Positions 1-64,000 of a stretch of DNA of 64,000 bases are shown piece after piece. The notes below the pieces were generated by a model that was not told the origin of the DNA, did not search any database, and saw only the letters and a list, made by a program, of their open reading frames with translations. The DNA is from Lysobacterales bacterium 63-13. Its GTDB lineage: Bacteria > Pseudomonadota > Gammaproteobacteria > Xanthomonadales > Rhodanobacteraceae. Location of the stretch: the NCBI GenBank assembly GCA_001899855.1, contig MKWR01000022.1, forward strand, positions 6,456-70,455, in the 5' to 3' direction. Positions within the stretch are counted from its first letter, which is position 1. Each line of letters begins with the position of its first letter. Made by a program: the position numbers and the translations under genes.

Positions 1-297
1 CTGCGCAAAGAGGGCGCGCAGGTTGTTGTCGACCACGGTCGGGATTGCATCGAGCCTGGTGATCGAGGTCTTCTTGGTCACCGTGATCAAGGGACCGTCA
101 ACTTCTTTCATGATGTGTTGCAGTTTTGGTCGGCTGTCATCCTGCGGGCGGCGCTCGTGGACTTCGACCTTCGGCAGTTCGGTGCGATCCTGGGCAGAAT
201 CGGAAGGGCCGGCAGCATCTTGCGCACAGGCAGGCCCAACCAGACACTGGGCAATCGCGATCGCGAACGTGCCCGTGACAATGGCTATGTTTTTCAT
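1..297 (-). CDS. TonB-dependent receptor-like outer-membrane protein, N-terminal part (runs off left edge)
   Basis: Manual translation from ATG 297: MKNIAIVTGTFAIAIAQCLVGPACAQDAAG...ELPKVEVHE...ITVTKKTSITRLDAIPTVVDNNLRALFAQ; signal peptide, TonB-box-like LPKVEV and start of a plug-like region. Confidence 0.6.
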   Translation of the reverse strand, partial: MKNIAIVTGTFAIAIAQCLVGPACAQDAAGPSDSAQDRTELPKVEVHERRPQDDSRPKLQHIMKEVDGPLITVTKKTSITRLDAIPTVVDNNLRALFAQ

Positions 298-555
298 TTG
301 TTTTTCCCCGGGGCGGATCATGGCGAATGCCGGCACCCGCTCTGGGCGCCGGTTCGATGCGCTTTATCGCAGCAGCGGGGCCGGGCCGACACCGCCTTGG
401 GAACTAGGTCTGCAGACTGAGCGACGGGGTCAGGCTGCCGCGGATGCAGCGGGTGACCGCGTTGGTTGCGCTGGCGTCGCGGCCAGCCAGCAATGGCGGC
501 CAATTCCTGCCGGCAACTGCCGGGGCCACGGGCAGCCCCGTCTCAAGGCCAATGA

Positions 556-568
556 AATCAACGACCTG
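556..568. promoter_or_regulatory. IHF-like site in long intergenic region
   Basis: AATCAACGACCTG versus consensus WATCAANNNNTTR (1 mismatch). Confidence 0.3.
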
Positions 569-792
569 GAGTCCGTGCATGGCCATTGCCGGGAGTCGCG
601 GTTAACGGCACCGCGTGAGCGGTCGCGCCAGCAGGCCGTGCCTTGGCGCGGATTTCACGGATAAAACGCGTCTCGATGTCGACAAGCAAGGCTGCAGGGA
701 TGGCAGCGGCAACGATCCAGCTCACCGGCCAGCACGGGAATCCCGAAACACCGGATCTCCGTGCCCTGTCGTAGCTGATCCGCCCAATTACC

Positions 793-1830
793 CTACTTGA
801 AGATCTCCTTGTTCTTCGCATAAGGAATGGCCTGCTGGCGCGTGACCAGGCCGCGCTTGACCAGATCCTGCAGGCATTGGTCGAGCGTCTGCATGCCGTG
901 CTGGGCGCCGGTCTGGATCGACGAATACATCTGCGCGACCTTGTCCTCGCGGATCAGGTTGCGGATGGCCGGGATGCCGACCATGATTTCGTGCGCGGCA
1001 ATGCGGCCACCGCCGACCTTCTTCAGCAGCGATTGCGAGATCACCGCGCGCAGCGATTCCGAGAGCATGGAACGCACCATCGGCTTTTCACCCGCCGGGA
1101 ACACGTCGATGACGCGGTCGATGGTTTTCGCCGCCGAGCTGGTGTGCAGGGTGGCAAACACCAGGTGGCCGGTTTCCGCCGCGGTCAACGCCAGGCGGAT
1201 GGTTTCCAGATCGCGCAACTCGCCGACCAGGATGTAGTCGGGATCCTCACGCAGCGCCGAGCGCAGTGCCTCGGTGAAGCCGTGCGTGTCGCGATGCACC
1301 TCGCGCTGGTTGATCAGGCACTTCTGCGAAGTGTGCACGAACTCGATCGGATCCTCGACGCTGAGGATGTGCGCGTACTCGTGCTTGTTGACGTGATCGA
1401 TCATCGCCGCCAGCGTCGTCGACTTGCCCGAGCCGGTGGGGCCGGTGACGAGGATCAATCCCTGCGGCTGCTCGATCAGCTCGCGGAAGATCTTCGGGCA
1501 GCCGAGGTCTTCCAGCGACAGTACTTCGGACGGAATCGTGCGGAACACGGCAGCCGAGCCGCGATTCTGGTTGAAGGCGTTGACGCGAAAGCGGGCCAGG
1601 CCCGGAATCTCGAAGGAGAAGTCGACCTCGAGGAACTCTTCGTAATCGCGGCGCTGCTTGTCCGACATGATGTCGTAGATCAGCGAATGGATCTGCTTGT
1701 GCTCGAGCGCGGGGATATTGATGCGGCGCACATCGCCGTCGACGCGGATCATCGGCGGCAGGCCGGCGGACAGGTGCAGGTCGGAGGCCTTGTTCTTGAC
1801 CGAAAACGCGAGCAGCTCGGCGATATCCAT
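793..1830 (-). CDS. pilT: Type IV pilus retraction ATPase PilT
   Basis: MDIAELLAFSVKNKASDLHLSAGLPP, Walker A GPTGSGKST, LREDPD, AIRNLIRE motif; 345 aa from ATG 1830. Confidence 0.97.
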   Translation of the reverse strand: MDIAELLAFSVKNKASDLHLSAGLPPMIRVDGDVRRINIPALEHKQIHSLIYDIMSDKQRRDYEEFLEVDFSFEIPGLARFRVNAFNQNRGSAAVFRTIPSEVLSLEDLGCPKIFRELIEQPQGLILVTGPTGSGKSTTLAAMIDHVNKHEYAHILSVEDPIEFVHTSQKCLINQREVHRDTHGFTEALRSALREDPDYILVGELRDLETIRLALTAAETGHLVFATLHTSSAAKTIDRVIDVFPAGEKPMVRSMLSESLRAVISQSLLKKVGGGRIAAHEIMVGIPAIRNLIREDKVAQMYSSIQTGAQHGMQTLDQCLQDLVKRGLVTRQQAIPYAKNKEIFK

Positions 1831-2076
1831 GTGTACTCCCCAAATGGCGCGTTTGCGCGCGTGGCTGCGGTACGGCTGAGTATAGCGTGGCCGATTCAAG
1901 GCATTGCAAGGAGCCGCGCTGGAACAAGCTGGCGGCTGGCACCAGTGCTGCGTCAGCGCCGCATGCGGCGGCTTGCCGGTGAATGCCGTCCCGGCCCGGC
2001 GTCGCCAGCGCGTGCCGGCTCCCGACTCCGGCATCCCTTGCTATGCTTGCCGATCGAATTCCCGGCCAGATCGAAG

Positions 2077-2919
2077 ATGTCTTCCAGCCCCCACGCCCCG
2101 CTTCCCGATGCGCTTGCCTTTGTCGGCGGCGGCAACATGGCGCGCAGCCTGATTGGTGCGCTGGTCAACGGCGGCATGCCGGGCAGTCGCATCGCGGTTG
2201 CGGAACCCAACGAGGCCCTGCGCCGGCAGTTGGTGGATGATTTTGGCGTCAATGCATTCGCCGAGGGCGTCGATGCCGTGCGCATGGCCGACATTGTCCT
2301 CCTTGCGGTGAAGCCGCAGGTGATGCGCACCGTGTGTGTCGGTCTTGCCGGCGTGCTGGCCGCGCGGCGGCCGTTGATCATTTCCATCGCCGCCGGCTTG
2401 CGCATTGCGCAAATCGACCGCTGGCTCGGTGGCGGATTCCCGATCGTGCGCTGCATGCCGAACACGCCGGCCCTGATTGGTGCCGGCGCGACGGGCATGA
2501 TCGCCAATGGCAAGGTCGATGCGGTCGCGCGTGCGCAGGCGCAGGCAATCCTCGGCAGCAGCGGGCTCAGCGTCTGGATCGAGCGCGAGGAACTGATGGA
2601 TGCGGTTACCGGCGTGTCCGGCTCCGGACCGGCTTATTTCTTCCTGCTCATCGAGGCGCTGGAAGACGCCGGTGTTGCCCAGGGCCTGCCCCGCGGGACC
2701 GCACGCGCCCTGGCCATCCAGACCTGCCTGGGCGCGGCGCGCATGGCCAGCGAGGATGGCGAACCGCCGGCACGCCTGCGCGAACGCGTGACCTCGCCGA
2801 ACGGCACGACGGCAGCGGCGCTGGATGCATTCGCCAAGGGCGGCCTGCGAGAACTGGTCGCCCGCGCCGTCGATGCAGCCACCGCGCGCGGCGCGGAAAT
2901 GTCGCGCGAACTCGACTGA
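2077..2919 (+). CDS. proC: Pyrroline-5-carboxylate reductase
   Basis: FVGGGNMA, AVKPQ, RCMPNTPAL, SGSGPAY, VTSPNGTT motifs; start at ATG 2077 rather than ORF-track 877. Confidence 0.97.
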   Translation: MSSSPHAPLPDALAFVGGGNMARSLIGALVNGGMPGSRIAVAEPNEALRRQLVDDFGVNAFAEGVDAVRMADIVLLAVKPQVMRTVCVGLAGVLAARRPLIISIAAGLRIAQIDRWLGGGFPIVRCMPNTPALIGAGATGMIANGKVDAVARAQAQAILGSSGLSVWIEREELMDAVTGVSGSGPAYFFLLIEALEDAGVAQGLPRGTARALAIQTCLGAARMASEDGEPPARLRERVTSPNGTTAAALDAFAKGGLRELVARAVDAATARGAEMSRELD

Positions 2920-2930
2920 GGAAGCCGGCC

Positions 2931-3509
2931 ATGCCCTATCTCGCCAATGCCGCGCAGATCCTGATCGAGTTCATCTTCGGCATCCTCGTTGGCCTGGTCG
3001 TCCTGCGCATCCTGCTGCAACTGGTACGCGCCAATTTCCACAATCCGATTTGCCAGTTCCTGTACAAGGCGAGCAATCCGCTGTTGATGCCGCTACGCAG
3101 GATCATCCCCGCCTGGCGTCGCCTGGATATTGCCGCAGTCGTGCTGGCCTGGGCCCTGCTCTTGCTCAAGCGCGTGCTGATCTTCGCCATGCTTGCCAGC
3201 GTGCCGTCGTTTGGCGGACTGGTGCTGATCGCCCTGGCCGACCTCATCGGCTTCACCCTGATGGTGATGCTGATCCTGATCTTCGTCCGCGTGATCCTGA
3301 GTTTTGTCGGCAGCGACAGCTACCACCCCGTCGTGCCGCTGGTGTTCCAGTTGACCGAGCCGGTGCTCAAGCCGGTACGCAAGCGCCTGCCGGTGCTTGG
3401 CGGATTCGACCTGTCGCCGATGATCGTCGTGCTGGGGATCTTCCTGTTGCAGGCGCTCGTCGTCGCGCCCTTGCTCGATCTTGGCCTGCGCCTGGGCAGC
3501 GGCCCTTGA
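2931..3509 (+). CDS. yggT: YggT family membrane protein
   Basis: Two YGGT repeats (NPICQFLYKASNPLLMPLRR; LTEPVLKPVRKRLP..GGFDLSP), follows proC. Confidence 0.9.
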   Translation: MPYLANAAQILIEFIFGILVGLVVLRILLQLVRANFHNPICQFLYKASNPLLMPLRRIIPAWRRLDIAAVVLAWALLLLKRVLIFAMLASVPSFGGLVLIALADLIGFTLMVMLILIFVRVILSFVGSDSYHPVVPLVFQLTEPVLKPVRKRLPVLGGFDLSPMIVVLGIFLLQALVVAPLLDLGLRLGSGP

Positions 3510-3563
3510 TCCGCTGCCACGTCATCCCGACCATCGCATCATCATTCCCGCACGAGGCCCGTC

Positions 3564-4007
3564 ATGAACACCCTGCTTCGCAATCTGCTCGGCCTGCCCC
3601 TGATCGCCAGCGCCAGTGCCGCCGCCGATTCCAGCGGCACCGAAACCTTTGGTGATTACCTCGTCCACTACAGTGCCTTGTCCACGCAACTGCTCAATGC
3701 GGAAATGGCGCGGCAGTATGCGATCGAGCGTTCGCCCAAGCGCGGATTGCTGAACATCTCCGTGCAGCAGGTCGCCGCCGACAAGACCGCCACCGCGGTG
3801 GCGGCAAGCATCACTGGCGAGGCCAGCAACCTGACCGGGCAAAAGACCGCGATCACGATCCGCGAGATTCCCGATCTCTATGTCTCCTACATCGGCCTGT
3901 TCGATGTGGTTGCGCCCGACACCTACACCTTCACCCTCACGATCAAGCCTGAAGGTTCCAAGCAGAGCTTCAAGCTGCGCTTCAGCAAGAACTTCGTCGC
4001 CGAATGA
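3564..4007 (+). CDS. DUF4426-like secreted protein
   Basis: Signal peptide; FGDYLVHYSALSTQLL..A..Y.I.RS pattern; usual position after yggT. Confidence 0.75.
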   Translation: MNTLLRNLLGLPLIASASAAADSSGTETFGDYLVHYSALSTQLLNAEMARQYAIERSPKRGLLNISVQQVAADKTATAVAASITGEASNLTGQKTAITIREIPDLYVSYIGLFDVVAPDTYTFTLTIKPEGSKQSFKLRFSKNFVAE

Positions 4008-4036
4008 GTCCGCGTCGCCCTCTCTGCAGGTGAGTG

Positions 4037-4858
4037 TCAGCCCCGGCCACACTGGCCGGCGTTGGCGACATCGGCAATGCGCCGATGCAGGGCGTCGAGA
4101 CCGTCGAACAAGGCCGCCGGCCCGGGTTGCAGGATGATCGGCGCCTTGATTTCGTACAGATGTCCGTTGCGCACCGCCGGCATGTCCTGCCAGCCCGGCC
4201 GCGCGGCCATCGCTTGCGGGCGGAATTTCTTGCCGCACCACGAAGCGAGGATCAGATCCGGCTGCCGGCGCACGATTTCGCCGGGATCGGCAATGATGCG
4301 ATCGCGCGCCAGGGATTTCTCCGCCAGTTCCGGAAACACGTCATCGCCGCCGGCAATGCGGATCAACTCGGCGACCCAGCGGATGCCGCTGATTGGCGGT
4401 TCGTCCCATTCCTCGAAGTAGACGCGCGGCCGGCACGGCAAGGCGGCAGCGGCTTGCCGGACTACGGCGACATGCTCTTCGGCCGCCACTGCGTAGCGTT
4501 CGGCTTTCGCGCCAGCACCGACCATGGCACCGAGGCGACGGACATAGGCGAGGATGCCGTCGACCGAGCGATGATTGCTGATCCAGACCTCGATCCCGGC
4601 ACGGATCAGGTCCCGCGCGATGTCGGCCTGGATATCGGAGAAGCCGATGACCAGATCGGGTTCGAGATCGAGGATCGCGCCGATCTTCGCGCTGGTGAAT
4701 GCAGAGACTTTCGGCTTCTCCTTGCGTGCGCGCGGCGGGCGCACGGTGAAACCGGAGATGCCGACAATGCGCTGTTCCTCGCCCAGCGCGTAGAGAACCT
4801 CGGTCGGCTCCTCGGTCAGACAGACGATGCGCTGCGCAAACGGATCCAGCTTCGCCAT
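4037..4858 (-). CDS. Cobalamin/iron-siderophore-type periplasmic binding protein (BtuF-like)
   Basis: RIVCLTEEPTEVLYALG, ILDLEPDLVIGFSDIQ, RVYFEEWDEP; start ATG 4858. Confidence 0.85.
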   Translation of the reverse strand: MAKLDPFAQRIVCLTEEPTEVLYALGEEQRIVGISGFTVRPPRARKEKPKVSAFTSAKIGAILDLEPDLVIGFSDIQADIARDLIRAGIEVWISNHRSVDGILAYVRRLGAMVGAGAKAERYAVAAEEHVAVVRQAAAALPCRPRVYFEEWDEPPISGIRWVAELIRIAGGDDVFPELAEKSLARDRIIADPGEIVRRQPDLILASWCGKKFRPQAMAARPGWQDMPAVRNGHLYEIKAPIILQPGPAALFDGLDALHRRIADVANAGQCGRG

Positions 4859-5472
4859 CAGGGATAGAGCAGCCGCCGGCTCCAGACACCCGCGCGCGCT
4901 TCGTAACGATGACGGTCGTGCAGGCGGAAACTGGCTCCGTACCAGAACTCGAAAAGGTCGGGGCGCAGGCGATAACCGCCCCAATGTGGCGGCCGCGGCA
5001 CTTCGCCGCCGGCAAAGCGCTGCTCGAACTCGGCGACGCGTGCGTCGAACACTTCGCGCCCGGGCAGTTCCTGCGATTGCAGCGAGGCCCAGGCACCAAT
5101 CTGGCTCAGCCGCGGGCGCGTGGCGAAATACGCGTCGGAAACCCCCGCATCGAGCTTCTCGACACTGCCTTCGACGCGCACCTGGACCTGCTCTCGCAGG
5201 GTTTTCCAGTGGAAGGAAACAGCCGCCTGAGCGTGCGCGGCCAACTGGCCGGCCTTGGCACTTTCGTAATTGCTGAAGAACTGCAGGCCGTCGTCATCGA
5301 GGTGCTTGAGCAGGACGATGCGCGAGGACACGCGACCATCACCGGCAACCGTGGCAAGGTTCATCGCCGTCGGTTCCGGATCCGCGGCGGCGTGCGCTTC
5401 GGCGAGCAATCCGCGCAGGGTTTGGATCGCTTCCAGATAGAGCGGGCTGTATTCGGCGGGGCTGGTATGCAT
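4858..5472 (-). CDS. pdxH: Pyridoxine/pyridoxamine 5'-phosphate oxidase
   Basis: EPTAMNLAT, RIVLLK, YFATRPRLSQIGAWAS.QS, PPHWGGYRL, EFW, RLHDR, RLLYP. Confidence 0.96.
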   Translation of the reverse strand: MHTSPAEYSPLYLEAIQTLRGLLAEAHAAADPEPTAMNLATVAGDGRVSSRIVLLKHLDDDGLQFFSNYESAKAGQLAAHAQAAVSFHWKTLREQVQVRVEGSVEKLDAGVSDAYFATRPRLSQIGAWASLQSQELPGREVFDARVAEFEQRFAGGEVPRPPHWGGYRLRPDLFEFWYGASFRLHDRHRYEARAGVWSRRLLYP

Positions 5473-5515
5473 GCGCCGATGCTAGCACGCGGCCTGGCTT
5501 GCGCAGTGCGAGGGC

Positions 5516-7078
5516 TCAGGGTCGCGGCGTCGCAGCCTGCATTGCCCGCGCCAGCACCTCGATGTTGATCGGCTTGGTCAGGTACTGGTCGGCACCGGCA
5601 TTCAGGGCAACCCGGCGCGCCTCCTCGGTCGGCGTCGCCGACAAGGTGACGATATGCCCGCGATAGCCCTTGGCGCGCAAGCGAAACACCGCCGTGTTGC
5701 CCGACAAACCGGGCAACTCGACATCGACAAGGAGCACGTCCGGCGGGTCGGCGAGCGCGCTTTCCACGGCAGCGCCGGCATCGCCGACGATGCGCACGCG
5801 GAAGCCGAGATCGCTCAGCCAGGTATCGAGCAGGTAGCAGATGTCGGGATCATCATCGACCACCAGCACGCTGCGGATGCGCGACGATTCAAGGGCGGGG
5901 GTCTCCTCCGTGCCCCCCTGCGGCGCAGCGACAACGCTGGCGAGACTGGGCAGGACGATGTGGAAGCACGAGCCTTCGCCGAGGCGGGACTGCAGTTCGA
6001 TGCTGCCGTGCATTTGCGTGACCAGGCGCTTGACGATGCTCAAGCCCAGCCCGGCACCGCTGCCGGCAGCCTGGCGAACGCGATTGAAGGCGACGAAAAC
6101 CTGCTCGTGCAATTCCTCGGCGATGCCGATGCCGCTGTCGCGCACCTCGATCGACAACGCCCCGTCCTGCCAGCGCAGCGCCACGCCGACGCCGCCCTTC
6201 TTCGTGTAGCGCACCGCGTTGGCGATGAGGTTGACCAGGATCTGGCGCAAGCGCAGTTCGTCGAGGACCGGTGTTTTCGCATCGAGCAACTCGACGCCGA
6301 TCGTGAACTCCAGCCCCTGATCCGCGGCCAGTGGCTGGAACATGCCTTCGAGATCCTCGACCAGGTACTCCAGATCCACGCGCACCGGTTCGAGCATGCT
6401 CGAGCGGGTGTCCGCACGCGCATATTCGAGCAGGTTTTCGGCCAGGGTGAACAGATAATTTGAATTGCGCCGAAGCGCGCGCAAGGCATGGCGGACGGAA
6501 GCGGATTGGGGCGCTTGCGTATCGAGCAGGTGCAGGTAGCCGAAGATCGATGTCAGCGGCGTGCGGAAATCGTGGCTCAAGGTGGCTATCAAGGCATTCT
6601 TCAACGCATTCGCCTCGGCGAGCCGCATGCGCTGGCGCTCGAGTTCGCTGCGGATCTGGCGCAATTGCGCGATCGCCTTGCTCTTCTGCCCGCTGATCAA
6701 GGCGGCTTCGTTGCCGACCTGCTGCTGGGCCTGCTGGCGATCGTGCTCGCCCTGCGCATCCAGCAGCAGCACCTGGAATCCCGGCTCGCTGCCTCCGAGC
6801 AGATGCACATGCGCACTGCGCCCGTTCGGCATGTGCACGAAGGGAAGATCGATCGTCGCATCCAGCGGCATGCCAAGGAACAAGTCGCGCAACTGGTGCG
6901 CGGCGGCATCGGCGTTGTCGGGATCAAAGCCGAAGCGTGCCGGATCACCGTGCAGGTTGACCAGTTGCCAGTTTTCATCGAACTGCAGCAAAAGCGGCTG
7001 CGCGCGCTCGAACAGGAACTGCGCGACGTGGTGCTCGACGCCGGCGGAAAAGGTCGGCATTTCGTGTCTTTCGCTCAT
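5516..7078 (-). CDS. Cytoplasmic hybrid histidine kinase (PAS-like N-terminus, HisKA, HATPase, receiver)
   Basis: H-box SHDFRTPLTSI, N-box LRQILVNLIANAVRYT, DSGIGI, GAGLGLSIV, C-terminal VLVVDDD...DVELPG; ATG 7078 overlaps the stop of the GTPase gene (ATGA). Confidence 0.9.
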   Translation of the reverse strand: MSERHEMPTFSAGVEHHVAQFLFERAQPLLLQFDENWQLVNLHGDPARFGFDPDNADAAAHQLRDLFLGMPLDATIDLPFVHMPNGRSAHVHLLGGSEPGFQVLLLDAQGEHDRQQAQQQVGNEAALISGQKSKAIAQLRQIRSELERQRMRLAEANALKNALIATLSHDFRTPLTSIFGYLHLLDTQAPQSASVRHALRALRRNSNYLFTLAENLLEYARADTRSSMLEPVRVDLEYLVEDLEGMFQPLAADQGLEFTIGVELLDAKTPVLDELRLRQILVNLIANAVRYTKKGGVGVALRWQDGALSIEVRDSGIGIAEELHEQVFVAFNRVRQAAGSGAGLGLSIVKRLVTQMHGSIELQSRLGEGSCFHIVLPSLASVVAAPQGGTEETPALESSRIRSVLVVDDDPDICYLLDTWLSDLGFRVRIVGDAGAAVESALADPPDVLLVDVELPGLSGNTAVFRLRAKGYRGHIVTLSATPTEEARRVALNAGADQYLTKPINIEVLARAMQAATPRP

Positions 7079-7575
7079 CTGGCCAGCCTTTTCGCAAGCT
7101 CCAGAAAGGCCTGCTCGACACCGTCCCCGGACAGCGCGCTGGTTTCGATCACCGGCATGGTCTGGCGCAATCCGGCCAGCGTTGATGGCCCGACTTCCCA
7201 GCGTTCCACCAGATCGAGCTTGTTGACGATGAGCACCGCCTCGGCATCTTCCAACACGCTGCGCGATTGCAGCAACAGGTCGATTGCCGTGCGCAGGCTG
7301 GCCTCGCGCGTGCCGTCGGCAACCAGCAGCAGGCCGCTGGCACCGCGCAGATAACTCATGTTGAGCGCATCGAGCACGCTGCGCCCGGCGATATCCCAGA
7401 CCACCAGTTTGAGCATGCCAAGCTCGCCGAGATCGACTTCCTTGCTGTCGACCTTGACCCCGACCGTGGTCAGGTAGGTGTCGGAAAACGTATTGCGCAT
7501 GTAGCGTGCGACCAGGCTGGTCTTGCCGACGCCAAAGTCGCCGAGCATGCAGATCTTGCGTGCCGGCGCGGTCAT
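7075..7575 (-). CDS. Rab-like Ras-superfamily small GTPase (Rup-type)
   Basis: G1 GDFGVGKT, G2 TTVGV, G3 WDIAG, Rab-like YLRGASG, G4 NKLD, G5 TSAL; 166 aa. Confidence 0.92.
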   Translation of the reverse strand: MTAPARKICMLGDFGVGKTSLVARYMRNTFSDTYLTTVGVKVDSKEVDLGELGMLKLVVWDIAGRSVLDALNMSYLRGASGLLLVADGTREASLRTAIDLLLQSRSVLEDAEAVLIVNKLDLVERWEVGPSTLAGLRQTMPVIETSALSGDGVEQAFLELAKRLAR

Positions 7576-9338
7576 CGGGTGACCTCCACGACCTGTACGC
7601 GCAGCATTGCCGCGCGGATCGCGGCGGTTGCATCGGCGGCAGTGACCAGCGTGGCCGCATCGAGCAGCTCGCTGGCGACTCCGGCGTTGCGCAGATTCTC
7701 GCGCAGCCAGCCTGCGCGTTCCTCGCGCAAGCGTGCATTGAGCTCCGCCGCGCCCGTCGCATCACTGCAGCCGTGGATGGCCAGGTGCACGCGTACACCC
7801 GCCACAGCCGCCAATGACTGCGCCTCGCGCAGCGACGTGGCCAGTTGCCGGAGCAGGTCGCCGCTGGCAGCCAGGGGCACGGTGTCGTGGCTGAAGTGCA
7901 AGCTTGCCTGCTCGATTTCCGCGACCAGCGCATGCAACGCGTCCCTTGCCGCTGCCTGTGCGTCGACGGGATCGCTCGCTGGCCGGGCGGCCGGCATGAT
8001 CTTAGGTGAGTCGGCAGTCGCCCGCACCTGCCAATCGACCGCCCGCACGCCGGCAATCCAGGCCGCCTGCGTGCGCCGTCGATCGATCCATTCACCTGCG
8101 GCCTCGCCGCTGACGACGAGCACGCCATCGGCAACACCCAGGGATACGCTCGCCGGCGCATCGAGCAGACGTCGCGCGCGCTTGAGCACGATGGCATTGT
8201 CACTGGAAAGATAGCCGGCAACCTCGACGCTGGGCTGCACTTCGCCCAGATCAGCCCGATCGAGCAGCGGCTGCAAGGGCTCGGCATCGGCATCGAGCAA
8301 GCCGTGCACGCGCAATTGACGCCATGGCCTGGCATCAATCGCGGTGAGCAGGAATCCGGGATGTGCGCGCAGGCCCGCTTGCAGCGCCTCGACGCGCTCA
8401 TTCCAGCGCGCGATGTGCAGGAAATACCAGCCCAGCGCCAGCGCGATCGCCAGTCCGATGAGCAGCAGCGGCCACAGTGAGGGACGCTTGCGCGGACCCG
8501 CATCGGCGTCGCCCAAGGCAGAGCTGGCTGCCACCAGGGCAGCCGGTTCGAGATTGGCGGAAAGGCCCAGGCGCGCGATGCTTTCATCATCCAGCGTGTC
8601 CTCGCCTGCATCGGGGAATTGCGCATGGATCTGCTCAAGGCGATCACTCAGGACCACACGCAGGGATGCCGGCGGCACGCCGCGGATGAAACAGGCCAGC
8701 GAGGCGCGAGGGCCATCGAGCACCCACAAGAGGTGTTCGCCGATGCGCACGGCCTCCAGCGACTCGGCACCTTCGCCGCCGACCGAATCGCGCACGAACT
8801 GGGCAATCGCGGTGAGCATGCCAGCAATCGCGTCGGCATCCAGATCAGGCAGGCCGGGCGAGGATTCGCGATGCAGGAGCAGTCCCGAATCGCGTTCGAT
8901 GAGGAACACGTGATCGATCTGGTAGCGAAGGCTGTGCTTGAGGACGATCTGCGCAAACGGCACGCCGCTGCGCCAGGCCTCGATGCGCCAACGCATGCCG
9001 CGCCGGCTGAAGCCGTGTTCAAGCACCTGGTTGAGATCGCGCATCATGCCGCGCAACGCTTCGGCAATCGCCTTGCGGATGATCGGGCCGATCACCGGGA
9101 ACAAGGCATCGACAATGCTGGCGCGATTCCTTTGCACGGCATTGCCGAGTGCCGCGGCCACCGGCGATGCCAGCGCGCGACTCATCGGCTCGGCCGGGGC
9201 AGCCCTGACCAGGCCCGGCAACTGCGCGGCCAGCTCGCGGTTGACACGTTCGAGTTCGACGATGCGCTGTTCGGCCGTGGCAAGCTTGTCGCGCTCGTCG
9301 GCGAGCAGCAGGTGCCGGAGTCGGTCGAAGTCGCTCAT
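7572..9338 (-). CDS. Membrane-anchored protein: coiled coil, longin/roadblock-like cytoplasmic domain, TM helix, BON-like region, OmpA-like C-terminus
   Basis: VFLIERDSGLLL...DAIAGMLTAIAQFVRDS pattern; TM LWPLLLIGLAIALALGWYFL; C-terminal IHGCSDATGAAELNARLREERA resembles OmpA GHTD..G...N..LS..RA. Confidence 0.72.
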   Translation of the reverse strand: MSDFDRLRHLLLADERDKLATAEQRIVELERVNRELAAQLPGLVRAAPAEPMSRALASPVAAALGNAVQRNRASIVDALFPVIGPIIRKAIAEALRGMMRDLNQVLEHGFSRRGMRWRIEAWRSGVPFAQIVLKHSLRYQIDHVFLIERDSGLLLHRESSPGLPDLDADAIAGMLTAIAQFVRDSVGGEGAESLEAVRIGEHLLWVLDGPRASLACFIRGVPPASLRVVLSDRLEQIHAQFPDAGEDTLDDESIARLGLSANLEPAALVAASSALGDADAGPRKRPSLWPLLLIGLAIALALGWYFLHIARWNERVEALQAGLRAHPGFLLTAIDARPWRQLRVHGLLDADAEPLQPLLDRADLGEVQPSVEVAGYLSSDNAIVLKRARRLLDAPASVSLGVADGVLVVSGEAAGEWIDRRRTQAAWIAGVRAVDWQVRATADSPKIMPAARPASDPVDAQAAARDALHALVAEIEQASLHFSHDTVPLAASGDLLRQLATSLREAQSLAAVAGVRVHLAIHGCSDATGAAELNARLREERAGWLRENLRNAGVASELLDAATLVTAADATAAIRAAMLRVQVVEVTR

Positions 9339-9360
9339 GCCGAAGTGGCGCTGACGAAGA

Positions 9361-10011
9361 TCAGCGTGATGGCAGTTCGAATTCGCCCTTCAGACGCAGC
9401 GCGAGCTCGGTGAGCAGTGCCGACAGATCCTCGCGCCCGACCTTCTCCGTGCGCAGCTCGGAGCTGGCACGCGAGACGGCGCTGGCGGCCTCGCTGGCGC
9501 GCTCGTTGAGCGCCGAGGAAAGCTCGGCCAGGGCATCGCGCAGGCGTTCGTCGACGGCCTTGAGCTCGCCATCCAGTCCTTCCAGCGCATTGTTGATTTC
9601 AGCGCGCGCGGTGCGCGCCGCCTGCTGGGTGCGCGATTCAAGATCATCGACGGCCTGGTTGCGATCACCGACTTCCTGGCGCAACTGCCGCGAGAGTTTC
9701 TCGAACTGTTCGTCAAGGCGCTTGTCGAGCTGTGCCAGGCGCTTGTCCTGGCTGTCGCGCAAGCGGCTCATCTCCGCCTCGAGGCGCTGCCCCATTTCCT
9801 GGAAGCGGCGTTCGTAGTCGCGCATCTGGCCGCCGAAGAGGATGTCGCGGATCTGGTCGACATTGCCGTCGGCATCGGCAGCGGGTTTCTTGGGCTCGGA
9901 CATCGTGCTTTTCCTCGCTGGCGCCGGGAGCTTCCTGGCGGCGACGGCAAGTTTATGCGAAGCCGGCCGGGATCCGGGTGTCTTGCGCTTGGATTTGCCG
10001 CTGGCAGCCAT
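9361..10011 (-). CDS. Coiled-coil protein of the GTPase operon
   Basis: VDQIRDILFGGQMRDYERRF followed by a long heptad-rich helix; GGGGAG RBS ahead of ATG 10011 (alternative start 9903). Confidence 0.75.
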   Translation of the reverse strand: MAASGKSKRKTPGSRPASHKLAVAARKLPAPARKSTMSEPKKPAADADGNVDQIRDILFGGQMRDYERRFQEMGQRLEAEMSRLRDSQDKRLAQLDKRLDEQFEKLSRQLRQEVGDRNQAVDDLESRTQQAARTARAEINNALEGLDGELKAVDERLRDALAELSSALNERASEAASAVSRASSELRTEKVGREDLSALLTELALRLKGEFELPSR

Positions 10012-10060
10012 GACGATACTCCCCTTTGCCTTGTCAACAAGCCATTGAAAAAGAATTCCC

Positions 10061-10759
10061 TCAGGTCTGCTCGAGGCGATAGCCGTGCTGGTAGACCGCC
10101 GCCAGCCGCCAGCCGTACTCGCCATTCAGGTCGAGTTTCTTGCGCAGGCGGCTGACATGGGTATCGACCGTGCGCGTGGACACCGAGGCATTCATGTTCC
10201 AGACGTTTTCCAGCAAGGCATCACGGCTGACGATGCGCCCGCTGCGACGAAACAGGAAACTGGCCAGGTCGAACTCGCGCGGGGTCAGCTCGACCTCCTT
10301 GCCGTCGTAGGAAATCCTCCGCCGCCGCGTATCAACCCGGTACGGTGGCATGTCGTACTGGCCGCTGTCGGCCCCTTCGATACCGATCCGCCGCAGCACG
10401 GCCGCCACGCGCGCGATCAGCTCCTGCTGCTTGGCCGGTTTGACCACGTAATCATCGCCACCGGCATTCAGGCCGCGCACCATGTCGGTGTCGCTGGCGC
10501 GCGCGGTGAGGAAGATCACCGGCAGGCGCGAATTTGCCGATGAGCGGATCCAATCAATGACATCCAGGCCGCTGGCATCGGGCAGCATCCAGTCGAGCAG
10601 GAGCAGGTCGATTGCCTCGGAACCCAGCCGGCGCCGGAATTCGGCAGCCGACTGGAACAATCGGGTGCGATAGCCGGCTTTTTCGAGCCAGTGCAGGATC
10701 AGGCCGGACTGCTCCGGATCATCTTCGAGAAAGCCGATCACAAGTTCGGAATTGCCCAT
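10061..10759 (-). CDS. OmpR/PhoB family response regulator
   Basis: FLEDD, LLLDWMLPD, DDYVVKP, LTPREFDL, RTVDTHVSRLRKKL, GYRLE. Confidence 0.93.
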   Translation of the reverse strand: MGNSELVIGFLEDDPEQSGLILHWLEKAGYRTRLFQSAAEFRRRLGSEAIDLLLLDWMLPDASGLDVIDWIRSSANSRLPVIFLTARASDTDMVRGLNAGGDDYVVKPAKQQELIARVAAVLRRIGIEGADSGQYDMPPYRVDTRRRRISYDGKEVELTPREFDLASFLFRRSGRIVSRDALLENVWNMNASVSTRTVDTHVSRLRKKLDLNGEYGWRLAAVYQHGYRLEQT

Positions 10760-10974
10760 TCGACTCGCCCGGACTGTTCATGGATACGCGCACTGATCGC
10801 GCTGGACACGGCATGCACACGACGTCTGCGATGGAAGCGGAAGCAGGCTTCATCACCGAATGAGCGAACGACGCGTGGATTCAAGGGGCAGCCAGGAACG
10901 CCTGCAATGGATGAACGATCCGGGCTGCCGCCATGCTGCCGGATCCACCCGACAGCGATCCGCTCACGGCGATG

Positions 10975-11178
10975 TCACTCTACGACGAAGGTGATCCGCA
11001 GGTTGACCCGCCATTCCTGGATGTGTCCGGATTTGTCGGTGACCACCTTGGTTTCGCTGACCCAGGCGCCCTGGATGTTCTTGACCGTCTCGGCGACCTT
11101 CTTCAGCCCGCTCTGCACTGCATCCTCGACGCCCTTGGTGGATGAACTGCTGAATTCGATGACTTTGGCAACTGACAT
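10975..11178 (-). CDS. Dodecin family flavin-binding protein
   Basis: MSVAKVIEFSSSSTKGVEDAVQSGL...WRVNLRITFVVE; 67 aa. Confidence 0.88.
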   Translation of the reverse strand: MSVAKVIEFSSSSTKGVEDAVQSGLKKVAETVKNIQGAWVSETKVVTDKSGHIQEWRVNLRITFVVE

Positions 11179-11245
11179 GATGCAAGTCTCCTTTTCCACG
11201 AGTGGTTTGGCGACTATAGCAAAGCGTGGTCAGCGAACAAGTTGT

Positions 11246-11752
11246 TCAGGTCGCCATGGCCGCAACGGGACGCGGCTTTGCCGGCACGTAGCGCAACCAG
11301 ACCAGGAACACGATCAAGGCATCGAGCACGATCAGGGCCTGCCAGAGATACTCGTGGAACCACTTGAACCAGACCGGGCTCCACATGCCGAGGTAAAACA
11401 GGCTGACGATGCGCACCACGTTGAGGATCTGGATGGCGAGGAAACCGAAGAAGAGGCCGAACAGCTTGTGCTTCCACGGTGCCGGGAAGGCGAGGATCGC
11501 GGAAATCAGGATGATGACTGCCTCGACACCGTTGCAGCCCCGCTCGATCGAGACGATGAAGCTGCCGCTGGCATTCTGGATCAGCTTGCCGTTGGAAATG
11601 GTGCTGCCATCGAAGAGATGGATGACCCAGGCACAGATGTCGGCCAGCACCGAGGTGAACGGCACGATCACATGACGCTCGACCGGACCGGTCAGTTCGG
11701 CGACAAAGAGAACCACGAGCAGGACCAGGAACAACAGGATGAAGCGAAACAT
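11246..11752 (-). CDS. xrtH: Exosortase H-type transpeptidase
   Basis: Short multi-TM protein with catalytic Cys (IERGCNGVEA), Arg (LNVVRIVSLFYLG) and His (WFHEYLWQALIVLD); start ATG 11752. Confidence 0.82.
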   Translation of the reverse strand: MFRFILLFLVLLVVLFVAELTGPVERHVIVPFTSVLADICAWVIHLFDGSTISNGKLIQNASGSFIVSIERGCNGVEAVIILISAILAFPAPWKHKLFGLFFGFLAIQILNVVRIVSLFYLGMWSPVWFKWFHEYLWQALIVLDALIVFLVWLRYVPAKPRPVAAMAT

Positions 11753-12024
11753 CGGCAGCAGCGACCCCGGGGAAACCCCAAGTGTAGTCGACTGCCGGCC
11801 AAGCTTCACCGGTTGCCGCGGGAATCACCGCAAACCGGCGTCATGCACCAGCCCGCATGTTTCATGATTTCGCGCGATGATCGCGCAGGATCGCGTTTGC
11901 ACAAGGGATTTCCCGAAGCAGCGCCGTATCGGGCCATATGGTCGACTGAGGGAAATCCCATGTGCGGACAAGAGACCGGCGAGGGCGCGTGCAATTCATG
12001 AATCATGCGGGCTAGCATCGACAC

Positions 12025-12585
12025 ATGAATCCCGCCTCCAACATTTTCCTGATCGGGCCGATGGGCGCGGGCAAGACCTCGATCGGGCGGCGTCTGGCGG
12101 CACAGCTCGGCCTGCGCTTCATTGATCTCGATCTGGAGTTCGAGCAGCGCACCGGGGCGAGCATCGCGCTGACCTTTGAAATCGAGGGCGAAGCCGGCTT
12201 CCGCAAGCGCGAGAGCGAACTGCTCGGCGAGCTCGTGCGCCAACGCGGGGTAGTCCTGTCCACCGGCGGCGGCGCCGTGCTCGATGCGCGCAATCGCGAA
12301 CTGCTGCGCGGCAACGGTTTCGTGGTCTGGCTCGACACCGACGTCGACGCCCAGCTCGAGCGCCTGCACGCGGACCGGCAACGCCCCCTCCTGCAAGGCG
12401 TGGATCGCCGCGAAAAACTCCTGCGCATGGCTGAATTGCGCAACCCGCTGTATGCCGAAACCGCCGACCTGCGCGTCAGCGCATCAGGCTCGGGCAGCAG
12501 CGCGGCAATGGCCCGCCTGGTTGGCGCGCAGATCGCCCGAACCTGGCAACAAGCAGAAACGGAAACCACGCATGATCGAGCTTGA
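12025..12585 (+). CDS. aroK: Shikimate kinase
   Basis: [40 protein letters not shown]. Confidence 0.96.
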
Positions 12586-13645
12586 AGTCGCTCTCGGCGA
12601 ACGCAGCTACCCGATCCACATTGGCAGCGACAGCCTGCGCCAGGCCACGCACTGGCGCGCGGCAATGCGCGGTCGGCAGGTGCTGGTCCTGAGCAACAGC
12701 ACGGTTGCGCCGCTGTACCTGGAGCGCGTGCTGGGCGGACTCGACGGCCTTGCCCACGCCAGCCTGATCATCGAGGACGGCGAGCAGCACAAGACCTTCG
12801 AAAACGCTGGCCGCGTGCTCGATGCCCTGGCGCGTCTCGGCGCCAACCGCGATGCCACCTTGATTGCCCTTGGCGGCGGCGTGATTGGCGATCTTGGCGG
12901 GTTTGCCGCCGCCTGCTGGATGCGCGGCATCGATTTCGTGCAGATGCCGACCACCTTGCTGGCCATGGTCGATTCCTCGGTCGGCGGCAAGACCGGGGTC
13001 AACCTGGCGGCCGGCAAGAACCTGGTCGGCGCCTTCCACCAGCCACGCGCGGTGGTCATCGATACCTCGACCCTGGCGACCTTGCCCGAGCGCGAATTCC
13101 TTGCCGGCCTCGCCGAAGTGGTCAAGTACGGTGCCATCGGCGACGCCGCGTTTTTCGCCTGGCTGGAAACGCATGCCGATGCCCTGCTCGTGCGCGACGC
13201 CACGGCGCTGGAAGCGGCCATCGCCAGCAGTTGCCGGCACAAGGCCGGCGTGGTTGCGCGTGACGAGCGCGAGCTGGGTGAGCGCGCCCTGCTCAATTTC
13301 GGCCACACCTTTGGCCACGCCCTGGAAGTGGAAGCCGGCTACGGCGAAATCCTGCACGGCGAGGCAGTGGCGATCGGCATGCTGCTCGCCGCCCGCCTTT
13401 CCAGCCGGCTCGGCCTCGCCGCAGCGGCAGATGCAGAGCGCCTGCAGGCCTTGCTGCAGCGCTTGAGGTTGCCGACGCGGATTCCGCCAGGCCTGCAGCC
13501 ACGCCGCCTGCTCGAACGCATGCGCCTCGACAAGAAGTCGGTCAGCGGCCAGTTGCGCCTGGTCCTCTGGCGCGGCATCGGCCAGGCCGAAGTCGTCGGC
13601 GGTGTTGCCGAAAACGCGATCGAGGAAGTGCTGGCCAGCGGCTGA
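12572..13645 (+). CDS. aroB: 3-dehydroquinate synthase
   Basis: [48 protein letters not shown]; start ATG 12572. Confidence 0.97.
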
Positions 13646-13725
13646 CTGCGCCGCGACATCACGACCGCACCGCGGCGCGGCATCGATTCAGCGCAGGCGG
13701 ATGCAATGCAGGCTAAAATCCTCGC

Positions 13726-13986
13726 ATGCGCATTTACATGCAAACCCAAGCGGATCTGGCTGAATCGCCGCGCTTTTATCAGCTTTCGCTGCAGCAGGAC
13801 CTGCTCGGCGGCTGGACGCTGTATCGCGAATGGGGCCAGCAAGGCTCGCGCTCGAGCCTCAAGCGCGAGGTCTATCTCGATCACGACAGCGCCATCAGCG
13901 CATTCGAGAAGGCGCGCGACCAGCAGGTCAAGCGCGGCTTCCGCATTGTCTTCAGCCAGGGCCTGGACAACAGCCATGCGTACTAG
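13726..13986 (+). CDS. WGR domain protein
   Basis: RFYQLSLQQDLLGGWTLYREWGQQG...KRGF. Confidence 0.85.
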   Translation: MRIYMQTQADLAESPRFYQLSLQQDLLGGWTLYREWGQQGSRSSLKREVYLDHDSAISAFEKARDQQVKRGFRIVFSQGLDNSHAY

Positions 13987-14890
13987 CAGGTTGTTGATGG
14001 CGATGAGCCTGGCGGGCGCGGTGCCGCTGGCGCAGGCGTTCGAACCGGGGCACGAACGCATCTGTACGCCCTCGGCCGATGGGCAAACCTTTGAATGTCG
14101 CGACAAGGCCAGCGGCCAGCCTGAAAGCGCGCCACGGAAACCCGCCGCAGCGCCTGCCACGACGGCAGCCACAGCCATGCCGCCACCGCCTGCGGCGGCA
14201 GTTCCTCTTTCCGCGGCAGCGCCGGCAGCAAGCCAACTGCCGAACTACTTGTTGCAGGATCCGTCCGCCACGGCGACAGCAGGCGATGTCGCCCCGGCAA
14301 CGGAAAGCAGCAGCCAGCCAACTGCCATCGAACCGGAGGCGGCAGTCCATCAGGCTGCACCGGCTGCGGCAGCGATCGAAGCTTCGCCGGCAGCTGCGCC
14401 AGGCAAGCCTGTCGCCAGCAATCCAGCAACGGACGTTGAAGCGGCTGCCAGTGCCACGGCAGCAGCGCCAGCTGCCGCAGTGGAACCCGTCCAACAAACC
14501 TCGCCGGCGACGACAATCGAACCGGCAACGGCATCACCGCCAGCCGAAGCCCGCGGGGCCGCAACAGCACCATCGCCCGCTGAACGCCGGGAGGTGCCAG
14601 GTGCCAGCGCCTTCCGCGCCTTGCCGGGCAGCCATTACACCCTGGTGCTGGCCAGCGTGCGCGATCCCGCCGCACTCGATGAGCTGATCCAGGCCTTCGC
14701 TGCGCAGCCTGGCCAGCTTTACCTGCTCAAGCTCGGCATGCCGGACGGCGACTGGTACAGCCTGTGCTGGTCGGACTTCGCCGATCTCGATGCGGCGCGC
14801 GCCGCCCGCGCCAGCCTGCCGGCCGAAGCGCCAATCCGTTCGGGCTGGCCACGTCGCATCGACCTGCTGCAAAAAGAACTCGCCCGCTGA
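13976..14890 (+). CDS. Secreted Ala/Pro-rich protein with C-terminal SPOR-like domain (DamX-like)
   Basis: Signal peptide, long AP-rich linker, HYTLVLAS...[23 protein letters not shown]; DamX-like position after aroB. Confidence 0.6.
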
Positions 14891-14906
14891 ATCCCTGGAG
14901 TTGTCC

Positions 14907-15953
14907 GTGACCGAACACCGCTTCCTGCGCGCGCTCAAGCGCGAGCCTGTCGACACCACGCCTGTCTGGATCATGCGCCAGGCAGGCCGTTACCTGCCCG
15001 AGTATCGCGCCACGCGCGAGCGCGCCGGCAGTTTCCTGGCCCTGGCAAAGACCCCCGAGCTGGCCTGCGAAGTCACCTTGCAGCCACTCGCGCGTTTCGA
15101 CCTCGACGCCGCCATCCTGTTCTCGGACATCCTCACCATCCCCGATGCCATGGGCCTTGGCCTGCATTTCATCGATGGCGAAGGCCCGAAGTTCCATCAT
15201 CCCCTGCGCAGCCGCGAAGCGATCATGAAACTCGGCGTGCCGGATGTGGAAACCGACCTGCGCTATGTCACCGATGCCGTGCGCCTGATCCGCCGCGAGC
15301 TGGCCGGGCGCGTGCCGCTGATCGGCTTTTCCGGCAGCCCGTGGACGCTGGCCTGCTACATGATCGAAGGCGGCGGCTCATCGAGTTTTTCCACTGCCAA
15401 GGCGCTGATGTGGGAAGACCCGGCGACGCTGCACCACCTGCTCGAGGTCAATGCCCGTGCCGTCATCGCCTATCTTTCCGCGCAGGCGGCGGCGGGCGCG
15501 CAGGCGTTGATGGTGTTCGACACCTGGGGCGGCATGCTCGGGCCGGATCCATTCATCGAGTTCTCGCAGCGCTACCTCGGCATGATCGCGCAAGCGCTGA
15601 AAGCCGATCCGCTCACGCGCGAGATTCCATTGATCCTCTTTTCCAAGGGTGCCAACGGACATCTCGAAGGACTTGCCGACAGCGGTTGCGACGCGCTCGG
15701 CGTGGACTGGACGATCCGTCTCGCGGAAGCGCGCGCACGGGTGGGTTCACGCGTCGCCCTGCAGGGCAACCTCGATCCGGCCACGCTCGCCGCCAACCCG
15801 CAGGCAATCCGCGCGGCGGTCAAGGCAACCCTGGATGATTTCGGCAAGGGCAACGGGCACGTCTTCAACCTGGGCCATGGCATCACCCCGGACATCGATC
15901 CCGCGCATGTCGCCGTGCTCGTCGACGCCGTGCATGAATTCGGCCGGCGCTGA
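14907..15953 (+). CDS. hemE: Uroporphyrinogen decarboxylase
   Basis: [39 protein letters not shown]; GTG start 14907. Confidence 0.97.
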
Positions 15954-15956
15954 GTG

Positions 15957-16967
15957 ATGCGCATGCTCCTTTGCGGGGTGATCGCCGCCCTGCTGTGCGC
16001 GACTTCGCCCGGCGTTGCCGACGAGGCAACTCCGCCTGCCCCGGCAAACACCATCGGCACGCTGGAGACCATCGTCGTCAGCGGCGAGCAGCCCGGTCCG
16101 GGCCTGTGGAAAGTCAGCAAGGGCGATCATGTGCTGTGGATACTCGGCACGCTGAATCCCTTGCCGGAAAAGATCACTTGGGCGGCGAAGGAGATCGAGG
16201 CCACGATCGCCGCGTCGCAACAGGTGATCATGGGCCCCAGTGCCAGCATCAACGTCAAGGGCGGCATGTTGCGCGGCCTGTTCCTGCTGCCCTCGCTGAT
16301 GAGCGCACGCAACAATCCCGGCAAGGAGAAACTCGTCGAAGTCGTCCCCGCGGACCTGTATGCACGCTGGTCGCTGCTCAAGGGCAAGTACATCGGCAAG
16401 GACAATGGCATTGAAAAGCGCCGGCCGATCTTTGCCGCGCAGGAACTCTACGCCGAGGCAATCAAGCGCTCGGGCCTCACCCTCGACACCGACATCGGCA
16501 AGGTCGTGCGCAAGGCCGCCAAACGCAGCAAGGTCGAGGTGCTGGAACCACGCATCGAGTTGCGCATCGAGTCGCCAGGTGCCGCGGTCAAGGAGTTCAG
16601 GAAATCCGCACTCGATGATCTTGATTGCTTTGCCAAGACCATGAGTCGCCTTGAAACCGATGTCGAATCCATGAAGCTGCGGGCCAACGCCTGGGCGCAA
16701 GGTGACATCGAGGCACTGCAAGCCTTGCCCTACACCGACCAGATGCAGGCCTGTGCCGACGCCCTGCTCAAGGCCAGCGTCGTCGAGGAGCGCGGCCTCG
16801 GCGACCTGCAGGAGCGCCTCGCCACGCTCTGGCTCGACGCTGCGGAGAAGGCGCTGGCCAACAACTCCAGCACGTTTGCCCTGTTGCCGCTGCGCCACCT
16901 GCTCAGCGAGGACAGCATGCTTGTCCGCCTGCGCGCGCGCGGCTACCTGGTCGAAGCACCCGAGTAA
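15957..16967 (+). CDS. TraB/GumN (TIKI-like) family protein
   Basis: PGPGLWKVSKGDHVLWILGT, signal peptide, C-terminal HLLSEDSMLVRLRARGY. Confidence 0.8.
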   Translation: MRMLLCGVIAALLCATSPGVADEATPPAPANTIGTLETIVVSGEQPGPGLWKVSKGDHVLWILGTLNPLPEKITWAAKEIEATIAASQQVIMGPSASINVKGGMLRGLFLLPSLMSARNNPGKEKLVEVVPADLYARWSLLKGKYIGKDNGIEKRRPIFAAQELYAEAIKRSGLTLDTDIGKVVRKAAKRSKVEVLEPRIELRIESPGAAVKEFRKSALDDLDCFAKTMSRLETDVESMKLRANAWAQGDIEALQALPYTDQMQACADALLKASVVEERGLGDLQERLATLWLDAAEKALANNSSTFALLPLRHLLSEDSMLVRLRARGYLVEAPE

Positions 16968-17032
16968 GCCAGCGCGCCTTGCACCGCAGCGGCGGGCGCG
17001 ATTGCCGTCGGCACGTCGAGACGGCGCGTGCC

Positions 17033-20000
17033 TCAGGCTGCCGGGATGGCGTCATCGCCCGGCGTGCGGCGCAGCCGTGATCGTGCCAGCCACGGCTCCA
17101 GCGTGGCTTCGAGCACCGCCGCCTTGATCGGCTTGCGCAGGAAGCCGTCCATGCCGGCCTCGCGCGCTTGCGCCTCCTCGTCACCGGTGGCGCGCGCGGT
17201 GATGGCGATGATCGGCAGGTGGCGGCCGCTTTCGTGCTCGCGCTCGCGCACGAGTCGGGTCAGTTGCAGGCCATCGATGCCGGGCAGGTCGAGATCGACC
17301 AGGGCAAGGTCGACACCGGCCTCGTTCAACATCGCCAGCGCCGCCAGGCCGTGCGCGGCATGGCTGTGCCGATGCCCGCCGGCCTCAAGCATTCCGCAGA
17401 TGACGGCGGCAATGGTCGGATCGTCCTCGACGACGACAATGTGGGCGATGCCGGCCGCGCCGGGCGCAGCTGTCGGCTCGATCGCCGCTTTCGACGACGC
17501 CGCATGGCGCGGTCGCGAACGGCGCTCGATCGGCTCGCCGGCCGGTGCCTGAAGAGGCAGTTCGACGGTGAAGCGGCTGCCCTCGCCGGGTGCGCTCTCG
17601 ACCGTGATGCGCCCGCCCATCAGCTCAACCAGTTCGTGGCAGATCGACAGGCCAAGGCCACTGCCGCCAAAGCGCCGCGCCAACTCGGAGGATTGCTCGA
17701 ATCGGCCAAACAGGCGCTCGCGCATGTCGGCGCTCATGCCGGGACCGGTATCGCTGATGGTGAAGCGGATGCCGGCATCGCCGCAGCCGGTCAGGGCGAG
17801 GGCAATCTGCCCGCGCTCTGTGAACTTGATCGCATTGTTCACAAGATTGAACAGCACCTGCTTGATGCGCAGCGCATCGCCGACCACCCAGGCCGGTGCT
17901 GTGGCGTCGATTTCCGAACGCAGCGCCAATCCCTTCTTGCGCGCCAGCGGTTCCTCCAGTTCGATCACTTCACGCAGCAGGCTGGCTGGCTGCAGGGGTC
18001 GATGATCGAGCTGGAACTTGCCGGCCTCCATGCGGGCCAGGTCGAGGCTGTCATTGACCAGGCGCAGCATCAGGTCACCGGAACGGCTGATCGCCTCGGC
18101 GTAGCCGCGCTGCCTTTCGTCAAGCTGCGTGCCGCGCAGCAATTCGGCCATGCCAAGCACGCCGGTCATCGGCGTGCGGATCTCGTGACTCATGTGGGCG
18201 AGGAACGCGGACTTGGCTTCGGCCAGTTGCTCGGCGGTACGCCGTTGTTCCTCGGCCAGCGCCATCGAGTGGCGCTGGTCGACGCGATCGCGCCAGGCGC
18301 GAAAGGCCAGCCAGACCAGCAGCACGGCCATCATCAGGTAACCGGAAAAGGCCCATGGCGTGAGCCAGGCCGCCGCGGCGACTTCAATGGGAATCTCGAC
18401 CGTGGTCGGGCTCCACACGCCGTCCGCATTCGCGGCACGAACCTGCAAGCGGTAACTGCCGGAGGGCAACTGCGAGAACACGCGCTCGCCACGCGCGCCG
18501 GTCTCCACCCAGTCGCTGTCGAATCCTTCCAGCTTGAAACGATACTGGTTGCCACCGGGATTGAGGAAGGACAACACCCGCGCCTGCACGGACAAATCCT
18601 GGTCGCCATGCTGCAAGGCAATCGGCTGACTGGCATCCAGTTCGATTCGACTGCCCTCGCGGCGGATCGACATGGCCGTCAACTGCAAGGGCGGCGCTGG
18701 CGAATCGAGCGAGATCGCGGCGGGATCGAAGGCGAATACGCCGGCACGCGAACTTGCGTAGATCGTGCCATCGCCGGCAACGGCGAAATCGCCGATCAGC
18801 TCCGCGCTCGGCAAGCCATCGCGCTCGCTGAACTGGCGAATGCGCCCATTCCGTGCATCGATCCGCCACAAGCCGCGCTGGCTGGCCGCCCAGACGCTGT
18901 GGTCGGCGGCCACATGCAAGGCGCTGACCTGCATTGCCGGCCAACCCTCGGCACCGGACAGGTGCTTGAGCAAGGACAATTGTCCATCTTTCCATGCGTA
19001 CTCTTCGAGTGCACCGAGGCGGTGCACCCAGAGTGCTTGCGCACCATCGAAGGCCAGCGCGTCGATCGCCCCGACCGGCGCTCCCGGCACCGCCTCGAAG
19101 CGCGCTTGCGTGGCGTTGTAGCGCTCCAGCCCGGCGGCCGTGGAGATCCACGGCTGTGCCGTCGCATCGAAGGTGAGGTCGGAGATGTCGGCGTTGCCGA
19201 GCGTGCCCAGCGCCACCGACCAACTGCGGATCGCCGCGGTCGCCGCATCGATGCGCGCCATGCCGCCGCCACGCAGGCTCGCCCACAGGCTTCCATCCGC
19301 TGCCCGCGCCAGGCGATTGACGTAGCCGCGCGGCAGGGCCTGTGCCGAATCGGCGGCAACTGGCAACTCGAGCATGCGCGCCGCGTCGAGGTCATAGCGG
19401 CGGATGCCGCGCTGATGGCCGACCCAGAGTTGCTGGCCAATCTGCAACATGGCGCGAAGCTGGCTGCCGCCGGCCTGCAGGCGCGCGCCGTGGCGTTCGA
19501 CGGCACCGGTGTCGCCATCGATGCGGTCGATGCCATCACGACCGCTGCTGACCCAGATGCCGCCATCCGCGGCGACACTGATTGCCTCGGTCTGCGTATG
19601 CAGGAGGCTGTTGGCCTGGCCCGGGCGGTGCCGCCAGACCGCAAAGTTCTTCCAGCGCGCAGGCAGGCGCGCGATGCCGGCATCGAACATCGCCACCCAG
19701 AGTCCGCCCTCGCGGTCGCGCAGCACATCCATGACCCGCGCGGAAGGCAGCTCGCCCGGCAAGGCATCGCTGCCGCCGTAGCGGTGCTGCTCGCTGCCGG
19801 TCAGGTGCAGCAGGCCGCCGGTGGTGCCGATCCAGTAGCGATCGGCGGCGGCGCTGGTCATGGCCATGGTCGGCATGCGTGAGGGCAAGTCGACGATGCC
19901 TTCGACCGCATGCAGGTCGGCGGCGACCCGGGCCACGCCGAAATCCGTGCCGACCAGCATGCTGCCATCGTCCTGCGCGCGCAGGCTGCCAATCGACAGG

Positions 20001-20668
20001 TTCTCGGCGCGGCCCTCGAACGGCGGCAAGGCGACATGCACGATGCGGCCATCCGTCTCGCGCACGTCGAGGCCGAGGTCGGTGCCGATCCAAAGGCGTC
20101 CCGACGCATCCGCGGCAAGGCTGATCACGGTCGTCGAACGCAGGCTGTCGGGGCGCTCCGGATCGTGCTCGATGCGCTCGAAGCTGCCGTCCTCGCGCAG
20201 GCGATTGAGGCCGCCGAGGTAGGTGCCGACCCAGATCGTCCCGGTGCTGTCTTCGGCGATCGTGAACAAGGTGTCGCTGCTCAGGCTGTGCGCATCGGCG
20301 GGGTCATGCCGGTAGCGGCGGAAGCGGCCGTCGGCCAGCAGCTCGTTGAGTCCACCGGCCTCGCCGCCGCACCAGACGCGTCCGCCGCGGTCGATCAACA
20401 GCGCCGACACGTCATTGCTGGCCAGCGAGGAAGCGTCATCCGGATCATGCCGCCAGACGCGGAAATCCACGCCGTCGTAACGCGCCAGGCCATCACGCGT
20501 ACCAACCCAGATGAAACCATCGCTGCCCTGGCGCAAGGCGTAGACGCCGCTGGAGGGCAGGCCATCGGCGACGCGCAGCAATTCGAACCACGGTTCCGCC
20601 GGTGGCGGTCCGGCGCAGGCGCACATCGACAGAAAGAAGATTGCGAAGAAGATCCCGCTTCGTCCCAT
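17033..20668 (-). CDS. Hybrid sensor kinase with periplasmic beta-propeller (Reg_prop) and Y_Y_Y domains
   Basis: Repeated G.IWVGT/GRLWIGT motifs, LPSGSYRLQVRAAN, SHEIRTPMTGV, GGSGLGLSI, C-terminal receiver. Confidence 0.92.
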   Translation of the reverse strand: MGRSGIFFAIFFLSMCACAGPPPAEPWFELLRVADGLPSSGVYALRQGSDGFIWVGTRDGLARYDGVDFRVWRHDPDDASSLASNDVSALLIDRGGRVWCGGEAGGLNELLADGRFRRYRHDPADAHSLSSDTLFTIAEDSTGTIWVGTYLGGLNRLREDGSFERIEHDPERPDSLRSTTVISLAADASGRLWIGTDLGLDVRETDGRIVHVALPPFEGRAENLSIGSLRAQDDGSMLVGTDFGVARVAADLHAVEGIVDLPSRMPTMAMTSAAADRYWIGTTGGLLHLTGSEQHRYGGSDALPGELPSARVMDVLRDREGGLWVAMFDAGIARLPARWKNFAVWRHRPGQANSLLHTQTEAISVAADGGIWVSSGRDGIDRIDGDTGAVERHGARLQAGGSQLRAMLQIGQQLWVGHQRGIRRYDLDAARMLELPVAADSAQALPRGYVNRLARAADGSLWASLRGGGMARIDAATAAIRSWSVALGTLGNADISDLTFDATAQPWISTAAGLERYNATQARFEAVPGAPVGAIDALAFDGAQALWVHRLGALEEYAWKDGQLSLLKHLSGAEGWPAMQVSALHVAADHSVWAASQRGLWRIDARNGRIRQFSERDGLPSAELIGDFAVAGDGTIYASSRAGVFAFDPAAISLDSPAPPLQLTAMSIRREGSRIELDASQPIALQHGDQDLSVQARVLSFLNPGGNQYRFKLEGFDSDWVETGARGERVFSQLPSGSYRLQVRAANADGVWSPTTVEIPIEVAAAAWLTPWAFSGYLMMAVLLVWLAFRAWRDRVDQRHSMALAEEQRRTAEQLAEAKSAFLAHMSHEIRTPMTGVLGMAELLRGTQLDERQRGYAEAISRSGDLMLRLVNDSLDLARMEAGKFQLDHRPLQPASLLREVIELEEPLARKKGLALRSEIDATAPAWVVGDALRIKQVLFNLVNNAIKFTERGQIALALTGCGDAGIRFTISDTGPGMSADMRERLFGRFEQSSELARRFGGSGLGLSICHELVELMGGRITVESAPGEGSRFTVELPLQAPAGEPIERRSRPRHAASSKAAIEPTAAPGAAGIAHIVVVEDDPTIAAVICGMLEAGGHRHSHAAHGLAALAMLNEAGVDLALVDLDLPGIDGLQLTRLVREREHESGRHLPIIAITARATGDEEAQAREAGMDGFLRKPIKAAVLEATLEPWLARSRLRRTPGDDAIPAA

Positions 20669-20757
20669 GCTGCGTTCCCTCCCAGGTACGCGGCGATGGT
20701 GCCACGTGCCGCGCCCGGGCGACCAGCCATGCGCGTGCTCACGCTAGAATCCGGCGC

Positions 20758-22266
20758 ATGCCGCAATCCCGCCTGCCCCTGCGCCTGATCCTGCTTGGCT
20801 TGCTCGCCATCGCCGTGGTCGTCGTCATCTGGCTGGCCATCGGCATGATCAACGGCCTGCTCGAGTTCCACGAACGCCTGCTCGGCTTGCCCATGCTGGT
20901 GCGCGTGCCGCTGATCGTGCTGGTTGCCGCCGCCTGCGCCGGGCTCGCCTGGCTGGCCTGGAAGCTGTTGCGGCCGACGCGGCGAGGTGCGCGACCAGGC
21001 GGCAAGCCGCTCGTCGCGGATCGGCAAACCATCGAGACGCGAGTCGCCGACCTCGCCGCACGCAACGCCGATGTGGCCAGCCTCGAGGAGGAATTGATCG
21101 AGCTCGACCGCCGCCGCCTCAGCGGCGAATGCCATGTCGCCGTGTTCGGCGAGATCAGTACCGGCAAGTCGAGCCTGATCCGCAGCCTGGCCAGCGCGGC
21201 AGCACCCGAGGTCGATGTGCTCGGCGGCACCACGCGCTGGATCAGGCACTACCGCGGCAGCTTGCCCGACGGACGCGAGCTGATGCTGGCCGACATGCCC
21301 GGCACCGGCGAGGTTGCCGGCAGCCAGCGCGAGCAACTGGCGCGCGACGAGGCGTTGCGCGCGCACGCCGTGATCTATGTCGTCGCCTCGGACCTGACCC
21401 GCGCCCAGGATGCCGAATTGCGCTGGCTGGCGGATTTCGGCAAGCCGCTGATCCTCGCCCTGAACAAGCTCGACCAGTTCGACGAAGCTGCGCGCGCAAC
21501 CTTGCTCGATGCCTTTGCCGAGCGCTATGCCGGCGTCTGCCGGGCCATCGTCGGCATCAGCGCGGGCGGCAGCGAACGCTTCGATCGCCGCCTGCCAGAC
21601 GGTCGCATCGAACAGGTCACGCGCGAGCGCCGCGCGGAGGTCGACGACCTCCTCGATGCCCTGATGGCCGTCACCGCCGGCGGCGCGGCAACGCTGGAAG
21701 CAGGTCGCCAGGCGGCGGTGCTGGCGCATGTCGACCAGCGCAGCCAGCACCTCGCCCGCGACGTCGCCGAACGCGAGGCCGAATTGACCGTCGTCCGCTA
21801 CACGCGCCGCGCCGTGATCGGGGCCATGGCCGCGGTTGCCCCGGGCAGCGACATCATCATCCAGGGCGCGCTGGGCACGGCCATGGTGCGCGAACTCGCA
21901 CGCATCCACGATGTGCCGGTGCGCGAACTCGATGTCGAGAACCTGCTCGCCCGCCTTGGCCTGACCCTGCGCAACACGACGGCCATCGTGCTGGCCATTG
22001 CCGGCAATGCGCTGAAGGCCTTCCCGGGGCTGGGCACGCTGGGCGGCGGCGTCCTGCATGCCATTGCCTATGGCCTGGCGTTTGATTCACTCGGCCGGGC
22101 CATTGCCCAGACCCTCGCCGCACACGCGCGCCTCGACCAGGCCGAGGCCGAGTCAGCCATGCGCAAGCTGCTCACCGAGCCGAGTCGCGAGCGTGTCGAG
22201 CGCGTCACCCGCGTGGTCATCGACAGCCTGCGCAACCGCGACGCCCGGGCGGCAGGCGACGATTGA
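20758..22266 (+). CDS. Membrane-anchored P-loop GTPase with C-terminal DUF697-like helical region
   Basis: Two N-terminal TM helices; G1 GEISTGKSS, G3 DMPG, G4 NKLD; C-terminal AVAPGSDIIIQGALGTAMVRELARIHD. Confidence 0.75.
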   Translation: MPQSRLPLRLILLGLLAIAVVVVIWLAIGMINGLLEFHERLLGLPMLVRVPLIVLVAAACAGLAWLAWKLLRPTRRGARPGGKPLVADRQTIETRVADLAARNADVASLEEELIELDRRRLSGECHVAVFGEISTGKSSLIRSLASAAAPEVDVLGGTTRWIRHYRGSLPDGRELMLADMPGTGEVAGSQREQLARDEALRAHAVIYVVASDLTRAQDAELRWLADFGKPLILALNKLDQFDEAARATLLDAFAERYAGVCRAIVGISAGGSERFDRRLPDGRIEQVTRERRAEVDDLLDALMAVTAGGAATLEAGRQAAVLAHVDQRSQHLARDVAEREAELTVVRYTRRAVIGAMAAVAPGSDIIIQGALGTAMVRELARIHDVPVRELDVENLLARLGLTLRNTTAIVLAIAGNALKAFPGLGTLGGGVLHAIAYGLAFDSLGRAIAQTLAAHARLDQAEAESAMRKLLTEPSRERVERVTRVVIDSLRNRDARAAGDD

Positions 22267-22337
22267 TCGCCCTGCGCAGACAATCCGTCTCCCAAGCACG
22301 ACTGGCGATGCCGCGACGGATTTGCCAAGCTCGGCAC

Positions 22338-22967
22338 ATGTCGCGCCAAACCCTGGCCTCGGTCACACTCGGTTCCCTGCTTGCACTGGCGGCGAGCGGC
22401 GCGGCGCGGGCGACCGGCGCGCAAACCTGGATCCTCGATCCGGTGCATACGCAGATCGTGTTCTTTGCCGATCACCTCGGTTTCTCGCACGCCATCGGCC
22501 GCCTCAAGGTCAAGCAGGGCTGGTTCACCTTCGACGCCGATGACTGGAGCACGGCGCGCGCCGATGTCGTCATCGACATGACCTCGCTCGACATGGGCGA
22601 TGCCGAGTGGACCGCGAAGGTCGCCGATCGCGCCTTCCTCGATACCGGCAACGCGCCGACGGCACGCTTCCTCGGCAATGCGCTGGAAAGGAAAGCCGCC
22701 GACAGCGGCATCCTGCATGGAGAGCTCTGGCTGCGCGGCGTGCACCACGACGTCGACCTCGCCGTCACCTTCAATCGCCAAGGCACCGATCCGTACGCCT
22801 TCAAGAGCAAGGCCGGCTTCACCGCGACAACCACGCTGGATCGCTTCGACTTCGGCATGAGCACGTTTCGCGATGTCGTCGCCGGCCCGGTCGAGCTGCG
22901 CATCGAGGTCGAGGGAATCCGCAGCAAGCACCAGGAGATCGAAAACGATGCCGATGAAAAGCAGTGA
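22338..22967 (+). CDS. YceI family protein
   Basis: WILDPVHTQIVF, GFTATTTLDRFDFGM, VELRIEVEG; signal peptide. Confidence 0.88.
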   Translation: MSRQTLASVTLGSLLALAASGAARATGAQTWILDPVHTQIVFFADHLGFSHAIGRLKVKQGWFTFDADDWSTARADVVIDMTSLDMGDAEWTAKVADRAFLDTGNAPTARFLGNALERKAADSGILHGELWLRGVHHDVDLAVTFNRQGTDPYAFKSKAGFTATTTLDRFDFGMSTFRDVVAGPVELRIEVEGIRSKHQEIENDADEKQ

Positions 22968-23523
22968 CACGCGATGGGGCAGCGTCATCAAGTGGCTGCA
23001 CTGGCTGATGGCCCTGGGCATCCTCGGCAACGGCGTGCTCGGCCTGGTCATGGTCGACATGTCGCGCGGCATGGACAAGCTCAACACCTTTGCGATCCAC
23101 AAATCGATCGGCCTGACCGTGCTGGCCCTGCTCATCCTGCGCGTTTGCTGGCGCCTGTACGACCGCGCCCCGCGCGACGAGCCGATGCCGCGCTGGCAGA
23201 GCCTTGCCGCGCACGCCACGCACGGCGTGCTCTACCTGTTCATGCTCGCCCTGCCGCTGAGCGGATGGATCTACAACTCGGCCAACGGCAACCCGCTGCA
23301 ATGGTTCAAGCAGTTCAACCTGCCGGCGCTGATGGGCAAGAACGAGGACCTTGCCGAGATCGCCAGCGAGACACACGAGGCCTTGTTCTGGATACTCATC
23401 GTCGTGCTCGTCGCCCACGTTGGCGGCGCCCTTGTCCACCACTGGCTCGAGCGCGACAACACCTTGTTGCGCATGCTGCCGTTCGCGCGCCTGCGTGCGC
23501 GGAAAACCGGAGAAAACCCATGA
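22948..23523 (+). CDS. Cytochrome b561 (CybB-like)
   Basis: WLHWLMA, HKSIGLTVL, HGVLYLFM...PLSGW, HVGGALVHH heme-ligand His motifs. Confidence 0.92.
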   Translation: MPMKSSDTRWGSVIKWLHWLMALGILGNGVLGLVMVDMSRGMDKLNTFAIHKSIGLTVLALLILRVCWRLYDRAPRDEPMPRWQSLAAHATHGVLYLFMLALPLSGWIYNSANGNPLQWFKQFNLPALMGKNEDLAEIASETHEALFWILIVVLVAHVGGALVHHWLERDNTLLRMLPFARLRARKTGENP

Positions 23524-24068
23524 AATCCATCGTTTGCCTGCTTGCCTCGTGCGTTCTCTGCAGTGCCGCGTTTGCCGCCGACTACCAGGTCGAAAAGGGC
23601 AGCACGCTCGGTTTCAGCAGCACGTTCCAGGGTGAAAGATTCAATGGCAGTTTCACCAGGTTCGAAGCGCAGATCCGCTACGACGCGGCCAACATCGAGG
23701 CCTCGAAATTCGATGTCAGCATCGATCTGGCCAGCGCAAGCACCGGCGACAAGGATCGCGACGACACCCTGCCCGGCTCGGAATTCTTCAATGTCGCAAA
23801 GTTCCCGAGTGCGCACTTCGTCACGCGCCAGTTCAAGCGCAACGGCGAGCAGGTCATTGCCGAAGGCACCTTGACGCTGAAGGGCATCGACAAGCCGGTC
23901 GACCTGCAGGTCACCTTCGTGCCGAAGGAGGGCGGCGCCACGCTGGATGTCACGACCGTGCTCAAGCGCCTCGATTTCGACGTCGGCAGCGGCGAGTACG
24001 CGGATACCTCGACCATCGGCAACGAGGTCGAGGTCAAGGCGCACCTCGAACTCGGCGCGAAACCGTAA
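23520..24068 (+). CDS. YceI family protein
   Basis: STLGFS..FQG, FFNVAKFPSAHF, GTLTLKGI, LKRLDFDVG; ATG 23520. Confidence 0.9.
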   Translation: MKSIVCLLASCVLCSAAFAADYQVEKGSTLGFSSTFQGERFNGSFTRFEAQIRYDAANIEASKFDVSIDLASASTGDKDRDDTLPGSEFFNVAKFPSAHFVTRQFKRNGEQVIAEGTLTLKGIDKPVDLQVTFVPKEGGATLDVTTVLKRLDFDVGSGEYADTSTIGNEVEVKAHLELGAKP

Positions 24069-24082
24069 AGGCCCAGCGGCCA

Positions 24083-25456
24083 GTGCATGCGGACGGCAAC
24101 TGGTGGCAGCGCCTGCGCGGGCGCTTCACGCGTTCCGCAGCCGCAGTCGAAACGCGCCCGATGCCGGGCGAGGGCCATCATGGCCAGGCCGAGGAAAGCC
24201 TGCGCGCCCTGCTTGAAGATCCGCAGGTGCCGCAAGCCGTGCGCACCTCGCTGGCGGCCGACTTCGAGCGCCTGGAGGCGATGCTCGGCAAGCTCGAGCG
24301 CGATGAGCTGCATCTGGCCGTGTTTGGTCGCGTCAGCGCCGGCAAGTCGGCGCTGGCCAATGCCCTGCTTGGCGAGAACGCATTCGAAGTCGGCGTCCTG
24401 CATGGCACGACACGCGAAGCGACGCCGCGACGATGGCAGGAAGTCGCCGGCAGTGGCGTGCACCTGATCGACACGCCCGGCATAGACGAGCTCGATGGCG
24501 AGGCCCGCGAACAACTGGCCAACGAGGTTGCCGCGGTCAGCGACCTGGTCGTGTTTGTCGTCGATGGCGACATGACCACGCGTGAGCGCGAGGCACTGGT
24601 GCAGCTCGCGCAGACCGAGCGCCCGCTGCTGCTCGCCTTGAACAAGGCCGATCGCTACGACGACGAGGAACTCGCGCGCCTGCTGGCACGATTGCGCGAA
24701 CACGCGACGTCACTGGTGCAGGCCGAGGATGTCGTCGCGGTCAGCGCGCAACCACCGCCGCTGCGTCGCCTGTCGATCGATGCCGAAGGCCACGAGCAGG
24801 TGGAGATGATCCCGCAAGTGGCCAACATCGATGCCCTGCGCAATCGCCTGATCGAGGTGCTGACCCGCGAGGGGCGGACCCTGGCGGCGCTCAATGCCAG
24901 CCTGTTTGCCGGGCGCCTGACCGACGCCGTGGCCAGGCGCATCGTCCTCGCCCGTCGCGAACTGGCCGCCAAGGTCATCCGCCAGTACTGCATCGCGAAA
25001 AGCATCGCCGTCGCCTTGAATCCGATCCCGGTCGCCGACCTGCTCGCCGCCGGTGCGCTCGATGCGGCGCTGGTCATGCACCTGGCGCGGGTCTACGGGC
25101 TGCCGATCACGCGCCGCGAAGCCGGTGGCCTGATCACCACGATCTGCGCGCAACTGGCTGCGCTGATGGGCGCGATCTGGGGCATCCACCTGGTTGCTTC
25201 GGCACTCAAGGGCATCAGTGCCGGCATGTCGACCGTGCTCACCGCAAGCGCCCAGGGCGCGCTCGCCTGGTACGCCACGGAAATCGTCGGCCGCGCCGCC
25301 GACCGCTATCTGGCCGCCGGAAAATCCTGGGGTGATCTCGGCGCCAAGCGCGTGGTCAGCGACATCGTCGCCAGCCTCGATCGCGACTCGATCCTGCGCG
25401 AGGCCCGCGGTGAAATCCTGCGCCGGCTGCGCAACCGCGATGCGCTGGAACCCTGA
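24083..25456 (+). CDS. P-loop GTPase with C-terminal DUF697-like region
   Basis: G1 GRVSAGKSA, G3 DTPG, G4 NKAD; C-terminal AVALNPIPVADLLAAGALD. Confidence 0.78.
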   Translation: MHADGNWWQRLRGRFTRSAAAVETRPMPGEGHHGQAEESLRALLEDPQVPQAVRTSLAADFERLEAMLGKLERDELHLAVFGRVSAGKSALANALLGENAFEVGVLHGTTREATPRRWQEVAGSGVHLIDTPGIDELDGEAREQLANEVAAVSDLVVFVVDGDMTTREREALVQLAQTERPLLLALNKADRYDDEELARLLARLREHATSLVQAEDVVAVSAQPPPLRRLSIDAEGHEQVEMIPQVANIDALRNRLIEVLTREGRTLAALNASLFAGRLTDAVARRIVLARRELAAKVIRQYCIAKSIAVALNPIPVADLLAAGALDAALVMHLARVYGLPITRREAGGLITTICAQLAALMGAIWGIHLVASALKGISAGMSTVLTASAQGALAWYATEIVGRAADRYLAAGKSWGDLGAKRVVSDIVASLDRDSILREARGEILRRLRNRDALEP

Positions 25457-25481
25457 CAACCCGCGAAGCGGGCACGCGCGC

Positions 25482-25715
25482 TCAGCGCACTGCGTCAAGA
25501 AAGCGGCGGATCGCCGCCACATCGAATGGCCAATCCAGCTCCCGCTCCGAACGCGCATCGTGCAGCACCGGGACGCGGCTGCCGTAGCGCAACTCCAGTG
25601 CCGCATCGTCATCGATCCAGACGCTGGAAAAATCCGGTGCGGCCGACGCCGCAAGCAGGGCGATGGCTTCGTCACACAATTGGCAATCGTCGCGCTGGTA
25701 GAGGATCAGGGACAT
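25482..25715 (-). CDS. Glutaredoxin-like protein (DUF836 type)
   Basis: LYQRDDCQLCDEA, YGSRVPVL, LDWPFD. Confidence 0.85.
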   Translation of the reverse strand: MSLILYQRDDCQLCDEAIALLAASAAPDFSSVWIDDDAALELRYGSRVPVLHDARSERELDWPFDVAAIRRFLDAVR

Positions 25716-25868
25716 CGTCGGCACCCGGCCACGGACAAGGCCCGACAGCATAGCGACCCGGAGCGCTGGCGTTGAAGGTGCAGTGCACGGCAGGTGCCGA
25801 TCCGCCGCCGGGGCCGCTGCGTGCCGGCCAGCGTAGAATCGCGGTTTCCCTCCTGAAAAATCCTGCCC

Positions 25869-27251
25869 ATGGCCGTCAGCGTATTCGACCTGTTCAAGAT
25901 CGGCATTGGTCCATCGTCATCGCACACGGTCGGGCCGATGCGTGCCGCCGCTCGCTTCGTCTCGCGCTGGCTGGATGAAACCGGCATGTTGCCGCGCGTT
26001 GCCGGCATCCGCTGCGAGCTGTTCGGTTCGCTGGCGCTGACCGGTCGCGGCCATGGCACCGACAAGGCGGTGCTCTGCGGGCTCGAGGGATCCATGCCTG
26101 ACAGCATCGATCCGGATTCGATCCCGGCCACGCTGTCGCGGATTCGCGAGAGCGGCCGCATCCGCCTGCACGGCAACCACGAGATCGCCTTCAACGAGAA
26201 GACCGACCTCGTTTTCAACAAGCGCCAGAAGCTGCCCTACCACACCAACGGCATGCGTTTTTCCGCCCACGATGCCGCAGGCAACGAACTCGCCACGCGC
26301 GACTACTACTCGGTTGGCGGCGGTTTCGTCGTCAATGCCGACGAGGCGGCGGACGATCGCATCGTCGCCGACACCACGCCCTTGCCGCATCCCTACCAGA
26401 GTGGCGACGAGTTGCTGGAGATCTGCGCCAGCACCGGCAAGAGCATTGCCCAGGTGGTGCTGGAAAACGAGACCTCCTGGCGCAGCGAGGCCGAGGTCCG
26501 CGCCGGCCTGCTGGCCATCTGGAAGGCGATGCAAAGCTGTGTCGCGCGCGGCATGCGCGAAGGTGGCACCTTGCCCGGCGGCCTGCACGTGCGCCGGCGC
26601 GCCCCCGAACTGCTGGCCGGATTGCACGCCCGGCCCGAGGAAGCCTTGCGCGATCCGCTGACCATCCTCGACTGGGTCAACCTGTACGCACTGGCGGTCA
26701 ACGAGGAAAACGCCGCCGGTGGCCGCGTCGTCACCGCGCCCACCAATGGCGCGGCCGGGATCGTCCCCGCCGTCCTCCATTACTACGAGCGCTTCTGCCC
26801 GACCGCGACCGAGGAAGGCATCCTCGATTTCCTGCTGACCGCCGGCGCGATCGGCATCCTGTACAAGGAAAACGCCTCGATCTCCGGTGCCGAAGTGGGC
26901 TGCCAGGGCGAAGTCGGCGTGGCCTGCTCGATGGCCGCCGGCGGCCTCGTCGCCGCCCTCGGCGGCAGCGTGCTGCAAGTGGAGATGGCTGCCGAGATCG
27001 GCATGGAACACAACCTCGGCCTGACCTGCGATCCCATTGGCGGCCTCGTGCAGATTCCCTGCATCGAACGCAACGCGATGGGCTCGGTCAAGGCCATCAA
27101 CGCCCAGCGCATGGCCATGAAGAGCGACGGCAAGCACCACGTCTCGCTCGACAAGGTGATCAAGACCATGCGCGAAACCGGCCGCGACATGCGCGACAAA
27201 TACAAGGAAACCTCGCGCGGCGGCCTTGCCGTCAACGTCATCGAATGCTGA
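25869..27251 (+). CDS. sdaA: L-serine ammonia-lyase (Fe-S)
   Basis: [59 protein letters not shown]. Confidence 0.97.
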
Positions 27252-27303
27252 GGGATTCCGCTGCGGGTTCCGGCCGACAGGCCTAACCTGCCCCGCGCAG
27301 CAC

Positions 27304-27379
27304 TGGTGCCGGCACCCGGATTCGAACTGGGGACCTACCGCTTACAAGGCGGTTGCTCTACCAACTGAGCTATGCCGGC
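27304..27379 (-). tRNA. tRNA-Thr (TGT)
   Basis: GCCGGCATAGCTCAGTTGGTAGAGC..ACCGC-CT-TGT-AA-GCGGT..GTTCGAATCC..TGCCGGCACCA; 76 nt, encoded CCA. Confidence 0.97.
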
Positions 27380-27500
27380 ATGACATGGGGCGCGCATTCT
27401 AGTGGAGTGCCCGTGAAATACCAATGCGCGGGACTTTGGCGTTGTTGACGCCGGGTTCGCCGGCACGGCGGATGCGCTTCGCGATCCGCGCGGCGGCGAC

Positions 27501-28169
27501 TCAGAAACAATCGATCGTGCGTTCCTCGATGCCGTTGCTGTTGGCGACGTGGCTGCGCCAGTCAAAGCCGCTGTCGACATCGCGGGCAAAATCGATCCAG
27601 TACACCGGCAACTCCTCGGTGCGCTGGATCAATTGCGGTTCGAAGCCCATGCCGGCGATTTCCGCCTTGCGCCGCTCGGCATTGGCCTGCTCGCGGAACA
27701 AGCCCAGCGAGATCGTGTTGAGCTGCTCGCCGGCGGTGACCACGTAGTAGTCGCGCACGCCCTTTGCGGAGAGGCGGCGGGCCACGCCGAGGGCGTCCTC
27801 GCGGGTCTTCATGGCGGCGAGGAAAACCCAGAAGCCGCGCGATTGCGTGGCGCGCTCGTCGCGATACTGGATGCGCTTGACCAGGGGCGTCAGCGAATTG
27901 AGGCTGGCGCGCATGTCCGACTGGGTCTGGAACGGCCCGATCGAGGCACAGACATCCGAGCTGCTGGCTGCCGCCGCGGCAGCATCGACTGGCTTCGTCG
28001 GGTTCGCTCCTGCCCGCGCGCCATCGCGCTCGGACAGCAGGACCAGCGCCGGCACGCCGGGATCGGTGATCGCAGGCGTGGGCACGCTGGCGTCCGGTGC
28101 AAACGCGATCCAGAACGCGCCACCGATATTCAACGCCAACAACAGCAGGAACAGGACTCTCGGGAACAT
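27501..28169 (-). CDS. SPOR domain protein
   Basis: N-terminal TM; FWVFL..., DYYVV, ISLGLFREQANAERR; usual position after coaX. Confidence 0.8.
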   Translation of the reverse strand: MFPRVLFLLLLALNIGGAFWIAFAPDASVPTPAITDPGVPALVLLSERDGARAGANPTKPVDAAAAAASSSDVCASIGPFQTQSDMRASLNSLTPLVKRIQYRDERATQSRGFWVFLAAMKTREDALGVARRLSAKGVRDYYVVTAGEQLNTISLGLFREQANAERRKAEIAGMGFEPQLIQRTEELPVYWIDFARDVDSGFDWRSHVANSNGIEERTIDCF

Positions 28170-28253
28170 CCGGACTCGACGGGAAGACAGCGGGCGGGGT
28201 GCAATCCGCGGATTCTAGCCCGGATAAGCTTCCACGATCCGGGCAGCGGCCTG

Positions 28254-28994
28254 CTAGCGATGCCCGCGCTCGGACCACAGGGCCAGTCCGCGCAGCACCA
28301 GGTCCCGGCCACGCTCGACATCGGGAAGCAGCGCAAGCCATTCGTCGAGGCCGCCGCCATCACCGACGACGGCGACCGGCGTGCCGATGCGTTGCGCCAC
28401 CTGGTGGCGGAAGCGCTCGATCAGGGCGACTGTGGAAAGCAGGCAGCCCGACCAGGCGGCGTCGGCGGTGTTGTCGGCGATCTCGACCAGTTCGCCGGCA
28501 TGTTCGCCAACCCGTGCCGTGGCGGTGCCAAGCGAGCGGCGCATCAGTGTCGGCGATGGTGCGATCAGTCCGCCAAGGTGCTGGCCCTCGGCAGTCAGTG
28601 CGTCGAGGGTCAGCGCGGTGCCGCAACTGACCAGGATCTGCGCGCGCGGCGCAGCGGCATGCAGGGCCGCCATGCCGAGGAAGCGATCGACGCCAAGCCG
28701 CTGCGGTTCCGCGTAGGCATTGCGGATGCCCAGCGCCTGCGCCGGACTGCGCACGAATTCCGCGGTCTGCTCGAAATGGCTTTCGAGCAGGCGGGTCAAC
28801 TCCTCTTCCAAGGTGCTCTTGACGACGCTGGCGACGAAAATGGCCGCGGGTTTCGGCAGCGCCGTCCAGTTGTTGCTCAGCGCCGCTTCGAGCGAGGTGT
28901 CGGCATGCGCGAAGACACCGCCCATCGAACGCCGGCCCTGTCCCCAAAGCGCCCACTTCAGGCGCGTGTTGCCGAGGTCGATGAGCAGGTTCAT
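28254..28994 (-). CDS. coaX: Type III pantothenate kinase
   Basis: LLIDLGNTRLKW, LGVDRF, GTALTLD, GGLIAP, DLVLRGL. Confidence 0.93.
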   Translation of the reverse strand: MNLLIDLGNTRLKWALWGQGRRSMGGVFAHADTSLEAALSNNWTALPKPAAIFVASVVKSTLEEELTRLLESHFEQTAEFVRSPAQALGIRNAYAEPQRLGVDRFLGMAALHAAAPRAQILVSCGTALTLDALTAEGQHLGGLIAPSPTLMRRSLGTATARVGEHAGELVEIADNTADAAWSGCLLSTVALIERFRHQVAQRIGTPVAVVGDGGGLDEWLALLPDVERGRDLVLRGLALWSERGHR

Positions 28995-29983
28995 GCGCCC
29001 GCCCCGGAAACCTGCCGCACGCTGATTTCGCCACTGTCCACGAGGTACTCCCCGGTCGCGCCGCGCACCCGCAAGGCACCGCTGCGATCGACGCCGACGG
29101 CGGTTCCCGCGCGCTCGGCAGCGGCGCCGATGACGCGGATCGTCTGTCCCTGCAGGACATCGTGACGCGCGAATTCATCGACGAATGCGGCAAATGTCGC
29201 CTGCTCGAACTCATCCAGCACTTCCAGCAGGCGGCCGAGCAGGCGCGCGGCGAGAACATTGCGCCCGGGCAAGGGCACGCCGGGGATCGATGCAAGGTCG
29301 GTCCAGGCCTGGTCGATCGGCGTGCCCGCCTGCGCATCCAGGCGCAGGTTGAGGCCGATGCCGATGACCGCATGGCACGGCCCGAGCGCATCGCCGCCGA
29401 GTTCGATGAGGATTCCGGCCAGCTTGCGCCCATCCACCTGCACATCGTTTGGCCACTTCAGGCCAAGCCCGCCATAGCCGAGATCGGCGAGCGCGCGGAC
29501 GATGCCGATGCCGATGGCGAGACTCAGCCCGGCCAGCGCCGACATGCTCGAACTGAAGGAGTGGACAACGGAAAATGTCAGGCCGCCGCCAAGCGGCGCA
29601 TGCCAGCTGCGTCCGCGCCGGCCACGCCCGGCCGACTGCAACTCGGCAAAGCAGGCAGTCGTAGCGGACATTCCAGTCTGCGCACGTCGCAGCAATTCGC
29701 TGTTGGTCGAATCGATCTGCCAGAACACCTCGACCGGGCAGGATCGCGCGAAATCCTCGCGCAAGTGGGTGGCGATCCGCTGCTCATCCAGCAATTCGAG
29801 CGGCGCGTCGAGGCGATAGCCGTGGCCGGCCCTGGCCGTGATTGGCGCACCAAAGGCGCGCAGTGCCTTGACCTGTTTCCAGATGGCCGCGCGGGTCACG
29901 CCGAAACGGCTGGCCAGGGCGCTGCCCGAGGTGCCGGGATCCTCGGCAATCGCCTGCAGCAAGTCGCGCAGCTTGACGGTCAC
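28991..29983 (-). CDS. birA: Bifunctional biotin ligase/repressor BirA
   Basis: N-terminal HTH (SGSALASRFGVTRAAIWKQV), QSAGRGRRGRSW, LKWPND, KLAGILIE; GTG 29983 overlaps plsY stop. Confidence 0.95.
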   Translation of the reverse strand: MTVKLRDLLQAIAEDPGTSGSALASRFGVTRAAIWKQVKALRAFGAPITARAGHGYRLDAPLELLDEQRIATHLREDFARSCPVEVFWQIDSTNSELLRRAQTGMSATTACFAELQSAGRGRRGRSWHAPLGGGLTFSVVHSFSSSMSALAGLSLAIGIGIVRALADLGYGGLGLKWPNDVQVDGRKLAGILIELGGDALGPCHAVIGIGLNLRLDAQAGTPIDQAWTDLASIPGVPLPGRNVLAARLLGRLLEVLDEFEQATFAAFVDEFARHDVLQGQTIRVIGAAAERAGTAVGVDRSGALRVRGATGEYLVDSGEISVRQVSGAGA

Positions 29984-30615
29984 GGCTTGCCTCCACCGCC
30001 CAGGCGCGGCTCCTGGCCACGCCACAGGCGCAGCAGGTTGCCGCGATGGGTGAAGACGATGAGCAGGGCAATGGCAATCGAGAACACCAGCATTGCGTTC
30101 GCCCGGGCATGGCCAAACTGGCCTGCAAGCAGCACGAACGCGGGAAAGCTGAGGCCCGCAAGCACGGTCGCCAGGCCGACATAACGGGTACTGGCGACGA
30201 CCAGCAGCCAGAGCACGACCATCATCCCGGCCAGAGCCGGTGCCAGCACCAGCCCGGCACCGAGCGCGGTTCCCGCACCCTTGCCGCCACGGAAGCCGAA
30301 AAACACCGGCCAGCAATGCCCGATCACGGCCGCGAATGAACACGCCGCAGCGACCGTCAGCGCAGCGAACGGCGTCGCTGCCGTGGCGCCGATCGGCGCA
30401 AGGCCGAGCAGCGCGGCCAGCGCACCCTTGCCGACATCGATCGCCACGACACCGAGGGCAAAGCGCCAGCCGACCACGCGCAATGCATTCGTGCCACCGG
30501 CGTTGCCGCTGCCGGACTGGCGGATATCGATGCCACGCAGCCGCCCGAGCAGGAGGCTGCCCGACAAGGATCCGAGCAGATACGCAACCACCAGCTTGGC
30601 CAGCAACAGCGCCAT
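29980..30615 (-). CDS. plsY: Glycerol-3-phosphate acyltransferase (acyl-phosphate dependent)
   Basis: YLLGS, DIRQSGSGNAGGTNALR, GHCWPVFFGFRGGKG, HRGNLLRL. Confidence 0.95.
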   Translation of the reverse strand: MALLLAKLVVAYLLGSLSGSLLLGRLRGIDIRQSGSGNAGGTNALRVVGWRFALGVVAIDVGKGALAALLGLAPIGATAATPFAALTVAAACSFAAVIGHCWPVFFGFRGGKGAGTALGAGLVLAPALAGMMVVLWLLVVASTRYVGLATVLAGLSFPAFVLLAGQFGHARANAMLVFSIAIALLIVFTHRGNLLRLWRGQEPRLGGGGKP

Positions 30616-30648
30616 GCAACCCCCGGAAACCCCTGCGCGTCGACGCGC

Positions 30649-32475
30649 TCAGGGCATGATGTCATCCGCCACGGCTTTCGGCATCAACGAGATGACGATG
30701 GCCCCGGCACCTGCATGCGCGCCAATCGCGCTGCCGGCCTCAAGCAATTCGGCGCATTCGACATGCGCCAGTTGCGCGATCAGGGCGTCGCGGACGCGGG
30801 CCCCTTCCGCGGCGTTGTCGCAATGCATGACCTGGGCGCGCCAGCGCTGCCTGCGATCAATGCGACGCAGGATGCGGGCGACGAAGCGCGCGGCGAAATC
30901 GCGATGATCGCGGGCCACGCCAAACACGTGCATACGCCCGTCGCCGCCGCCAATGCGCGCCATCGGCACGAGGCCCAGCCAGCGCGTGATCGGCAGGGTC
31001 CAGGCTGGAATGCGCCCGCCACGAACCGCCGAAGTCAGGTCGCGCACATAGGCCCAGGTGCTGGTGCGCTCACGCAGCGCCTCGACCTCACGCACGATGG
31101 CGGCTGCGTCGAGTCCGGCCAGGGCGCGCTCGGCGGCATGCACGGCGAGCAGGCCCTGGCCACCGGAGACGTTTGCGGTATCGACCACGCGCACCTGCCC
31201 GCCGAGCGCGGCGCTGGCCGCTTCGGCGCACTGCAAGGTGCCGGAGACGGCGCGGGAAAGGCCGATGTAGACCACTTCCTCGTGATGGCTCAGGAGAAAA
31301 CCGAACATGCGCCGGAAATCCCCGACCGGCGGCTGCGAGGTGCGCACCGCTTGCCTGCTCTCGCGCAACATCGCGTAGAAGGCATCGGAGGACAGTGAAA
31401 CCTTGTCGAGGAAATCCTCGGCACCGACGTTGATGCGTACCGGCACAACGTTCAGCGGCAGGTGTTCCAGTGCATCCGCCGGCACATCGGCCGCCGAATC
31501 GGTGACGATGACCACCTTGCCACGCGTGTGTGCGGCACGCTGCTGCGACTGCATGTCATCGGCCTTGCGCGCACGCACCTCGCCGAACGCGGACAAGGTC
31601 TCGAACAACAAGGCGGGATCATCGACATGCATGTGCACGCGCAGCTTTTCGCGCGTGCCGGCAAGCACCTGGCTCGATCCGCCAAGTCGGTCAAGCGCCT
31701 GGCGCACCGCGTTGCGATCGATCGCCACGCCCGAGAGCACGCATTCGCTGCACCAGCGATGGGTTTCTCCGGCGGCCAGTTCCTCACTGGCCACGACGCC
31801 CACTTCCGCTGCGGCAGTCGACCTGGAATAAGCACCCGCCGCGCGACCGCTGCGGATGTACTCGTCGATGCCTTCGAGCAGGTGCAGGAAACCTTGCGCA
31901 CCGGCATCGACGACGCCGGCCTTGCGCAATACGGCGAGCTGGTTCGGCGTATTCGCCAATGCGGCACGGCTTGCCGCAAGCGCATGCGTGAACGCCGTGC
32001 GCAAGTCATCGATGCCCTGGTCACACGCTTGCCGCAGCGAAGCCGCAAACGCGCTGATCACCGAAAGCATGGTGCCCTCGCGCGGCTCGGCGATCGCCTG
32101 GCGGGCCTGGCTGGCACCGAGATCGGCGGCATTGGCCAGCGGGCACAGGGTCAAGCGCTGATGCGTGCCGAGGACTTCGCCGAAGCCCTGCAGGAATTGC
32201 GCAAGGATCGCCCCGGAGTTGCCGCGCGCGCCATCGATGGCCTCGCTCGCCACGCGTTCGAATACCGCCCCGGCATGGTTGCCGCGCATGTCGCGCAGGG
32301 CCTCGCGGACACTGGCCAGGGTGAAGCCGAGATTGCTGCCGGTATCGCCATCCGGAACCGGAAACACGTTGATGCGGTTGAGCAGATCACGCTCGGCGAT
32401 GACCCGGCCAATACCTGCAATCAGGGCTTGCTTGAGCACGCGACCATCAGTGTCCGCGTGGATTCTGGCTGTCAT
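30649..32475 (-). CDS. DAK2 (FakA-like)-DegV (FakB-like) fusion, putative fatty acid kinase
   Basis: INVFPVPDGDTGSN, GARGNSGAIL, EPREGTMLSV, WCSEC..HMHVDDP..KADDMQ, then DegV motifs IVTDSAAD, TSQP, SGT; ATG 32475. Confidence 0.88.
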   Translation of the reverse strand: MTARIHADTDGRVLKQALIAGIGRVIAERDLLNRINVFPVPDGDTGSNLGFTLASVREALRDMRGNHAGAVFERVASEAIDGARGNSGAILAQFLQGFGEVLGTHQRLTLCPLANAADLGASQARQAIAEPREGTMLSVISAFAASLRQACDQGIDDLRTAFTHALAASRAALANTPNQLAVLRKAGVVDAGAQGFLHLLEGIDEYIRSGRAAGAYSRSTAAAEVGVVASEELAAGETHRWCSECVLSGVAIDRNAVRQALDRLGGSSQVLAGTREKLRVHMHVDDPALLFETLSAFGEVRARKADDMQSQQRAAHTRGKVVIVTDSAADVPADALEHLPLNVVPVRINVGAEDFLDKVSLSSDAFYAMLRESRQAVRTSQPPVGDFRRMFGFLLSHHEEVVYIGLSRAVSGTLQCAEAASAALGGQVRVVDTANVSGGQGLLAVHAAERALAGLDAAAIVREVEALRERTSTWAYVRDLTSAVRGGRIPAWTLPITRWLGLVPMARIGGGDGRMHVFGVARDHRDFAARFVARILRRIDRRQRWRAQVMHCDNAAEGARVRDALIAQLAHVECAELLEAGSAIGAHAGAGAIVISLMPKAVADDIMP

Positions 32476-32618
32476 CGGCTGACGGAATGGCGAAAGGTGA
32501 ATGGAGTTTAGCCTGAACGATTCCCGCCCCGCGCGCAGGCGAATTGCGCATCCCGGCAGGGCATGGCGGCGTCCGCGCCAGGAGCCAGCGAAGTCCGAGG
32601 ACGGCAAAGTGGCCACAA

Positions 32619-32665
32619 GCGGACACTGGCAGCGTCCGCGAGTGTCCGCAGGTGTCCACTGGACA
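32619..32665. promoter_or_regulatory. Cluster of GTGTCC/GGACAC motifs, candidate enhancer-binding-protein sites
   Basis: GCGGACACT-N13-AGTGTCCGC inverted repeat followed by TGTCCACTGGACA palindrome, about 60-100 bp upstream of the sigma54-like promoter. Confidence 0.4.
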
Positions 32666-32720
32666 GGTGATGTGTCGTGCAATTGTCCCTATGTCATTGA
32701 AAATAAAGGACAGCGAAGTT

Positions 32721-32738
32721 CTGGCATGATAGCTGCTA
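32721..32738 (+). promoter_or_regulatory. sigma54 (-24/-12) promoter candidate
   Basis: CTGGCATGATAGCTGCTA; GG and GC at canonical spacing versus YTGGCACG-N4-TTGCW; AT-rich tract just upstream. Confidence 0.55.
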
Positions 32739-32874
32739 TGACTTTCGGGCCATCCAGCGCGCAGGACAGCGCGCGCTGCCGGAAATCCACTCTTGGTGGT
32801 TTCAGCCCGGGGATCATGGGAACATCCCGGATTCCGCGCAGATTCCGCACGTTGCAGCCTCACGGAGACGCCGC

Positions 32875-33249
32875 ATGAATTCGCCGAAATGGATGCTTGT
32901 CCCTGCCTGCTTGGCCTTGCTGCTGGGCGTCGCTGCCGCACAGGCGGGCGAAATCTCGATGGACGTGGGCGGGCTGGCCGTGGCAATGCAAGGGCCATCC
33001 AGCGACGACGCGCCGGCACAGCCCAGCCAGTCGAGCACGGATGCCGGCAGCTACGAAATGCCGGCAAGCCAGTCCCGACGCTGGCGCATGACTTCCCCCG
33101 GCTCAAGCAACCAGGGACTCGCCGATGACGCCGGAGTGATTGCCGAAGCGCCTGCGACCTCGACCGCAGGCAGTTCCAGCAACGCATTGCCCACGGCATC
33201 GAAACCACGCAATCGCTGGCAATCACTGGTTCCCGGCGCGATCCGCTGA
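32875..33249 (+). CDS. Small secreted Ser/Ala/Pro-rich protein with C-terminal RWQSLVPGAIR motif
   Basis: Signal peptide (AAAQA), low-complexity body, ordered-looking C-terminal tail. Confidence 0.7.
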   Translation: MNSPKWMLVPACLALLLGVAAAQAGEISMDVGGLAVAMQGPSSDDAPAQPSQSSTDAGSYEMPASQSRRWRMTSPGSSNQGLADDAGVIAEAPATSTAGSSSNALPTASKPRNRWQSLVPGAIR

Positions 33250-33455
33250 CACGCGCCGCAAGTTCCCGCGCGGCGTAAGGCAGGGTCGGCGTTCGGCCAG
33301 TCGCACTGTCGACTTCGGCCAGCGCATTGCGCAGGCAACTTGCACCCGGTTCGGACAATTCGTCTGGCGACGCAACCGGCCAACTCTGCCCGCTCGGGTT
33401 GCACAGTCCCGACAAGCCATCTAGCCTAGCTGATTATCTTCACGACTCCCTGCCA

Positions 33456-36182
33456 ATGTTGGTTCCCGTTGCCCTCGCGCGCCTGTGTAGGCGCCTGATC
33501 CCGCTCACCCTGCTCTCTATCCCGCTGCTGCCGCTGTCGGCCCTGGCGTGCAGCGGTGTCCTGCATATTGAAATCGAGGCTGGCGGTGTCTACGCGCTCG
33601 ATCACGCGGCGATTGCCGAACGTCAGCCCGATCTCGCCGATTGCGCGAGCGACCAGCTCAGCTTGAACAATGCCGGCAAGGAAGTGCCGATACGCGTGCT
33701 GGATGGCGGCGACGGCAAGTTCTCGGCCGGCGATTCCATCGAATGGATCGGCCAGCCGCTGCACGGTCCGGAAAGCTGGTTCAATTCCTACAGTGTCAAC
33801 AATGTCTACCTGCTCTCGGCCAGCAGCGGTGCGCATGCGCGCCTGCGCGACGAGGCGGCCGGCGGCAGCGGCGCGGCCAGCCTCCTGCGCAGCCTGCACC
33901 TCGAGCAGGAAAACATGATGATCCGCCTCGACCAGAATCAGCAGAAGCCGGGCGAGGAACCGGATGTCTGGCATTGGGCCAAGCTGACCCAGGCCGATCC
34001 GGCACCGTTTTCAACGCGCTTCGATCTGCCCGATCTCGCCGCGCACGGCGCCGATGCCACCTTGCGCATCAATTTCCGCGGCATATCCACCATCGTCGTG
34101 CCGATGGATCGACAGAAGGATCGCCCCAGCGACCATCTGGTCGAGGTGCGCATCAATGGGCACCTGCTCGATCGCATCGGCTGGAATGGCCGTGACGAGT
34201 TCGCGCAGGAGCTGAAGGTGCCGCTGCAGGATCTGCGCGCCACCGGGAACGAGCTCGTGCTGTCGATCCCGAAACGGACCCTGGCGTGGAATCCGGCGCA
34301 GACCGCGATTGACGTGGTCATGTTCAATTGGATCGAGTTCGACTATGCGCTGGCCGCAACACTGGCCGCCGACTCGCCGCCGCTGCAGGCCGCGGATTCT
34401 TCAAGGCGGCCGATCGAGCTGCAATGGCGCGGCGCCGGGACGGCACCGGCGCTGTACGGCGAAGACGGCGTGCGGCGCCCGCCAACAGCCCTGGGCGGCA
34501 ATCGCTATCGCTACGCCGGGGCAGCGCCAGGCGTCGACTTGTATGCGGCAACGAGTCCCGCCACGCCGCTCCTGCTGCGCGCATCGGCGAAACAGGACTG
34601 GCGCTCGCCGGCGCAGGGCTATGACTACCTGATGGTCAGTCACGCCAGCCTGATCGATGCCGTGCGGCCGCTTGCCGAGTTCCACGAGAAGCGCGGCATG
34701 AAGGTGGCGTTGATCGACATTGCCGATGTCTATGACGAGTTCAACCACGGCATCACCCATCCACAAGCGGTGCGCGCCCTCGTCGACACCGCCTGGCATG
34801 ACTGGCCGCAACCGCGCCCGCGCTTCCTGCTGCTGGTCGGCGATGCCAGCTTCGATATCCGCAGCAAGACCTACAACGATCTTGCCTACGCCAAGTTCGC
34901 GAACAGCCCGCAGGAACTCGTGCCCGGGCATTTTTCCGGAATCCCGGCGACCGCCTACTCGGCCGACAGCAAGAGCATGGGCAGTCGCAACCTGATCCCG
35001 ACCTGGCAATTCCCTTCGATGGAAGGCCAGTCGGCCAGCGACAACTGGTTTGGCGCGGTGGATGGCGATGATTACCACCCGGTGGTCGCGGTCGGCCGTT
35101 TTCCGGTTGTCGAACCGGCTGAAGTCAGCGCGATCGTGAAGAAGACCATCGATTACCTGAGCAGTCCGCGCCCCGGCAGCTGGCGCCGCGATGTCATGTT
35201 CATCACCGACGAGTCCTCGCATTTCAAGAATGCCTCCGACCAGATTGCCGGCAGCATCAGCAAGCAGGGCTTCCTTGCCGACAAGATCTACGCCAGCCCG
35301 GACGAGGCCGACAACCTGGCCCACCAGAGCGCGATCAAGGATGGCCTCAATGACGGCCAGTTGCTGGTGCATTTCATCGGCCATGGTGGCCGTTACATCT
35401 GGCGCACCGGCCCGCCGGACCTGCGCAAGAACCACGACCTGTTCACCCTCGATGACGTCAGCGAATTGAACAACAGCGGACGCCTGCCGATGGTGCTGTC
35501 GATGACCTGCTATTCGGCGCCGTTCGACAACCCGACCGAGGATTCGATTGGCGAACGCTTCCTGCGCGAGGCCGACAAGGGCGCGATCGCCGTATTCGCC
35601 GCCTCGTGGCGCAATGCGCCGTCGACGCGCTTCAGCGAGAACCTGGTCAGCGAGCTGCTGGTGCCGGGAGCGACCATTGGCGAAGGCATCGTGCGGGCGA
35701 AGAAGAGCATCGACGACCGCACCCTGGTGGAAATGTACAACCTGCTTGGTGATCCGGCCGTGGTGCTGGAACGGCCACAGGCAAAGGCGAAGATGCAGGT
35801 CGATGGCGATCGCTGGAACCCGGCCGTGCTGATCGCCTTGCCCGACCCCGGATTTTCCGGCCAGATCAGCCTGAACTGGCTCGACGAGGAAGGCGGGCTG
35901 CTCGGCACTTCGAACTATCAGGTCAGCCAGGCAACCGTGCGCGTGCCGATCCCGCGTTTTGCCGACGGCAAGATCGCCGGTTTCGTCGGTGCCTATGCGA
36001 ACGATCCGCACAGCGGCCGCGATGCCGTTGCCGGCATCAAGATCGATGTCAAGCCGAGCACGCGTGGCAGCGGCATCCGCTGGCCGCAGTGGTCCTCGGC
36101 GGGCTCCGGCGGCAAGCCGCTGAGCAGCGACACGATTTCGCGCAGCGGCTTCGAGCGCGTGGCGGAGGCCAAGGCCGGTTGA
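33456..36182 (+). CDS. C25 family (gingipain/PorU-like) cysteine peptidase, secreted
   Basis: SDNWFGAVDGDDYHPVVAVGRFP, catalytic His VHFIGHGG, catalytic Cys SMTCYSAPF, MYNLLGDP; signal peptide from ATG 33456. Confidence 0.85.
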   Translation: MLVPVALARLCRRLIPLTLLSIPLLPLSALACSGVLHIEIEAGGVYALDHAAIAERQPDLADCASDQLSLNNAGKEVPIRVLDGGDGKFSAGDSIEWIGQPLHGPESWFNSYSVNNVYLLSASSGAHARLRDEAAGGSGAASLLRSLHLEQENMMIRLDQNQQKPGEEPDVWHWAKLTQADPAPFSTRFDLPDLAAHGADATLRINFRGISTIVVPMDRQKDRPSDHLVEVRINGHLLDRIGWNGRDEFAQELKVPLQDLRATGNELVLSIPKRTLAWNPAQTAIDVVMFNWIEFDYALAATLAADSPPLQAADSSRRPIELQWRGAGTAPALYGEDGVRRPPTALGGNRYRYAGAAPGVDLYAATSPATPLLLRASAKQDWRSPAQGYDYLMVSHASLIDAVRPLAEFHEKRGMKVALIDIADVYDEFNHGITHPQAVRALVDTAWHDWPQPRPRFLLLVGDASFDIRSKTYNDLAYAKFANSPQELVPGHFSGIPATAYSADSKSMGSRNLIPTWQFPSMEGQSASDNWFGAVDGDDYHPVVAVGRFPVVEPAEVSAIVKKTIDYLSSPRPGSWRRDVMFITDESSHFKNASDQIAGSISKQGFLADKIYASPDEADNLAHQSAIKDGLNDGQLLVHFIGHGGRYIWRTGPPDLRKNHDLFTLDDVSELNNSGRLPMVLSMTCYSAPFDNPTEDSIGERFLREADKGAIAVFAASWRNAPSTRFSENLVSELLVPGATIGEGIVRAKKSIDDRTLVEMYNLLGDPAVVLERPQAKAKMQVDGDRWNPAVLIALPDPGFSGQISLNWLDEEGGLLGTSNYQVSQATVRVPIPRFADGKIAGFVGAYANDPHSGRDAVAGIKIDVKPSTRGSGIRWPQWSSAGSGGKPLSSDTISRSGFERVAEAKAG

Positions 36183-36184
36183 AC

Positions 36185-37051
36185 ATGGCTGCGCTTGCGG
36201 CTTTGCTTGAACTTGCGCGACCGGCGCAATGGATCAAGAACGGTTTCGTCCTGCTGCCGCTGTTCTTTGCCCACGCGCTGTTTGATCAAGCCGCGCTGAG
36301 CGGAGCGCTGTTGGCGACGCTGGCATTCTGCCTCGCCGCCTCGGCCGTGTACGCCTACAACGACACGCGCGATGCGGCGCGCGATCGCCTGCACCCAGAC
36401 AAGCAGCAGCGGCCGCTGGCGCGCGGCGCCATCACGCCACGCGCCGCGCTTGCATTCTCCGCCTTGCTCTGCGTGGCTGCCCTTGCCGTCGCCGCATTGA
36501 CCCATGCCGGCGTCGTCGCCGTGATCGCGATCTACCTGCTCCTGCAACTGGCTTATTCGCAGGGACTCAAGCGCATCGCCTGGCTCGATGTCGGCATTGT
36601 CGCCAGCGGCTTTGCCTTGCGCATCGTTGCCGGTGGCCTTGCCGCCAACGTGCCGCTGACACCGTGGATCCTCGCCATGGGCTTCCTGCTCGCGCTGATG
36701 CTTGCCCTCGGCAAGCGCCATGGCGACCTCATCCATGTCACCGATCCCGCCGCGCGCACGGCCGCACGCTATGACGTGAGCACGATCGAATGGGTGCTTG
36801 CCGGCCTCGCCGGCGCGGTGCTGGTGGCCTACGTGTTCTATACGATCTCGCCCGACGTGGTCGCCCGCCATGGCCACCGCGCCCTGGCCTGGTCGACACC
36901 CTGGGTCGCCCTGGGCGTGCTGCGTTATCTGTTCCTGGTGTTCAAGCGCGGTGCTGGCGGTGATCCGAGCCGCCTGGCGCTGCGCGATCCATTCCTGCTT
37001 GGCGCAACCCTGGGCTGGTTGCTCACCTTGACCTGGGTGCTCTATCGCTGA
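36185..37051 (+). CDS. UbiA family, decaprenyl-phosphate phosphoribosyltransferase-like
   Basis: RPAQWIKNGFV, YAYNDTRDAARDRLHPDKQQRPLARG, LALGKRHGDL, GDPSRLALRD. Confidence 0.85.
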   Translation: MAALAALLELARPAQWIKNGFVLLPLFFAHALFDQAALSGALLATLAFCLAASAVYAYNDTRDAARDRLHPDKQQRPLARGAITPRAALAFSALLCVAALAVAALTHAGVVAVIAIYLLLQLAYSQGLKRIAWLDVGIVASGFALRIVAGGLAANVPLTPWILAMGFLLALMLALGKRHGDLIHVTDPAARTAARYDVSTIEWVLAGLAGAVLVAYVFYTISPDVVARHGHRALAWSTPWVALGVLRYLFLVFKRGAGGDPSRLALRDPFLLGATLGWLLTLTWVLYR

Positions 37052-37108
37052 GCGCCCCATCGTCGCCGCATTCCGGCGACAATGGCCGCTCTTGATTCGG
37101 GGATTCGC

Positions 37109-38317
37109 GTGCCGGCATTCGCCTACCAGGCTCTGGACAACAACGGCAAGACCCAGCGCGGCGTGCTGCAGGGCGATACCGCGCGCGCGGTTCGCGGCAT
37201 CCTGCGCGAACGCGGCCTGAATCCGCTGGCGGTCGATGAAGTCGCCGAGGGACGCAAGGGCGCAAGTCCGTTTGCGCGACGCGGTTTGTCGGCCACCCAG
37301 CTGGCCCTGCTCACGCGCCAGCTCTCGACCCTGGTCGCCGCCGACTTGCCAATCGACGAAGCCCTTGCCGCGCTCTCCGAGCAGGATGACAACGAGCGCC
37401 AACGCGCACTGACAGTGGCCTTGCGCGCGCGGGTCATGGAGGGTGCCAGCCTGGCCATGGCCATGGCCGACTTCCCGGACAGCTTCCCCGAGATCTTCCG
37501 CGCCACGGTCGCTGCCGGCGAGCAATCCGGCCATCTCGCCCGTGTCCTCGACCGCCTCGCCGACTATGCCGAGGCGCGCGACGCGTTGCGCCAGACCCTG
37601 CTTTCCGCGCTGACCTATCCGCTGCTGCTGACCCTCGTCGCCATCGCCGTCGTTGCCGGCCTGTTGACCTGGGTCGTGCCGCAGATCATCGGCGTGTTCG
37701 AGAACATGCAGCAAAGCCTGCCGCTGGCCACGCGCCTGCTCATGGGGCTTTCCGATTTCCTGCGCCACTGGGCCTGGCTGCTGATCGGCCTGGTCGTGCT
37801 CGACGTGATCGGCATTCGCCTTGCCCTGCGCCGCGAAGCGGTACGCTTCCGCTGGCATCGCCTCCTGCTGCGCCTGCCGTTGATTGGCCGCCTCACCCGC
37901 GCAGCGAACACGGCGCGAGCGGCGCGTACCCTGGCCTTGCTTGCCGGTGCCGCGGTGCCCCTGCTCGATGCGCTGGCCATTGCCGCGCAGGTTGTGCCGA
38001 ACCTGCCCATGCGCGAGTCGCTGCGCCATGCCGCGTTCAAGGTGCGCGAGGGCAGCGGCTTCGCCCGCGCGCTTGCCGAGAGCAAACAGTTTCCACCCGT
38101 GGCCCTGCGCCTGATCGCCAGTGGTGAACGCTCCGGCGAACTGCCGCGGATGCTCGAGGAGGCGGCCGCGCAGCAGCAACGTGATCTCGATCGCTGGCTC
38201 GGCGTGCTCGCGGCGACCCTCGGCCCGGCCGTGATCCTCCTCGTCGGCGCCATGGTCCTGTTCATCGTCCTCGCCATCCTGCTGCCGATCTTCGATTTGA
38301 ACCAGATGGTCAAGTAG
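37109..38317 (+). CDS. gspF: Type II secretion inner-membrane platform protein GspF
   Basis: PAFAYQALD..GK...G, TRQLSTLV, AGEQSGHL, LTYP, SGERSGEL, AILLPIFDLNQ; GTG 37109 (alternative ATG 37082). Confidence 0.9.
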   Translation: MPAFAYQALDNNGKTQRGVLQGDTARAVRGILRERGLNPLAVDEVAEGRKGASPFARRGLSATQLALLTRQLSTLVAADLPIDEALAALSEQDDNERQRALTVALRARVMEGASLAMAMADFPDSFPEIFRATVAAGEQSGHLARVLDRLADYAEARDALRQTLLSALTYPLLLTLVAIAVVAGLLTWVVPQIIGVFENMQQSLPLATRLLMGLSDFLRHWAWLLIGLVVLDVIGIRLALRREAVRFRWHRLLLRLPLIGRLTRAANTARAARTLALLAGAAVPLLDALAIAAQVVPNLPMRESLRHAAFKVREGSGFARALAESKQFPPVALRLIASGERSGELPRMLEEAAAQQQRDLDRWLGVLAATLGPAVILLVGAMVLFIVLAILLPIFDLNQMVK

Positions 38318-38458
38318 CCGGGAATCGGGAATGGGGAATAGGGAATGGTAAAAGCGAAATGCACAAGCGAAGCAGAAACAACGCGGATTGTTGGTGCGAC
38401 AGCAATCTGCTATTGCCTTGCTTGATCGATTCCCTATTCCCCATTCCCGATTCCCGGC
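38317..38458. repeat. REPIN/MITE-like hairpin with 30-bp perfect terminal inverted repeats made of GGGAAT-type units
   Basis: GCCGGGAATCGGGAATGGGGAATAGGGAAT (38317-38346) is the exact reverse complement of 38429-38458. Confidence 0.85.
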
Positions 38459-38464
38459 CCGCCA

Positions 38465-39139
38465 ATGATCCACTTCGACAATGTCAGCAAACGCTATGCC
38501 GGGGGCCATGAGGCGCTGAACGGACTCAGCTTCGAGGTGACGGCGGGCGAAATGGTCTTCGTGACCGGGCATTCCGGTGCCGGCAAGACCACCTTGCTCA
38601 AGCTGCTGGGCTTGATCGAGCGGCCGACGCGGGGCGAGATCGTGGTCAACGGCGCGGCGCTCGCCCGCGTGCGCCAGCGCGCGATCCCGCAGGTGCGCCG
38701 CGGCATCGGCATGGTCTTCCAGAATCATCGCCTGCTGATGGATCGCAGTGTCTTCGACAACGTCGCCCTGCCGCTGGCCATTGCCGGCGCGGGTGCCGAG
38801 GAGACTGCCAAGCGCGTGCGCGCGGCACTCGACAAGGTGGCCTTGCTGGACAAGGAGCGTGCCGCTCCGGCAACCCTGTCGACCGGCGAACAGCAGCGCG
38901 TCGGCATCGCCCGCGCCCTGGTCGGCAAACCGCCGTTGATCATTGCCGATGAACCCACCGGCAATCTCGATCCGCAACTTTCCATCGAGATCATGAACCT
39001 GTTTGCCGAGTTCCAGCAGGTCGGCACCACGGTGCTGATCGCCAGCCATGACCTGCACCTGATCCGGCACATGGGCAAGCGCGTGCTGGTCCTCGACCAC
39101 GGTCGACTGATCGACGACTTCCGGCCACAGGCAGACTGA
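38465..39139 (+). CDS. ftsE: Cell division ATP-binding protein FtsE
   Basis: GHSGAGKTT, LSTGEQQRVGIARA, ADEPTGNLD, ASHD; upstream of ftsX. Confidence 0.95.
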   Translation: MIHFDNVSKRYAGGHEALNGLSFEVTAGEMVFVTGHSGAGKTTLLKLLGLIERPTRGEIVVNGAALARVRQRAIPQVRRGIGMVFQNHRLLMDRSVFDNVALPLAIAGAGAEETAKRVRAALDKVALLDKERAAPATLSTGEQQRVGIARALVGKPPLIIADEPTGNLDPQLSIEIMNLFAEFQQVGTTVLIASHDLHLIRHMGKRVLVLDHGRLIDDFRPQAD

Positions 39140-40143
39140 TGGCAAAGCCCCGCAAACCAGCCAATCGCCTGCGCGAAACGCCAGCGGCAAACCAGAGCCT
39201 GCCGCGCGAGCGCCGCCCGCTGCGTTCGCGCTGGAACGCCTGGACTCGCCAGCATCAACAGAGTTTCCGCGCCAGCCTTGGCCGCCTGCTTGCGCGTCCG
39301 TGGTCGACCGCGCTGACCGTGCTGGTCATGGGCATTGCCCTGGCCCTGCCGCTGCTGTTGTTCGTCGTCCTCGACAACGCACGCGGGCTTGCCGGCGGGC
39401 TGCGCGAGGCGCGTGAATTCACGATCTTCCTCGACAGCGCGCAAGATGCACAATCGGCACGCCAGTTCGCCGAGCAGTTGGGCAAGCGTGCCGACGTCCT
39501 CGCCGTCACCCTGCGCACGCCGGAACAGGGCCTCGCCGAGTTCCGCCAGCTCTCCGGGTTTTCCGAAGCGCTCGATGTCCTTGAAGGCAATCCCCTGCCC
39601 AGCGTGCTCGTGGTCACGCCGCGGCTGCAGGCCGGCAACGGCGAACCTGCCCTGCTCGCCGAGTTGCAGGCCGATGCGCGCGTGGACATGGTCCAGTACG
39701 ACGCCGAGTGGCGCAAACGGTTGTCGGCGATCCTCGGTTTTGGCGAACGCGCGATGCTGGCGCTGATGGTCCTGCTTGGCCTGGCGACCTTGCTCGTGGT
39801 CGGCAACACCGTGCGCATGGACATCCAGAGCCGGGCCGAGGAAATAGCCGTCACGCAACTGATGGGGGCCAGCGACGGCTTCGTGCGCCGCCCGTTCCTC
39901 TACGCGGGTTTCTGGTATGGAGTCCTTGGCGGTGTACTTGCCGTGCTTGCTGTTGGTATCGTCGAACTTGTCGTGCACGCCCCGCTGCTGGAACTGCTGG
40001 CCAGCTACCAGAACCGCTTCAGCCTGCATGGCTTCGGCTGGCGCGATGCGATGATGGTAGTCGCCGCCAGTGCCTTGCTGGGCTGGCTTGGCGCCTGGAT
40101 TGTCAGCACCCGCCACCTTTTCGCCGGACGACCCCGACATTGA
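39139..40143 (+). CDS. ftsX: Cell division permease FtsX
   Basis: PWSTALTVLVMGIALALP, NPLPSVLVV, VGNTVRMDI, GASDGFVRRPFLY. Confidence 0.95.
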   Translation: MAKPRKPANRLRETPAANQSLPRERRPLRSRWNAWTRQHQQSFRASLGRLLARPWSTALTVLVMGIALALPLLLFVVLDNARGLAGGLREAREFTIFLDSAQDAQSARQFAEQLGKRADVLAVTLRTPEQGLAEFRQLSGFSEALDVLEGNPLPSVLVVTPRLQAGNGEPALLAELQADARVDMVQYDAEWRKRLSAILGFGERAMLALMVLLGLATLLVVGNTVRMDIQSRAEEIAVTQLMGASDGFVRRPFLYAGFWYGVLGGVLAVLAVGIVELVVHAPLLELLASYQNRFSLHGFGWRDAMMVVAASALLGWLGAWIVSTRHLFAGRPRH

Positions 40144-40994
40144 GCACGAAATCCACCCTCACCCGCCACCTTTCCTCCGACGAACCGCGTGTCCTCGTCG
40201 TCGACGGATCGCGCGTGGTGCGCCGGCTCATCGAGCAGATGCTGAAATCCAACCTGCCCGGGGTGATCGTGCTGGCCTGCGAAACCGGTGCCGAGGCGAT
40301 TGCCCAACTTGCCGACGGCGTGGTCGATTTCGTCACCACCGCGCTGCGCCTGCCGGACATGGACGGCCTCGAACTGGCGCGGCGGATCCGCGAAAGCTCG
40401 CCGCAGGCCTACATGCCGATCGTCGTGGTTTCCGGTGACGTGCAGGAACGCCTGGTGACGCGCTCGCTGAGCGACGACGTGACGGATTATTTCGACAAGT
40501 CGCTAGGCTTCCTGGCCCTGGCGGAATTCATCCGCGGTTACGTGCAACCAACGGAATCGACCTCCGGCGAAGTGCTGTATGTCGAGGACAGCCGCGTGGT
40601 CGCCCTGGCAACGCGGCGCATGCTCGAGAAGCATGGCCTGACCGTGCTGCACGTGATCAGTGTCGAGGATGCCCTGGCCTTGCTGGAAACGGCGCAGTCG
40701 ATGAACCGCATCGGAGCCGACATCGTCCTCACCGACGTCAACCTGAAAGGCGAGCTGACCGGCGGCGACCTGCTCGATCGGATCCGCCACCAGCTCGGCT
40801 ATGGCAAGGGGCACCTGCCGGTCATCGTCATGACCGGCGACGACAACCCCGACAACCAGGCCGCCTTGTTGCGCGCAGGGGCCAACGACCTCGTCGAGAA
40901 ACCGATCGAGGAACGCCTGCTGGTGACCAAGCTGCTGTTCCAGTTGCGCGTCGGTCGCCATCTGCGCGCACGGTCCAGCACCGCCGCGCAATGA
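40140..40994 (+). CDS. Tandem-receiver response regulator (degenerate REC plus canonical REC)
   Basis: REC1 VLVVDGS...[13 protein letters not shown] lacks the acceptor Asp; REC2 YVEDS...VLTDVNL; TTG start overlapping ftsX stop. Confidence 0.8.
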
Positions 40995-41698
40995 GTGGCG
41001 AGCGGCTGAAACTGGAAACATCCTGGAAACAACGCCTCGGCGGTGTTTTCGCGACGCCAGAGTTGCAGCAGCTGGCGGCGTTCCTGCGCGCCGAGAAGGC
41101 GGCCGGCAAGGTCATCTACCCACCCGGATCGCAGATCTTCGCCGCCCTCGACAGCACGCCGTTTGATCGGGTCAAGGTGGTCATCCTCGGCCAGGATCCC
41201 TACCACGGCCCCGGCCAGGCACATGGCCTGTGTTTCTCTGTCGCACCCGGCGTGGCGGTGCCACCATCGCTGCAGAACATCTTCAAGGAAATAGCGCGTG
41301 ACCTGGATCTGCCGCGCCCCACGCACGGTTGCCTGACCGCGTGGGTGAAACAGGGCGTGCTCCTGCTCAATGCCGTGCTCACCGTCGAACGGGGCCTTGC
41401 CGGCTCGCACCAGGGCAAGGGTTGGGAAATCCTCACCGATGCCTGCATTGAAGCCCTGAATCGCGAGCGCGAAGGAGTGGTCTTCCTGCTCTGGGGCAGC
41501 CACGCCCAGGCCAAGGGCCGCCTGATCGACAATCAGCGCCACCTGATCCTCAAGGCACCGCATCCGTCGCCGCTGTCGGCGCATCGCGGTTTCCTCGGTT
41601 GCGGGCACTTTTCCCGGGCCAATCGTTATCTGGAGCAATGCGGACGCAGCCCGATCGACTGGAGCCTGCCGGCGCTTGTCGATGCCGGCACCGCCTGA
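40991..41698 (+). CDS. ung: Uracil-DNA glycosylase
   Basis: [37 protein letters not shown]. Confidence 0.97.
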
Positions 41699-41820
41699 TC
41701 GGGATTGTTCACGCCTGCTTGGCGGACTGCTTACGACCGATTAACGGATTCCCGGTTACAATACCGGGCAGTTCAGTTATCTTCGAGACTCCCGCCCGCA
41801 TGGGGGAACTCCCGCCGCCT

Positions 41821-41847
41821 TTAGCACTCTCATGAGGGGAGTGCTAA
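41821..41847. promoter_or_regulatory. CIRCE element (HrcA operator) upstream of rpoH
   Basis: Perfect TTAGCACTC-N9-GAGTGCTAA, 28 bp before the rpoH ATG. Confidence 0.93.
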
Positions 41848-41875
41848 AATTGCAGCACGAATGAGGAGAGGGTGC

Positions 41876-42739
<864 letters not shown>

Positions 42740-42761
42740 GGGCCAGGAACATGGAACAGCG

Positions 42762-42797
42762 AAACGGGAGTCGCGAAAGCGGCTCCCGTTTTCTTTT
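42762..42797 (+). terminator. Rho-independent terminator after rpoH
   Basis: AAACGGGAGTCGC-GAAA-GCGGCTCCCGTTT followed by TCTTTT. Confidence 0.85.
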
Positions 42798-42899
42798 GCG
42801 GCGATTGATTTTCGTCGGCTGAGCGCGCGACCAGGCCGCAGGCCTGCGCCTCCCGGCATTCAACAGCCGAACGGCTGATCATCCCGATTCCCGTCGCTT

Positions 42900-45086
<2,187 letters not shown>

Positions 45087-45197
45087 TTGCCGAGTTTACC
45101 CGGCGAGCGGAAATCCGCTTCCATTGACTTGCCGCGACTTCCTCACTTGGAACCGAGAATATGTCGCCAAGTAGTTGCCTTGGCGAAGGAAAATCCC

Positions 45198-45232
45198 TTA
45201 TCCACAGCTGCTGTGGATAAGTCTGTGGATCA
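45198..45232. promoter_or_regulatory. Cluster of three DnaA boxes upstream of priA
   Basis: TTATCCACA-gctgc-TGTGGATAA-gtc-TGTGGATCA (two perfect, one near-consensus). Confidence 0.8.
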
Positions 45233-45519
45233 GGCTCCCGCAAGTCGGTTGCGGGGGCCATCCGATGCGCCCGTTGTCATCTTGGCGAAACTTTGACCAC
45301 CCACTTTTTATCCTTCTCTTTCATGCACTTGCAAATAGCGTTGGCGGGCATTCAGGGACATGGACGGCGCCGTCGGGGGTCATGACACCTCGCCACGCAA
45401 CTGTGCAAAACACACTTGACAGGCTGGAAAAACGCGGGATCCCAGCGCTGCTGCGCCATTGCGCGCTTTCCGCCGGCACGCGCGTCGTGCAGCGGCGTCC
45501 GTGGACGCCCTGCCCGCGC

Positions 45520-46740
45520 TCAGGTCAAGGCAAGACTGATCAGCCCGGCAAAAGCCAGGGCAAAGGAAAGGATCACCGAGTAACTGATGCCGATCATGCC
45601 GTACTTGATGAAGGTCATCGTCCAGCCCTGGCGATAGACGCGCTTTTGCATGAGGAACAAATAGAGGAACAACCAGATCCAGGCCATCGCCGTCAGCCAG
45701 CCCAGCGGCTGGCTCAGCCACACTCGCGCGCCGGCAAGGTCAGCGAGCTGGCCGAGGCCGAGGATGACCAGCACCGACATGAAGATGAAGGCATGGCTGT
45801 GCAAGGCAACCAGCAGGTGCTCCATGTACAGCCGCCGCTTGAACAGGTAGAAAAACTTGAGCAGCACGGCAAACAGCGGCATCAGCACGAACAGGGTCTG
45901 CGGCAATACCGAGAAGAACCCGGCGAGCAGGCGCCCCGGATCCTTGTTCACGTTATCGAGGTTTTCCTGCATGTGCGCCAGCGTGTGGTTGAGCCGTGCA
46001 TTGAGCCCGTCGGACAACCAGGTGATGTGCACCGGGTTGCTCTGTGCATCCCAGGGTTGCCCACCGAACAGGTTGATCGTCGCCGCACGCTTCTTCGCCG
46101 GGGCGGCCCCCGGCTCCGCTGCCGGCATCTTTGCCGCGCTCTCCAGTTCTGCGAGGCGATCGACGCCACGTTTGCGCGCCCTTTCGATTTTTTCCTCGAG
46201 CCTGGTCTGCGCCTTTGCCGACAAGGCCGGAACCTCCAGGGCGACATGCAATTCGGCGACGGTCGCGGCAACGGCCTTGTTCACCTCCTCGGCGGTCGCG
46301 GCCGCTTCGATGTCGTCCTGCACGGCGAATTTGAGCTCGTCCGGCTTGATCTCGGGCAAGGCCATCTGCATGGAGAAGAAAGCGATGATGGAGAGGAAGA
46401 AAAACAGGCGGAACGGTGTCACGTAGCGGGCGCGCCGCCCGGCGACATATTCCGTGGTCAGGTAGCCGGGGCGGACGTACAGGTCCCATAGCGAGCGGAA
46501 GATGCGCGAATCGACATTGAAGACGATGTCGGCAAGATCGGACATGACTTCGGACAGGTGCCGGATCATGCCTTTCTCGGACTGGCCGCAGGCGTAGCAA
46601 TACGGCCCATGCGCCGGCGCGCCGCAATTCGGGCAGGTGCGCAGCGGCGAGTCCGGCAATGGTGCCGTGAATTCCGCGTCAGCCGTTGCCTGCGCCGGCA
46701 ACGGCGGCGGCGGTGGCGGCAGTTCGATATTCGCGCTCAT
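45520..46740 (-). CDS. DUF3667 domain membrane protein
   Basis: CPNCG...GPYCYACGQ, DSRIFRSL..L..RPGYLTTEYVAGRRARYVTPFRLF. Confidence 0.85.
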   Translation of the reverse strand: MSANIELPPPPPPLPAQATADAEFTAPLPDSPLRTCPNCGAPAHGPYCYACGQSEKGMIRHLSEVMSDLADIVFNVDSRIFRSLWDLYVRPGYLTTEYVAGRRARYVTPFRLFFFLSIIAFFSMQMALPEIKPDELKFAVQDDIEAAATAEEVNKAVAATVAELHVALEVPALSAKAQTRLEEKIERARKRGVDRLAELESAAKMPAAEPGAAPAKKRAATINLFGGQPWDAQSNPVHITWLSDGLNARLNHTLAHMQENLDNVNKDPGRLLAGFFSVLPQTLFVLMPLFAVLLKFFYLFKRRLYMEHLLVALHSHAFIFMSVLVILGLGQLADLAGARVWLSQPLGWLTAMAWIWLFLYLFLMQKRVYRQGWTMTFIKYGMIGISYSVILSFALAFAGLISLALT

Positions 46741-47048
46741 CGTGGTCCCAGCATTCCTTGGTCGCGCAGCCAGTTGCAGGCGTCGCCCACCCGCAGCTGC
46801 AGCGGCATGCTGCGGCAGCCCGGTTCAGGTTTCGCCGTGCTCGATTCGACCCGCGGATGATGACAGGTGCCGGCATTCATTCCAGCAGGTGCCCGCCGAG
46901 AAATCCGCTTGCTCCGATCAGCATCACCCGCATGCGCTCTACTCCGTTTCGTGGTGGCGCTCCAGCGATCGCTGCGCAATCGCCCGGGCGCATCGTCAAC
47001 AAGCCTGTTGCCCGCCGCTATACTCCGCGCCCGCAGAAAGCATTCCCG

Positions 47049-48416
47049 ATGACCGCCATTCTATCCAGCGACCGGCCACGGTTGGCCAGCGAACTTGATG
47101 CCACGATCCGTCTTGCCGCGCCGCTGGTGCTTGGCCAGCTCTCGGCAATCGGCATGAACCTGATCGATACCGTGCTCGCCGGTCATCTCGATGCGCACAC
47201 GCTTGGCGCAGTCGCCCTCGGCAGCAATGTCTGGACGCTGGCCATCATCACCATCATCGGCATGATGATGGCGCTGCAGCCCTCGGTTGCGCAGTTGCGC
47301 GGCGCCGGCCGCGAACACGAAATCGGCGCCGTGTTCCGCCAAGCGCTGTGGCTGGCCGTGCCGCTCGGCATCGGCCTTGGCCTTGCCGCGGCATTCCTCG
47401 GCCCGCTGCTGTTCGGCCTGATCGGCGTCGATGCCAGCCTGGTCGCCGACGCCAGCGCGTTCCTGCGGGCGATTGCCTGGGGCGCACCGGCGTTGTCGGT
47501 GTTCTTCGCCTTGCGCGGCCTCAGCGAAGGCATGGGCATGACCCGGCCAACCATGTATTTCAGCCTGCTCGGATTGATTCTGCTCGGCCCCTTTGGCTAT
47601 GTGCTGATGTATGGGGCCTTCGGCATCCCGCGCCTTGGTGCCTTCGGTTGCGGCATCGCCACGGCCATCGTGCTGTGGCTGCAATGCGCGGCCTTCGCCG
47701 TGTATGTCGCGCGCCGCGCGCGCTATCGCGACCTGCATCTGCTGGCGCGTTTCGATCGACCGCATCGGCGCACCCTGCTCGATCTGCTCAATATTGGCGC
47801 ACCCATCGCGGTGACCCTGCTCATGGAAGCCGGCTTGTTCGTCGCCGTCGCCCTGACCATCGGCAAACTCGGTGCCGATGTCATTGCCAGTCACCAGATC
47901 GCCATCAACATCGCCTCCGTCGTGTTCATGGTGCCGCTGGGCATCGCCATGGCCACCACCGTGCGCGTCGGCTACGCGCGCGGGCGCAACGATGGCCACG
48001 GCGTGCGCCAGGCGGCGGCCGTCGGCATGCTGCTGACGCTGGGCATGCAGGTACTTTCCGCGACCTTGCTGTTCAGCGTTCCGGAAAAGATAGCGTCGAT
48101 GTACACCAACGATGCCGCGGTTATTGCCCTGTCCGCGCAATTGCTTGTCCTGGCGGCGATTTTCCAGCTCTCCGACGGGATCCAGGCGGCCTCCAACGGC
48201 GCCTTGCGCGGGCTCAAGGACACGCGCCTGCCGATGCTCATCTCGGGTTTTGCCTATTGGGGCGTGGGCATGCCGGTCGGCCTCTGGCTGGCCTTCCACA
48301 ACGGTCTCGGTGCCGCCGGCATGTGGATCGGGCTGATTGCCGGACTCAGTGTCGCCGCCATCCTGCTGACCTCGCGCTTCTGGTCCATTGCACTGAAACT
48401 GCCTGCCAGCGCCTGA
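47049..48416 (+). CDS. MATE family efflux transporter (NorM-like)
   Basis: LAAPLVLGQL, IDTVLAGHL, ASHQIAIN, ALRGLKDTR; about 12 TM; ATG 47049. Confidence 0.93.
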   Translation: MTAILSSDRPRLASELDATIRLAAPLVLGQLSAIGMNLIDTVLAGHLDAHTLGAVALGSNVWTLAIITIIGMMMALQPSVAQLRGAGREHEIGAVFRQALWLAVPLGIGLGLAAAFLGPLLFGLIGVDASLVADASAFLRAIAWGAPALSVFFALRGLSEGMGMTRPTMYFSLLGLILLGPFGYVLMYGAFGIPRLGAFGCGIATAIVLWLQCAAFAVYVARRARYRDLHLLARFDRPHRRTLLDLLNIGAPIAVTLLMEAGLFVAVALTIGKLGADVIASHQIAINIASVVFMVPLGIAMATTVRVGYARGRNDGHGVRQAAAVGMLLTLGMQVLSATLLFSVPEKIASMYTNDAAVIALSAQLLVLAAIFQLSDGIQAASNGALRGLKDTRLPMLISGFAYWGVGMPVGLWLAFHNGLGAAGMWIGLIAGLSVAAILLTSRFWSIALKLPASA

Positions 48417-48516
48417 GCGCCATGCCGATCGACGCATGCCGGCAGGCGCGCGTTGGGCTACCCTGCCGCTCAAGGCAGTGCGGAGTCGCTGCGCATCACT
48501 TGTCCGGAGTCAATGA

Positions 48517-50367
48517 ATGTCCACCTCGCAACCGGGTTTCTTCATGCGCTTCCTGCGTGGCATCTGGAACACCCTGAATTTCACCCGGCGCCTGATCCTC
48601 AACGGCATCCTCGTCATCGTGCTCATTGCCGTGCTCGCGGCGTTGTTCCGTTCGGCGCCGATCGTGCGCGAGCAAACCGCGCTGGTGCTCGATCCGCAGG
48701 GCACCATCGTCGAGCAATACAGCACCGATCCCGGCGAGCGCATGCTGGCCAGCCTTTCCGGTGATACAACCAGGGAAGTGCAGTTGCGCGACCTGTTGCG
48801 GGTGATCGAGGTTGCCGCCGGCGATCCGCACATCTCCCGCATTGTCCTCGTCCCCGACCAGATGTCGGCGGGCATCTCGACCATGCGCGAGCTTGGCCAG
48901 GCGCTGGACCGTTTTCGCGCGGCGAACAAGGATGTGGTGGTGGTTTCCGAAGGCATGGGGCAGGGCCAGTACTACCTGGCCGCGCATGCCGACCAGATCC
49001 TGCTCGATCCGCAAGGCTCGGTCCTCCTCGAAGGCTTTGCCAATTACCGCAGCTACTACCGCGATGCGCTCGACAAGCTCGGCGTCGAGGTGCATCTGAT
49101 CCGTGTCGGCCAGTACAAGTCGGCCGGCGAACCCTACATCCTCAACCAGGCATCGGATGCCGCCAAGCAAGCCGACCTGTACTGGATGGGCGGCATCTGG
49201 AAGGAATTCCTCGACGAGATCGCGGCACTGCGCGAGCTCGATCCGGCGACGTTGAACGAGGACGTGGCGCATCTCGACGTCCTCGTGCCGAAGTTCAATG
49301 GCGACCTCGCCAAACTCGCGCTCGATCGCGGCCTAGTCGACAAGCTGGCCACGCGCAGCCAGGCGCGCAAGCTGCTCAGCGATCTTGGCAAACCCGATGA
49401 CAGCGGCGAGACGTTCCGCCAGGTCAGCTGGTCGAACTATCTCGGCATGCAGGTCGCCGCCAGCCTGCCGGATCCACGCGCGCAGGTGGCCGTGGTCGTT
49501 GCCCAGGGCGACATAGTCCAGGGCGAGCAGTCGCAGGCAGCGGTTGGCGCAACCAGCACCGCACGCCTGCTGCGCGAAGTGCGCGAGGATGAACGGATCA
49601 AGGCCGTTGTCCTGCGCGTCGATTCGCCGGGCGGCGATGCCTATGCCTCGGAGATCATCCGTCGCGAGATCGAGCAGATCCAGGCGGCCGGCAAGCCGGT
49701 GGTCGTGTCGATGGGCGATGTCGCGGCCAGCGGCGGCTACTGGATTTCCATGAACGCCGACGAGATCTGGGCACAGCCGACGACGATCACCGGATCGATC
49801 GGCATCTACGGCATGCTGGTGACGATTCCGCAGACACTCGAGAAAATCGGCATCCACACCGATGGCGTGGCGACGACACCCATTGCCGGCGCATTCGACA
49901 TCCGCCGCCCGCTCAATCCGCAGCTCGAGACGATCCTGACCAGCGTGATGCAGAAAGGCTATCGGGATTTCATCGACAAGGTCGCCGCGGCCCGTGGCAA
50001 GACGCCGGCGCAGATTGACGAGATTGCCCAGGGCCGGGTGTGGAGCGGATCCCAGGCAAAGCAACGCGGACTCGTCGACAAGCTCGGCGGCCTGCACGAT
50101 GCCATTGCCGCCGCCGCGGTACTCGGCAATCTCGGCAGCGACTACCACACGCACTATGTCGAGCGTGAACTCAGCACCTGGGAGCGTTTTGCCTTGTCGC
50201 TCGGCAACAGCGAAGCCGCCGCCGGCATCGGCCGCTGGTCGGGCCTGTCATCGCTGTCGACGCGCTGGCTTGGCCACGACGAGATCAGGCGCACCCTCTC
50301 CTTGCTCAACGAACTTGGCGGCAACCGCCTCGGCGTCGTCGCGCACTGCACCTGCGGCTTGAACTGA
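48517..50367 (+). CDS. sppA: Signal peptide peptidase SppA (67K type)
   Basis: YYLAAHAD, VGQYKSAGEP, RVDSPGG, SMGDVAASGGYWI, TITGSIGI, GRVWSG. Confidence 0.95.
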   Translation: MSTSQPGFFMRFLRGIWNTLNFTRRLILNGILVIVLIAVLAALFRSAPIVREQTALVLDPQGTIVEQYSTDPGERMLASLSGDTTREVQLRDLLRVIEVAAGDPHISRIVLVPDQMSAGISTMRELGQALDRFRAANKDVVVVSEGMGQGQYYLAAHADQILLDPQGSVLLEGFANYRSYYRDALDKLGVEVHLIRVGQYKSAGEPYILNQASDAAKQADLYWMGGIWKEFLDEIAALRELDPATLNEDVAHLDVLVPKFNGDLAKLALDRGLVDKLATRSQARKLLSDLGKPDDSGETFRQVSWSNYLGMQVAASLPDPRAQVAVVVAQGDIVQGEQSQAAVGATSTARLLREVREDERIKAVVLRVDSPGGDAYASEIIRREIEQIQAAGKPVVVSMGDVAASGGYWISMNADEIWAQPTTITGSIGIYGMLVTIPQTLEKIGIHTDGVATTPIAGAFDIRRPLNPQLETILTSVMQKGYRDFIDKVAAARGKTPAQIDEIAQGRVWSGSQAKQRGLVDKLGGLHDAIAAAAVLGNLGSDYHTHYVERELSTWERFALSLGNSEAAAGIGRWSGLSSLSTRWLGHDEIRRTLSLLNELGGNRLGVVAHCTCGLN

Positions 50368-50388
50368 TCCAGCGCATGGCGGCGGCAA

Positions 50389-50643
50389 TCAGCCGCCGCT
50401 CTGCGCGTCGATTTCCTTGTCGCGCTCGGCTTGTGCCTTCTGCAGTTCCTGTTCGACGGCCTTGGCCTTTTCCAGTGCCTTGAGCTGATCATCGATCACG
50501 GTCGGCTGGCGCACCTCGGCGGCCGGTGCCTGGTCAGTCGGCGTTTGGGCCGCAGGCGCGGCATCCGGCGCCGATGAGGAACAGGCAACCAGGAGCATTG
50601 CCGCGCACAGGCCGGAAGCGCACTGCAGGGATTGTCGTAACAT
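50389..50643 (-). CDS. Small lipoprotein, hypothetical
   Basis: Lipobox LLVAC; IDDQLKALEKAKAVEQ tail. Confidence 0.65.
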   Translation of the reverse strand: MLRQSLQCASGLCAAMLLVACSSSAPDAAPAAQTPTDQAPAAEVRQPTVIDDQLKALEKAKAVEQELQKAQAERDKEIDAQSGG

Positions 50644-50720
50644 GTCCACCTCGATCGAATGCCGGGTCTGGCGCGGACACCCAGTCTGCCGCGCGGGCCG
50701 GCCACGGACAAGCGCAACCG

Positions 50721-51497
50721 ATGAACACATCACGTTGGCGACTCGATGGACAACTGGCCCTGGTCACCGGCGCGAGCCGCGGCATCGGCCTGGCGACAGT
50801 CCGCGAACTGGCCGGACTCGGTGCCGACGTTGTCCTTGTCGCCCGCGACGAAGCGCATCTCGAGCAGGTGCGCGACGAACTTGCCGAGGAGTTCCCGCGC
50901 AGCACCTTGCGCATGTTTGCCGCCGATGTCGGCGAACACGAGCAACGCCTGCAGGTTTTCGATTTCATCGCCGATCTCGGCCTCGACCTGTCCCTGCTGG
51001 TCAACAACGTCGGCATGAATACACCGAAGCCGACGCTCGATTACACGGTCGACGAATATCACCGCATCATCGAGACGAACGTGTACTCGGCATTTGAAAT
51101 GTGCCGCCTCGCCCACCCGCAACTCGTGCAGCATGCGAATGCCGGCATCGTCAACGTCGGCTCGGTGTCCGGGCTCACTTCGGTGCGCACCGGCTCGGCG
51201 TACGGCATGAGCAAGGCCGCGCTGCACCAGCTGACGCGCAACCTCGCCATCGAATGGGCCGAGGATGGCATCCGCGTCAATGCGGTGGCGCCGTGGTACA
51301 TCCGCACGCAGCGTTCCGAGCCGGCGCTTGCCGACCCCGACTATCTCGACGAAGTGCTTGAACGCACGCCGATGAAACGCATCGGCGAACCCGAGGAAGT
51401 CGCCGCCGCGATCGCCTTCCTGTGCCTGCCGGCGGCGGCGTACATCAGCGGCGAGTGCATTGCCGTGGATGGAGGATTCCTGCGTTACGGATTTTGA
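50721..51497 (+). CDS. SDR oxidoreductase, tropinone-reductase-like
   Basis: TGASRGIG, LVNNVG, YGMSK, RVNAVAPW, VDGG. Confidence 0.92.
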   Translation: MNTSRWRLDGQLALVTGASRGIGLATVRELAGLGADVVLVARDEAHLEQVRDELAEEFPRSTLRMFAADVGEHEQRLQVFDFIADLGLDLSLLVNNVGMNTPKPTLDYTVDEYHRIIETNVYSAFEMCRLAHPQLVQHANAGIVNVGSVSGLTSVRTGSAYGMSKAALHQLTRNLAIEWAEDGIRVNAVAPWYIRTQRSEPALADPDYLDEVLERTPMKRIGEPEEVAAAIAFLCLPAAAYISGECIAVDGGFLRYGF

Positions 51498-51503
51498 ATG
51501 AAC

Positions 51504-51610
51504 GAGAATGGGGAATCGGGAATGGGGAATCGGTCGAGCAGCATCGGCCAACAATCTGAATGTGCCCATGGATTCAATCCTCTATCCCCTATTCGCTATT
51601 CCCTATTCCC
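51504..51610. repeat. Degenerate second copy of the GGGAAT hairpin element
   Basis: GAGAATGGGGAATCGGGAATGGGGAATCGG ... TATCCCCTATTCGCTATTCCCTATTCCC in the SDR-alkA gap. Confidence 0.7.
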
Positions 51611-51673
51611 GCCCAGGCCATTGATGTCCGGAAATGGCGAGTCCGAAAGCGCGATCGCTGCTAGATTGCAGCC

Positions 51674-53137
51674 ATGCAAGACACCTCCCGCCCTGCGGCA
51701 CTAGATGCGGCCACCTGCGAACAGGCGCGGCTGACCCGCGATGCGCGCTTTGACGGCCTGTTCTTCACGGCCGTGAAAACCACTGGCATCTATTGCCGCC
51801 CGGTGTGTCCCGCGCCGACTCCAAAACCGGCCAACATCACCTATTACCCGAGTGCTGCCGCCGCCACCGCTGCCGGCTTCCGTCCCTGCCTGCGCTGCCG
51901 ACCCGAGGCCGCTCCCGGCTCGCCCTTGCACCATGCCAGCAGCGATCTCGTCGGTGCCGCGCTGCAGCTGATCGAGCAAGGCGCGCTTGACGGGCAATCG
52001 GTGAGCGCACTCGCTGCGCGCATAGGCGTTGGCGAGCGCCACCTGCGGCGCTTGTTCGACAACGAGCTTGGTGCCAGTCCACAGGATGTCGCGGCAACGC
52101 GCAGGTTGCTGTTTGCCAAACAGTTGCTCGGTGAAACCCGCCTGCCGATCACTGCCGTTGCCGCGGCCGCCGGCTACGCGAGCTTGCGTCGCTTCAATAC
52201 GGCATTTGTCGATGCCTACGCCAAGCCGCCGCGTGAATTCCGCCGTGGCCAAGGGCGCGTGCATGACGAGCGCGCCATCGAGCTGCGCCTGCCGTATCGA
52301 CCGCCTTACGATTTCAAGGGGATGCTGGAGTTTTACGCGCGCCGTTGCATTCCGCGGGTCGAGTCGATCGACGCGCATGGCTATCGGCGCAGCATCAGCA
52401 TCGACGGTGAACCCGGCTGGTTCGAAGTGTCGGCGATCAAGGGCGACAGCGCCTTGCGCCTGCGCGTGCACGAGGTGCGTCCGCTGCATCTCGGCACCCT
52501 GGTCAACCGCGTGCGGCGCATGTTCGATGTCAACGCCGATCCCGCTGCGATCATGCGCACGCTGGGCCGCGAGCCGCGCTTGCGCATGCTGGCCAAGCGT
52601 TGGCCCGGGCAACGCTTGCCCGGCACCTGGGACGGTTTCGAACTAGGCGTGCGTGCCGTGCTCGGCCAGCAGATTTCGGTGGCTGCGGCGCGCACGCTCG
52701 CCACTCGCATCGTCGACCGCTATGGCACGGCGCATCCGGCCAGTGCCGACTGCGGACTCGGCGCATTGTTTCCGCAGCCCGCCGATCTTGCCGATGCGGC
52801 ACTGGAGTCCATCGGCCTGACCCGCGCCCGCGCAGCAACGATCCGCGGCCTGGCGCAAGCCTGCGTCGAGGGGCGCGTTGATTTCCGCGCCGTGCAGACA
52901 CTGGATGAAACCGTGACGCGCCTGTGTGCGCTGCCGGGCATTGGCATGTGGACGGCGCAGTACATGGCCATGCGCGCCCACGCGCATCCGGATGCGTTTC
53001 CGGCCGGCGATCTGGTCCTGCGCAAGATTGCCGGTGACGGCACGCCAATCAGCGAGCGCGCCATGCAAGCGATCGCCGAAGCCTGGCACCCCTGGCGCGC
53101 GTACGCGGTGATGCTGCTCTGGCGCAGCGCCGGTTGA
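51674..53137 (+). CDS. alkA: Ada-AlkA fusion (Ada Zn finger, AraC HTH, AlkA glycosylase)
   Basis: RDARFDGLFFTAVKTTGIYCRPVCP, GFRPCLRCRP, VLGQQISV, LPGIGMWTAQY, DAFPAGD. Confidence 0.93.
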   Translation: MQDTSRPAALDAATCEQARLTRDARFDGLFFTAVKTTGIYCRPVCPAPTPKPANITYYPSAAAATAAGFRPCLRCRPEAAPGSPLHHASSDLVGAALQLIEQGALDGQSVSALAARIGVGERHLRRLFDNELGASPQDVAATRRLLFAKQLLGETRLPITAVAAAAGYASLRRFNTAFVDAYAKPPREFRRGQGRVHDERAIELRLPYRPPYDFKGMLEFYARRCIPRVESIDAHGYRRSISIDGEPGWFEVSAIKGDSALRLRVHEVRPLHLGTLVNRVRRMFDVNADPAAIMRTLGREPRLRMLAKRWPGQRLPGTWDGFELGVRAVLGQQISVAAARTLATRIVDRYGTAHPASADCGLGALFPQPADLADAALESIGLTRARAATIRGLAQACVEGRVDFRAVQTLDETVTRLCALPGIGMWTAQYMAMRAHAHPDAFPAGDLVLRKIAGDGTPISERAMQAIAEAWHPWRAYAVMLLWRSAG

Positions 53138-53185
53138 CGGGAATCCGGGGTCGGGAATAGGAAAAACAAGCAAACCGGGAAATAG

Positions 53186-53686
53186 ATGATGCTCTACGAC
53201 ACAATCAAGTCGCCCATTGGAATGATCGTGCTGGCCGGAGACGGCAAGGCGCTTCAACTTGTCGGGCTGCCGGAATCACGTCATCCCGTGCCAATCACAT
53301 CCGCATGGACACGCCGTGCCGACTTGTTCGTCGAGGCCAGGCGGCAGTTCGACGCGTACTTCGCCGGCGAGCTGACCGATTTCGACTTGCCGCTGGCGCC
53401 ACACGGAAGCGAATTCCAGCAGCGCGTGTGGCAGGCGCTGCGCACGATCCCGTATGCGGCGACGATCAGTTACGGCGAACTCGCGCGGCGCATCGGCAAT
53501 CCGCGGGCGAGTCGCGCGGTCGGCCTTGCCAACGGAGCCAATCCGCTGTCGATCATCGTGCCCTGCCATCGCGTGATTGGCGCGAACGGGTCACTTACCG
53601 GTTATGGCGGCGGCCTTGCGGCAAAGCGGCACCTGCTCGATCTGGAACGACATCACGCGTCGCGTGAGCACTTCACGTTGTCGTAA
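53186..53686 (+). CDS. ogt: Methylated-DNA-protein-cysteine methyltransferase
   Basis: FQQRVWQAL..IPY, RAVGLANGANPLSIIVPCHRVIG. Confidence 0.95.
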   Translation: MMLYDTIKSPIGMIVLAGDGKALQLVGLPESRHPVPITSAWTRRADLFVEARRQFDAYFAGELTDFDLPLAPHGSEFQQRVWQALRTIPYAATISYGELARRIGNPRASRAVGLANGANPLSIIVPCHRVIGANGSLTGYGGGLAAKRHLLDLERHHASREHFTLS

Positions 53687-53698
53687 GTCGGCGCAGGC

Positions 53699-54364
53699 TC
53701 ATCGCGGACACTGGCTGGCGCGCTGGCGCAGGGCCTCAAGTTCGTTGCGGCGGTGCGCCTGGCTGTCGCTGAACGCCAGGCGCAGGGCGCGCTCGGCCTC
53801 GTCGATGCGCATGCCGAGGAATTCACACAATTGCGACTTGTTGATTTGCACGCAGGGATCCTCGACCCAGGTCAGCAGCGCGCCGATCCGGCCGTGGCGG
53901 GAATGATCCGCAGGCGGCTCGCGCAATCCCGGAGCCGAGACGCCGATGCCGTCGCGACCGCCGTAGGCTTCCGCCAGCGAATCGCGCGGAATGCCGAGCA
54001 CACCCAGCGGCACCGCGCGCTGTTCGCCATGCCCGTTGTCGCTCAGGTAGCGGCTGCCGTCCTCGCGCGTGCACAGCGTCGCCGTTACGGCGGGTTCGGG
54101 CTCGGGCACACGTTGGGGCGCGACATCGACAGTTGCTGGCGCAGGTGGCACTTTGCTTTCGTCGCTGGGTACGGCGACTGACGCAGGCGCTGGCGCATCC
54201 GGCAATTCGATGCGACGGCTGTTCTCATCGCTGCGGCAGGCCTGATCCTGGAAGCGGATGACGCCATCCGCGCCGACGCAGCGATAGATCGACGCCGCGT
54301 CCGCCAGCGCGACGAGGTGCGCGGAAAACAGCAAGACAACCAGGGCAGCACGTGGATTGCACAT
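53699..54364 (-). CDS. DUF4124-like secreted protein
   Basis: Signal peptide then IYRCVGADGVIRFQDQAC. Confidence 0.7.
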   Translation of the reverse strand: MCNPRAALVVLLFSAHLVALADAASIYRCVGADGVIRFQDQACRSDENSRRIELPDAPAPASVAVPSDESKVPPAPATVDVAPQRVPEPEPAVTATLCTREDGSRYLSDNGHGEQRAVPLGVLGIPRDSLAEAYGGRDGIGVSAPGLREPPADHSRHGRIGALLTWVEDPCVQINKSQLCEFLGMRIDEAERALRLAFSDSQAHRRNELEALRQRASQCPR

Positions 54365-54450
54365 GGCACAAGCATAGGCCGTTGCCTTGCGCGGACGAAA
54401 CAAGGGCGACCGAAGTCGCCCTTGCCGGGATCTGCCAGTGGACAGCGGAC

Positions 54451-54984
54451 TCAGCGCTGGGTGTCCTTGGCAATGGCCTGCGCATCATCCAGTGCGCGCC
54501 GGGCGTTGGCCTTGGCAATCTCGTGGCTGGCATTCGCCTGATCCTTGCAGGCACCGGACTGGCCCGCAGGCAAGGCCTCGCATTTCTCCAGGGCCACCTT
54601 CAGATCGGCATCGGCCTTGGCGATGGCGACGTCATAGTCGGCATCGGCCTGCGACTTGATGGTGTCGGCGCGGACTTCGGCGACATCGCCCTGCGCCTCA
54701 CTGGCCACATCCATGGCTTCGCTGGTGGCGGAGTTGATCTTCGCATTGGCCTTGGCGTCGGCCTCGGCGACATCGGCGCGTGCGGCTTCACGTGCCGCAT
54801 CGAGTTTCTGTTGCGCCTCGGCGGATTGCTTTGCTGCATCCTGCTGTGCCTGGGCGAGCTCCTCGGCGGCCTGCTGGCGCGCCTCGTCAACCTTCTGTTG
54901 TGCCTCGACCGCGGAATCCTGCTGGTTGCATGCGCTCAGGCCAAGGATTGCTGCAAGGGTGGATACGACCAATACGGATTTCAT
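54451..54984 (-). CDS. Alanine-rich helical lipoprotein, hypothetical
   Basis: Lipobox LSAC; ADADYDVAIAK..ALEKCEAL...ACKDQA; ATG 54984. Confidence 0.75.
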   Translation of the reverse strand: MKSVLVVSTLAAILGLSACNQQDSAVEAQQKVDEARQQAAEELAQAQQDAAKQSAEAQQKLDAAREAARADVAEADAKANAKINSATSEAMDVASEAQGDVAEVRADTIKSQADADYDVAIAKADADLKVALEKCEALPAGQSGACKDQANASHEIAKANARRALDDAQAIAKDTQR

Positions 54985-55137
54985 CGTGTTGTTCTCCAAT
55001 TCGTGAGCGGCTCGCCCGGGGCATGGGCAACGACCCGGGCGCCACGCTGTGTATTGGAACTTTGGCATCGTGAACGGACTCTGTGCGCGGCAAATCCGGT
55101 TCAGCGCGCGGACACCTTCAACGATCGATCGCGGTGC

Positions 55138-55773
55138 TCAACGCGCGCGCTCGACGGCTGCAGGAAGCGCCTCGATACGCGCATATTCGCCGCGTTCGAA
55201 ATAATCGGGATCAACCAGCATCTTCTCGAACATGGGCGTGGCGTCGTTGCCCCAGAGAAGGCGATTGCCGACACGCAGGGTCGGTACGCCAAACACCCCG
55301 GCAGCGATGGCCTCCTCGGTGTTGGCGCGCAACTCCTGTTTTGTCGACGCCGAGGAAATCGCGCTGTCGAGATCGACAATGCCCAGCTCGCTGGCGACCC
55401 CGGCCAGGTCGGCGGCATCCTCGGCGGCCAGGCCCTGCATCCAGATGTGGCGGAAGATCGCCGTGATCGCGTCCCAGCTCGAACCGCAGGCGGTGGCAAG
55501 GCGCAAGGCCGCCAGTGGATTGAACGGATGTGCCGGCGGGAAACGCAAGGCGAGGCCGCTGGATTCGGCCGTCCACTGCACCATGCGATAGGTGAACTCG
55601 CGTTTGCCAGGAATCTCGGCCGGACCGAGCTGGCCGTGATGGCGCAGCACGGCGGCGAGGACGATCGGCCGCGGCGTGATCGGATAGCGTTGCGCCAGCT
55701 CGCGGATGCGCGGCAATTGCAGGTAGGCGAACGGCGAGATGAAGTCGAAATACCAGAATGTGCGTGTGTCCAT
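55138..55773 (-). CDS. DsbA-like 2-hydroxychromene-2-carboxylate isomerase / GST-kappa family
   Basis: FYFDFISPFAY-like motif (WYFDFISPFAY), HPFNPL, GVFGVPT, WGND. Confidence 0.88.
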   Translation of the reverse strand: MDTRTFWYFDFISPFAYLQLPRIRELAQRYPITPRPIVLAAVLRHHGQLGPAEIPGKREFTYRMVQWTAESSGLALRFPPAHPFNPLAALRLATACGSSWDAITAIFRHIWMQGLAAEDAADLAGVASELGIVDLDSAISSASTKQELRANTEEAIAAGVFGVPTLRVGNRLLWGNDATPMFEKMLVDPDYFERGEYARIEALPAAVERAR

Positions 55774-58187
55774 CAGTGCAGGGCCTTGTAGATTTCCGGG
55801 TCGAAAGCATCCACCTGGATCACCTCGTCGCGCGCGTCGCGGGCGACATTGAGGCGGTCGTATTCCTCCTGCGTGATCACGCCTGCGGCCAGGCCGAAAT
55901 CATCGAGCATGTGCCCCGGCGCGCGATCCAGTTCACCGGCACGCACCGCGTCGCGCAGCCTGGTTTCAATCGGCAGTGCCGCCACGGCCTTATCCAGTGC
56001 GGCTTCCAGCGCACCCAGGCCGGGCTGCTCGGGCGGTGGCACGAAGACATCGGCAGTCAGTGTCTTGCGCGCTTCGCGGTCTTCCAGGATGTCGCGGGCA
56101 ACGCGCCCGCCAATGCGGTCATTCGGCGGCCGGAAGCGTGCGCCCAGCGGAAAGATCAGCCCGCCAAGCACGCTGGCGGCGATGCGGTTTGGCAGATTCT
56201 CGAGGACGCCAAGCATGGCCTCCTGTACCCGATGCAGGCACAGCTCGCACGACCAGCGCACCAATGCGTAGTTGGCCGTGGTCTTGGCCTCGTCGTGGTA
56301 GCGCTTGAGTGCCGCCGAGGCCAGGTACAGATAGGCGAGCGCGTCCGCCAGGCGTCCGGAAATCTTTTCGCGGCGCTTCAGCGAGCCACCCAGCGTGCCC
56401 ATCGCCGTGTCGGAAAGGATGGTGAACGCCGCTGACAGGCGCGACAGGTGCTGGTAGTAGCGCGCGGTATCCTCGGTGCGCGGCACGCCAGCCAGGCGCG
56501 ATCCGCTCAGGGCCAGCAACAGCGCGCGCAGTGAGCGCGTCAGCAACAGATTGACGTGGCCGAAGATGGCCAGGTCAAAGCCCTTGAGATCCCGTTGCGC
56601 AACCGCGGCGATTTCCTTGTGCACGAACGGATGGCAGCGGATCGCGCCCTGGCCGTAAATGATCATCGAACGGGTGAGGATGTTGGCACCCTCGACCGTG
56701 ATGCCGATCGGCACCGCGTTCCAGGCCCGCGACAATGTATTGCGCGGACCGCGCTGGATCGCGCTGCCGGCGCGGATATCCATGGCGTCGCTGACCACCT
56801 GGCGCATCGCCTCGGTCAGGTAGGCCTTGGCGATCGAGCCGATCACCGCCGGCTTCTCGCCGGCATCCAGCGCGCCGCAGGTCAGGTTGCGCGTGGCCGT
56901 CATCAGGTAGGTCATGCCGGCAATGCGCGCGAGCGGTTCCTCGATGCCCTCGAAGCGCCCGATCGGCGTATCGAATTGTTCGCGCACGGTGGCATAGGCA
57001 CCGCAGATGCGCGTGGCCATCTGCGCCGCGCCGATGCTCAGCGCCGGCAGCGAGATCGAGCGACCGGCGGCCAGCGATTCCATCAGCATGCGCCAACCAT
57101 TGCCGACGCCCCCCATTTCGCCGATCACCGCGTCGAACGGGATCCAGACATCACGCCCGACCGTGGGCCCATTGTGGAACGGCACACCCATCGGATCATG
57201 GCGCAGGCCAATCTCGACGCCGGGCGTGTCGCGCGGAATCAGCGCGCAGGTGATACCGCGATCCTCGACATCGCCAATCAGGTGATCGGGATCCTTGAGG
57301 CGAAAGGCGAGGCCGATCAGGGTCGCCACCGGGGCCAGGGTGATGTAGCGCTTCATCCAGTTGCAGCGCAGGCCAAGCACTTCCTTGCCGTCGATCACGC
57401 GTTTCTCGACGATGCCTTCCGATTGCGTCGCCGCGGCATCGGATCCAGCCTCCGGCCCGGTCAGGGCGAAACAGGGAATCTCGGTGCCTTCGGCCAAGGC
57501 GCGCAGGTAGCGCTGCTTTTGCGCCTCGCTGCCGTAGTGCAGCAGCAACTCGCCCGGCCCCAGCGAGTTCGGCACCATCACGGTGACGGCAGCGGTCACC
57601 GAGCGGCTCGATATGCGCGTGACGATGCGCGATTGCGCCAGCGCGGAAAACCCGTGGCCGCCGTATTCCTTGGGAATGATCATGCCGAACAGGCGGAAGT
57701 CCCTGATCTGCTGCCAGGTTTCCGGCGACAGATCGCGGCGCTGGTAGACATCCCAATCGTCGATGCTGCGGCAGAAATCATTGACCGGCCCATCGAGGAA
57801 GGCCTGCTCCTCATCGCTCAACGGACGCGCCTGGAAATCAAGCAGCTTCTGCCACTCGGGCATGCCCGAGAAAAGATCACCATCCCACCACACCGTGCCA
57901 GCTTCAAGGGCGATGCGCTCGGTATCGCCGAGGCGCGGCAAGACCTTGGCGAACACCGGCATGACAAAACGCGAGACCAGGTTGCGCCGGACCGGTGCCA
58001 GGCCGAACACGGTGGCAACGACCATCGCCGCGCTGCTGACGATCATGAATGCGCCGGGCGAGGCGACGCCATCGATGCGCCAGCCAATGAGGACGACGGC
58101 CACGGCACCGACCCAGGCGAGAAAACCAAGACCGCGGAAGGCGAGGATCAGGAACACGACCACGGCTGCTGCGCAGGCAATCCACAT
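55773..58187 (-). CDS. fadE: Acyl-CoA dehydrogenase, FadE type
   Basis: EQAFLDGPV, VMVPNSLGPGELL, CFALTGPEAGSDA, ITVEGANILTR; 804 aa with N-terminal TMs. Confidence 0.93.
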   Translation of the reverse strand: MWIACAAAVVVFLILAFRGLGFLAWVGAVAVVLIGWRIDGVASPGAFMIVSSAAMVVATVFGLAPVRRNLVSRFVMPVFAKVLPRLGDTERIALEAGTVWWDGDLFSGMPEWQKLLDFQARPLSDEEQAFLDGPVNDFCRSIDDWDVYQRRDLSPETWQQIRDFRLFGMIIPKEYGGHGFSALAQSRIVTRISSRSVTAAVTVMVPNSLGPGELLLHYGSEAQKQRYLRALAEGTEIPCFALTGPEAGSDAAATQSEGIVEKRVIDGKEVLGLRCNWMKRYITLAPVATLIGLAFRLKDPDHLIGDVEDRGITCALIPRDTPGVEIGLRHDPMGVPFHNGPTVGRDVWIPFDAVIGEMGGVGNGWRMLMESLAAGRSISLPALSIGAAQMATRICGAYATVREQFDTPIGRFEGIEEPLARIAGMTYLMTATRNLTCGALDAGEKPAVIGSIAKAYLTEAMRQVVSDAMDIRAGSAIQRGPRNTLSRAWNAVPIGITVEGANILTRSMIIYGQGAIRCHPFVHKEIAAVAQRDLKGFDLAIFGHVNLLLTRSLRALLLALSGSRLAGVPRTEDTARYYQHLSRLSAAFTILSDTAMGTLGGSLKRREKISGRLADALAYLYLASAALKRYHDEAKTTANYALVRWSCELCLHRVQEAMLGVLENLPNRIAASVLGGLIFPLGARFRPPNDRIGGRVARDILEDREARKTLTADVFVPPPEQPGLGALEAALDKAVAALPIETRLRDAVRAGELDRAPGHMLDDFGLAAGVITQEEYDRLNVARDARDEVIQVDAFDPEIYKALH

Positions 58188-58259
58188 GGGGCGAACTCCA
58201 GGCGATGATCGGTGGATTATGCGCCTGCGCGGATCAACCGCTCCGCGCGAATGACACGA

Positions 58260-59795
58260 TCAACGATCCGTCGGGCCGCGCAGGAACAGACGATAGGCCG
58301 GATTCGCACTTTCATCGCAATGTGGATAACCGAGTCCATCGAGGAATTTCCGGAACTTGGCCATGTCCGCGGCAGGCACCTGGATGCCGACCAGGATGCG
58401 GCCGAAATCGGCGCCTTCGTTGCGATAGTGGAACAGCGAGATATTCCATTCCGGGCTCATGGCCGAGAGAAAGCGCAGCAAGGCCCCGGGCCGCTCGGGA
58501 AACTCGAAACGGTAGAGCAGCTCGCTTTCGGCGCTGGCCGAGCGTCCGCCGATCATGTGCCGCAGGTGCTGCTTGGCCAGTTCGTCGTTGCTGAGATCAA
58601 GCGTGGCAAAGCCTTCCTTGCGCAGCGTGCGCGTGACGCGCGCGCGATCGGCATGGTCCTTGACCTGCAAGCCGACGAACAGGTGCGCCTGCTCGATATC
58701 GGCAATGCGGTAGTTGAACTCGGTGATGTCGTGGCCTTCCAGCGCATCGCAGAAACGCCGGAACGATCCGCGCTGCTCGGGGATCGTCACCGCCAGCACG
58801 GCCTCGCGCGATTCGCCGACCTCGGCACGCTCGGCAACGAAGCGCAGGCGGTTGAAATTCATGTTGGCGCCGCAAGCCACCGCGACAAATGTCTTCTGCC
58901 GCGCCGCGTTCTTCGCCACCCACGCCTTCATGCCGGCGATGGCCAGCGCGCCGGCCGGTTCGAGGATGCTGCGCGAATCCTGGAAGACATCCTTGATCGC
59001 CGCACAGACCGCATCGGTATCCACGCAGATGATTTCATCGACCAGCTCGCGGCACAGGCGAAAGGTTTCCTTGCCGACCTGCTTGACCGCGGTGCCGTCG
59101 CAGAACAAGCCGACATCCTTGAGCACGACGCGCCGACCCGCGGCCAGCGATTGCGCCATGGCATCGGAATCGCTGGCCTGCACGCCGATGATGCGGATCT
59201 GCGGGCGCACCGCCTTCACATAGGCGGCAATTCCGGAAATCAGGCCGCCGCCGCCAATGGCGACGAAGATGGCATCGATCGGCCCGGCGTGCTGGCGCAG
59301 GATTTCCATGCCGATGGTGCCCTGCCCGGCAATCACGTCCGGATCATCGAAGGGATGCACGAAGACCAGCTTGCGCTGCGCGGCAAGCACGTCGGCCAGA
59401 GCCTTGGCATCGGAATAGGATTCGCCGCCGAGGATGATCTCCACGCGATCGCCGCCAAACGTGCGCACTGCATCGATCTTCACCTGCGGTGTCGTCACCG
59501 GCATGACGATGACCGCCTTGCAGCGCAGCCGCGCCGCCGCCAGGGCGACACCCTGCGCATGGTTGCCTGCCGAGGCCGCGATCACGCCGCGCTTGAGCTC
59601 GCGCGCATCGAGTCCGGCCATCTTGTTGTAGGCACCGCGCAACTTGAAGGAGAACACCGGCTGGGTGTCCTCGCGCTTGAGCAGGACCGTGCAGCCCGTG
59701 CGCGCCGACAAGGCCGGGGCGAACTCCAGCTCGGTTTCATGCGCGACATCGTAGACGCGGCTGGTCAGGATACGCTTGAGGTAATCGAGGGACAT
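58260..59795 (-). CDS. ilvA: Threonine ammonia-lyase, biosynthetic
   Basis: KREDTQPVFSFKLRGAYN, SAGNHAQGV, GGGGLISG, C-terminal ACT repeats; ATG 59795. Confidence 0.97.
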   Translation of the reverse strand: MSLDYLKRILTSRVYDVAHETELEFAPALSARTGCTVLLKREDTQPVFSFKLRGAYNKMAGLDARELKRGVIAASAGNHAQGVALAAARLRCKAVIVMPVTTPQVKIDAVRTFGGDRVEIILGGESYSDAKALADVLAAQRKLVFVHPFDDPDVIAGQGTIGMEILRQHAGPIDAIFVAIGGGGLISGIAAYVKAVRPQIRIIGVQASDSDAMAQSLAAGRRVVLKDVGLFCDGTAVKQVGKETFRLCRELVDEIICVDTDAVCAAIKDVFQDSRSILEPAGALAIAGMKAWVAKNAARQKTFVAVACGANMNFNRLRFVAERAEVGESREAVLAVTIPEQRGSFRRFCDALEGHDITEFNYRIADIEQAHLFVGLQVKDHADRARVTRTLRKEGFATLDLSNDELAKQHLRHMIGGRSASAESELLYRFEFPERPGALLRFLSAMSPEWNISLFHYRNEGADFGRILVGIQVPAADMAKFRKFLDGLGYPHCDESANPAYRLFLRGPTDR

Positions 59796-59888
59796 CGGGC
59801 CACCCGCAGGCAAGGCTGCAGAATAACCCGAACGTTCCTGACCCGGCGAAGCCTCGCGAGATTGGCAGACGCCAACCCGCGGGCATGC

Positions 59889-60227
59889 CTATTCCGGGAG
59901 CTTGAGATCCTTCATCGCCCAGATGAATTCCAGCGAAAGTACGCTTGCCGTGCCGTTCTCGACGCGGATCCTGCAGTTGAGGTTCTGCGTGAATTCCGTG
60001 GACAGGCCACGATCAAAGACCACTTGGGTGCTCAGGTCCCAGATGTCGCTGGCAGCATTTTCCTGCTTGGCACTGGCGGCGAGATTGCGCGCATCCAGAT
60101 CGAAGGTCTTGCCGGCCAGGCGCTGGTTGACCTCGCTGATGCAGGCGTCGGCAGCGAGCTTGCCCGGCCCTGAGCCTGCACAGGCGACCAGCAGCAGAAG
60201 CAGAAAAGTCAGAAGTATCGGACGCAT
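59889..60227 (-). CDS. Lipoprotein, hypothetical
   Basis: Lipobox LVAC after hydrophobic core; 112 aa. Confidence 0.65.
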   Translation of the reverse strand: MRPILLTFLLLLLVACAGSGPGKLAADACISEVNQRLAGKTFDLDARNLAASAKQENAASDIWDLSTQVVFDRGLSTEFTQNLNCRIRVENGTASVLSLEFIWAMKDLKLPE

Positions 60228-60355
60228 CGATGGTCTCCCCCGTTCACGGCTATCGTGCTCGTGCAACGTGATGCCGCTCACGGCATCACGGCTGCTGGGA
60301 GTATAGGCATTGCGCCGGAGAAACCCATGTTGCAGCGCAATGGAAATCGCGCGAC

Positions 60356-61279
60356 TCAGTAGTGCGGTACGCTCGAGTCGATCTCGCTGGACCAGGCCTC
60401 GATGCCGCCGACGATGTTGTGCACGACGCGGAAACCCTGCTCGCGGAAATGCTCGGCGGCGCGCGCACTCGAGTTGCCGTGATGGCAGAGGAAGGCCAGC
60501 GGCGTTTCCTTCGGCAGCTTGACCAGGCGCTCATGCGAGGAGGCATCGAGGACTTCGGCACCGGCAAATGGCGCGATCTTGCGCTCGTCGGCCGGACGCA
60601 CGTCGATGACCGTGATCCTGCCCTCATCGAGCAGGCGCTTGAGTGCATGCACATCCAGTCCATGCACCTTCGGCGGCGCCGCCGGCAGGTCGATCGACAG
60701 GCCTTCGCCCTGCGCGGTTTCGGTCCAGCCGATGTGCGCACCCTTGGCGCGCTTGGCGCTGGCTGGATCAAACAGCACATCGATGCCATTGGCGACGGCG
60801 CGGATCTCGTTGCCCTGGATTTCGCGCAGCTGGAATTGCGGCTGGAAACGCGCATCGATGGCGAGGAACAGGCCCATGCCTTCGGCGTCGCCCAGGGCGT
60901 TGCGGATCTGCACGGCCGCCGCATCGCTGATGGTGATTTCCGGTGGCGTGCGATCCGGTTGTGGCAGGCCGAGCAGGGTATGCAGCTCGCCGCTGGCGGC
61001 CATGCCCTGGACGATGTCGGCGCCGCCAACCAGCTCGCCATCGACATACAACTGCGGGATCGTCGGCCAGTTGCCGAAATCCTTGATGCCCTGGCGGATT
61101 TCCTCGTCGGCCAGCACATCGACCGTCACGTAGTCATCGAGAAGATCATTCAAGGCCCCCGCCGTGGCCGCCGAGAATCCACAACTCGGCGCATTGCGCG
61201 TGCCCTTCATGAAGAGGACGACACGGTGCTGGGCAAGCATCGACTCGATGCGCTGACGGACGGGTGCGGCGAGAGACAT
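60356..61279 (-). CDS. grxD: Monothiol glutaredoxin (Grx4, CGFS) fused to HesB-like and rhodanese domains
   Basis: VLFMKG..PSCGFS, WPTIPQLYVDGELVGG; middle ITISDAA..; C-terminal IDVR..FLCHHGNSS..GGIEAW. Confidence 0.88.
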   Translation of the reverse strand: MSLAAPVRQRIESMLAQHRVVLFMKGTRNAPSCGFSAATAGALNDLLDDYVTVDVLADEEIRQGIKDFGNWPTIPQLYVDGELVGGADIVQGMAASGELHTLLGLPQPDRTPPEITISDAAAVQIRNALGDAEGMGLFLAIDARFQPQFQLREIQGNEIRAVANGIDVLFDPASAKRAKGAHIGWTETAQGEGLSIDLPAAPPKVHGLDVHALKRLLDEGRITVIDVRPADERKIAPFAGAEVLDASSHERLVKLPKETPLAFLCHHGNSSARAAEHFREQGFRVVHNIVGGIEAWSSEIDSSVPHY

Positions 61280-61410
61280 GGTGGTTCCTTGGATTCAGAC
61301 GGGAAAGATCGTGATGATATGGGTTGTCACCGGCTTCGATGCAAGGGCTGCCGCCAGCGGCAGATCGAAAGCGTCAGAGTCATTTTGATCTTCGTTCCAG
61401 GTACGGGGGC

Positions 61411-62127
61411 TCATGTCGCAACCAGGTCGGCCAACAGGCGCAATGTCTCCAGAAGTTCCGGCAGACGTTCCTGGCTGGCGGCGTCTCCCGGCAAGTGCCC
61501 TGTCAGGGCATCGACGAACCCAGGTGTCGCCAGCAATGCGCTGAAGCGTTCAGCGAGGTAGGTTCGCAATTCCGGTGGGCCAGCGCGGCATTCGTCGACC
61601 AGGGATGCACGTCCGTCCACCACAGCCAGCAGGTCTTCCAGGTCGTGGCTGGCGAGATAGTCGCTGTTGCCGCGATTCGTGAATGCCTCCAGTTTGGTTG
61701 CCACGAATACCGGCGCAGTGATCAGCAGGATTTCGCGCCCGCTGGGTAGGCGCATCGCCTTCGCTGTTTCCAAAGCCAGCGGATACCAGCGGTTGGAGAA
61801 GCCCAGCACGCTTTCCAACGTGGGCATGACATCCAACGCGATGTCCGACTCCTTGACCCACCAGCGACACACGGGCGCGCCCTTCTCCGGTTTTTGCACG
61901 AATCCAAGTTCGCGCAGTCGCTGCTCGATTCGATAGTAGTCACTCAGCGCGAACGCACGACAAAGCGTGTCTACATCGTCCGTTGGCCGGATCGACGGCA
62001 GAGCTGCGTCCGTGATCAGCAGACCTGCCACCGTGCCGCCGATGAATACGAGTTCCTTGCGCAGCGTATCTCCCAAGTGTTCAGCCACGATCTCCAACTG
62101 CGTGATATTGGGATCGTTGGCGTTCAT
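61411..62127 (-). CDS. AbiEii-like / Pol-beta superfamily nucleotidyltransferase
   Basis: VFIGG...RPTDDVD NTase motif; KLEAF..RG..D....HDLED. Confidence 0.65.
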   Translation of the reverse strand: MNANDPNITQLEIVAEHLGDTLRKELVFIGGTVAGLLITDAALPSIRPTDDVDTLCRAFALSDYYRIEQRLRELGFVQKPEKGAPVCRWWVKESDIALDVMPTLESVLGFSNRWYPLALETAKAMRLPSGREILLITAPVFVATKLEAFTNRGNSDYLASHDLEDLLAVVDGRASLVDECRAGPPELRTYLAERFSALLATPGFVDALTGHLPGDAASQERLPELLETLRLLADLVAT

Positions 62128-62669
62128 GACCCCAGCCGTTGGTCAAGCAACTCGATGGCGAGCGTGCGTTCGCGGGCGTTGCCGCCGCGTACGGCATCGA
62201 ACAATGCCAGCAGTTCGTATAACGCCGGGTTGCGCGCGGCGGCCCCCGGCACACTGGGATAGAGCGGATACAACGCGATGCCGCGCACCGTGCCGACCTT
62301 GTAAGGCCAGACTGGCATGGGGTCGGATCCGGCGCGGATCATCTGGTTGAGCGGCGCGGCGGCATAGCCGGTCGGCATCCCGCGCGTGAGGCTGCCACGT
62401 GTCGCCGGGAAGCAATAGCGCGCACCGTATTGCAGGAACTGGCGCAAAGCCGGCAACAGCACGCGCGCCTTGCCGCCGGCTTCCTTGACCGCGAGTTGCG
62501 CGGCCACGGCGCGCTCGATGGCGGCATGAACCTCCGATGCCGTCATGCCCAGCTCGGCGGCAAGCGCCGCGTACGTCGGAATGGCCTCTCGGCCCAGCGA
62601 TAAACGCATCAGCACCACCACGTCCTGGGGGCGGAGTACTGCTTGCGGATTGGCTTTGGAGCGGGCCAT
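62124..62669 (-). CDS. HTH protein, putative antitoxin/regulator paired with the nucleotidyltransferase
   Basis: LRPQDVVVL..., helix-turn-helix YAALAAELGMTASEVHAAIER; stop overlaps the NTase start (ATGA). Confidence 0.7.
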   Translation of the reverse strand: MARSKANPQAVLRPQDVVVLMRLSLGREAIPTYAALAAELGMTASEVHAAIERAVAAQLAVKEAGGKARVLLPALRQFLQYGARYCFPATRGSLTRGMPTGYAAAPLNQMIRAGSDPMPVWPYKVGTVRGIALYPLYPSVPGAAARNPALYELLALFDAVRGGNARERTLAIELLDQRLGS

Positions 62670-62679
62670 AGCGGTTCTC

Positions 62680-62729
62680 ATTCGCTATTCGCGAATAGCG
62701 AATATAAGGGCCTTGCCGTTCTGCCGCAA
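62680..62729 (-). promoter_or_regulatory. sigma70 promoter overlapped by a perfect 24-bp palindromic operator
   Basis: Minus strand TTGCGG-N17-TATATT (62729-62701); palindrome ATTCGCTATTCGCGAATAGCGAAT at 62680-62703. Confidence 0.7.
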
Positions 62730-62734
62730 GGCGG

Positions 62735-63028
62735 GGGATCGCTTCCCAGCACCCATGCCTTGTTCGTTGCCTCACGGATCGCCGTCACATCGCGATCCGG
62801 CATTCTCCCGCGAAACTAGGCGCGGTAGGCGCTTTGTCGTTCGGCTGCGGTCTTGCCCAGTCGCCGATAGTTCGGGTGTGGAGTCAGCAGGGCAATGTCT
62901 TTGCCGAGCGCATTGGCCTGGTAGCTCGACCAAGGGTACCCCGAGGCATGGCTCACCATGTCGGCGCGCAGCGGATTCAACTCGATGTAGCGGTACACCG
63001 TCAACAGGCAGTTGACTTCGAGCCCCAC
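62735..63028 (-). pseudogene. REP-associated tyrosine transposase (RAYT/Y1) C-terminal remnant
   Basis: YRYIELNPLRADMV...YPWSSY; reading through TAG at 62816 gives FRGRMPDRDVTAIREATNKAWVLGSD; N-terminal HUH region absent. Confidence 0.75.
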
Positions 63029-63037
63029 GCTTCCTCG

Positions 63038-63325
63038 TCGTTCTTCCAGTTCCTGCCGGAGATTCGCAAGGTGTTCTATACGACCAACGCGATCGAGTCA
63101 TTGAACATGGTCATGCGGAAATACACGCGCAACCGGCGCATCTTCCCGAACGACGACTCCGCACTGAAGTCGCTGTTCCTGGCGATCCGGGAAGCATCGA
63201 AGAACTGGAAATCCATTCACCACTGGAAGCCCGCGCTACAGAGCTTCCAGGTGATGTTCGGCGAAGAACGCGTGCCGTTGGGGGCGCTGTGAAAACCGTG
63301 GTTACACAGTTCGATTGACAGACCC
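63038..63325 (+). mobile_element. IS256-family transposase 3' remnant with right end
   Basis: FFQFLPEIRKVFYTTNAIESLN..RK..RNRRIFPNDDSALK; stop 63292 followed by TTACACAGTTCGATTGACAGACCC terminal-IR-like sequence. Confidence 0.85.
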
Positions 63326-63344
63326 CAGCCCCCCTTTCTCCATT

Positions 63345-63394
63345 TTTTTGATCCGTGACCCCTTTGATCCGATCGCTGACTCCTTTGATCGATT
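63345..63394. repeat. Short degenerate direct repeats TGAC(C/T)CCTTTGATC
   Basis: TTTTTGATCCG / TGACCCCTTTGATCCGATCGC / TGACTCCTTTGATCGAT. Confidence 0.5.
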
Positions 63395-63809
63395 ATTTAT
63401 GGTCCTGGGCGTCGATTTTTTTGGCAACCCATGACGCACCATCAGCTACTTCGATTTTATTAACAATAATAACTTTATTGCACAAATTATTATTAACACT
63501 ACTACCATCTATCTCATAACTATATGAAAACCGCCCTTCTATATTCGGCGGCTGAGATGCAATATCCCCAATTACGATAGCTTGCTTCCCATCAAATTCA
63601 GTTCGTCGGTCAAAAAAATCTCTAGGCACGGCAAGCGCAACGCATTCATCACCAAAATCCAAGCTGGCCTGCCACAAGGACTCGATGGTCAATAAACCGT
63701 CGAGCTTACACGGCTCATTCTTTTGGCACTTATCTAGGATTGATGATGGCCCGGCAGAGCAGGCCGAACCAGAAACCATACTTATAGAAATTAGCACCCT
63801 GGCGAACAT
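63393..63809 (-). CDS. AT-rich hypothetical exported/lipoprotein
   Basis: 138-aa ORF with signal-like N-terminus and several Cys; visibly much lower GC than the backbone. Confidence 0.6.
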   Translation of the reverse strand: MFARVLISISMVSGSACSAGPSSILDKCQKNEPCKLDGLLTIESLWQASLDFGDECVALAVPRDFFDRRTEFDGKQAIVIGDIASQPPNIEGRFSYSYEIDGSSVNNNLCNKVIIVNKIEVADGASWVAKKIDAQDHK

Positions 63810-64000
63810 GCCGAACCTCCCGTTCCTTTAAAGGAATTCCAAGTCCCGATTCTCGATTCGATAGCTCTTACTTCTGCCGGGTCAGGCGGCGTTCCGGAAA
63901 TAAACATTACCCTATATCCATCTGGCGTTGAATCAACACCAAACGCCGCATTCTTTGTTATGACGTAAGCCGTTTGTCCGGTTGCCGATGTTCTCGACGC
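63791..64000 (-). CDS. C-terminal end of an ORF entering from the right edge
   Basis: Open frame ASRTSATGQTAYVITKNAAFGVDSTPDGYRVMFISGTPPDPAEVRAIESRIGTWNSFKGTGGSACSPGC*; overlaps start of 63393-63809. Confidence 0.35.
   Translation of the reverse strand, partial: ASRTSATGQTAYVITKNAAFGVDSTPDGYRVMFISGTPPDPAEVRAIESRIGTWNSFKGTGGSACSPGC

Follow-up and report, generated by a model that had tools for sequence, protein, structure and literature searches.

A probable Lysobacterales member of the Group 1 Rup small-GTPase module, with a predicted longin-like domain in its envelope protein

Described GTPase modules and the layout of the locus

Rup1 is a bacterial group of small GTPases that clusters with the eukaryotic Rab, Ras, Rho and Ran proteins. 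The neighbourhood of Group 1 Rup was described by Wuichet & Søgaard-Andersen in 2014 (PMC4316618) as a coiled-coil protein (DUFY), followed by DUFX:OmpA, the Rup GTPase and an output gene, the outputs given in the text and Table S2 of that paper being a histidine kinase or a c-di-GMP enzyme. In the same text, the function of the DUFX domain is given as unknown, and no interaction of Rup with MglB homologues is predicted. Table S2 lists no Lysobacterales or Xanthomonadales under Group 1 Rup, and our search of the literature turned up no experimental work on this module, in agreement with the original prediction that GTPases of this kind are uncharacterised. Two other bacterial systems are also relevant. 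In MglA/MglB of Myxococcus and Thermus, a small Ras-superfamily GTPase is likewise encoded beside a protein with a Roadblock/longin-group fold, MglB, which regulates its nucleotide state, whereas the output of the module considered here is a two-component pathway. The actinobacterial conservons (CvnA-D, Mfp) likewise unite a histidine kinase, a Roadblock-type protein and a small GTPase in a single signalling operon; however, their GTPase is of the MglA family, their kinase is the membrane sensor, and they carry a DUF742 protein but neither a wall-binding protein nor an adjacent response regulator.

The window, that is, the whole stretch of 64,000 nt analysed, is from Lysobacterales bacterium 63-13 (GCA_001899855.1 MKWR01000022.1:6456-70455). 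The block of interest (5516-10759) carries five genes, all on the minus strand, in the order OmpR/PhoB-family response regulator (10061-10759, 232 residues), coiled-coil protein (mechanical ORF 9361-10125; 9361-10011 from the likely start), membrane protein (7572-9338, 588 residues), GTPase (7075-7575, 166 residues) and hybrid histidine kinase (5516-7078, 520 residues). The ORFs and their Pfam domains bear out the predicted content of five co-oriented genes. The block does lie, as had been proposed, between pdxH (4858-5472) and the dodecin (10975-11199) and aroK (12025-12585) genes, and an exosortase H (XrtH) gene that had gone unmentioned (11246-11809) is situated between the latter two. Both of the predicted 4-nt overlaps are legible on the minus strand as ATGA, at the membrane protein/GTPase junction (7572-7575, read as cccgATGAccg) and at the GTPase/kinase junction (7075-7078, read as ccagATGAgcg); the first has a GGAGG Shine–Dalgarno sequence 8-12 nt upstream and reads as a case of translational coupling.

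Both the order and the content of the genes agree with the published neighbourhood, in which a coiled-coil DUFY precedes a DUFX with transmembrane and OmpA parts, a small Rup and an output such as a histidine kinase. As far as the text and Table S2 of PMC4316618 describe them, Group 1 Rup proteins are also single-domain Ras-superfamily GTPases of 150-240 residues, their G3 motif has the Asp and lacks the catalytic Gln, and no recognizable MglB (Robl_LC7) gene accompanies them; the same is true here. This match, together with the retained G3 Asp and the missing Gln, speaks for a well-preserved Group 1 Rup (Rup1) module of Lysobacterales (Dokdonella-like) type, in a five-gene subtype; to this reading, taken with the mechanism proposed below, we give somewhat better than an even chance. 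The suggestion that this might be an undescribed system falls, since the neighbourhood was published in 2014 (PMC4316618, text and Table S2). Some differences can be noted from the description given there: the window subtype has an OmpR-type regulator added upstream and co-conserved, DUFX can now be divided into predicted coiled-coil, longin-like, transmembrane, two BON-like and OmpA-like parts, and the kinase N-terminus can be assigned a PAS-like fold.

Conservation of the gene block

Conservation was assessed in two comparison sets, 80 related Lysobacterales loci and 80 much more distant metagenomic loci. A four-gene core, consisting of the coiled-coil protein, DUFX, the GTPase and the output, was found in all 80 Lysobacterales loci offering room for it and in nearly all of the 80 distant loci having room; seven of the Lysobacterales loci have the core in a different chromosomal setting and lack the regulator. 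Of the scorable related Lysobacterales loci, 59 of 70 retain the -4 overlap between DUFX and GTPase, and 68 of 69 retain that between GTPase and kinase; in the distant set, the gap between GTPase and output genes does not exceed 8 nt in 39 of 47 loci, and the coiled-coil HMM has a match immediately upstream of DUFX in 64 of 80. An HMM of the window-GTPase orthologues matched GTPases in the coiled coil–DUFX–GTPase context at 1e-46 to 1e-62, as against about 1e-21 for the single window sequence with the best eukaryotic Rab, and the DUFX cytoplasmic profile matched 4214 clusters at 50% identity. As the -4 overlaps are kept and the gene order recurs in both 80-locus sets, the arrangement is far beyond chance and, judged from sequence, the four-gene core is inherited as a unit and translationally coupled.

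These results bear directly on the reading that the block has no common function and is either an orphan hybrid kinase and OmpR regulator beside unrelated genes or an anti-phage defence island. The region from aroK to pdxH is syntenic as a whole within Lysobacterales, and local conservation could there reflect vertical inheritance, but the core travels together across chromosomal contexts and very divergent metagenomic lineages, with its stop/start overlaps conserved. The defence version has in its favour a weak match of the coiled-coil protein to the ZorA tail; however, all such matches fall within a single stretch of the ZorA models, score a mere 16-23 bits and most likely reflect coiled-coil composition, and four of the five proteins have no PADLOC family. 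We regard the lack of a functional unit as very improbable, the idea being effectively refuted by the co-conservation. Contigs labelled as metatranscriptome also cover the block, one of them running from the 3' end of the regulator gene through that of the coiled-coil protein into the 5' part of DUFX; as the library may contain DNA, this is weak evidence of expression.

The fourth position of the core varies while the first three genes are constant. The gene after Rup may encode a hybrid histidine kinase, an HK-REC-Hpt protein, an HD-GYP-type protein or, once, a sigma54 activator (29 histidine kinases, three HD_5 proteins and one sigma54 activator among 35 distant loci), which is the pattern expected for an interchangeable output. 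The regulator precedes the coiled-coil gene in about 68 of the 80 Lysobacterales loci, and 16 of 52 distant loci, which all have the same class of kinase, carry a near-orthologous response regulator immediately upstream (E 1e-61 to 1e-71). It accompanies only the hybrid-kinase subtype of approximately 516 residues and, missing from most subtypes as well as from the seven Lysobacterales loci noted above, falls outside the core, to which it is accessory. Co-conservation, the absence of which had been named beforehand as refuting the original prediction, thus holds in very divergent lineages for the four-gene core, and for the regulator with one subtype only.

The GTPase and its predicted envelope partner

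The GTPase (7075-7575) is a bare G domain of 166 residues, which has no lipidation tail or other C-terminal tail and no additional domain, and which matches Pfam Ras at 4.8e-28 (residues 7-164) and Roc at 4.6e-23. From its sequence it keeps all of the nucleotide-binding motifs (G1 GDFGVGKT, the switch-I Thr, G3 WDIAGR, G4 NKLD and G5 ETSA) and lacks the catalytic Gln. Among 56 diverse relatives defined by gene context, the G3 Asp was present in all 56, while the position of Ras Q61 was occupied by Glu, Ser, Asn, Asp or Arg and never by Gln; a Phe is conserved in the family at the position of Ras G12. The closest solved relatives of the window protein are Rab1, Sec4 and Ypt1, at about 1e-21, so that the description of the enzyme as Rab-like was well founded, as was its placement in Rup outside MglA, given the G3 motif and the Group 1 neighbourhood. 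MglA lacks the conserved G3 Asp (PMC4316618, text), and membership of the MglA family was rejected, that residue being present and invariant here and no Robl_LC7 match being found among the five proteins.

The membrane protein, DUFX, is the constant neighbour of the GTPase. An AlphaFold2 model (md2104dcf4db3, mean pLDDT 81) predicts that it opens with long, coiled-coil-like cytoplasmic helices (residues 1-124; 8967-9338, minus strand) at 3-45, 52-70, 72-110 and 112-124, beginning with the motif DFDRLRxLLL. These are followed by a predicted longin-like alpha/beta domain (residues 128-280; 8499-8957, minus strand), in which residues 140-279 have the predicted topology beta-beta-alpha-beta-beta-beta-alpha-alpha, matching longin; conservation within the protein is highest here (LIERDSGL, DADAIAGMLTAI and GPRA.LACF). 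Longin domains account for 17 of the best 50 Foldseek matches in the PDB (E 2.7e-4 to 2.5e-3, the aligned query residues being unreported), including the TRAPP core (7b6d_C, 2.7e-4), Mon1-Ccz1 (5ldd_B, 3.5e-4), Fuzzy-Inturned (9rs8_A, 6e-4), CPLANE (7q3e_C, 6e-4) and AP sigma subunits. The target-normalized TM-scores of the longin matches, all from the one AlphaFold2 model, range from 0.21 to 0.65, the low values arising because those target chains are multi-domain. No sequence-level match to the domain was found in Pfam or the PDB.

Of the best structural matches of the DUFX domain (TRAPP Bet5/Trs23, Mon1-Ccz1, Fuzzy-Inturned/CPLANE), TRAPP and Mon1-Ccz1 are known Rab GEFs, and the GTPase next to DUFX is itself Rab-like by sequence. 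This makes the domain a candidate GTPase regulator, that is, a GEF or GAP platform. However, the likeness is one of predicted fold, without sequence homology, and eukaryotic longin GEFs are heterodimers, whereas DUFX has one longin-like domain per chain, possibly homodimeric, and, unlike them, is predicted to be membrane-integral and anchored to the wall. The longin/Roadblock fold is compatible with a GEF, a GAP, an effector or a mere dimerization module. We suggest only tentatively, and with rather less than even confidence, that the DUFX domain is a genuine longin-type regulator of the Rab-like Rup1.

A single transmembrane helix follows at residues of approximately 289-312 (WPLLLIGLAIALALGWYFLHI; 8403-8474, minus strand), with a Kyte–Doolittle maximum of 2.22 at residue 291 and a modelled helix at 289-325; the other four proteins have no hydropathy window of 1.6 or more. 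The basic RKRPS before the helix indicates, by the positive-inside rule, an N-in topology with a cytoplasmic N-terminal half, for which a coiled coil plus a longin-like domain is the predicted architecture. The periplasmic half is predicted to be BON-BON-OmpA-like. Residues 329-440 (8019-8354, minus strand) are modelled as two BON-like alpha/beta units, with Foldseek matches to OsmY (8rjx, 8e-5), BonA (6v4v, 2.3e-4), DolP and the two-domain Rv0899 (2l26), and Pfam BON scores above its cut-off in two distant family members, P0293 and P0357. Residues 457-588 (7575-7970, minus strand) form a putative OmpA-C-like peptidoglycan-binding domain, retaining the motif G-x-S-D-x-x-G...N-x-x-L-x-x-x-R-A and matching OmpATb (2kgw, 1.7e-5) as well as Pal, YiaD, YfiB and OprF in Foldseek. 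The 588-residue window protein itself gave no Pfam match and faint OmpA-family NCBIfam matches (2e-4); nevertheless, the OmpA-like domain is confirmed by the predicted fold, by the motif residues (D526 at least 90% conserved, N534 and R541 invariant in the DUFX family) and by Pfam OmpA, which passes its cut-off in eight of 10 distant members, with a ninth below threshold. OmpA-like domains are peptidoglycan anchors, in which a conserved Asp and Arg make contact with the stem peptide of peptidoglycan. Of the predicted 'OmpA-like sensor', the OmpA-like part thus stands, by fold and motif, but 'sensor' was an overstatement. The periplasmic architecture resembles that of ArfA/Rv0899 of M. tuberculosis among the BON/OmpA proteins, which also include OsmY, YiaD and DolP of E. 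coli, and the YfiB-YfiR-YfiN relay likewise couples an OmpA-like wall-binding protein to a cytoplasmic signalling enzyme. Unlike DUFX, these have neither a longin-like domain in the cytoplasm nor a GTPase as partner, and YfiB differs further in being an outer-membrane lipoprotein that acts via a periplasmic repressor.

The gene upstream of DUFX probably begins at ATG 10011, which is preceded by a GGGGAG Shine–Dalgarno sequence, giving a protein of 216 residues. Its basic N-terminal tail, rich in Lys, Arg, Pro and Ala, is followed by a near-invariant NVDQIRDILFGGQMRDYE and a long helical stretch, and its C-terminus (EKVGREDL...LRLKGEFELP) is conserved; Pfam and PADLOC give weak matches of coiled-coil type only, and hydropathy finds no transmembrane segment. 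It is the cytoplasmic DUFY of the Group 1 Rup neighbourhood.

A small Ras-like GTPase gene adjoining a Roadblock/longin-superfamily-like domain, in a module with coiled-coil proteins, also invites an analogy with MglA/MglB, by which Rup and its partner would form a polarity switch marking a pole or division site, the coiled-coil protein would be a polar scaffold and the kinase would only read position. However, the GTPase, unlike MglA, has the G3 Asp, and it resembles the Rabs much more closely. Pfam Robl_LC7 detects MglB, a small soluble Roadblock dimer, whereas that model matched none of the five proteins, nor any of 14 DUFX cytoplasmic fragments at E up to 10, and the DUFX domain has the longin helix order and is fused to transmembrane and wall-binding domains. 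A protein anchored in the membrane and bound to the wall could not relocate from pole to pole, and motility genes are absent among the annotated flanks (pdxH, dodecin, XrtH and aroK). We consider such a switch improbable.

The kinase, the regulator and the proposed direction of signalling

The kinase (Pfam HisKA 1.1e-13, HATPase_c 6.9e-28, Response_reg 6.5e-22; AlphaFold2 model mf86633ffd65a, pLDDT 90) has a divergent PAS-like N-terminal domain (residues 1-108; 6755-7078, minus strand), which is a candidate GTPase-binding, or effector, module. The remainder (residues 109-520; 5516-6754, minus strand) comprises a signalling helix, HisKA with the H-box LSHDFRTPL, HATPase_c and a C-terminal receiver. 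The best Foldseek matches of the N-terminus are of PAS type (the TyrR N-terminus at 2.3e-3, YF1, FlrB and VC2136), none of them reaching 1e-3, and it is homologous to the N-terminus of a distant class of kinases of approximately 510 residues (hhalign 99.6%). With no transmembrane segment by hydropathy, the enzyme is a soluble hybrid kinase. The phosphorelay motifs are legible (LSHDFRTPL, DSGIGI, GSGAGLGL, VDVELPG, TLSAT and LTKP), and the H-box, N and G boxes and receiver Asp, Thr and Lys are intact across kinase and regulator. The regulator (Pfam Response_reg 2.6e-23, Trans_reg_C 4.9e-24) has a receiver with its acidic pocket, phospho-Asp, Thr and Lys intact, followed by a winged-helix DNA-binding domain. 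Pfam finds no Hpt domain in the kinase, which makes the phosphate route from kinase to regulator less certain.

On the reading that we prefer, the BON/OmpA-like periplasmic region would anchor to peptidoglycan or membrane, and the state of the envelope would be passed through the single transmembrane helix to the longin-like domain, probably dimerized by its own coiled coil with help from the separate coiled-coil protein. That domain would set the GDP/GTP state of Rup, much as longin or Roadblock platforms act on Rab or MglA; Rup-GTP would then bind the PAS-like domain or signalling helix of the kinase and switch its autophosphorylation, and phosphate would pass to the OmpR-type regulator and change transcription, the kinase's own receiver serving as a sink or relay. 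An essentially equal model was already drawn, as hypothetical, in 2014 (PMC4316618, text). A relay in which DUFX sets the nucleotide state and the GTPase gates the kinase is plausible, and it gains support from the predicted longin-like fold of the DUFX cytoplasmic domain.

The signal might instead flow in the opposite direction, with the kinase as input and the envelope proteins as effectors. The kinase N-terminus would then be a GAP and Rup-GTP would control the assembly, localization or peptidoglycan tethering of a DUFX/coiled-coil scaffold, as MglA-GTP does with envelope-spanning motility complexes. On the kinase signalling helix, Q118-Q119-Q120 is invariant in 26 orthologues, beside a GTPase family that has no catalytic Gln. 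A conserved Gln in the N-terminal region of the output is common to this locus and to Group 1 Rup, by presence rather than by mapped position, and the idea of a Gln supplied in trans was raised by Wuichet & Søgaard-Andersen (PMC4316618, text); in the preferred relay as well, the QQQ may provide the missing residue in this way. Moreover, BON and OmpA-like domains serve for anchoring or structure and are not classical ligand sensors, and the coiled-coil protein is scaffold-like. However, the kinase has no transmembrane segment and no recognizable input besides the PAS-like domain, the gene after Rup alternates among typical outputs (histidine kinase, HD-GYP-type, sigma54 activator) while DUFX is constant, and the co-conservation of a DNA-binding regulator is in keeping with a transcriptional output. 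The first two of these points support an output role for the kinase. We consider reversed flow unlikely, although it merits more weight than the polarity switch.

What is new here is the longin-like fold predicted for the cytoplasmic half of DUFX, the BON-BON-OmpA-like nature of its periplasmic part, the PAS-like N-terminus of the kinase and, in the GTPase family, the Phe at the position of Ras G12 and the constant absence of Gln at that of Ras Q61. If DUFX does carry a genuine longin-type regulator, bacteria would already possess a combination typical of eukaryotic membrane traffic, in which a Rab-like GTPase is paired with a longin regulator; the bacterial version would connect the cell envelope, at one end, with two-component or c-di-GMP outputs at the other.

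Gene layout of the block and its relation to the Group 1 Rup module

Five consecutive, co-oriented genes occupy positions 5516-10759 of the minus strand, as the original prediction had it and as the ORFs of the window confirm. In order of transcription, they encode an OmpR/PhoB-family response regulator of 232 residues (10061-10759; Response_reg and Trans_reg_C in Pfam/NCBIfam), a coiled-coil protein (mechanical ORF 9361-10125; only weak Pfam/NCBIfam matches of coiled-coil type), a 588-residue protein, DUFX (7572-9338; no Pfam match and only faint matches to OmpA-family NCBIfam models), a small GTPase of 166 residues (7075-7575; Ras, 4.8e-28) and a hybrid histidine kinase of 520 residues (5516-7078; HisKA, HATPase_c and Response_reg). 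The most likely start of the coiled-coil gene, judged from its GGGGAG Shine–Dalgarno sequence, is the ATG at 10011, which leaves 49 nt between the regulator stop and this gene. The sequence itself shows the predicted ATGA stop/start overlaps, one at 7575-7572 and the other at 7078-7075, which couple translation of the DUFX, GTPase and kinase genes, and a GGAGG ribosome-binding site precedes the GTPase start. A mechanical ORF of 1043 amino acids (5516-8647, minus strand) does not represent a gene: it is an artefact of high GC content, in which the open kinase frame continues upstream across the GTPase gene and part of the DUFX gene.

The annotation bears out the proposed flanks, with pdxH beyond the kinase gene and dodecin and aroK beyond the regulator gene. 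Between dodecin and aroK lies a gene for exosortase H (XrtH; 11246-11809, minus strand; TIGR04177, 1.5e-52), which remains adjacent to the block in the majority of Lysobacterales loci. Elsewhere in the window, a second hybrid-type histidine kinase (about 17111-18250, minus strand) is approximately 31% identical to the block kinase over HisKA-HATPase-REC.

A scan of the region for promoters and terminators returned no promoters, and a terminator count equal to background. Immediately after the regulator stop codon there is a weak hairpin with a 5-bp stem and a T-run (10059-10076, minus strand), which might set the regulator partly apart from the four genes that follow it. All five genes are covered in part by contigs from runs labelled metatranscriptomic, and one of 1544 nt corresponds to 8857-10380, running from the 3′ end of the regulator gene, through the coiled-coil gene, into the 5′ part of the DUFX gene. 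Because the library type is uncertain and DNA may be present, this gives a slight hint of co-transcription.

Prokaryotic small Ras-superfamily GTPases were divided into MglA and Rup by Wuichet & Søgaard-Andersen (2014; PMC4316618), and that paper describes, for Group 1 Rup, a neighbourhood of four conserved genes including rup. [quoted passage not shown] According to the same paper, Group 1 Rup proteins lack the catalytic G3 Gln, and Table S2 records DUFY>DUFX:OmpA>Rup> in Bacteroidetes, Chloroflexi, Cyanobacteria and Nitrospira, and in alpha-, delta-, epsilon- and gamma-proteobacteria. The window block agrees in every defining feature tested, namely GTPase size, G3 state, gene order, kinase output with an invariant Gln (here Q118-Q120) and the lack of a Robl_LC7 gene. 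The block is a new, complete example of a Group 1 Rup module, a kind already described in silico. Its assignment to the Rup group holds, whereas its presentation as an undescribed trans-envelope relay does not, as both the neighbourhood and a hypothetical interaction model much like that relay appear in PMC4316618. Later work uses the name Rup1, and published phylogenies group these proteins with eukaryotic Rab, Ras, Rho and Ran and Asgard RasL. Our literature search found no experimental or functional study of any Rup1 GTPase or module, in keeping with the original prediction, and no searchable paper mentions the locus tags of published Group 1 rup genes.

Co-conservation and subtypes

The module is inherited as a unit. 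Wherever the contigs of 80 Lysobacterales genome loci leave room, the genes for the coiled-coil protein, DUFX, the GTPase and the kinase follow one another in this order. A −4 overlap joins DUFX to the GTPase in 59 of 70 scorable loci, and the GTPase to the kinase in 68 of 69. The nearest genome locus (L001; 96-97% protein identity) belongs to a ‘Lysobacterales bacterium’ MAG (JADJHN010000002.1), and the remaining close relatives are all Dokdonella, Tahibacter, Rhodanobacteraceae, Ahniellaceae or Pseudolysobacter, cultured carriers including Dokdonella immobilis, D. soli, D. fugitiva, D. ginsengisoli, Dokdonella sp. MW10 and Tahibacter aquaticus. The exact window DNA is present in bioreactor and wastewater metagenomes.

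Because the whole aroK-xrtH-dodecin-RR-...-pdxH region is usually syntenic in these loci, co-conservation within Lysobacterales could, on its own, reflect vertical descent. Seven loci (L023, L039, L078, L067, L074, L077 and L080), however, carry the four-gene core of coiled coil, DUFX, Rup GTPase and output enzyme in other chromosomal contexts, without the OmpR-type regulator, which argues against vertical descent alone and suggests that the core has moved as a unit. In L023 and L039, the core lies just downstream of a 445-residue ORF that, from its sequence, looks like hslU; in L078, the same flanking genes are missing.

A profile of the cytoplasmic region of DUFX, searched against 1.84 billion cluster representatives, matched 4214 clusters (50% identity) at E ≤ 1e-3, of which 1689 reached E ≤ 1e-30. 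Scanning metagenome contigs with an alignment of relatives only about 35% identical to the window yielded at least 587 relatives, and in the 80 loci that were kept, coiled coil, DUFX and GTPase in that order is the rule wherever there is room. The gap between the GTPase and the downstream ORF is 8 nt or less in 39 of the 47 loci in which such an ORF was called. Complete downstream proteins numbered 35, of which 29 contain HATPase_c (23 of these with a receiver and 14 with Hpt), three contain HD_5 (HD-GYP-type) and one is a sigma54 activator. A constant three-gene front followed by an interchangeable fourth gene is the pattern predicted by a sensor/switch with variable output. Tandem DUFX paralogues, of about 1015-1075 and then about 630 residues, precede the GTPase in L084, L105 and L118, and L113 has two GTPase genes approximately 1.8 kb apart.

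In 16 of the 52 distant loci with room for it, an OmpR-type regulator closely similar to that of the block (E 1e-61 to 1e-71) is encoded immediately upstream of the coiled-coil protein, and in those 16 the scorable genes downstream of the GTPase are all of the hybrid-kinase class of about 516 residues; the regulator is therefore outside the universal core, and the five-gene form is a conserved subtype. Thus, the expected co-conservation extends generally to the four-gene core, which recurs in Lysobacterales and in distant metagenomic loci, whereas that of all five genes is confined to this subtype. Two features, the swapping of the fourth gene and the co-conservation of a DNA-binding regulator, also bear on the direction of signalling. 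They lead us to favour, by a modest degree, a flow from the envelope through DUFX, Rup and the kinase to the regulator; in the main rival the same parts operate in reverse, with the kinase regulating Rup and the envelope proteins serving as effectors, and on these two grounds we rate it the less likely of the two.

Anatomy of the module proteins

The AlphaFold2 model of DUFX (41 homologues, mean pLDDT 81) predicts long helices (residues 3-124), an alpha/beta domain of order beta-beta-alpha-beta-beta-beta-alpha-alpha (128-280), a transmembrane helix (289-325), two small alpha/beta units (329-440) and a beta-alpha-beta-alpha-beta-beta domain (457-585). The transmembrane segment, at residues ∼291-309, is the only one among the five proteins, and the positive-inside rule gives an N-in topology. 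Foldseek matches of the model in the PDB include an OmpA-C-like class (OmpATb at 1.7e-5, Pal, YiaD, YfiB and OprF), a BON class (OsmY, BonA, DolP and the BON+OmpA protein Rv0899) and a longin class (TRAPP core 7b6d_C at 2.7e-4, Mon1-Ccz1 5ldd at 3.5e-4, Fuzzy-Inturned/CPLANE at 6e-4, and AP sigma subunits), with longin domains making up 17 of the best 50. Some of these longin domains act as small-GTPase platforms. Foldseek gives no query range, and the longin matches were assigned to residues 128-280, the most conserved part of the family, because the longin order of strands and helices is found there only. Pfam returned no Roadblock/longin domain in 14 family members at E values up to 10, and a DUFX profile found nothing relevant among PDB sequences; because sequence methods detect no relationship, we describe this region as longin-like in predicted fold, rather than as an established homologue. 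The OmpA-like domain keeps its Asp/Asn/Arg motif, and distant DUFX relatives pass the Pfam thresholds for OmpA and BON. A MotB-like stator, considered because some databases name homologues ‘MotB’, was rejected because the transmembrane helix has no visible acidic residue and the annotated neighbours include no MotA-like gene.

The coiled-coil protein begins (9904-10011, minus strand) with a basic Lys/Arg/Pro/Ala-rich tail, MAASGKSKRKTPGSRPASHKLAVAARKLPAPARK, followed by a conserved motif, NVDQIRDILFGGQMRDYE. Comparable tails are found on the coiled-coil proteins of L067, L074 and L077, and the tail could bind membrane or nucleic acid. The motif D-x-[IL]-R-x-[IL]-L-[FL]-G opens the conserved part of both DUFX (9300-9338) and the coiled-coil protein (9840-9875, both minus strand), and might be a shared binding motif; a common origin of the two was not upheld, hhalign aligning only 11 columns (E 0.15). 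We also discarded a defence-system reading, PADLOC being empty except for low-scoring ZorA matches of the coiled-coil protein, which we read as coiled-coil composition.

The GTPase consists of a G domain alone, with no lipidation tail, and its nearest solved structures by sequence are Rab1, Sec4 and Ypt1 (∼1e-21). Motifs were compiled from 56 diverse GTPases drawn from the coiled-coil, DUFX, GTPase context. The family G1 is G-x-F-[AGS]-V-G-K-T-S (7528-7536, minus strand, in the window), with Phe at the position of Ras Gly12 in 53 of the 56; G3 is W-D-[LIV]-[AY]-G followed by E, S, N, D or R, the Asp being invariant and Gln found in none. The window G3, WDIAGR, keeps the Asp and lacks the Gln. 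In the light of established Ras biochemistry, the bulky Phe at the Gly12 position and the missing Gln61 equivalent suggest that Rup1 GTPases would have very low intrinsic hydrolysis and a GAP mechanism unlike the arginine-finger insertion of RasGAP. The invariant G3 Asp also separates the window GTPase from MglA, which lacks this residue according to PMC4316618.

The kinase retains an intact H-box, N/G boxes and set of receiver residues, and neither an Hpt domain nor a transmembrane segment was found. Orthologues were gathered with the full-length protein, the N-terminus alone giving a single match in a word-indexed search. The model of residues 1-146 (26 orthologues, pLDDT 90) opens with a helix and two strands, continues with helices and three more strands, and ends in a long helix that runs into the DHp. 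Its best Foldseek matches are PAS-type sensor domains, all weaker than 1e-3, and we therefore term the predicted domain ‘PAS-like, divergent’. Q118-Q120 are invariant in the orthologues. This N-terminus is homologous to that of the kinase class of about 510 residues in distant loci (hhalign 99.6%); comparisons with HK-REC-Hpt and HD-GYP-type N-termini were not significant (E 0.57 and 0.095), nor was a proposed relationship between the PAS-like domain and the longin-like domain of DUFX (hhalign E 0.23).

A model for signalling and its significance

If signals do pass from the envelope to the kinase, the BON/OmpA-like part would couple DUFX to peptidoglycan or membrane and report the state of the envelope, and the longin-like domain, dimerized by its own coiled coil, would set the nucleotide state of Rup, perhaps assisted by the coiled-coil protein. 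Rup-GTP would then engage the PAS-like domain or signalling helix of the kinase, and the conserved QQQ there might act in trans to complete the active site. The resulting change in kinase activity would lead to phosphorylation of the OmpR-type regulator.

The window thus supplies a clean, complete example together with structural predictions, and no new kind of system. The analysis adds a predicted anatomy with longin-like, BON and PAS-like parts, the Phe in place of G12, a defined five-gene subtype and a measure of how large the family is. The Rup1 module is abundant, its DUFX cytoplasmic profile matching more than 4000 clusters at 50% identity, and an experimentally verified longin–Rab-like pairing would raise its significance. 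If the longin-like domain does control the GTPase, the module would offer a tractable bacterial model of longin–Rab regulation and a new G-protein coupling of envelope state to two-component signalling, and would have a bearing on the origin of the eukaryotic small-GTPase toolkit.

Follow-up and report, generated by a model that had tools for sequence, protein, structure and literature searches.

Envelope proteins are re-anchored by exosortase (PEP-CTERM), which is encoded with glycan loci, and by rhombosortase (GlyGly-CTERM), which acts on T2SS cargo. To our knowledge, the sole C25 enzyme known as a sortase is PorU, which is regarded as specific to the T9SS and to Bacteroidota. PorU serves the T9SS of Porphyromonas gingivalis as both C-terminal signal peptidase and sortase, coupling proteins to A-LPS (PMC4560394, PMC8545088), and a published survey found the T9SS to be restricted to Bacteroidetes (PMC4793230). 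UbiA-type polyprenyl-phosphate 5-phosphoribosyltransferases (PPPRS) generate polyprenyl-phosphate 5-phosphoribose from PRPP, both in three-component pentofuranose systems and in mycobacterial DPPR synthesis (PMC11127046), and the biochemistry of systems that run from PPPRS through a flippase to a GT-C enzyme has been described (PMC11127046, PMC11194591).

The window analyzed here, a 64-kb stretch of DNA from a Dokdonella-like gammaproteobacterium of soil or wastewater, places a PorU-like C25 peptidase gene directly upstream of a gene for such a UbiA-type enzyme. Four ORFs, all on the plus strand, make up the locus: a small ORF of 124 aa with a signal-peptide-like N-terminus (32875–33249), the C25 peptidase (33456–36182, 908 aa), a UbiA polyprenyl-phosphate 5-phosphoribosyltransferase of the DPPR synthase/PPPRS type (36185–37051, 288 aa), and gspF, encoding a T2SS inner-membrane platform protein (37082–38317, 411 aa). 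The C25 stop codon TGA occupies 36180–36182 and is followed by AC and then by the ubiA ATG at 36185, leaving a gap of 2 nt; ubiA and gspF are separated by 30 nt. By their GC content at each codon position, C25, ubiA, and gspF behave as real genes. Promoter and terminator consensus scans across 32400–38700 returned no matches, and a 142-nt hairpin with arms made of GGGAATN heptamers lies directly 3′ of the gspF stop codon (38317–38458). Because the two gaps are short, no terminator is predicted between the genes, and a strong hairpin follows gspF, the three genes may be cotranscribed in the clade of the window, with the hairpin as the likely 3′ boundary of the predicted transcript; the public sequencing runs that were found are all DNA metagenomes, with no RNA among them.

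The C25 protein begins with a hydrophobic signal sequence ending in ALA followed by C, and all aligned relatives likewise start with a signal sequence. It continues with β-sandwich domains (approximately aa 35–380), the catalytic domain (aa 391–771; Pfam Peptidase_C25, PF01364, E = 7e-81), an Ig-like domain (aa 779–862), and a tail of 41 disordered residues (aa 868–908); distant relatives stop right after the Ig-like domain. The active site motifs read FIGHGG (aa 640–645) and MTCY (aa 683–686). Their His643 and Cys685 are invariant among 43 aligned C25 sequences, with identity down to 28%, and align with the catalytic dyad of PorU and RgpB. The earlier note had described an intact, exported C25 peptidase in a gammaproteobacterial host, preceded by a small secreted protein and followed 2 nt later by a ubiA gene and then by gspF, and every part of this description was borne out. 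The T9SS has not been found in the host lineage (PMC4793230), and a Pfam scan of the 54 candidate ORFs of the window detected no genes for PorV, PorZ, PorQ, GldKLMN, or SprA.

Whether the peptidase is closer to PorU or to the gingipains was examined by sequence and by fold. A sequence search of the PDB matched PorU with E = 3.7e-16 and the gingipains with E values of only about 1e-4 (1e-4 to 1e-3). Foldseek searches with an AF2 model of the peptidase (pLDDT 88) ranked PorU (6za2) first, with an alignment that spans the whole length (~980 columns, E = 4.8e-35), although the TM-score is only 0.44 and the identity 15 to 16%. The gingipains RgpB and Kgp (1cvr, 4ief, 4rbm) followed at E = 1e-22 to 1e-20 over ~500 columns. 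They share with the window protein the C25 fold, the dyad, and the Ig-like domain that follows, and the match covers the catalytic and Ig domains only; gingipains lack the N-terminal domains seen in the window protein. PorU, in addition to the catalytic domain, dyad, and Ig-like domain, appears to share the preceding β-sandwich domains. Both searches thus place the peptidase nearer PorU, yet it scores below the cutoffs of the NCBIfam models for the T9SS sortase (NF033707, 213.8 bits versus 420) and PorU2 (NF052324, 146.9 bits versus 450). Gingipains, moreover, travel through the T9SS as cargo and possess both a prodomain and a C-terminal domain (CTD); no T9SS CTD was recognized in the window protein by Pfam, by NCBIfam, or in the model.

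A family search with a limit of E ≤ 1e-3 returned 14,342 representatives, of which 2673 reach E ≤ 1e-30, and the full-length matches show 33 to 51% identity; those with names belong to Thermoanaerobaculia, Holophagae, and other Acidobacteriota. The C25 gene is carried by 419 GTDB species. Judged by these matches, this is a very large, uncharacterized family of thousands of 50%-identity clusters, found mainly in Acidobacteriota and Rhodanobacteraceae, and one that to all appearances operates without a T9SS. We retrieved 80 species loci, no two of them from the same assembly, and in each the gene is present as a single copy; conservation of the protein extends along its entire length, noncatalytic domains included. 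A literature search for C25 or PorU homologs outside Bacteroidota, or for C25 peptidases tied to glycosyltransferases, yielded nothing relevant.

We likewise know of no previous description of a PPPRS-type enzyme partnered with a C25 peptidase. The window UbiA matches Pfam UbiA (PF01040, E = 1e-22) and narrowly misses the cutoffs of NCBIfam NF008977, the decaprenyl-phosphate phosphoribosyltransferase model (210.2 bits versus 234), and NF008978 (191 bits versus 207). It aligns over its full length with the mycobacterial synthase Rv3806c (8j8j; aa 4–282 against 14–295, E = 9.6e-34) and retains the motifs NDxxDxxxD, here NDTRDAARD, and GKR. By Pfam, it has no fused HAD or PRP phosphatase domain, unlike the characterized ORF15 (Kelly et al. 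2024, PMC11127046). Unlike three-component pentofuranose systems, it has no GT-C, epimerase, or flippase gene adjoining it, and the whole 64-kb window contains no GT-C homolog, FN3 lipoprotein, phosphatase, or dedicated flippase. The sole MatE gene (46686–48416) is 9.6 kb away, with ftsEX, ung, rpoH, and priA in between.

Gene order was compared at related loci. The adjacency of C25 and ubiA recurs in at least four flanking contexts, namely the clade of the window, in which gspF follows, and three or more in which gspF is missing (L055/L057, L047, and L034). The gap between the two genes is about 2 to 10 nt but widens to as much as about 55 nt in L055. In L047 the pair faces a cluster of FHA, GT2, and glycosyltransferase–sulfotransferase genes, and the C25 gene of Dokdonella fugitiva faces the same cluster. 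Many C25 loci of Dokdonella and Tahibacter nevertheless lack ubiA, and most C25 loci of Rhodanobacteraceae have neither ubiA nor gspF. Since closely spaced genes tend to remain adjacent even without a common function, we take the retention of the pair as no more than moderate evidence that the two gene products are functionally coupled, as judged from gene order.

A second, independent comparison used 84 C25 loci from outside the Rhodanobacteraceae (the distant set), which are mostly Acidobacteriota-like. A gene for an FN3 lipoprotein adjoins C25 in 64 of these; in 55 it lies immediately 3′ on the same strand, and downstream sequence of 900 bp or more is available for only 68. This lipoprotein is ~140 aa long and highly conserved, with a basic APPKRR tail. 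The possibility that it is a look-alike of the T9SS CTD was considered and dropped, as modeling gave only generic FN3 matches (best E = 3e-3). GT-C genes of the PMT_2 type occur near C25 in 31 of the 84 loci, and immediately 5′ of it in 18; upstream sequence of 1.5 kb or more is available for only 49 loci. The encoded proteins have 7 to 10 predicted transmembrane segments and an invariant GDE motif after the first; four of the six tested match Pfam PMT_2 (best E = 2.5e-10), and a profile of them found no match by sequence among solved structures. Sulfotransferase genes and sulfatase-TPR genes each occur near C25 in 17/84 loci, and further glycosyltransferases, including Leloir-type enzymes, are common. 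Proteins of ~255 aa encoded 5′ of acidobacterial C25 genes were rejected as a conserved partner, being homologous neither to one another nor to the Peptidase_M90 of Rhodanobacteraceae.

UbiA itself adjoins C25 in only one of the 84 loci. There is, in one distant lineage (L163), an order of C25, lipoprotein, and an HAD::UbiA fusion that scores 595 bits on NF006088 and thus carries the HAD domain that the window UbiA lacks. Two proteins, P0274 and P0292, join a Glyco_trans_1_4 domain to a C25 module. In P0292, a single transmembrane helix separates the cytoplasmic glycosyltransferase from the C25 module; this arrangement would make the C25 module periplasmic and tie it to glycan synthesis. The same lipoprotein and GT-C genes are also found in Rhodanobacteraceae: in Tahibacter, Pseudolysobacter, and some Dokdonella, a GT-C gene and an FN3 lipoprotein gene, the latter 55 to 64% identical to that of the distant loci, lie within 10 kb of C25. 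Among the best 120 of 480 lipoprotein matches, none could be assigned to C25-bearing contigs of the clade of the window. Members of the present family differ from PorU in having GT-C, the FN3 lipoprotein, or UbiA as neighbors instead of PorV, PorZ, or PorQ, and the fusion protein places the C25 module at the inner membrane rather than at the cell surface.

These comparisons bear on the model of the earlier note, in which the peptidase, as an analog of PorU, would cut T2SS cargo and attach it to a pentose glycolipid derived from UbiA, with gspF as the functional connection to type II secretion. The likeness to PorU, the three co-oriented genes with a hairpin only after the last, and a gene order kept in about 27 related loci are all consistent with it, and gspF is genuine (TIGR02120, 471.5 bits versus a cutoff of 424; Pfam T2SSF in two stretches). 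However, those 27 loci belong to one monophyletic Dokdonella subclade, where the adjacency arose once and runs on into the housekeeping genes ftsEX-ung-rpoH. The order is not conserved across Xanthomonadales, nor even within Dokdonella, being absent in D. fugitiva and D. ginsengisoli; single-copy C25 genes without gspF are found in other Dokdonella, Tahibacter, and Pseudolysobacter. gspF is flanked by ubiA and ftsE instead of gsp operon genes, further gsp genes are missing for ~25 kb in both directions and from 17–56 kb of the window, and the only T2SSE-family gene, encoding a 413-aa ATPase (793–2034), is 31 kb away. In the distant set, T2SS-like genes were found at a single locus (L083, from Thermoanaerobaculia), where C25 sits inside a cluster of T2SSE, T2SSF, and secretin genes; at 1/84, a recurring link to type IV filament systems was rejected. 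The fusion of a glycosyltransferase through a transmembrane helix to C25 also points to action at the inner membrane and not on secreted cargo. We therefore consider the T2SS-cargo model very unlikely. The more general part of that proposal, a link between the peptidase and lipid-linked sugars or glycans, gains independent comparative support from the GT-C, lipoprotein, and sulfotransferase neighbors and the glycosyltransferase fusions. We judge gspF to be a neighbor by lineage-specific rearrangement and not a component of the system: it would be an ordinary stand-alone T2SS platform gene that a rearrangement in one Dokdonella subclade put between ubiA and ftsEX-ung-rpoH.

UbiA and gspF could alternatively form the functional pair, with C25 as a bystander, if a lipid-linked pentose glycosylated pilins or pseudopilins as in the D-arabinofuranosylation of group IV pilins in Pseudomonas aeruginosa. 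In that gammaproteobacterial precedent, a DPPR-synthase homolog feeds the periplasmic GT-C enzyme TfpW, which modifies the type IV filament protein (bioRxiv 10.1101/2020.04.19.049825; Harvey 2011 via PMC11194591), and the 30-nt spacing of ubiA and gspF would suit such a pairing. The TfpW system is not known to involve a C25 peptidase. The window lacks a TfpW-like GT-C as well as DprE1/E2-type epimerases, and neither pilin nor pseudopilin genes lie close to the locus. In L047, L055, L057, and L034, ubiA stays with C25 and not with gspF. Of all the explanations weighed, this one strikes us as the least probable.

The reading that we favor, with a probability of roughly 45%, is that C25 and ubiA are what is left of a periplasmic glycan system that is undescribed and independent of the T9SS, and to which gspF is unrelated. 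GT-C enzymes draw on sugars linked to polyprenyl phosphate and do so on the outer side of the inner membrane. Because a UbiA enzyme of this type makes such a donor, it could act as a supplier for GT-C, and the PPPRS–flippase–GT-C logic of three-component pentofuranose systems matches the presence of GT-C genes beside C25 elsewhere. C25 and ubiA would then be a tightly coupled two-gene unit in which UbiA makes a lipid-linked pentofuranose for the periplasmic decoration of an envelope glycan. The Sec-exported peptidase, at the periplasmic face, would cleave a protein component of the glycan pathway and then join that protein to the glycan, as PorU does; it might instead merely process the protein. 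A sortase-like transpeptidation would be in keeping with the activity of PorU, which couples protein to glycan, and with the genomic ties of the C25 family to glycan synthesis. The resemblance to exosortase and rhombosortase would be one of concept only, a dedicated processing enzyme that re-anchors envelope proteins; both are polytopic membrane proteins with no relationship to C25, and their recognition targets are C-terminal transmembrane sorting signals, none of which was identified here.

A simpler possibility is that C25 is a secreted or periplasmic protease for degradation or maturation that takes no part in glycan chemistry, and that UbiA serves a separate envelope function, in LPS or another glycan, from a merely shared operon. 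The gingipains, which are the other characterized C25 members, are hydrolases, C25 is kept without an adjacent ubiA in many Dokdonella and Tahibacter genomes, and further glycan genes are absent both from the window and from the surroundings of C25 in one distant locus (L087). On the other hand, the gene is single-copy in all 80 species loci, the protein is conserved from end to end, its association across phyla with GT-C, a specific lipoprotein, sulfotransferases, and glycosyltransferases is very strong, and some members are fused to a glycosyltransferase. These features are atypical of a nutritional protease. We regard a plain protease as unlikely overall, although no other rival to the glycan-system reading carries as much weight.

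The glycan-system reading can be extended to a more specific and more speculative proposal. In Acidobacteriota and in Rhodanobacteraceae, including the Dokdonella of the window, a cross-phylum, T9SS-independent PorU-like sortase system might exist in which C25, acting on the periplasmic side of the inner membrane, attaches a protein of the envelope covalently to a polysaccharide. GT-C enzymes and polyprenyl-phosphate donors would serve to build this polysaccharide, which would carry pentofuranose decorations and possibly sulfate. The FN3 lipoprotein would be the first choice as the attached protein, and in the window the C25-ubiA operon would form the center of a pared-down variant of the system. 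We hold this full scheme to be rather improbable as it stands.

A PorU-related family of thousands of members, conserved over its full length, occurs in bacteria without a T9SS. Its genes consistently lie next to those for GT-C, one specific lipoprotein, and further glycan enzymes, with a lipid-phosphoribose synthase as the neighbor in Dokdonella. Should members of the family prove to attach proteins to glycans, they would represent a new route of protein–polysaccharide conjugation in diderms abundant in soil and wastewater, and would extend the recently described extracytoplasmic pentofuranose pathway. If its members are plain processing proteases, an attractive yet unsupported link to T2SS is still corrected.

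Two further elements flank the three genes. The small ORF upstream of C25 has no family match in Pfam or NCBIfam. It is conserved in relatives, with a signal-peptide-like N-terminus, a variable middle rich in Ser, Ala, and Pro, and an invariant C-terminus RWQSLVPGxI[KR], and elsewhere it precedes a Peptidase_M90 gene, not C25; by its gene context, it probably lies outside the C25 module. Peptidase_M90 accompanies C25 at 48 of 75 loci but is missing in the clade of the window, and on this distribution appears to be a synteny partner at the level of the family only. An Rfam scan of 32000–39000 gave a lone subthreshold match to a plant miRNA, which is caused by the hairpin after gspF. A second copy of this hairpin is present at 51504–51610.

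The peptidase gene belongs to a co-oriented run on the + strand, recognised by codon-position GC in a window whose G+C content is 63 to 69%. The gene (33456-36182, +; 908 aa) encodes a full-length Peptidase_C25 domain (Pfam, E 7e-81, residues 391-771), and its stop codon at 36180-36182 is separated by 2 nt from the ATG of a UbiA-family gene (36185-37051, +; 288 aa). After a further 30 nt follows gspF (37082-38317, +; TIGR02120, 471.5 bits against a cutoff of 424). A small ORF upstream (32875-33249, +) encodes 124 residues and has a start resembling a signal peptide. This layout, with intact catalytic His and Cys in the peptidase, had been described in an earlier note, whose observation proved right in all details. 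Downstream of gspF lie, in order, ftsE, ftsX, a response regulator gene, ung and rpoH, then priA on the opposite strand. The 5′ side carries, on the minus strand, a FakA/DegV fusion gene, birA (with a probable plsY, inferred from synteny), coaX and a gene for a SPOR protein. No terminator-like site was found between C25, ubiA and gspF, and the three may therefore be co-transcribed here.

The peptidase begins with a hydrophobic signal sequence and carries the motifs FIGHGG (His643) and MTCY (Cys685), both residues being invariant throughout the family. Its best sequence match among solved structures is PorU, the T9SS sortase of Porphyromonas gingivalis (6za2; E 3.7e-16), whereas the gingipains, the other characterised C25 peptidases, match at only about 1e-4. 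An AlphaFold model, computed with 43 homologues as input, was confident (pLDDT 88, pTM 0.88) and predicted N-terminal beta-sandwiches, a catalytic domain, an Ig-like domain and a disordered tail of 41 residues. PorU was also the top Foldseek match for this model (E 4.8e-35, whole chain aligned, TM 0.44), with the gingipains ranking below it, their match confined to the catalytic and Ig-like domains. The protein scored far under the cutoffs of the NCBIfam models for PorU (214 bits versus 420) and PorU2 (147 bits versus 450), and no T9SS C-terminal domain was found in it. Judged from sequence and predicted fold, the peptidase thus appears to be built like PorU but lies outside the curated PorU family, and by analogy it may work in a similar mode. 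Its homologues already bear the NCBI label "C25 family cysteine peptidase."

The nearest C25 homologues (58-99% identity) belong without exception to Dokdonella and other Rhodanobacteraceae. When species-representative genomes were scanned, 419 C25 loci were found, the best 80 of which are all from Rhodanobacteraceae, one per genome; gene order was mapped on these 80 by tblastn of the window genes. The order C25-ubiA-gspF-ftsE-ftsX-response regulator-ung-rpoH occurs in about two dozen loci, including those of D. immobilis and Dokdonella sp. MW10, and the gspF-linked loci form one clade in a quick neighbour-joining tree of the C25 proteins. Two other clades (loci L055/L057 and L034/L040/L047/L059) have C25-ubiA without gspF, in differing flanks: a glutaredoxin-rhodanese gene upstream in L055 and L057, a Cys/Met PLP enzyme gene downstream in L057, and in L047 a DUF6242 protein gene upstream and an FHA, GT2 and GT2-GT1-sulfotransferase cluster downstream in opposite orientation, a cluster that C25 also faces in D. 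fugitiva. In D. fugitiva, D. ginsengisoli, all Tahibacter and all Pseudolysobacter, C25 is adjoined by neither ubiA nor gspF. The single gspF clade and the varied surroundings of C25-ubiA indicate that gspF became a neighbour a single time, at the border of a housekeeping block, and that C25 and ubiA were kept together across several rearrangements; tightly spaced genes tend to remain adjacent whatever their function.

To survey the wider family, an exhaustive C25 search of 1.8 billion representatives was used, yielding 2,673 clusters at E<=1e-30, many matching full length at 33-51% identity. The named members belong to Acidobacteriota, among them Thermoanaerobaculia and Holophagae. Using tblastn, we analysed 84 loci outside Rhodanobacteraceae (six annotated contexts and 78 distant metagenome loci; two more loci from the metagenome scan were Dokdonella-type and kept out of the 84). 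Within about 10 kb, the range scored on these often truncated contigs, 64 of the 84 loci carry a gene for a lipoprotein of about 140 aa (directly downstream on the same strand in 55) and 31 one for a polytopic membrane protein (directly upstream of C25 in 18); sulfotransferases are encoded in 17 loci, and sulfatase-like TPR proteins likewise in 17. For the membrane protein 7-10 helices are predicted, the first of them followed by an invariant GDE motif; its match to Pfam PMT_2 (best E 2.5e-10) identifies it as a GT-C (membrane) glycosyltransferase. The lipoprotein consists of a lipobox, a Pro/Ala linker, an FN3-like domain and a basic APPKRR-type tail, is 55-78% identical between phyla, and matches no curated family in Pfam or NCBIfam. 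GT-C, C25 and FN3 lipoprotein genes form a conserved module in Acidobacteriota-type contigs (L083-L168), often accompanied by sulfotransferase, sulfatase-TPR and glycosyltransferase genes; in L086 they lie at 11009-12331 (-), 8001-10616 (+) and 10613-11038 (+), respectively. In Tahibacter, Pseudolysobacter and some Dokdonella, too, genes for the same lipoprotein and GT-C enzyme are found no more than 10 kb from C25. Two C25 proteins of about 1,360-1,390 aa, P0274 and P0292 (L084:8001-12185), include a Glyco_trans_1_4 domain. P0292 reads as an N-terminal cytoplasmic Glyco_trans_1_4 domain, one transmembrane helix and then the C25 module, an arrangement in which the lone helix would place the C25 module at the periplasmic face.

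Genes for T2SSE, T2SSF and a secretin occur together in only one of the 84 distant loci (L083), and no other T2SS gene was found at about 17-56 kb of the window. Among the window ORFs scanned, the sole further type IV filament-system gene encodes a T2SSE-family ATPase 31 kb away (793-2034, -; 413 aa), which, judging by its size, is more probably PilT/PilU-like than a GspE. In the Thermoanaerobaculia locus L083:1-13158, the C25 gene is situated within a Tad/T4P-like cluster (T2SSF, T2SSE, AAA_31 ATPase, secretin). The C25 family shows a strong and repeated association with lipid-linked-sugar glycan machinery, not with the T2SS. The earlier note had proposed that T2SS cargo is anchored to a pentose-containing glycolipid independently of a T9SS; the PorU-like peptidase and the glycan link survive from that proposal, whereas the T2SS link and a three-gene order conserved across Xanthomonadales do not.

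Over its full length the UbiA protein matches a mycobacterial enzyme of solved structure, decaprenyl-phosphate phosphoribosyltransferase (8j8j, E 9.6e-34), and it retains the NDxxDxxxD and GKR motifs, scoring just under the NCBIfam cutoff (210 versus 234). Enzymes of this kind convert PRPP to polyprenyl-phosphate 5-phosphoribose, and in Gram-negatives they feed a three-component pathway of synthase, flippase and GT-C transferase that puts pentofuranoses on extracytoplasmic glycans (PMC11127046, PMC11194591). That GT-C enzymes need polyprenyl-phosphate sugar donors is established biochemistry (PMC11127046). Because UbiA would make such a donor, the Dokdonella C25-ubiA operon fits the same putative pathway. 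A distant pairing of the two genes is anecdotal, a single case among the 84 loci (L163; order C25, lipoprotein, HAD::UbiA, the last scoring 595 bits on NF006088).

We infer a coupling of C25 to UbiA, a site of action and transpeptidation as follows. UbiA would supply polyprenyl-phosphate pentose for the decoration of a glycan in the periplasm; C25 would cleave a protein belonging to this pathway and, by analogy with PorU, its closest characterised relative, join the cleaved protein to the glycan. Where present, the conserved lipoprotein would be the obvious candidate substrate. To the most far-reaching reading, a cross-phylum periplasmic protein-glycan sortase system, we give a chance of roughly one in four. 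Singly, the genes of the locus are recognisable members of known superfamilies; the searchable literature described neither a PorU-like family that is independent of the T9SS and has GT-C, lipoprotein and glycan genes as conserved neighbours, nor a PorU-like peptidase paired with a phosphoribose-lipid synthase. The 64-kb window contains no GT-C enzyme, lipoprotein, phosphatase or dedicated flippase. MATE proteins serve as flippases in pentofuranose three-component systems. A MatE-family transporter is encoded at 46686-48416 (+; 576 aa for the ORF as drawn, with its MatE domains towards the C-terminus); its connection with ubiA is unlikely because it lies 9.6 kb off, past ftsEX, ung, rpoH and priA.

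Directly after the gspF stop codon lies a 142-nt hairpin (38317-38458; MFE -93.6 kcal/mol as RNA, z -11.3) with a 39-nt arm of 90% complementarity, the arms comprising four GGGAATN heptamers. A second copy is intergenic (51504-51610), and the heptamer-arm pattern has 8 matches in the window, where chance would give 0.02. Relatives differ in the length of the gspF-ftsE spacer (27 to 529 nt), a variation suggestive of a mobile, REP/MITE-like element. The 124-aa secreted protein has no family match in Pfam or NCBIfam, yet it is kept in both Dokdonella and Tahibacter (homologues at L001:6098-6502, L034:8717-9124 and L072:7837-8286). Its middle is variable and of low complexity, and its extreme C-terminus, RWQSLVPGxI[KR], is invariant. 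In other genomes its gene sits before a Peptidase_M90 (MtfA-like) gene that has been lost from the clade of the window.

The FakA/DegV fusion (30649-32682, -; 677 aa), conserved in position in Dokdonella and Tahibacter, joins a fatty-acid-kinase-like Dak2 domain, a FakA middle domain and a DegV (FakB-like) domain. Paralogous GTPase genes with MMR_HSR1 and DUF697 domains (20602-22266 and 24083-25456, both +) enclose YceI and cytochrome b561 genes. An Ada protein (Zn-binding and AraC HTH domains) fused to AlkA (51674-53137, +) and the ogt-like methyltransferase gene after it (53186-53686, +) look like an adaptive-response cluster.
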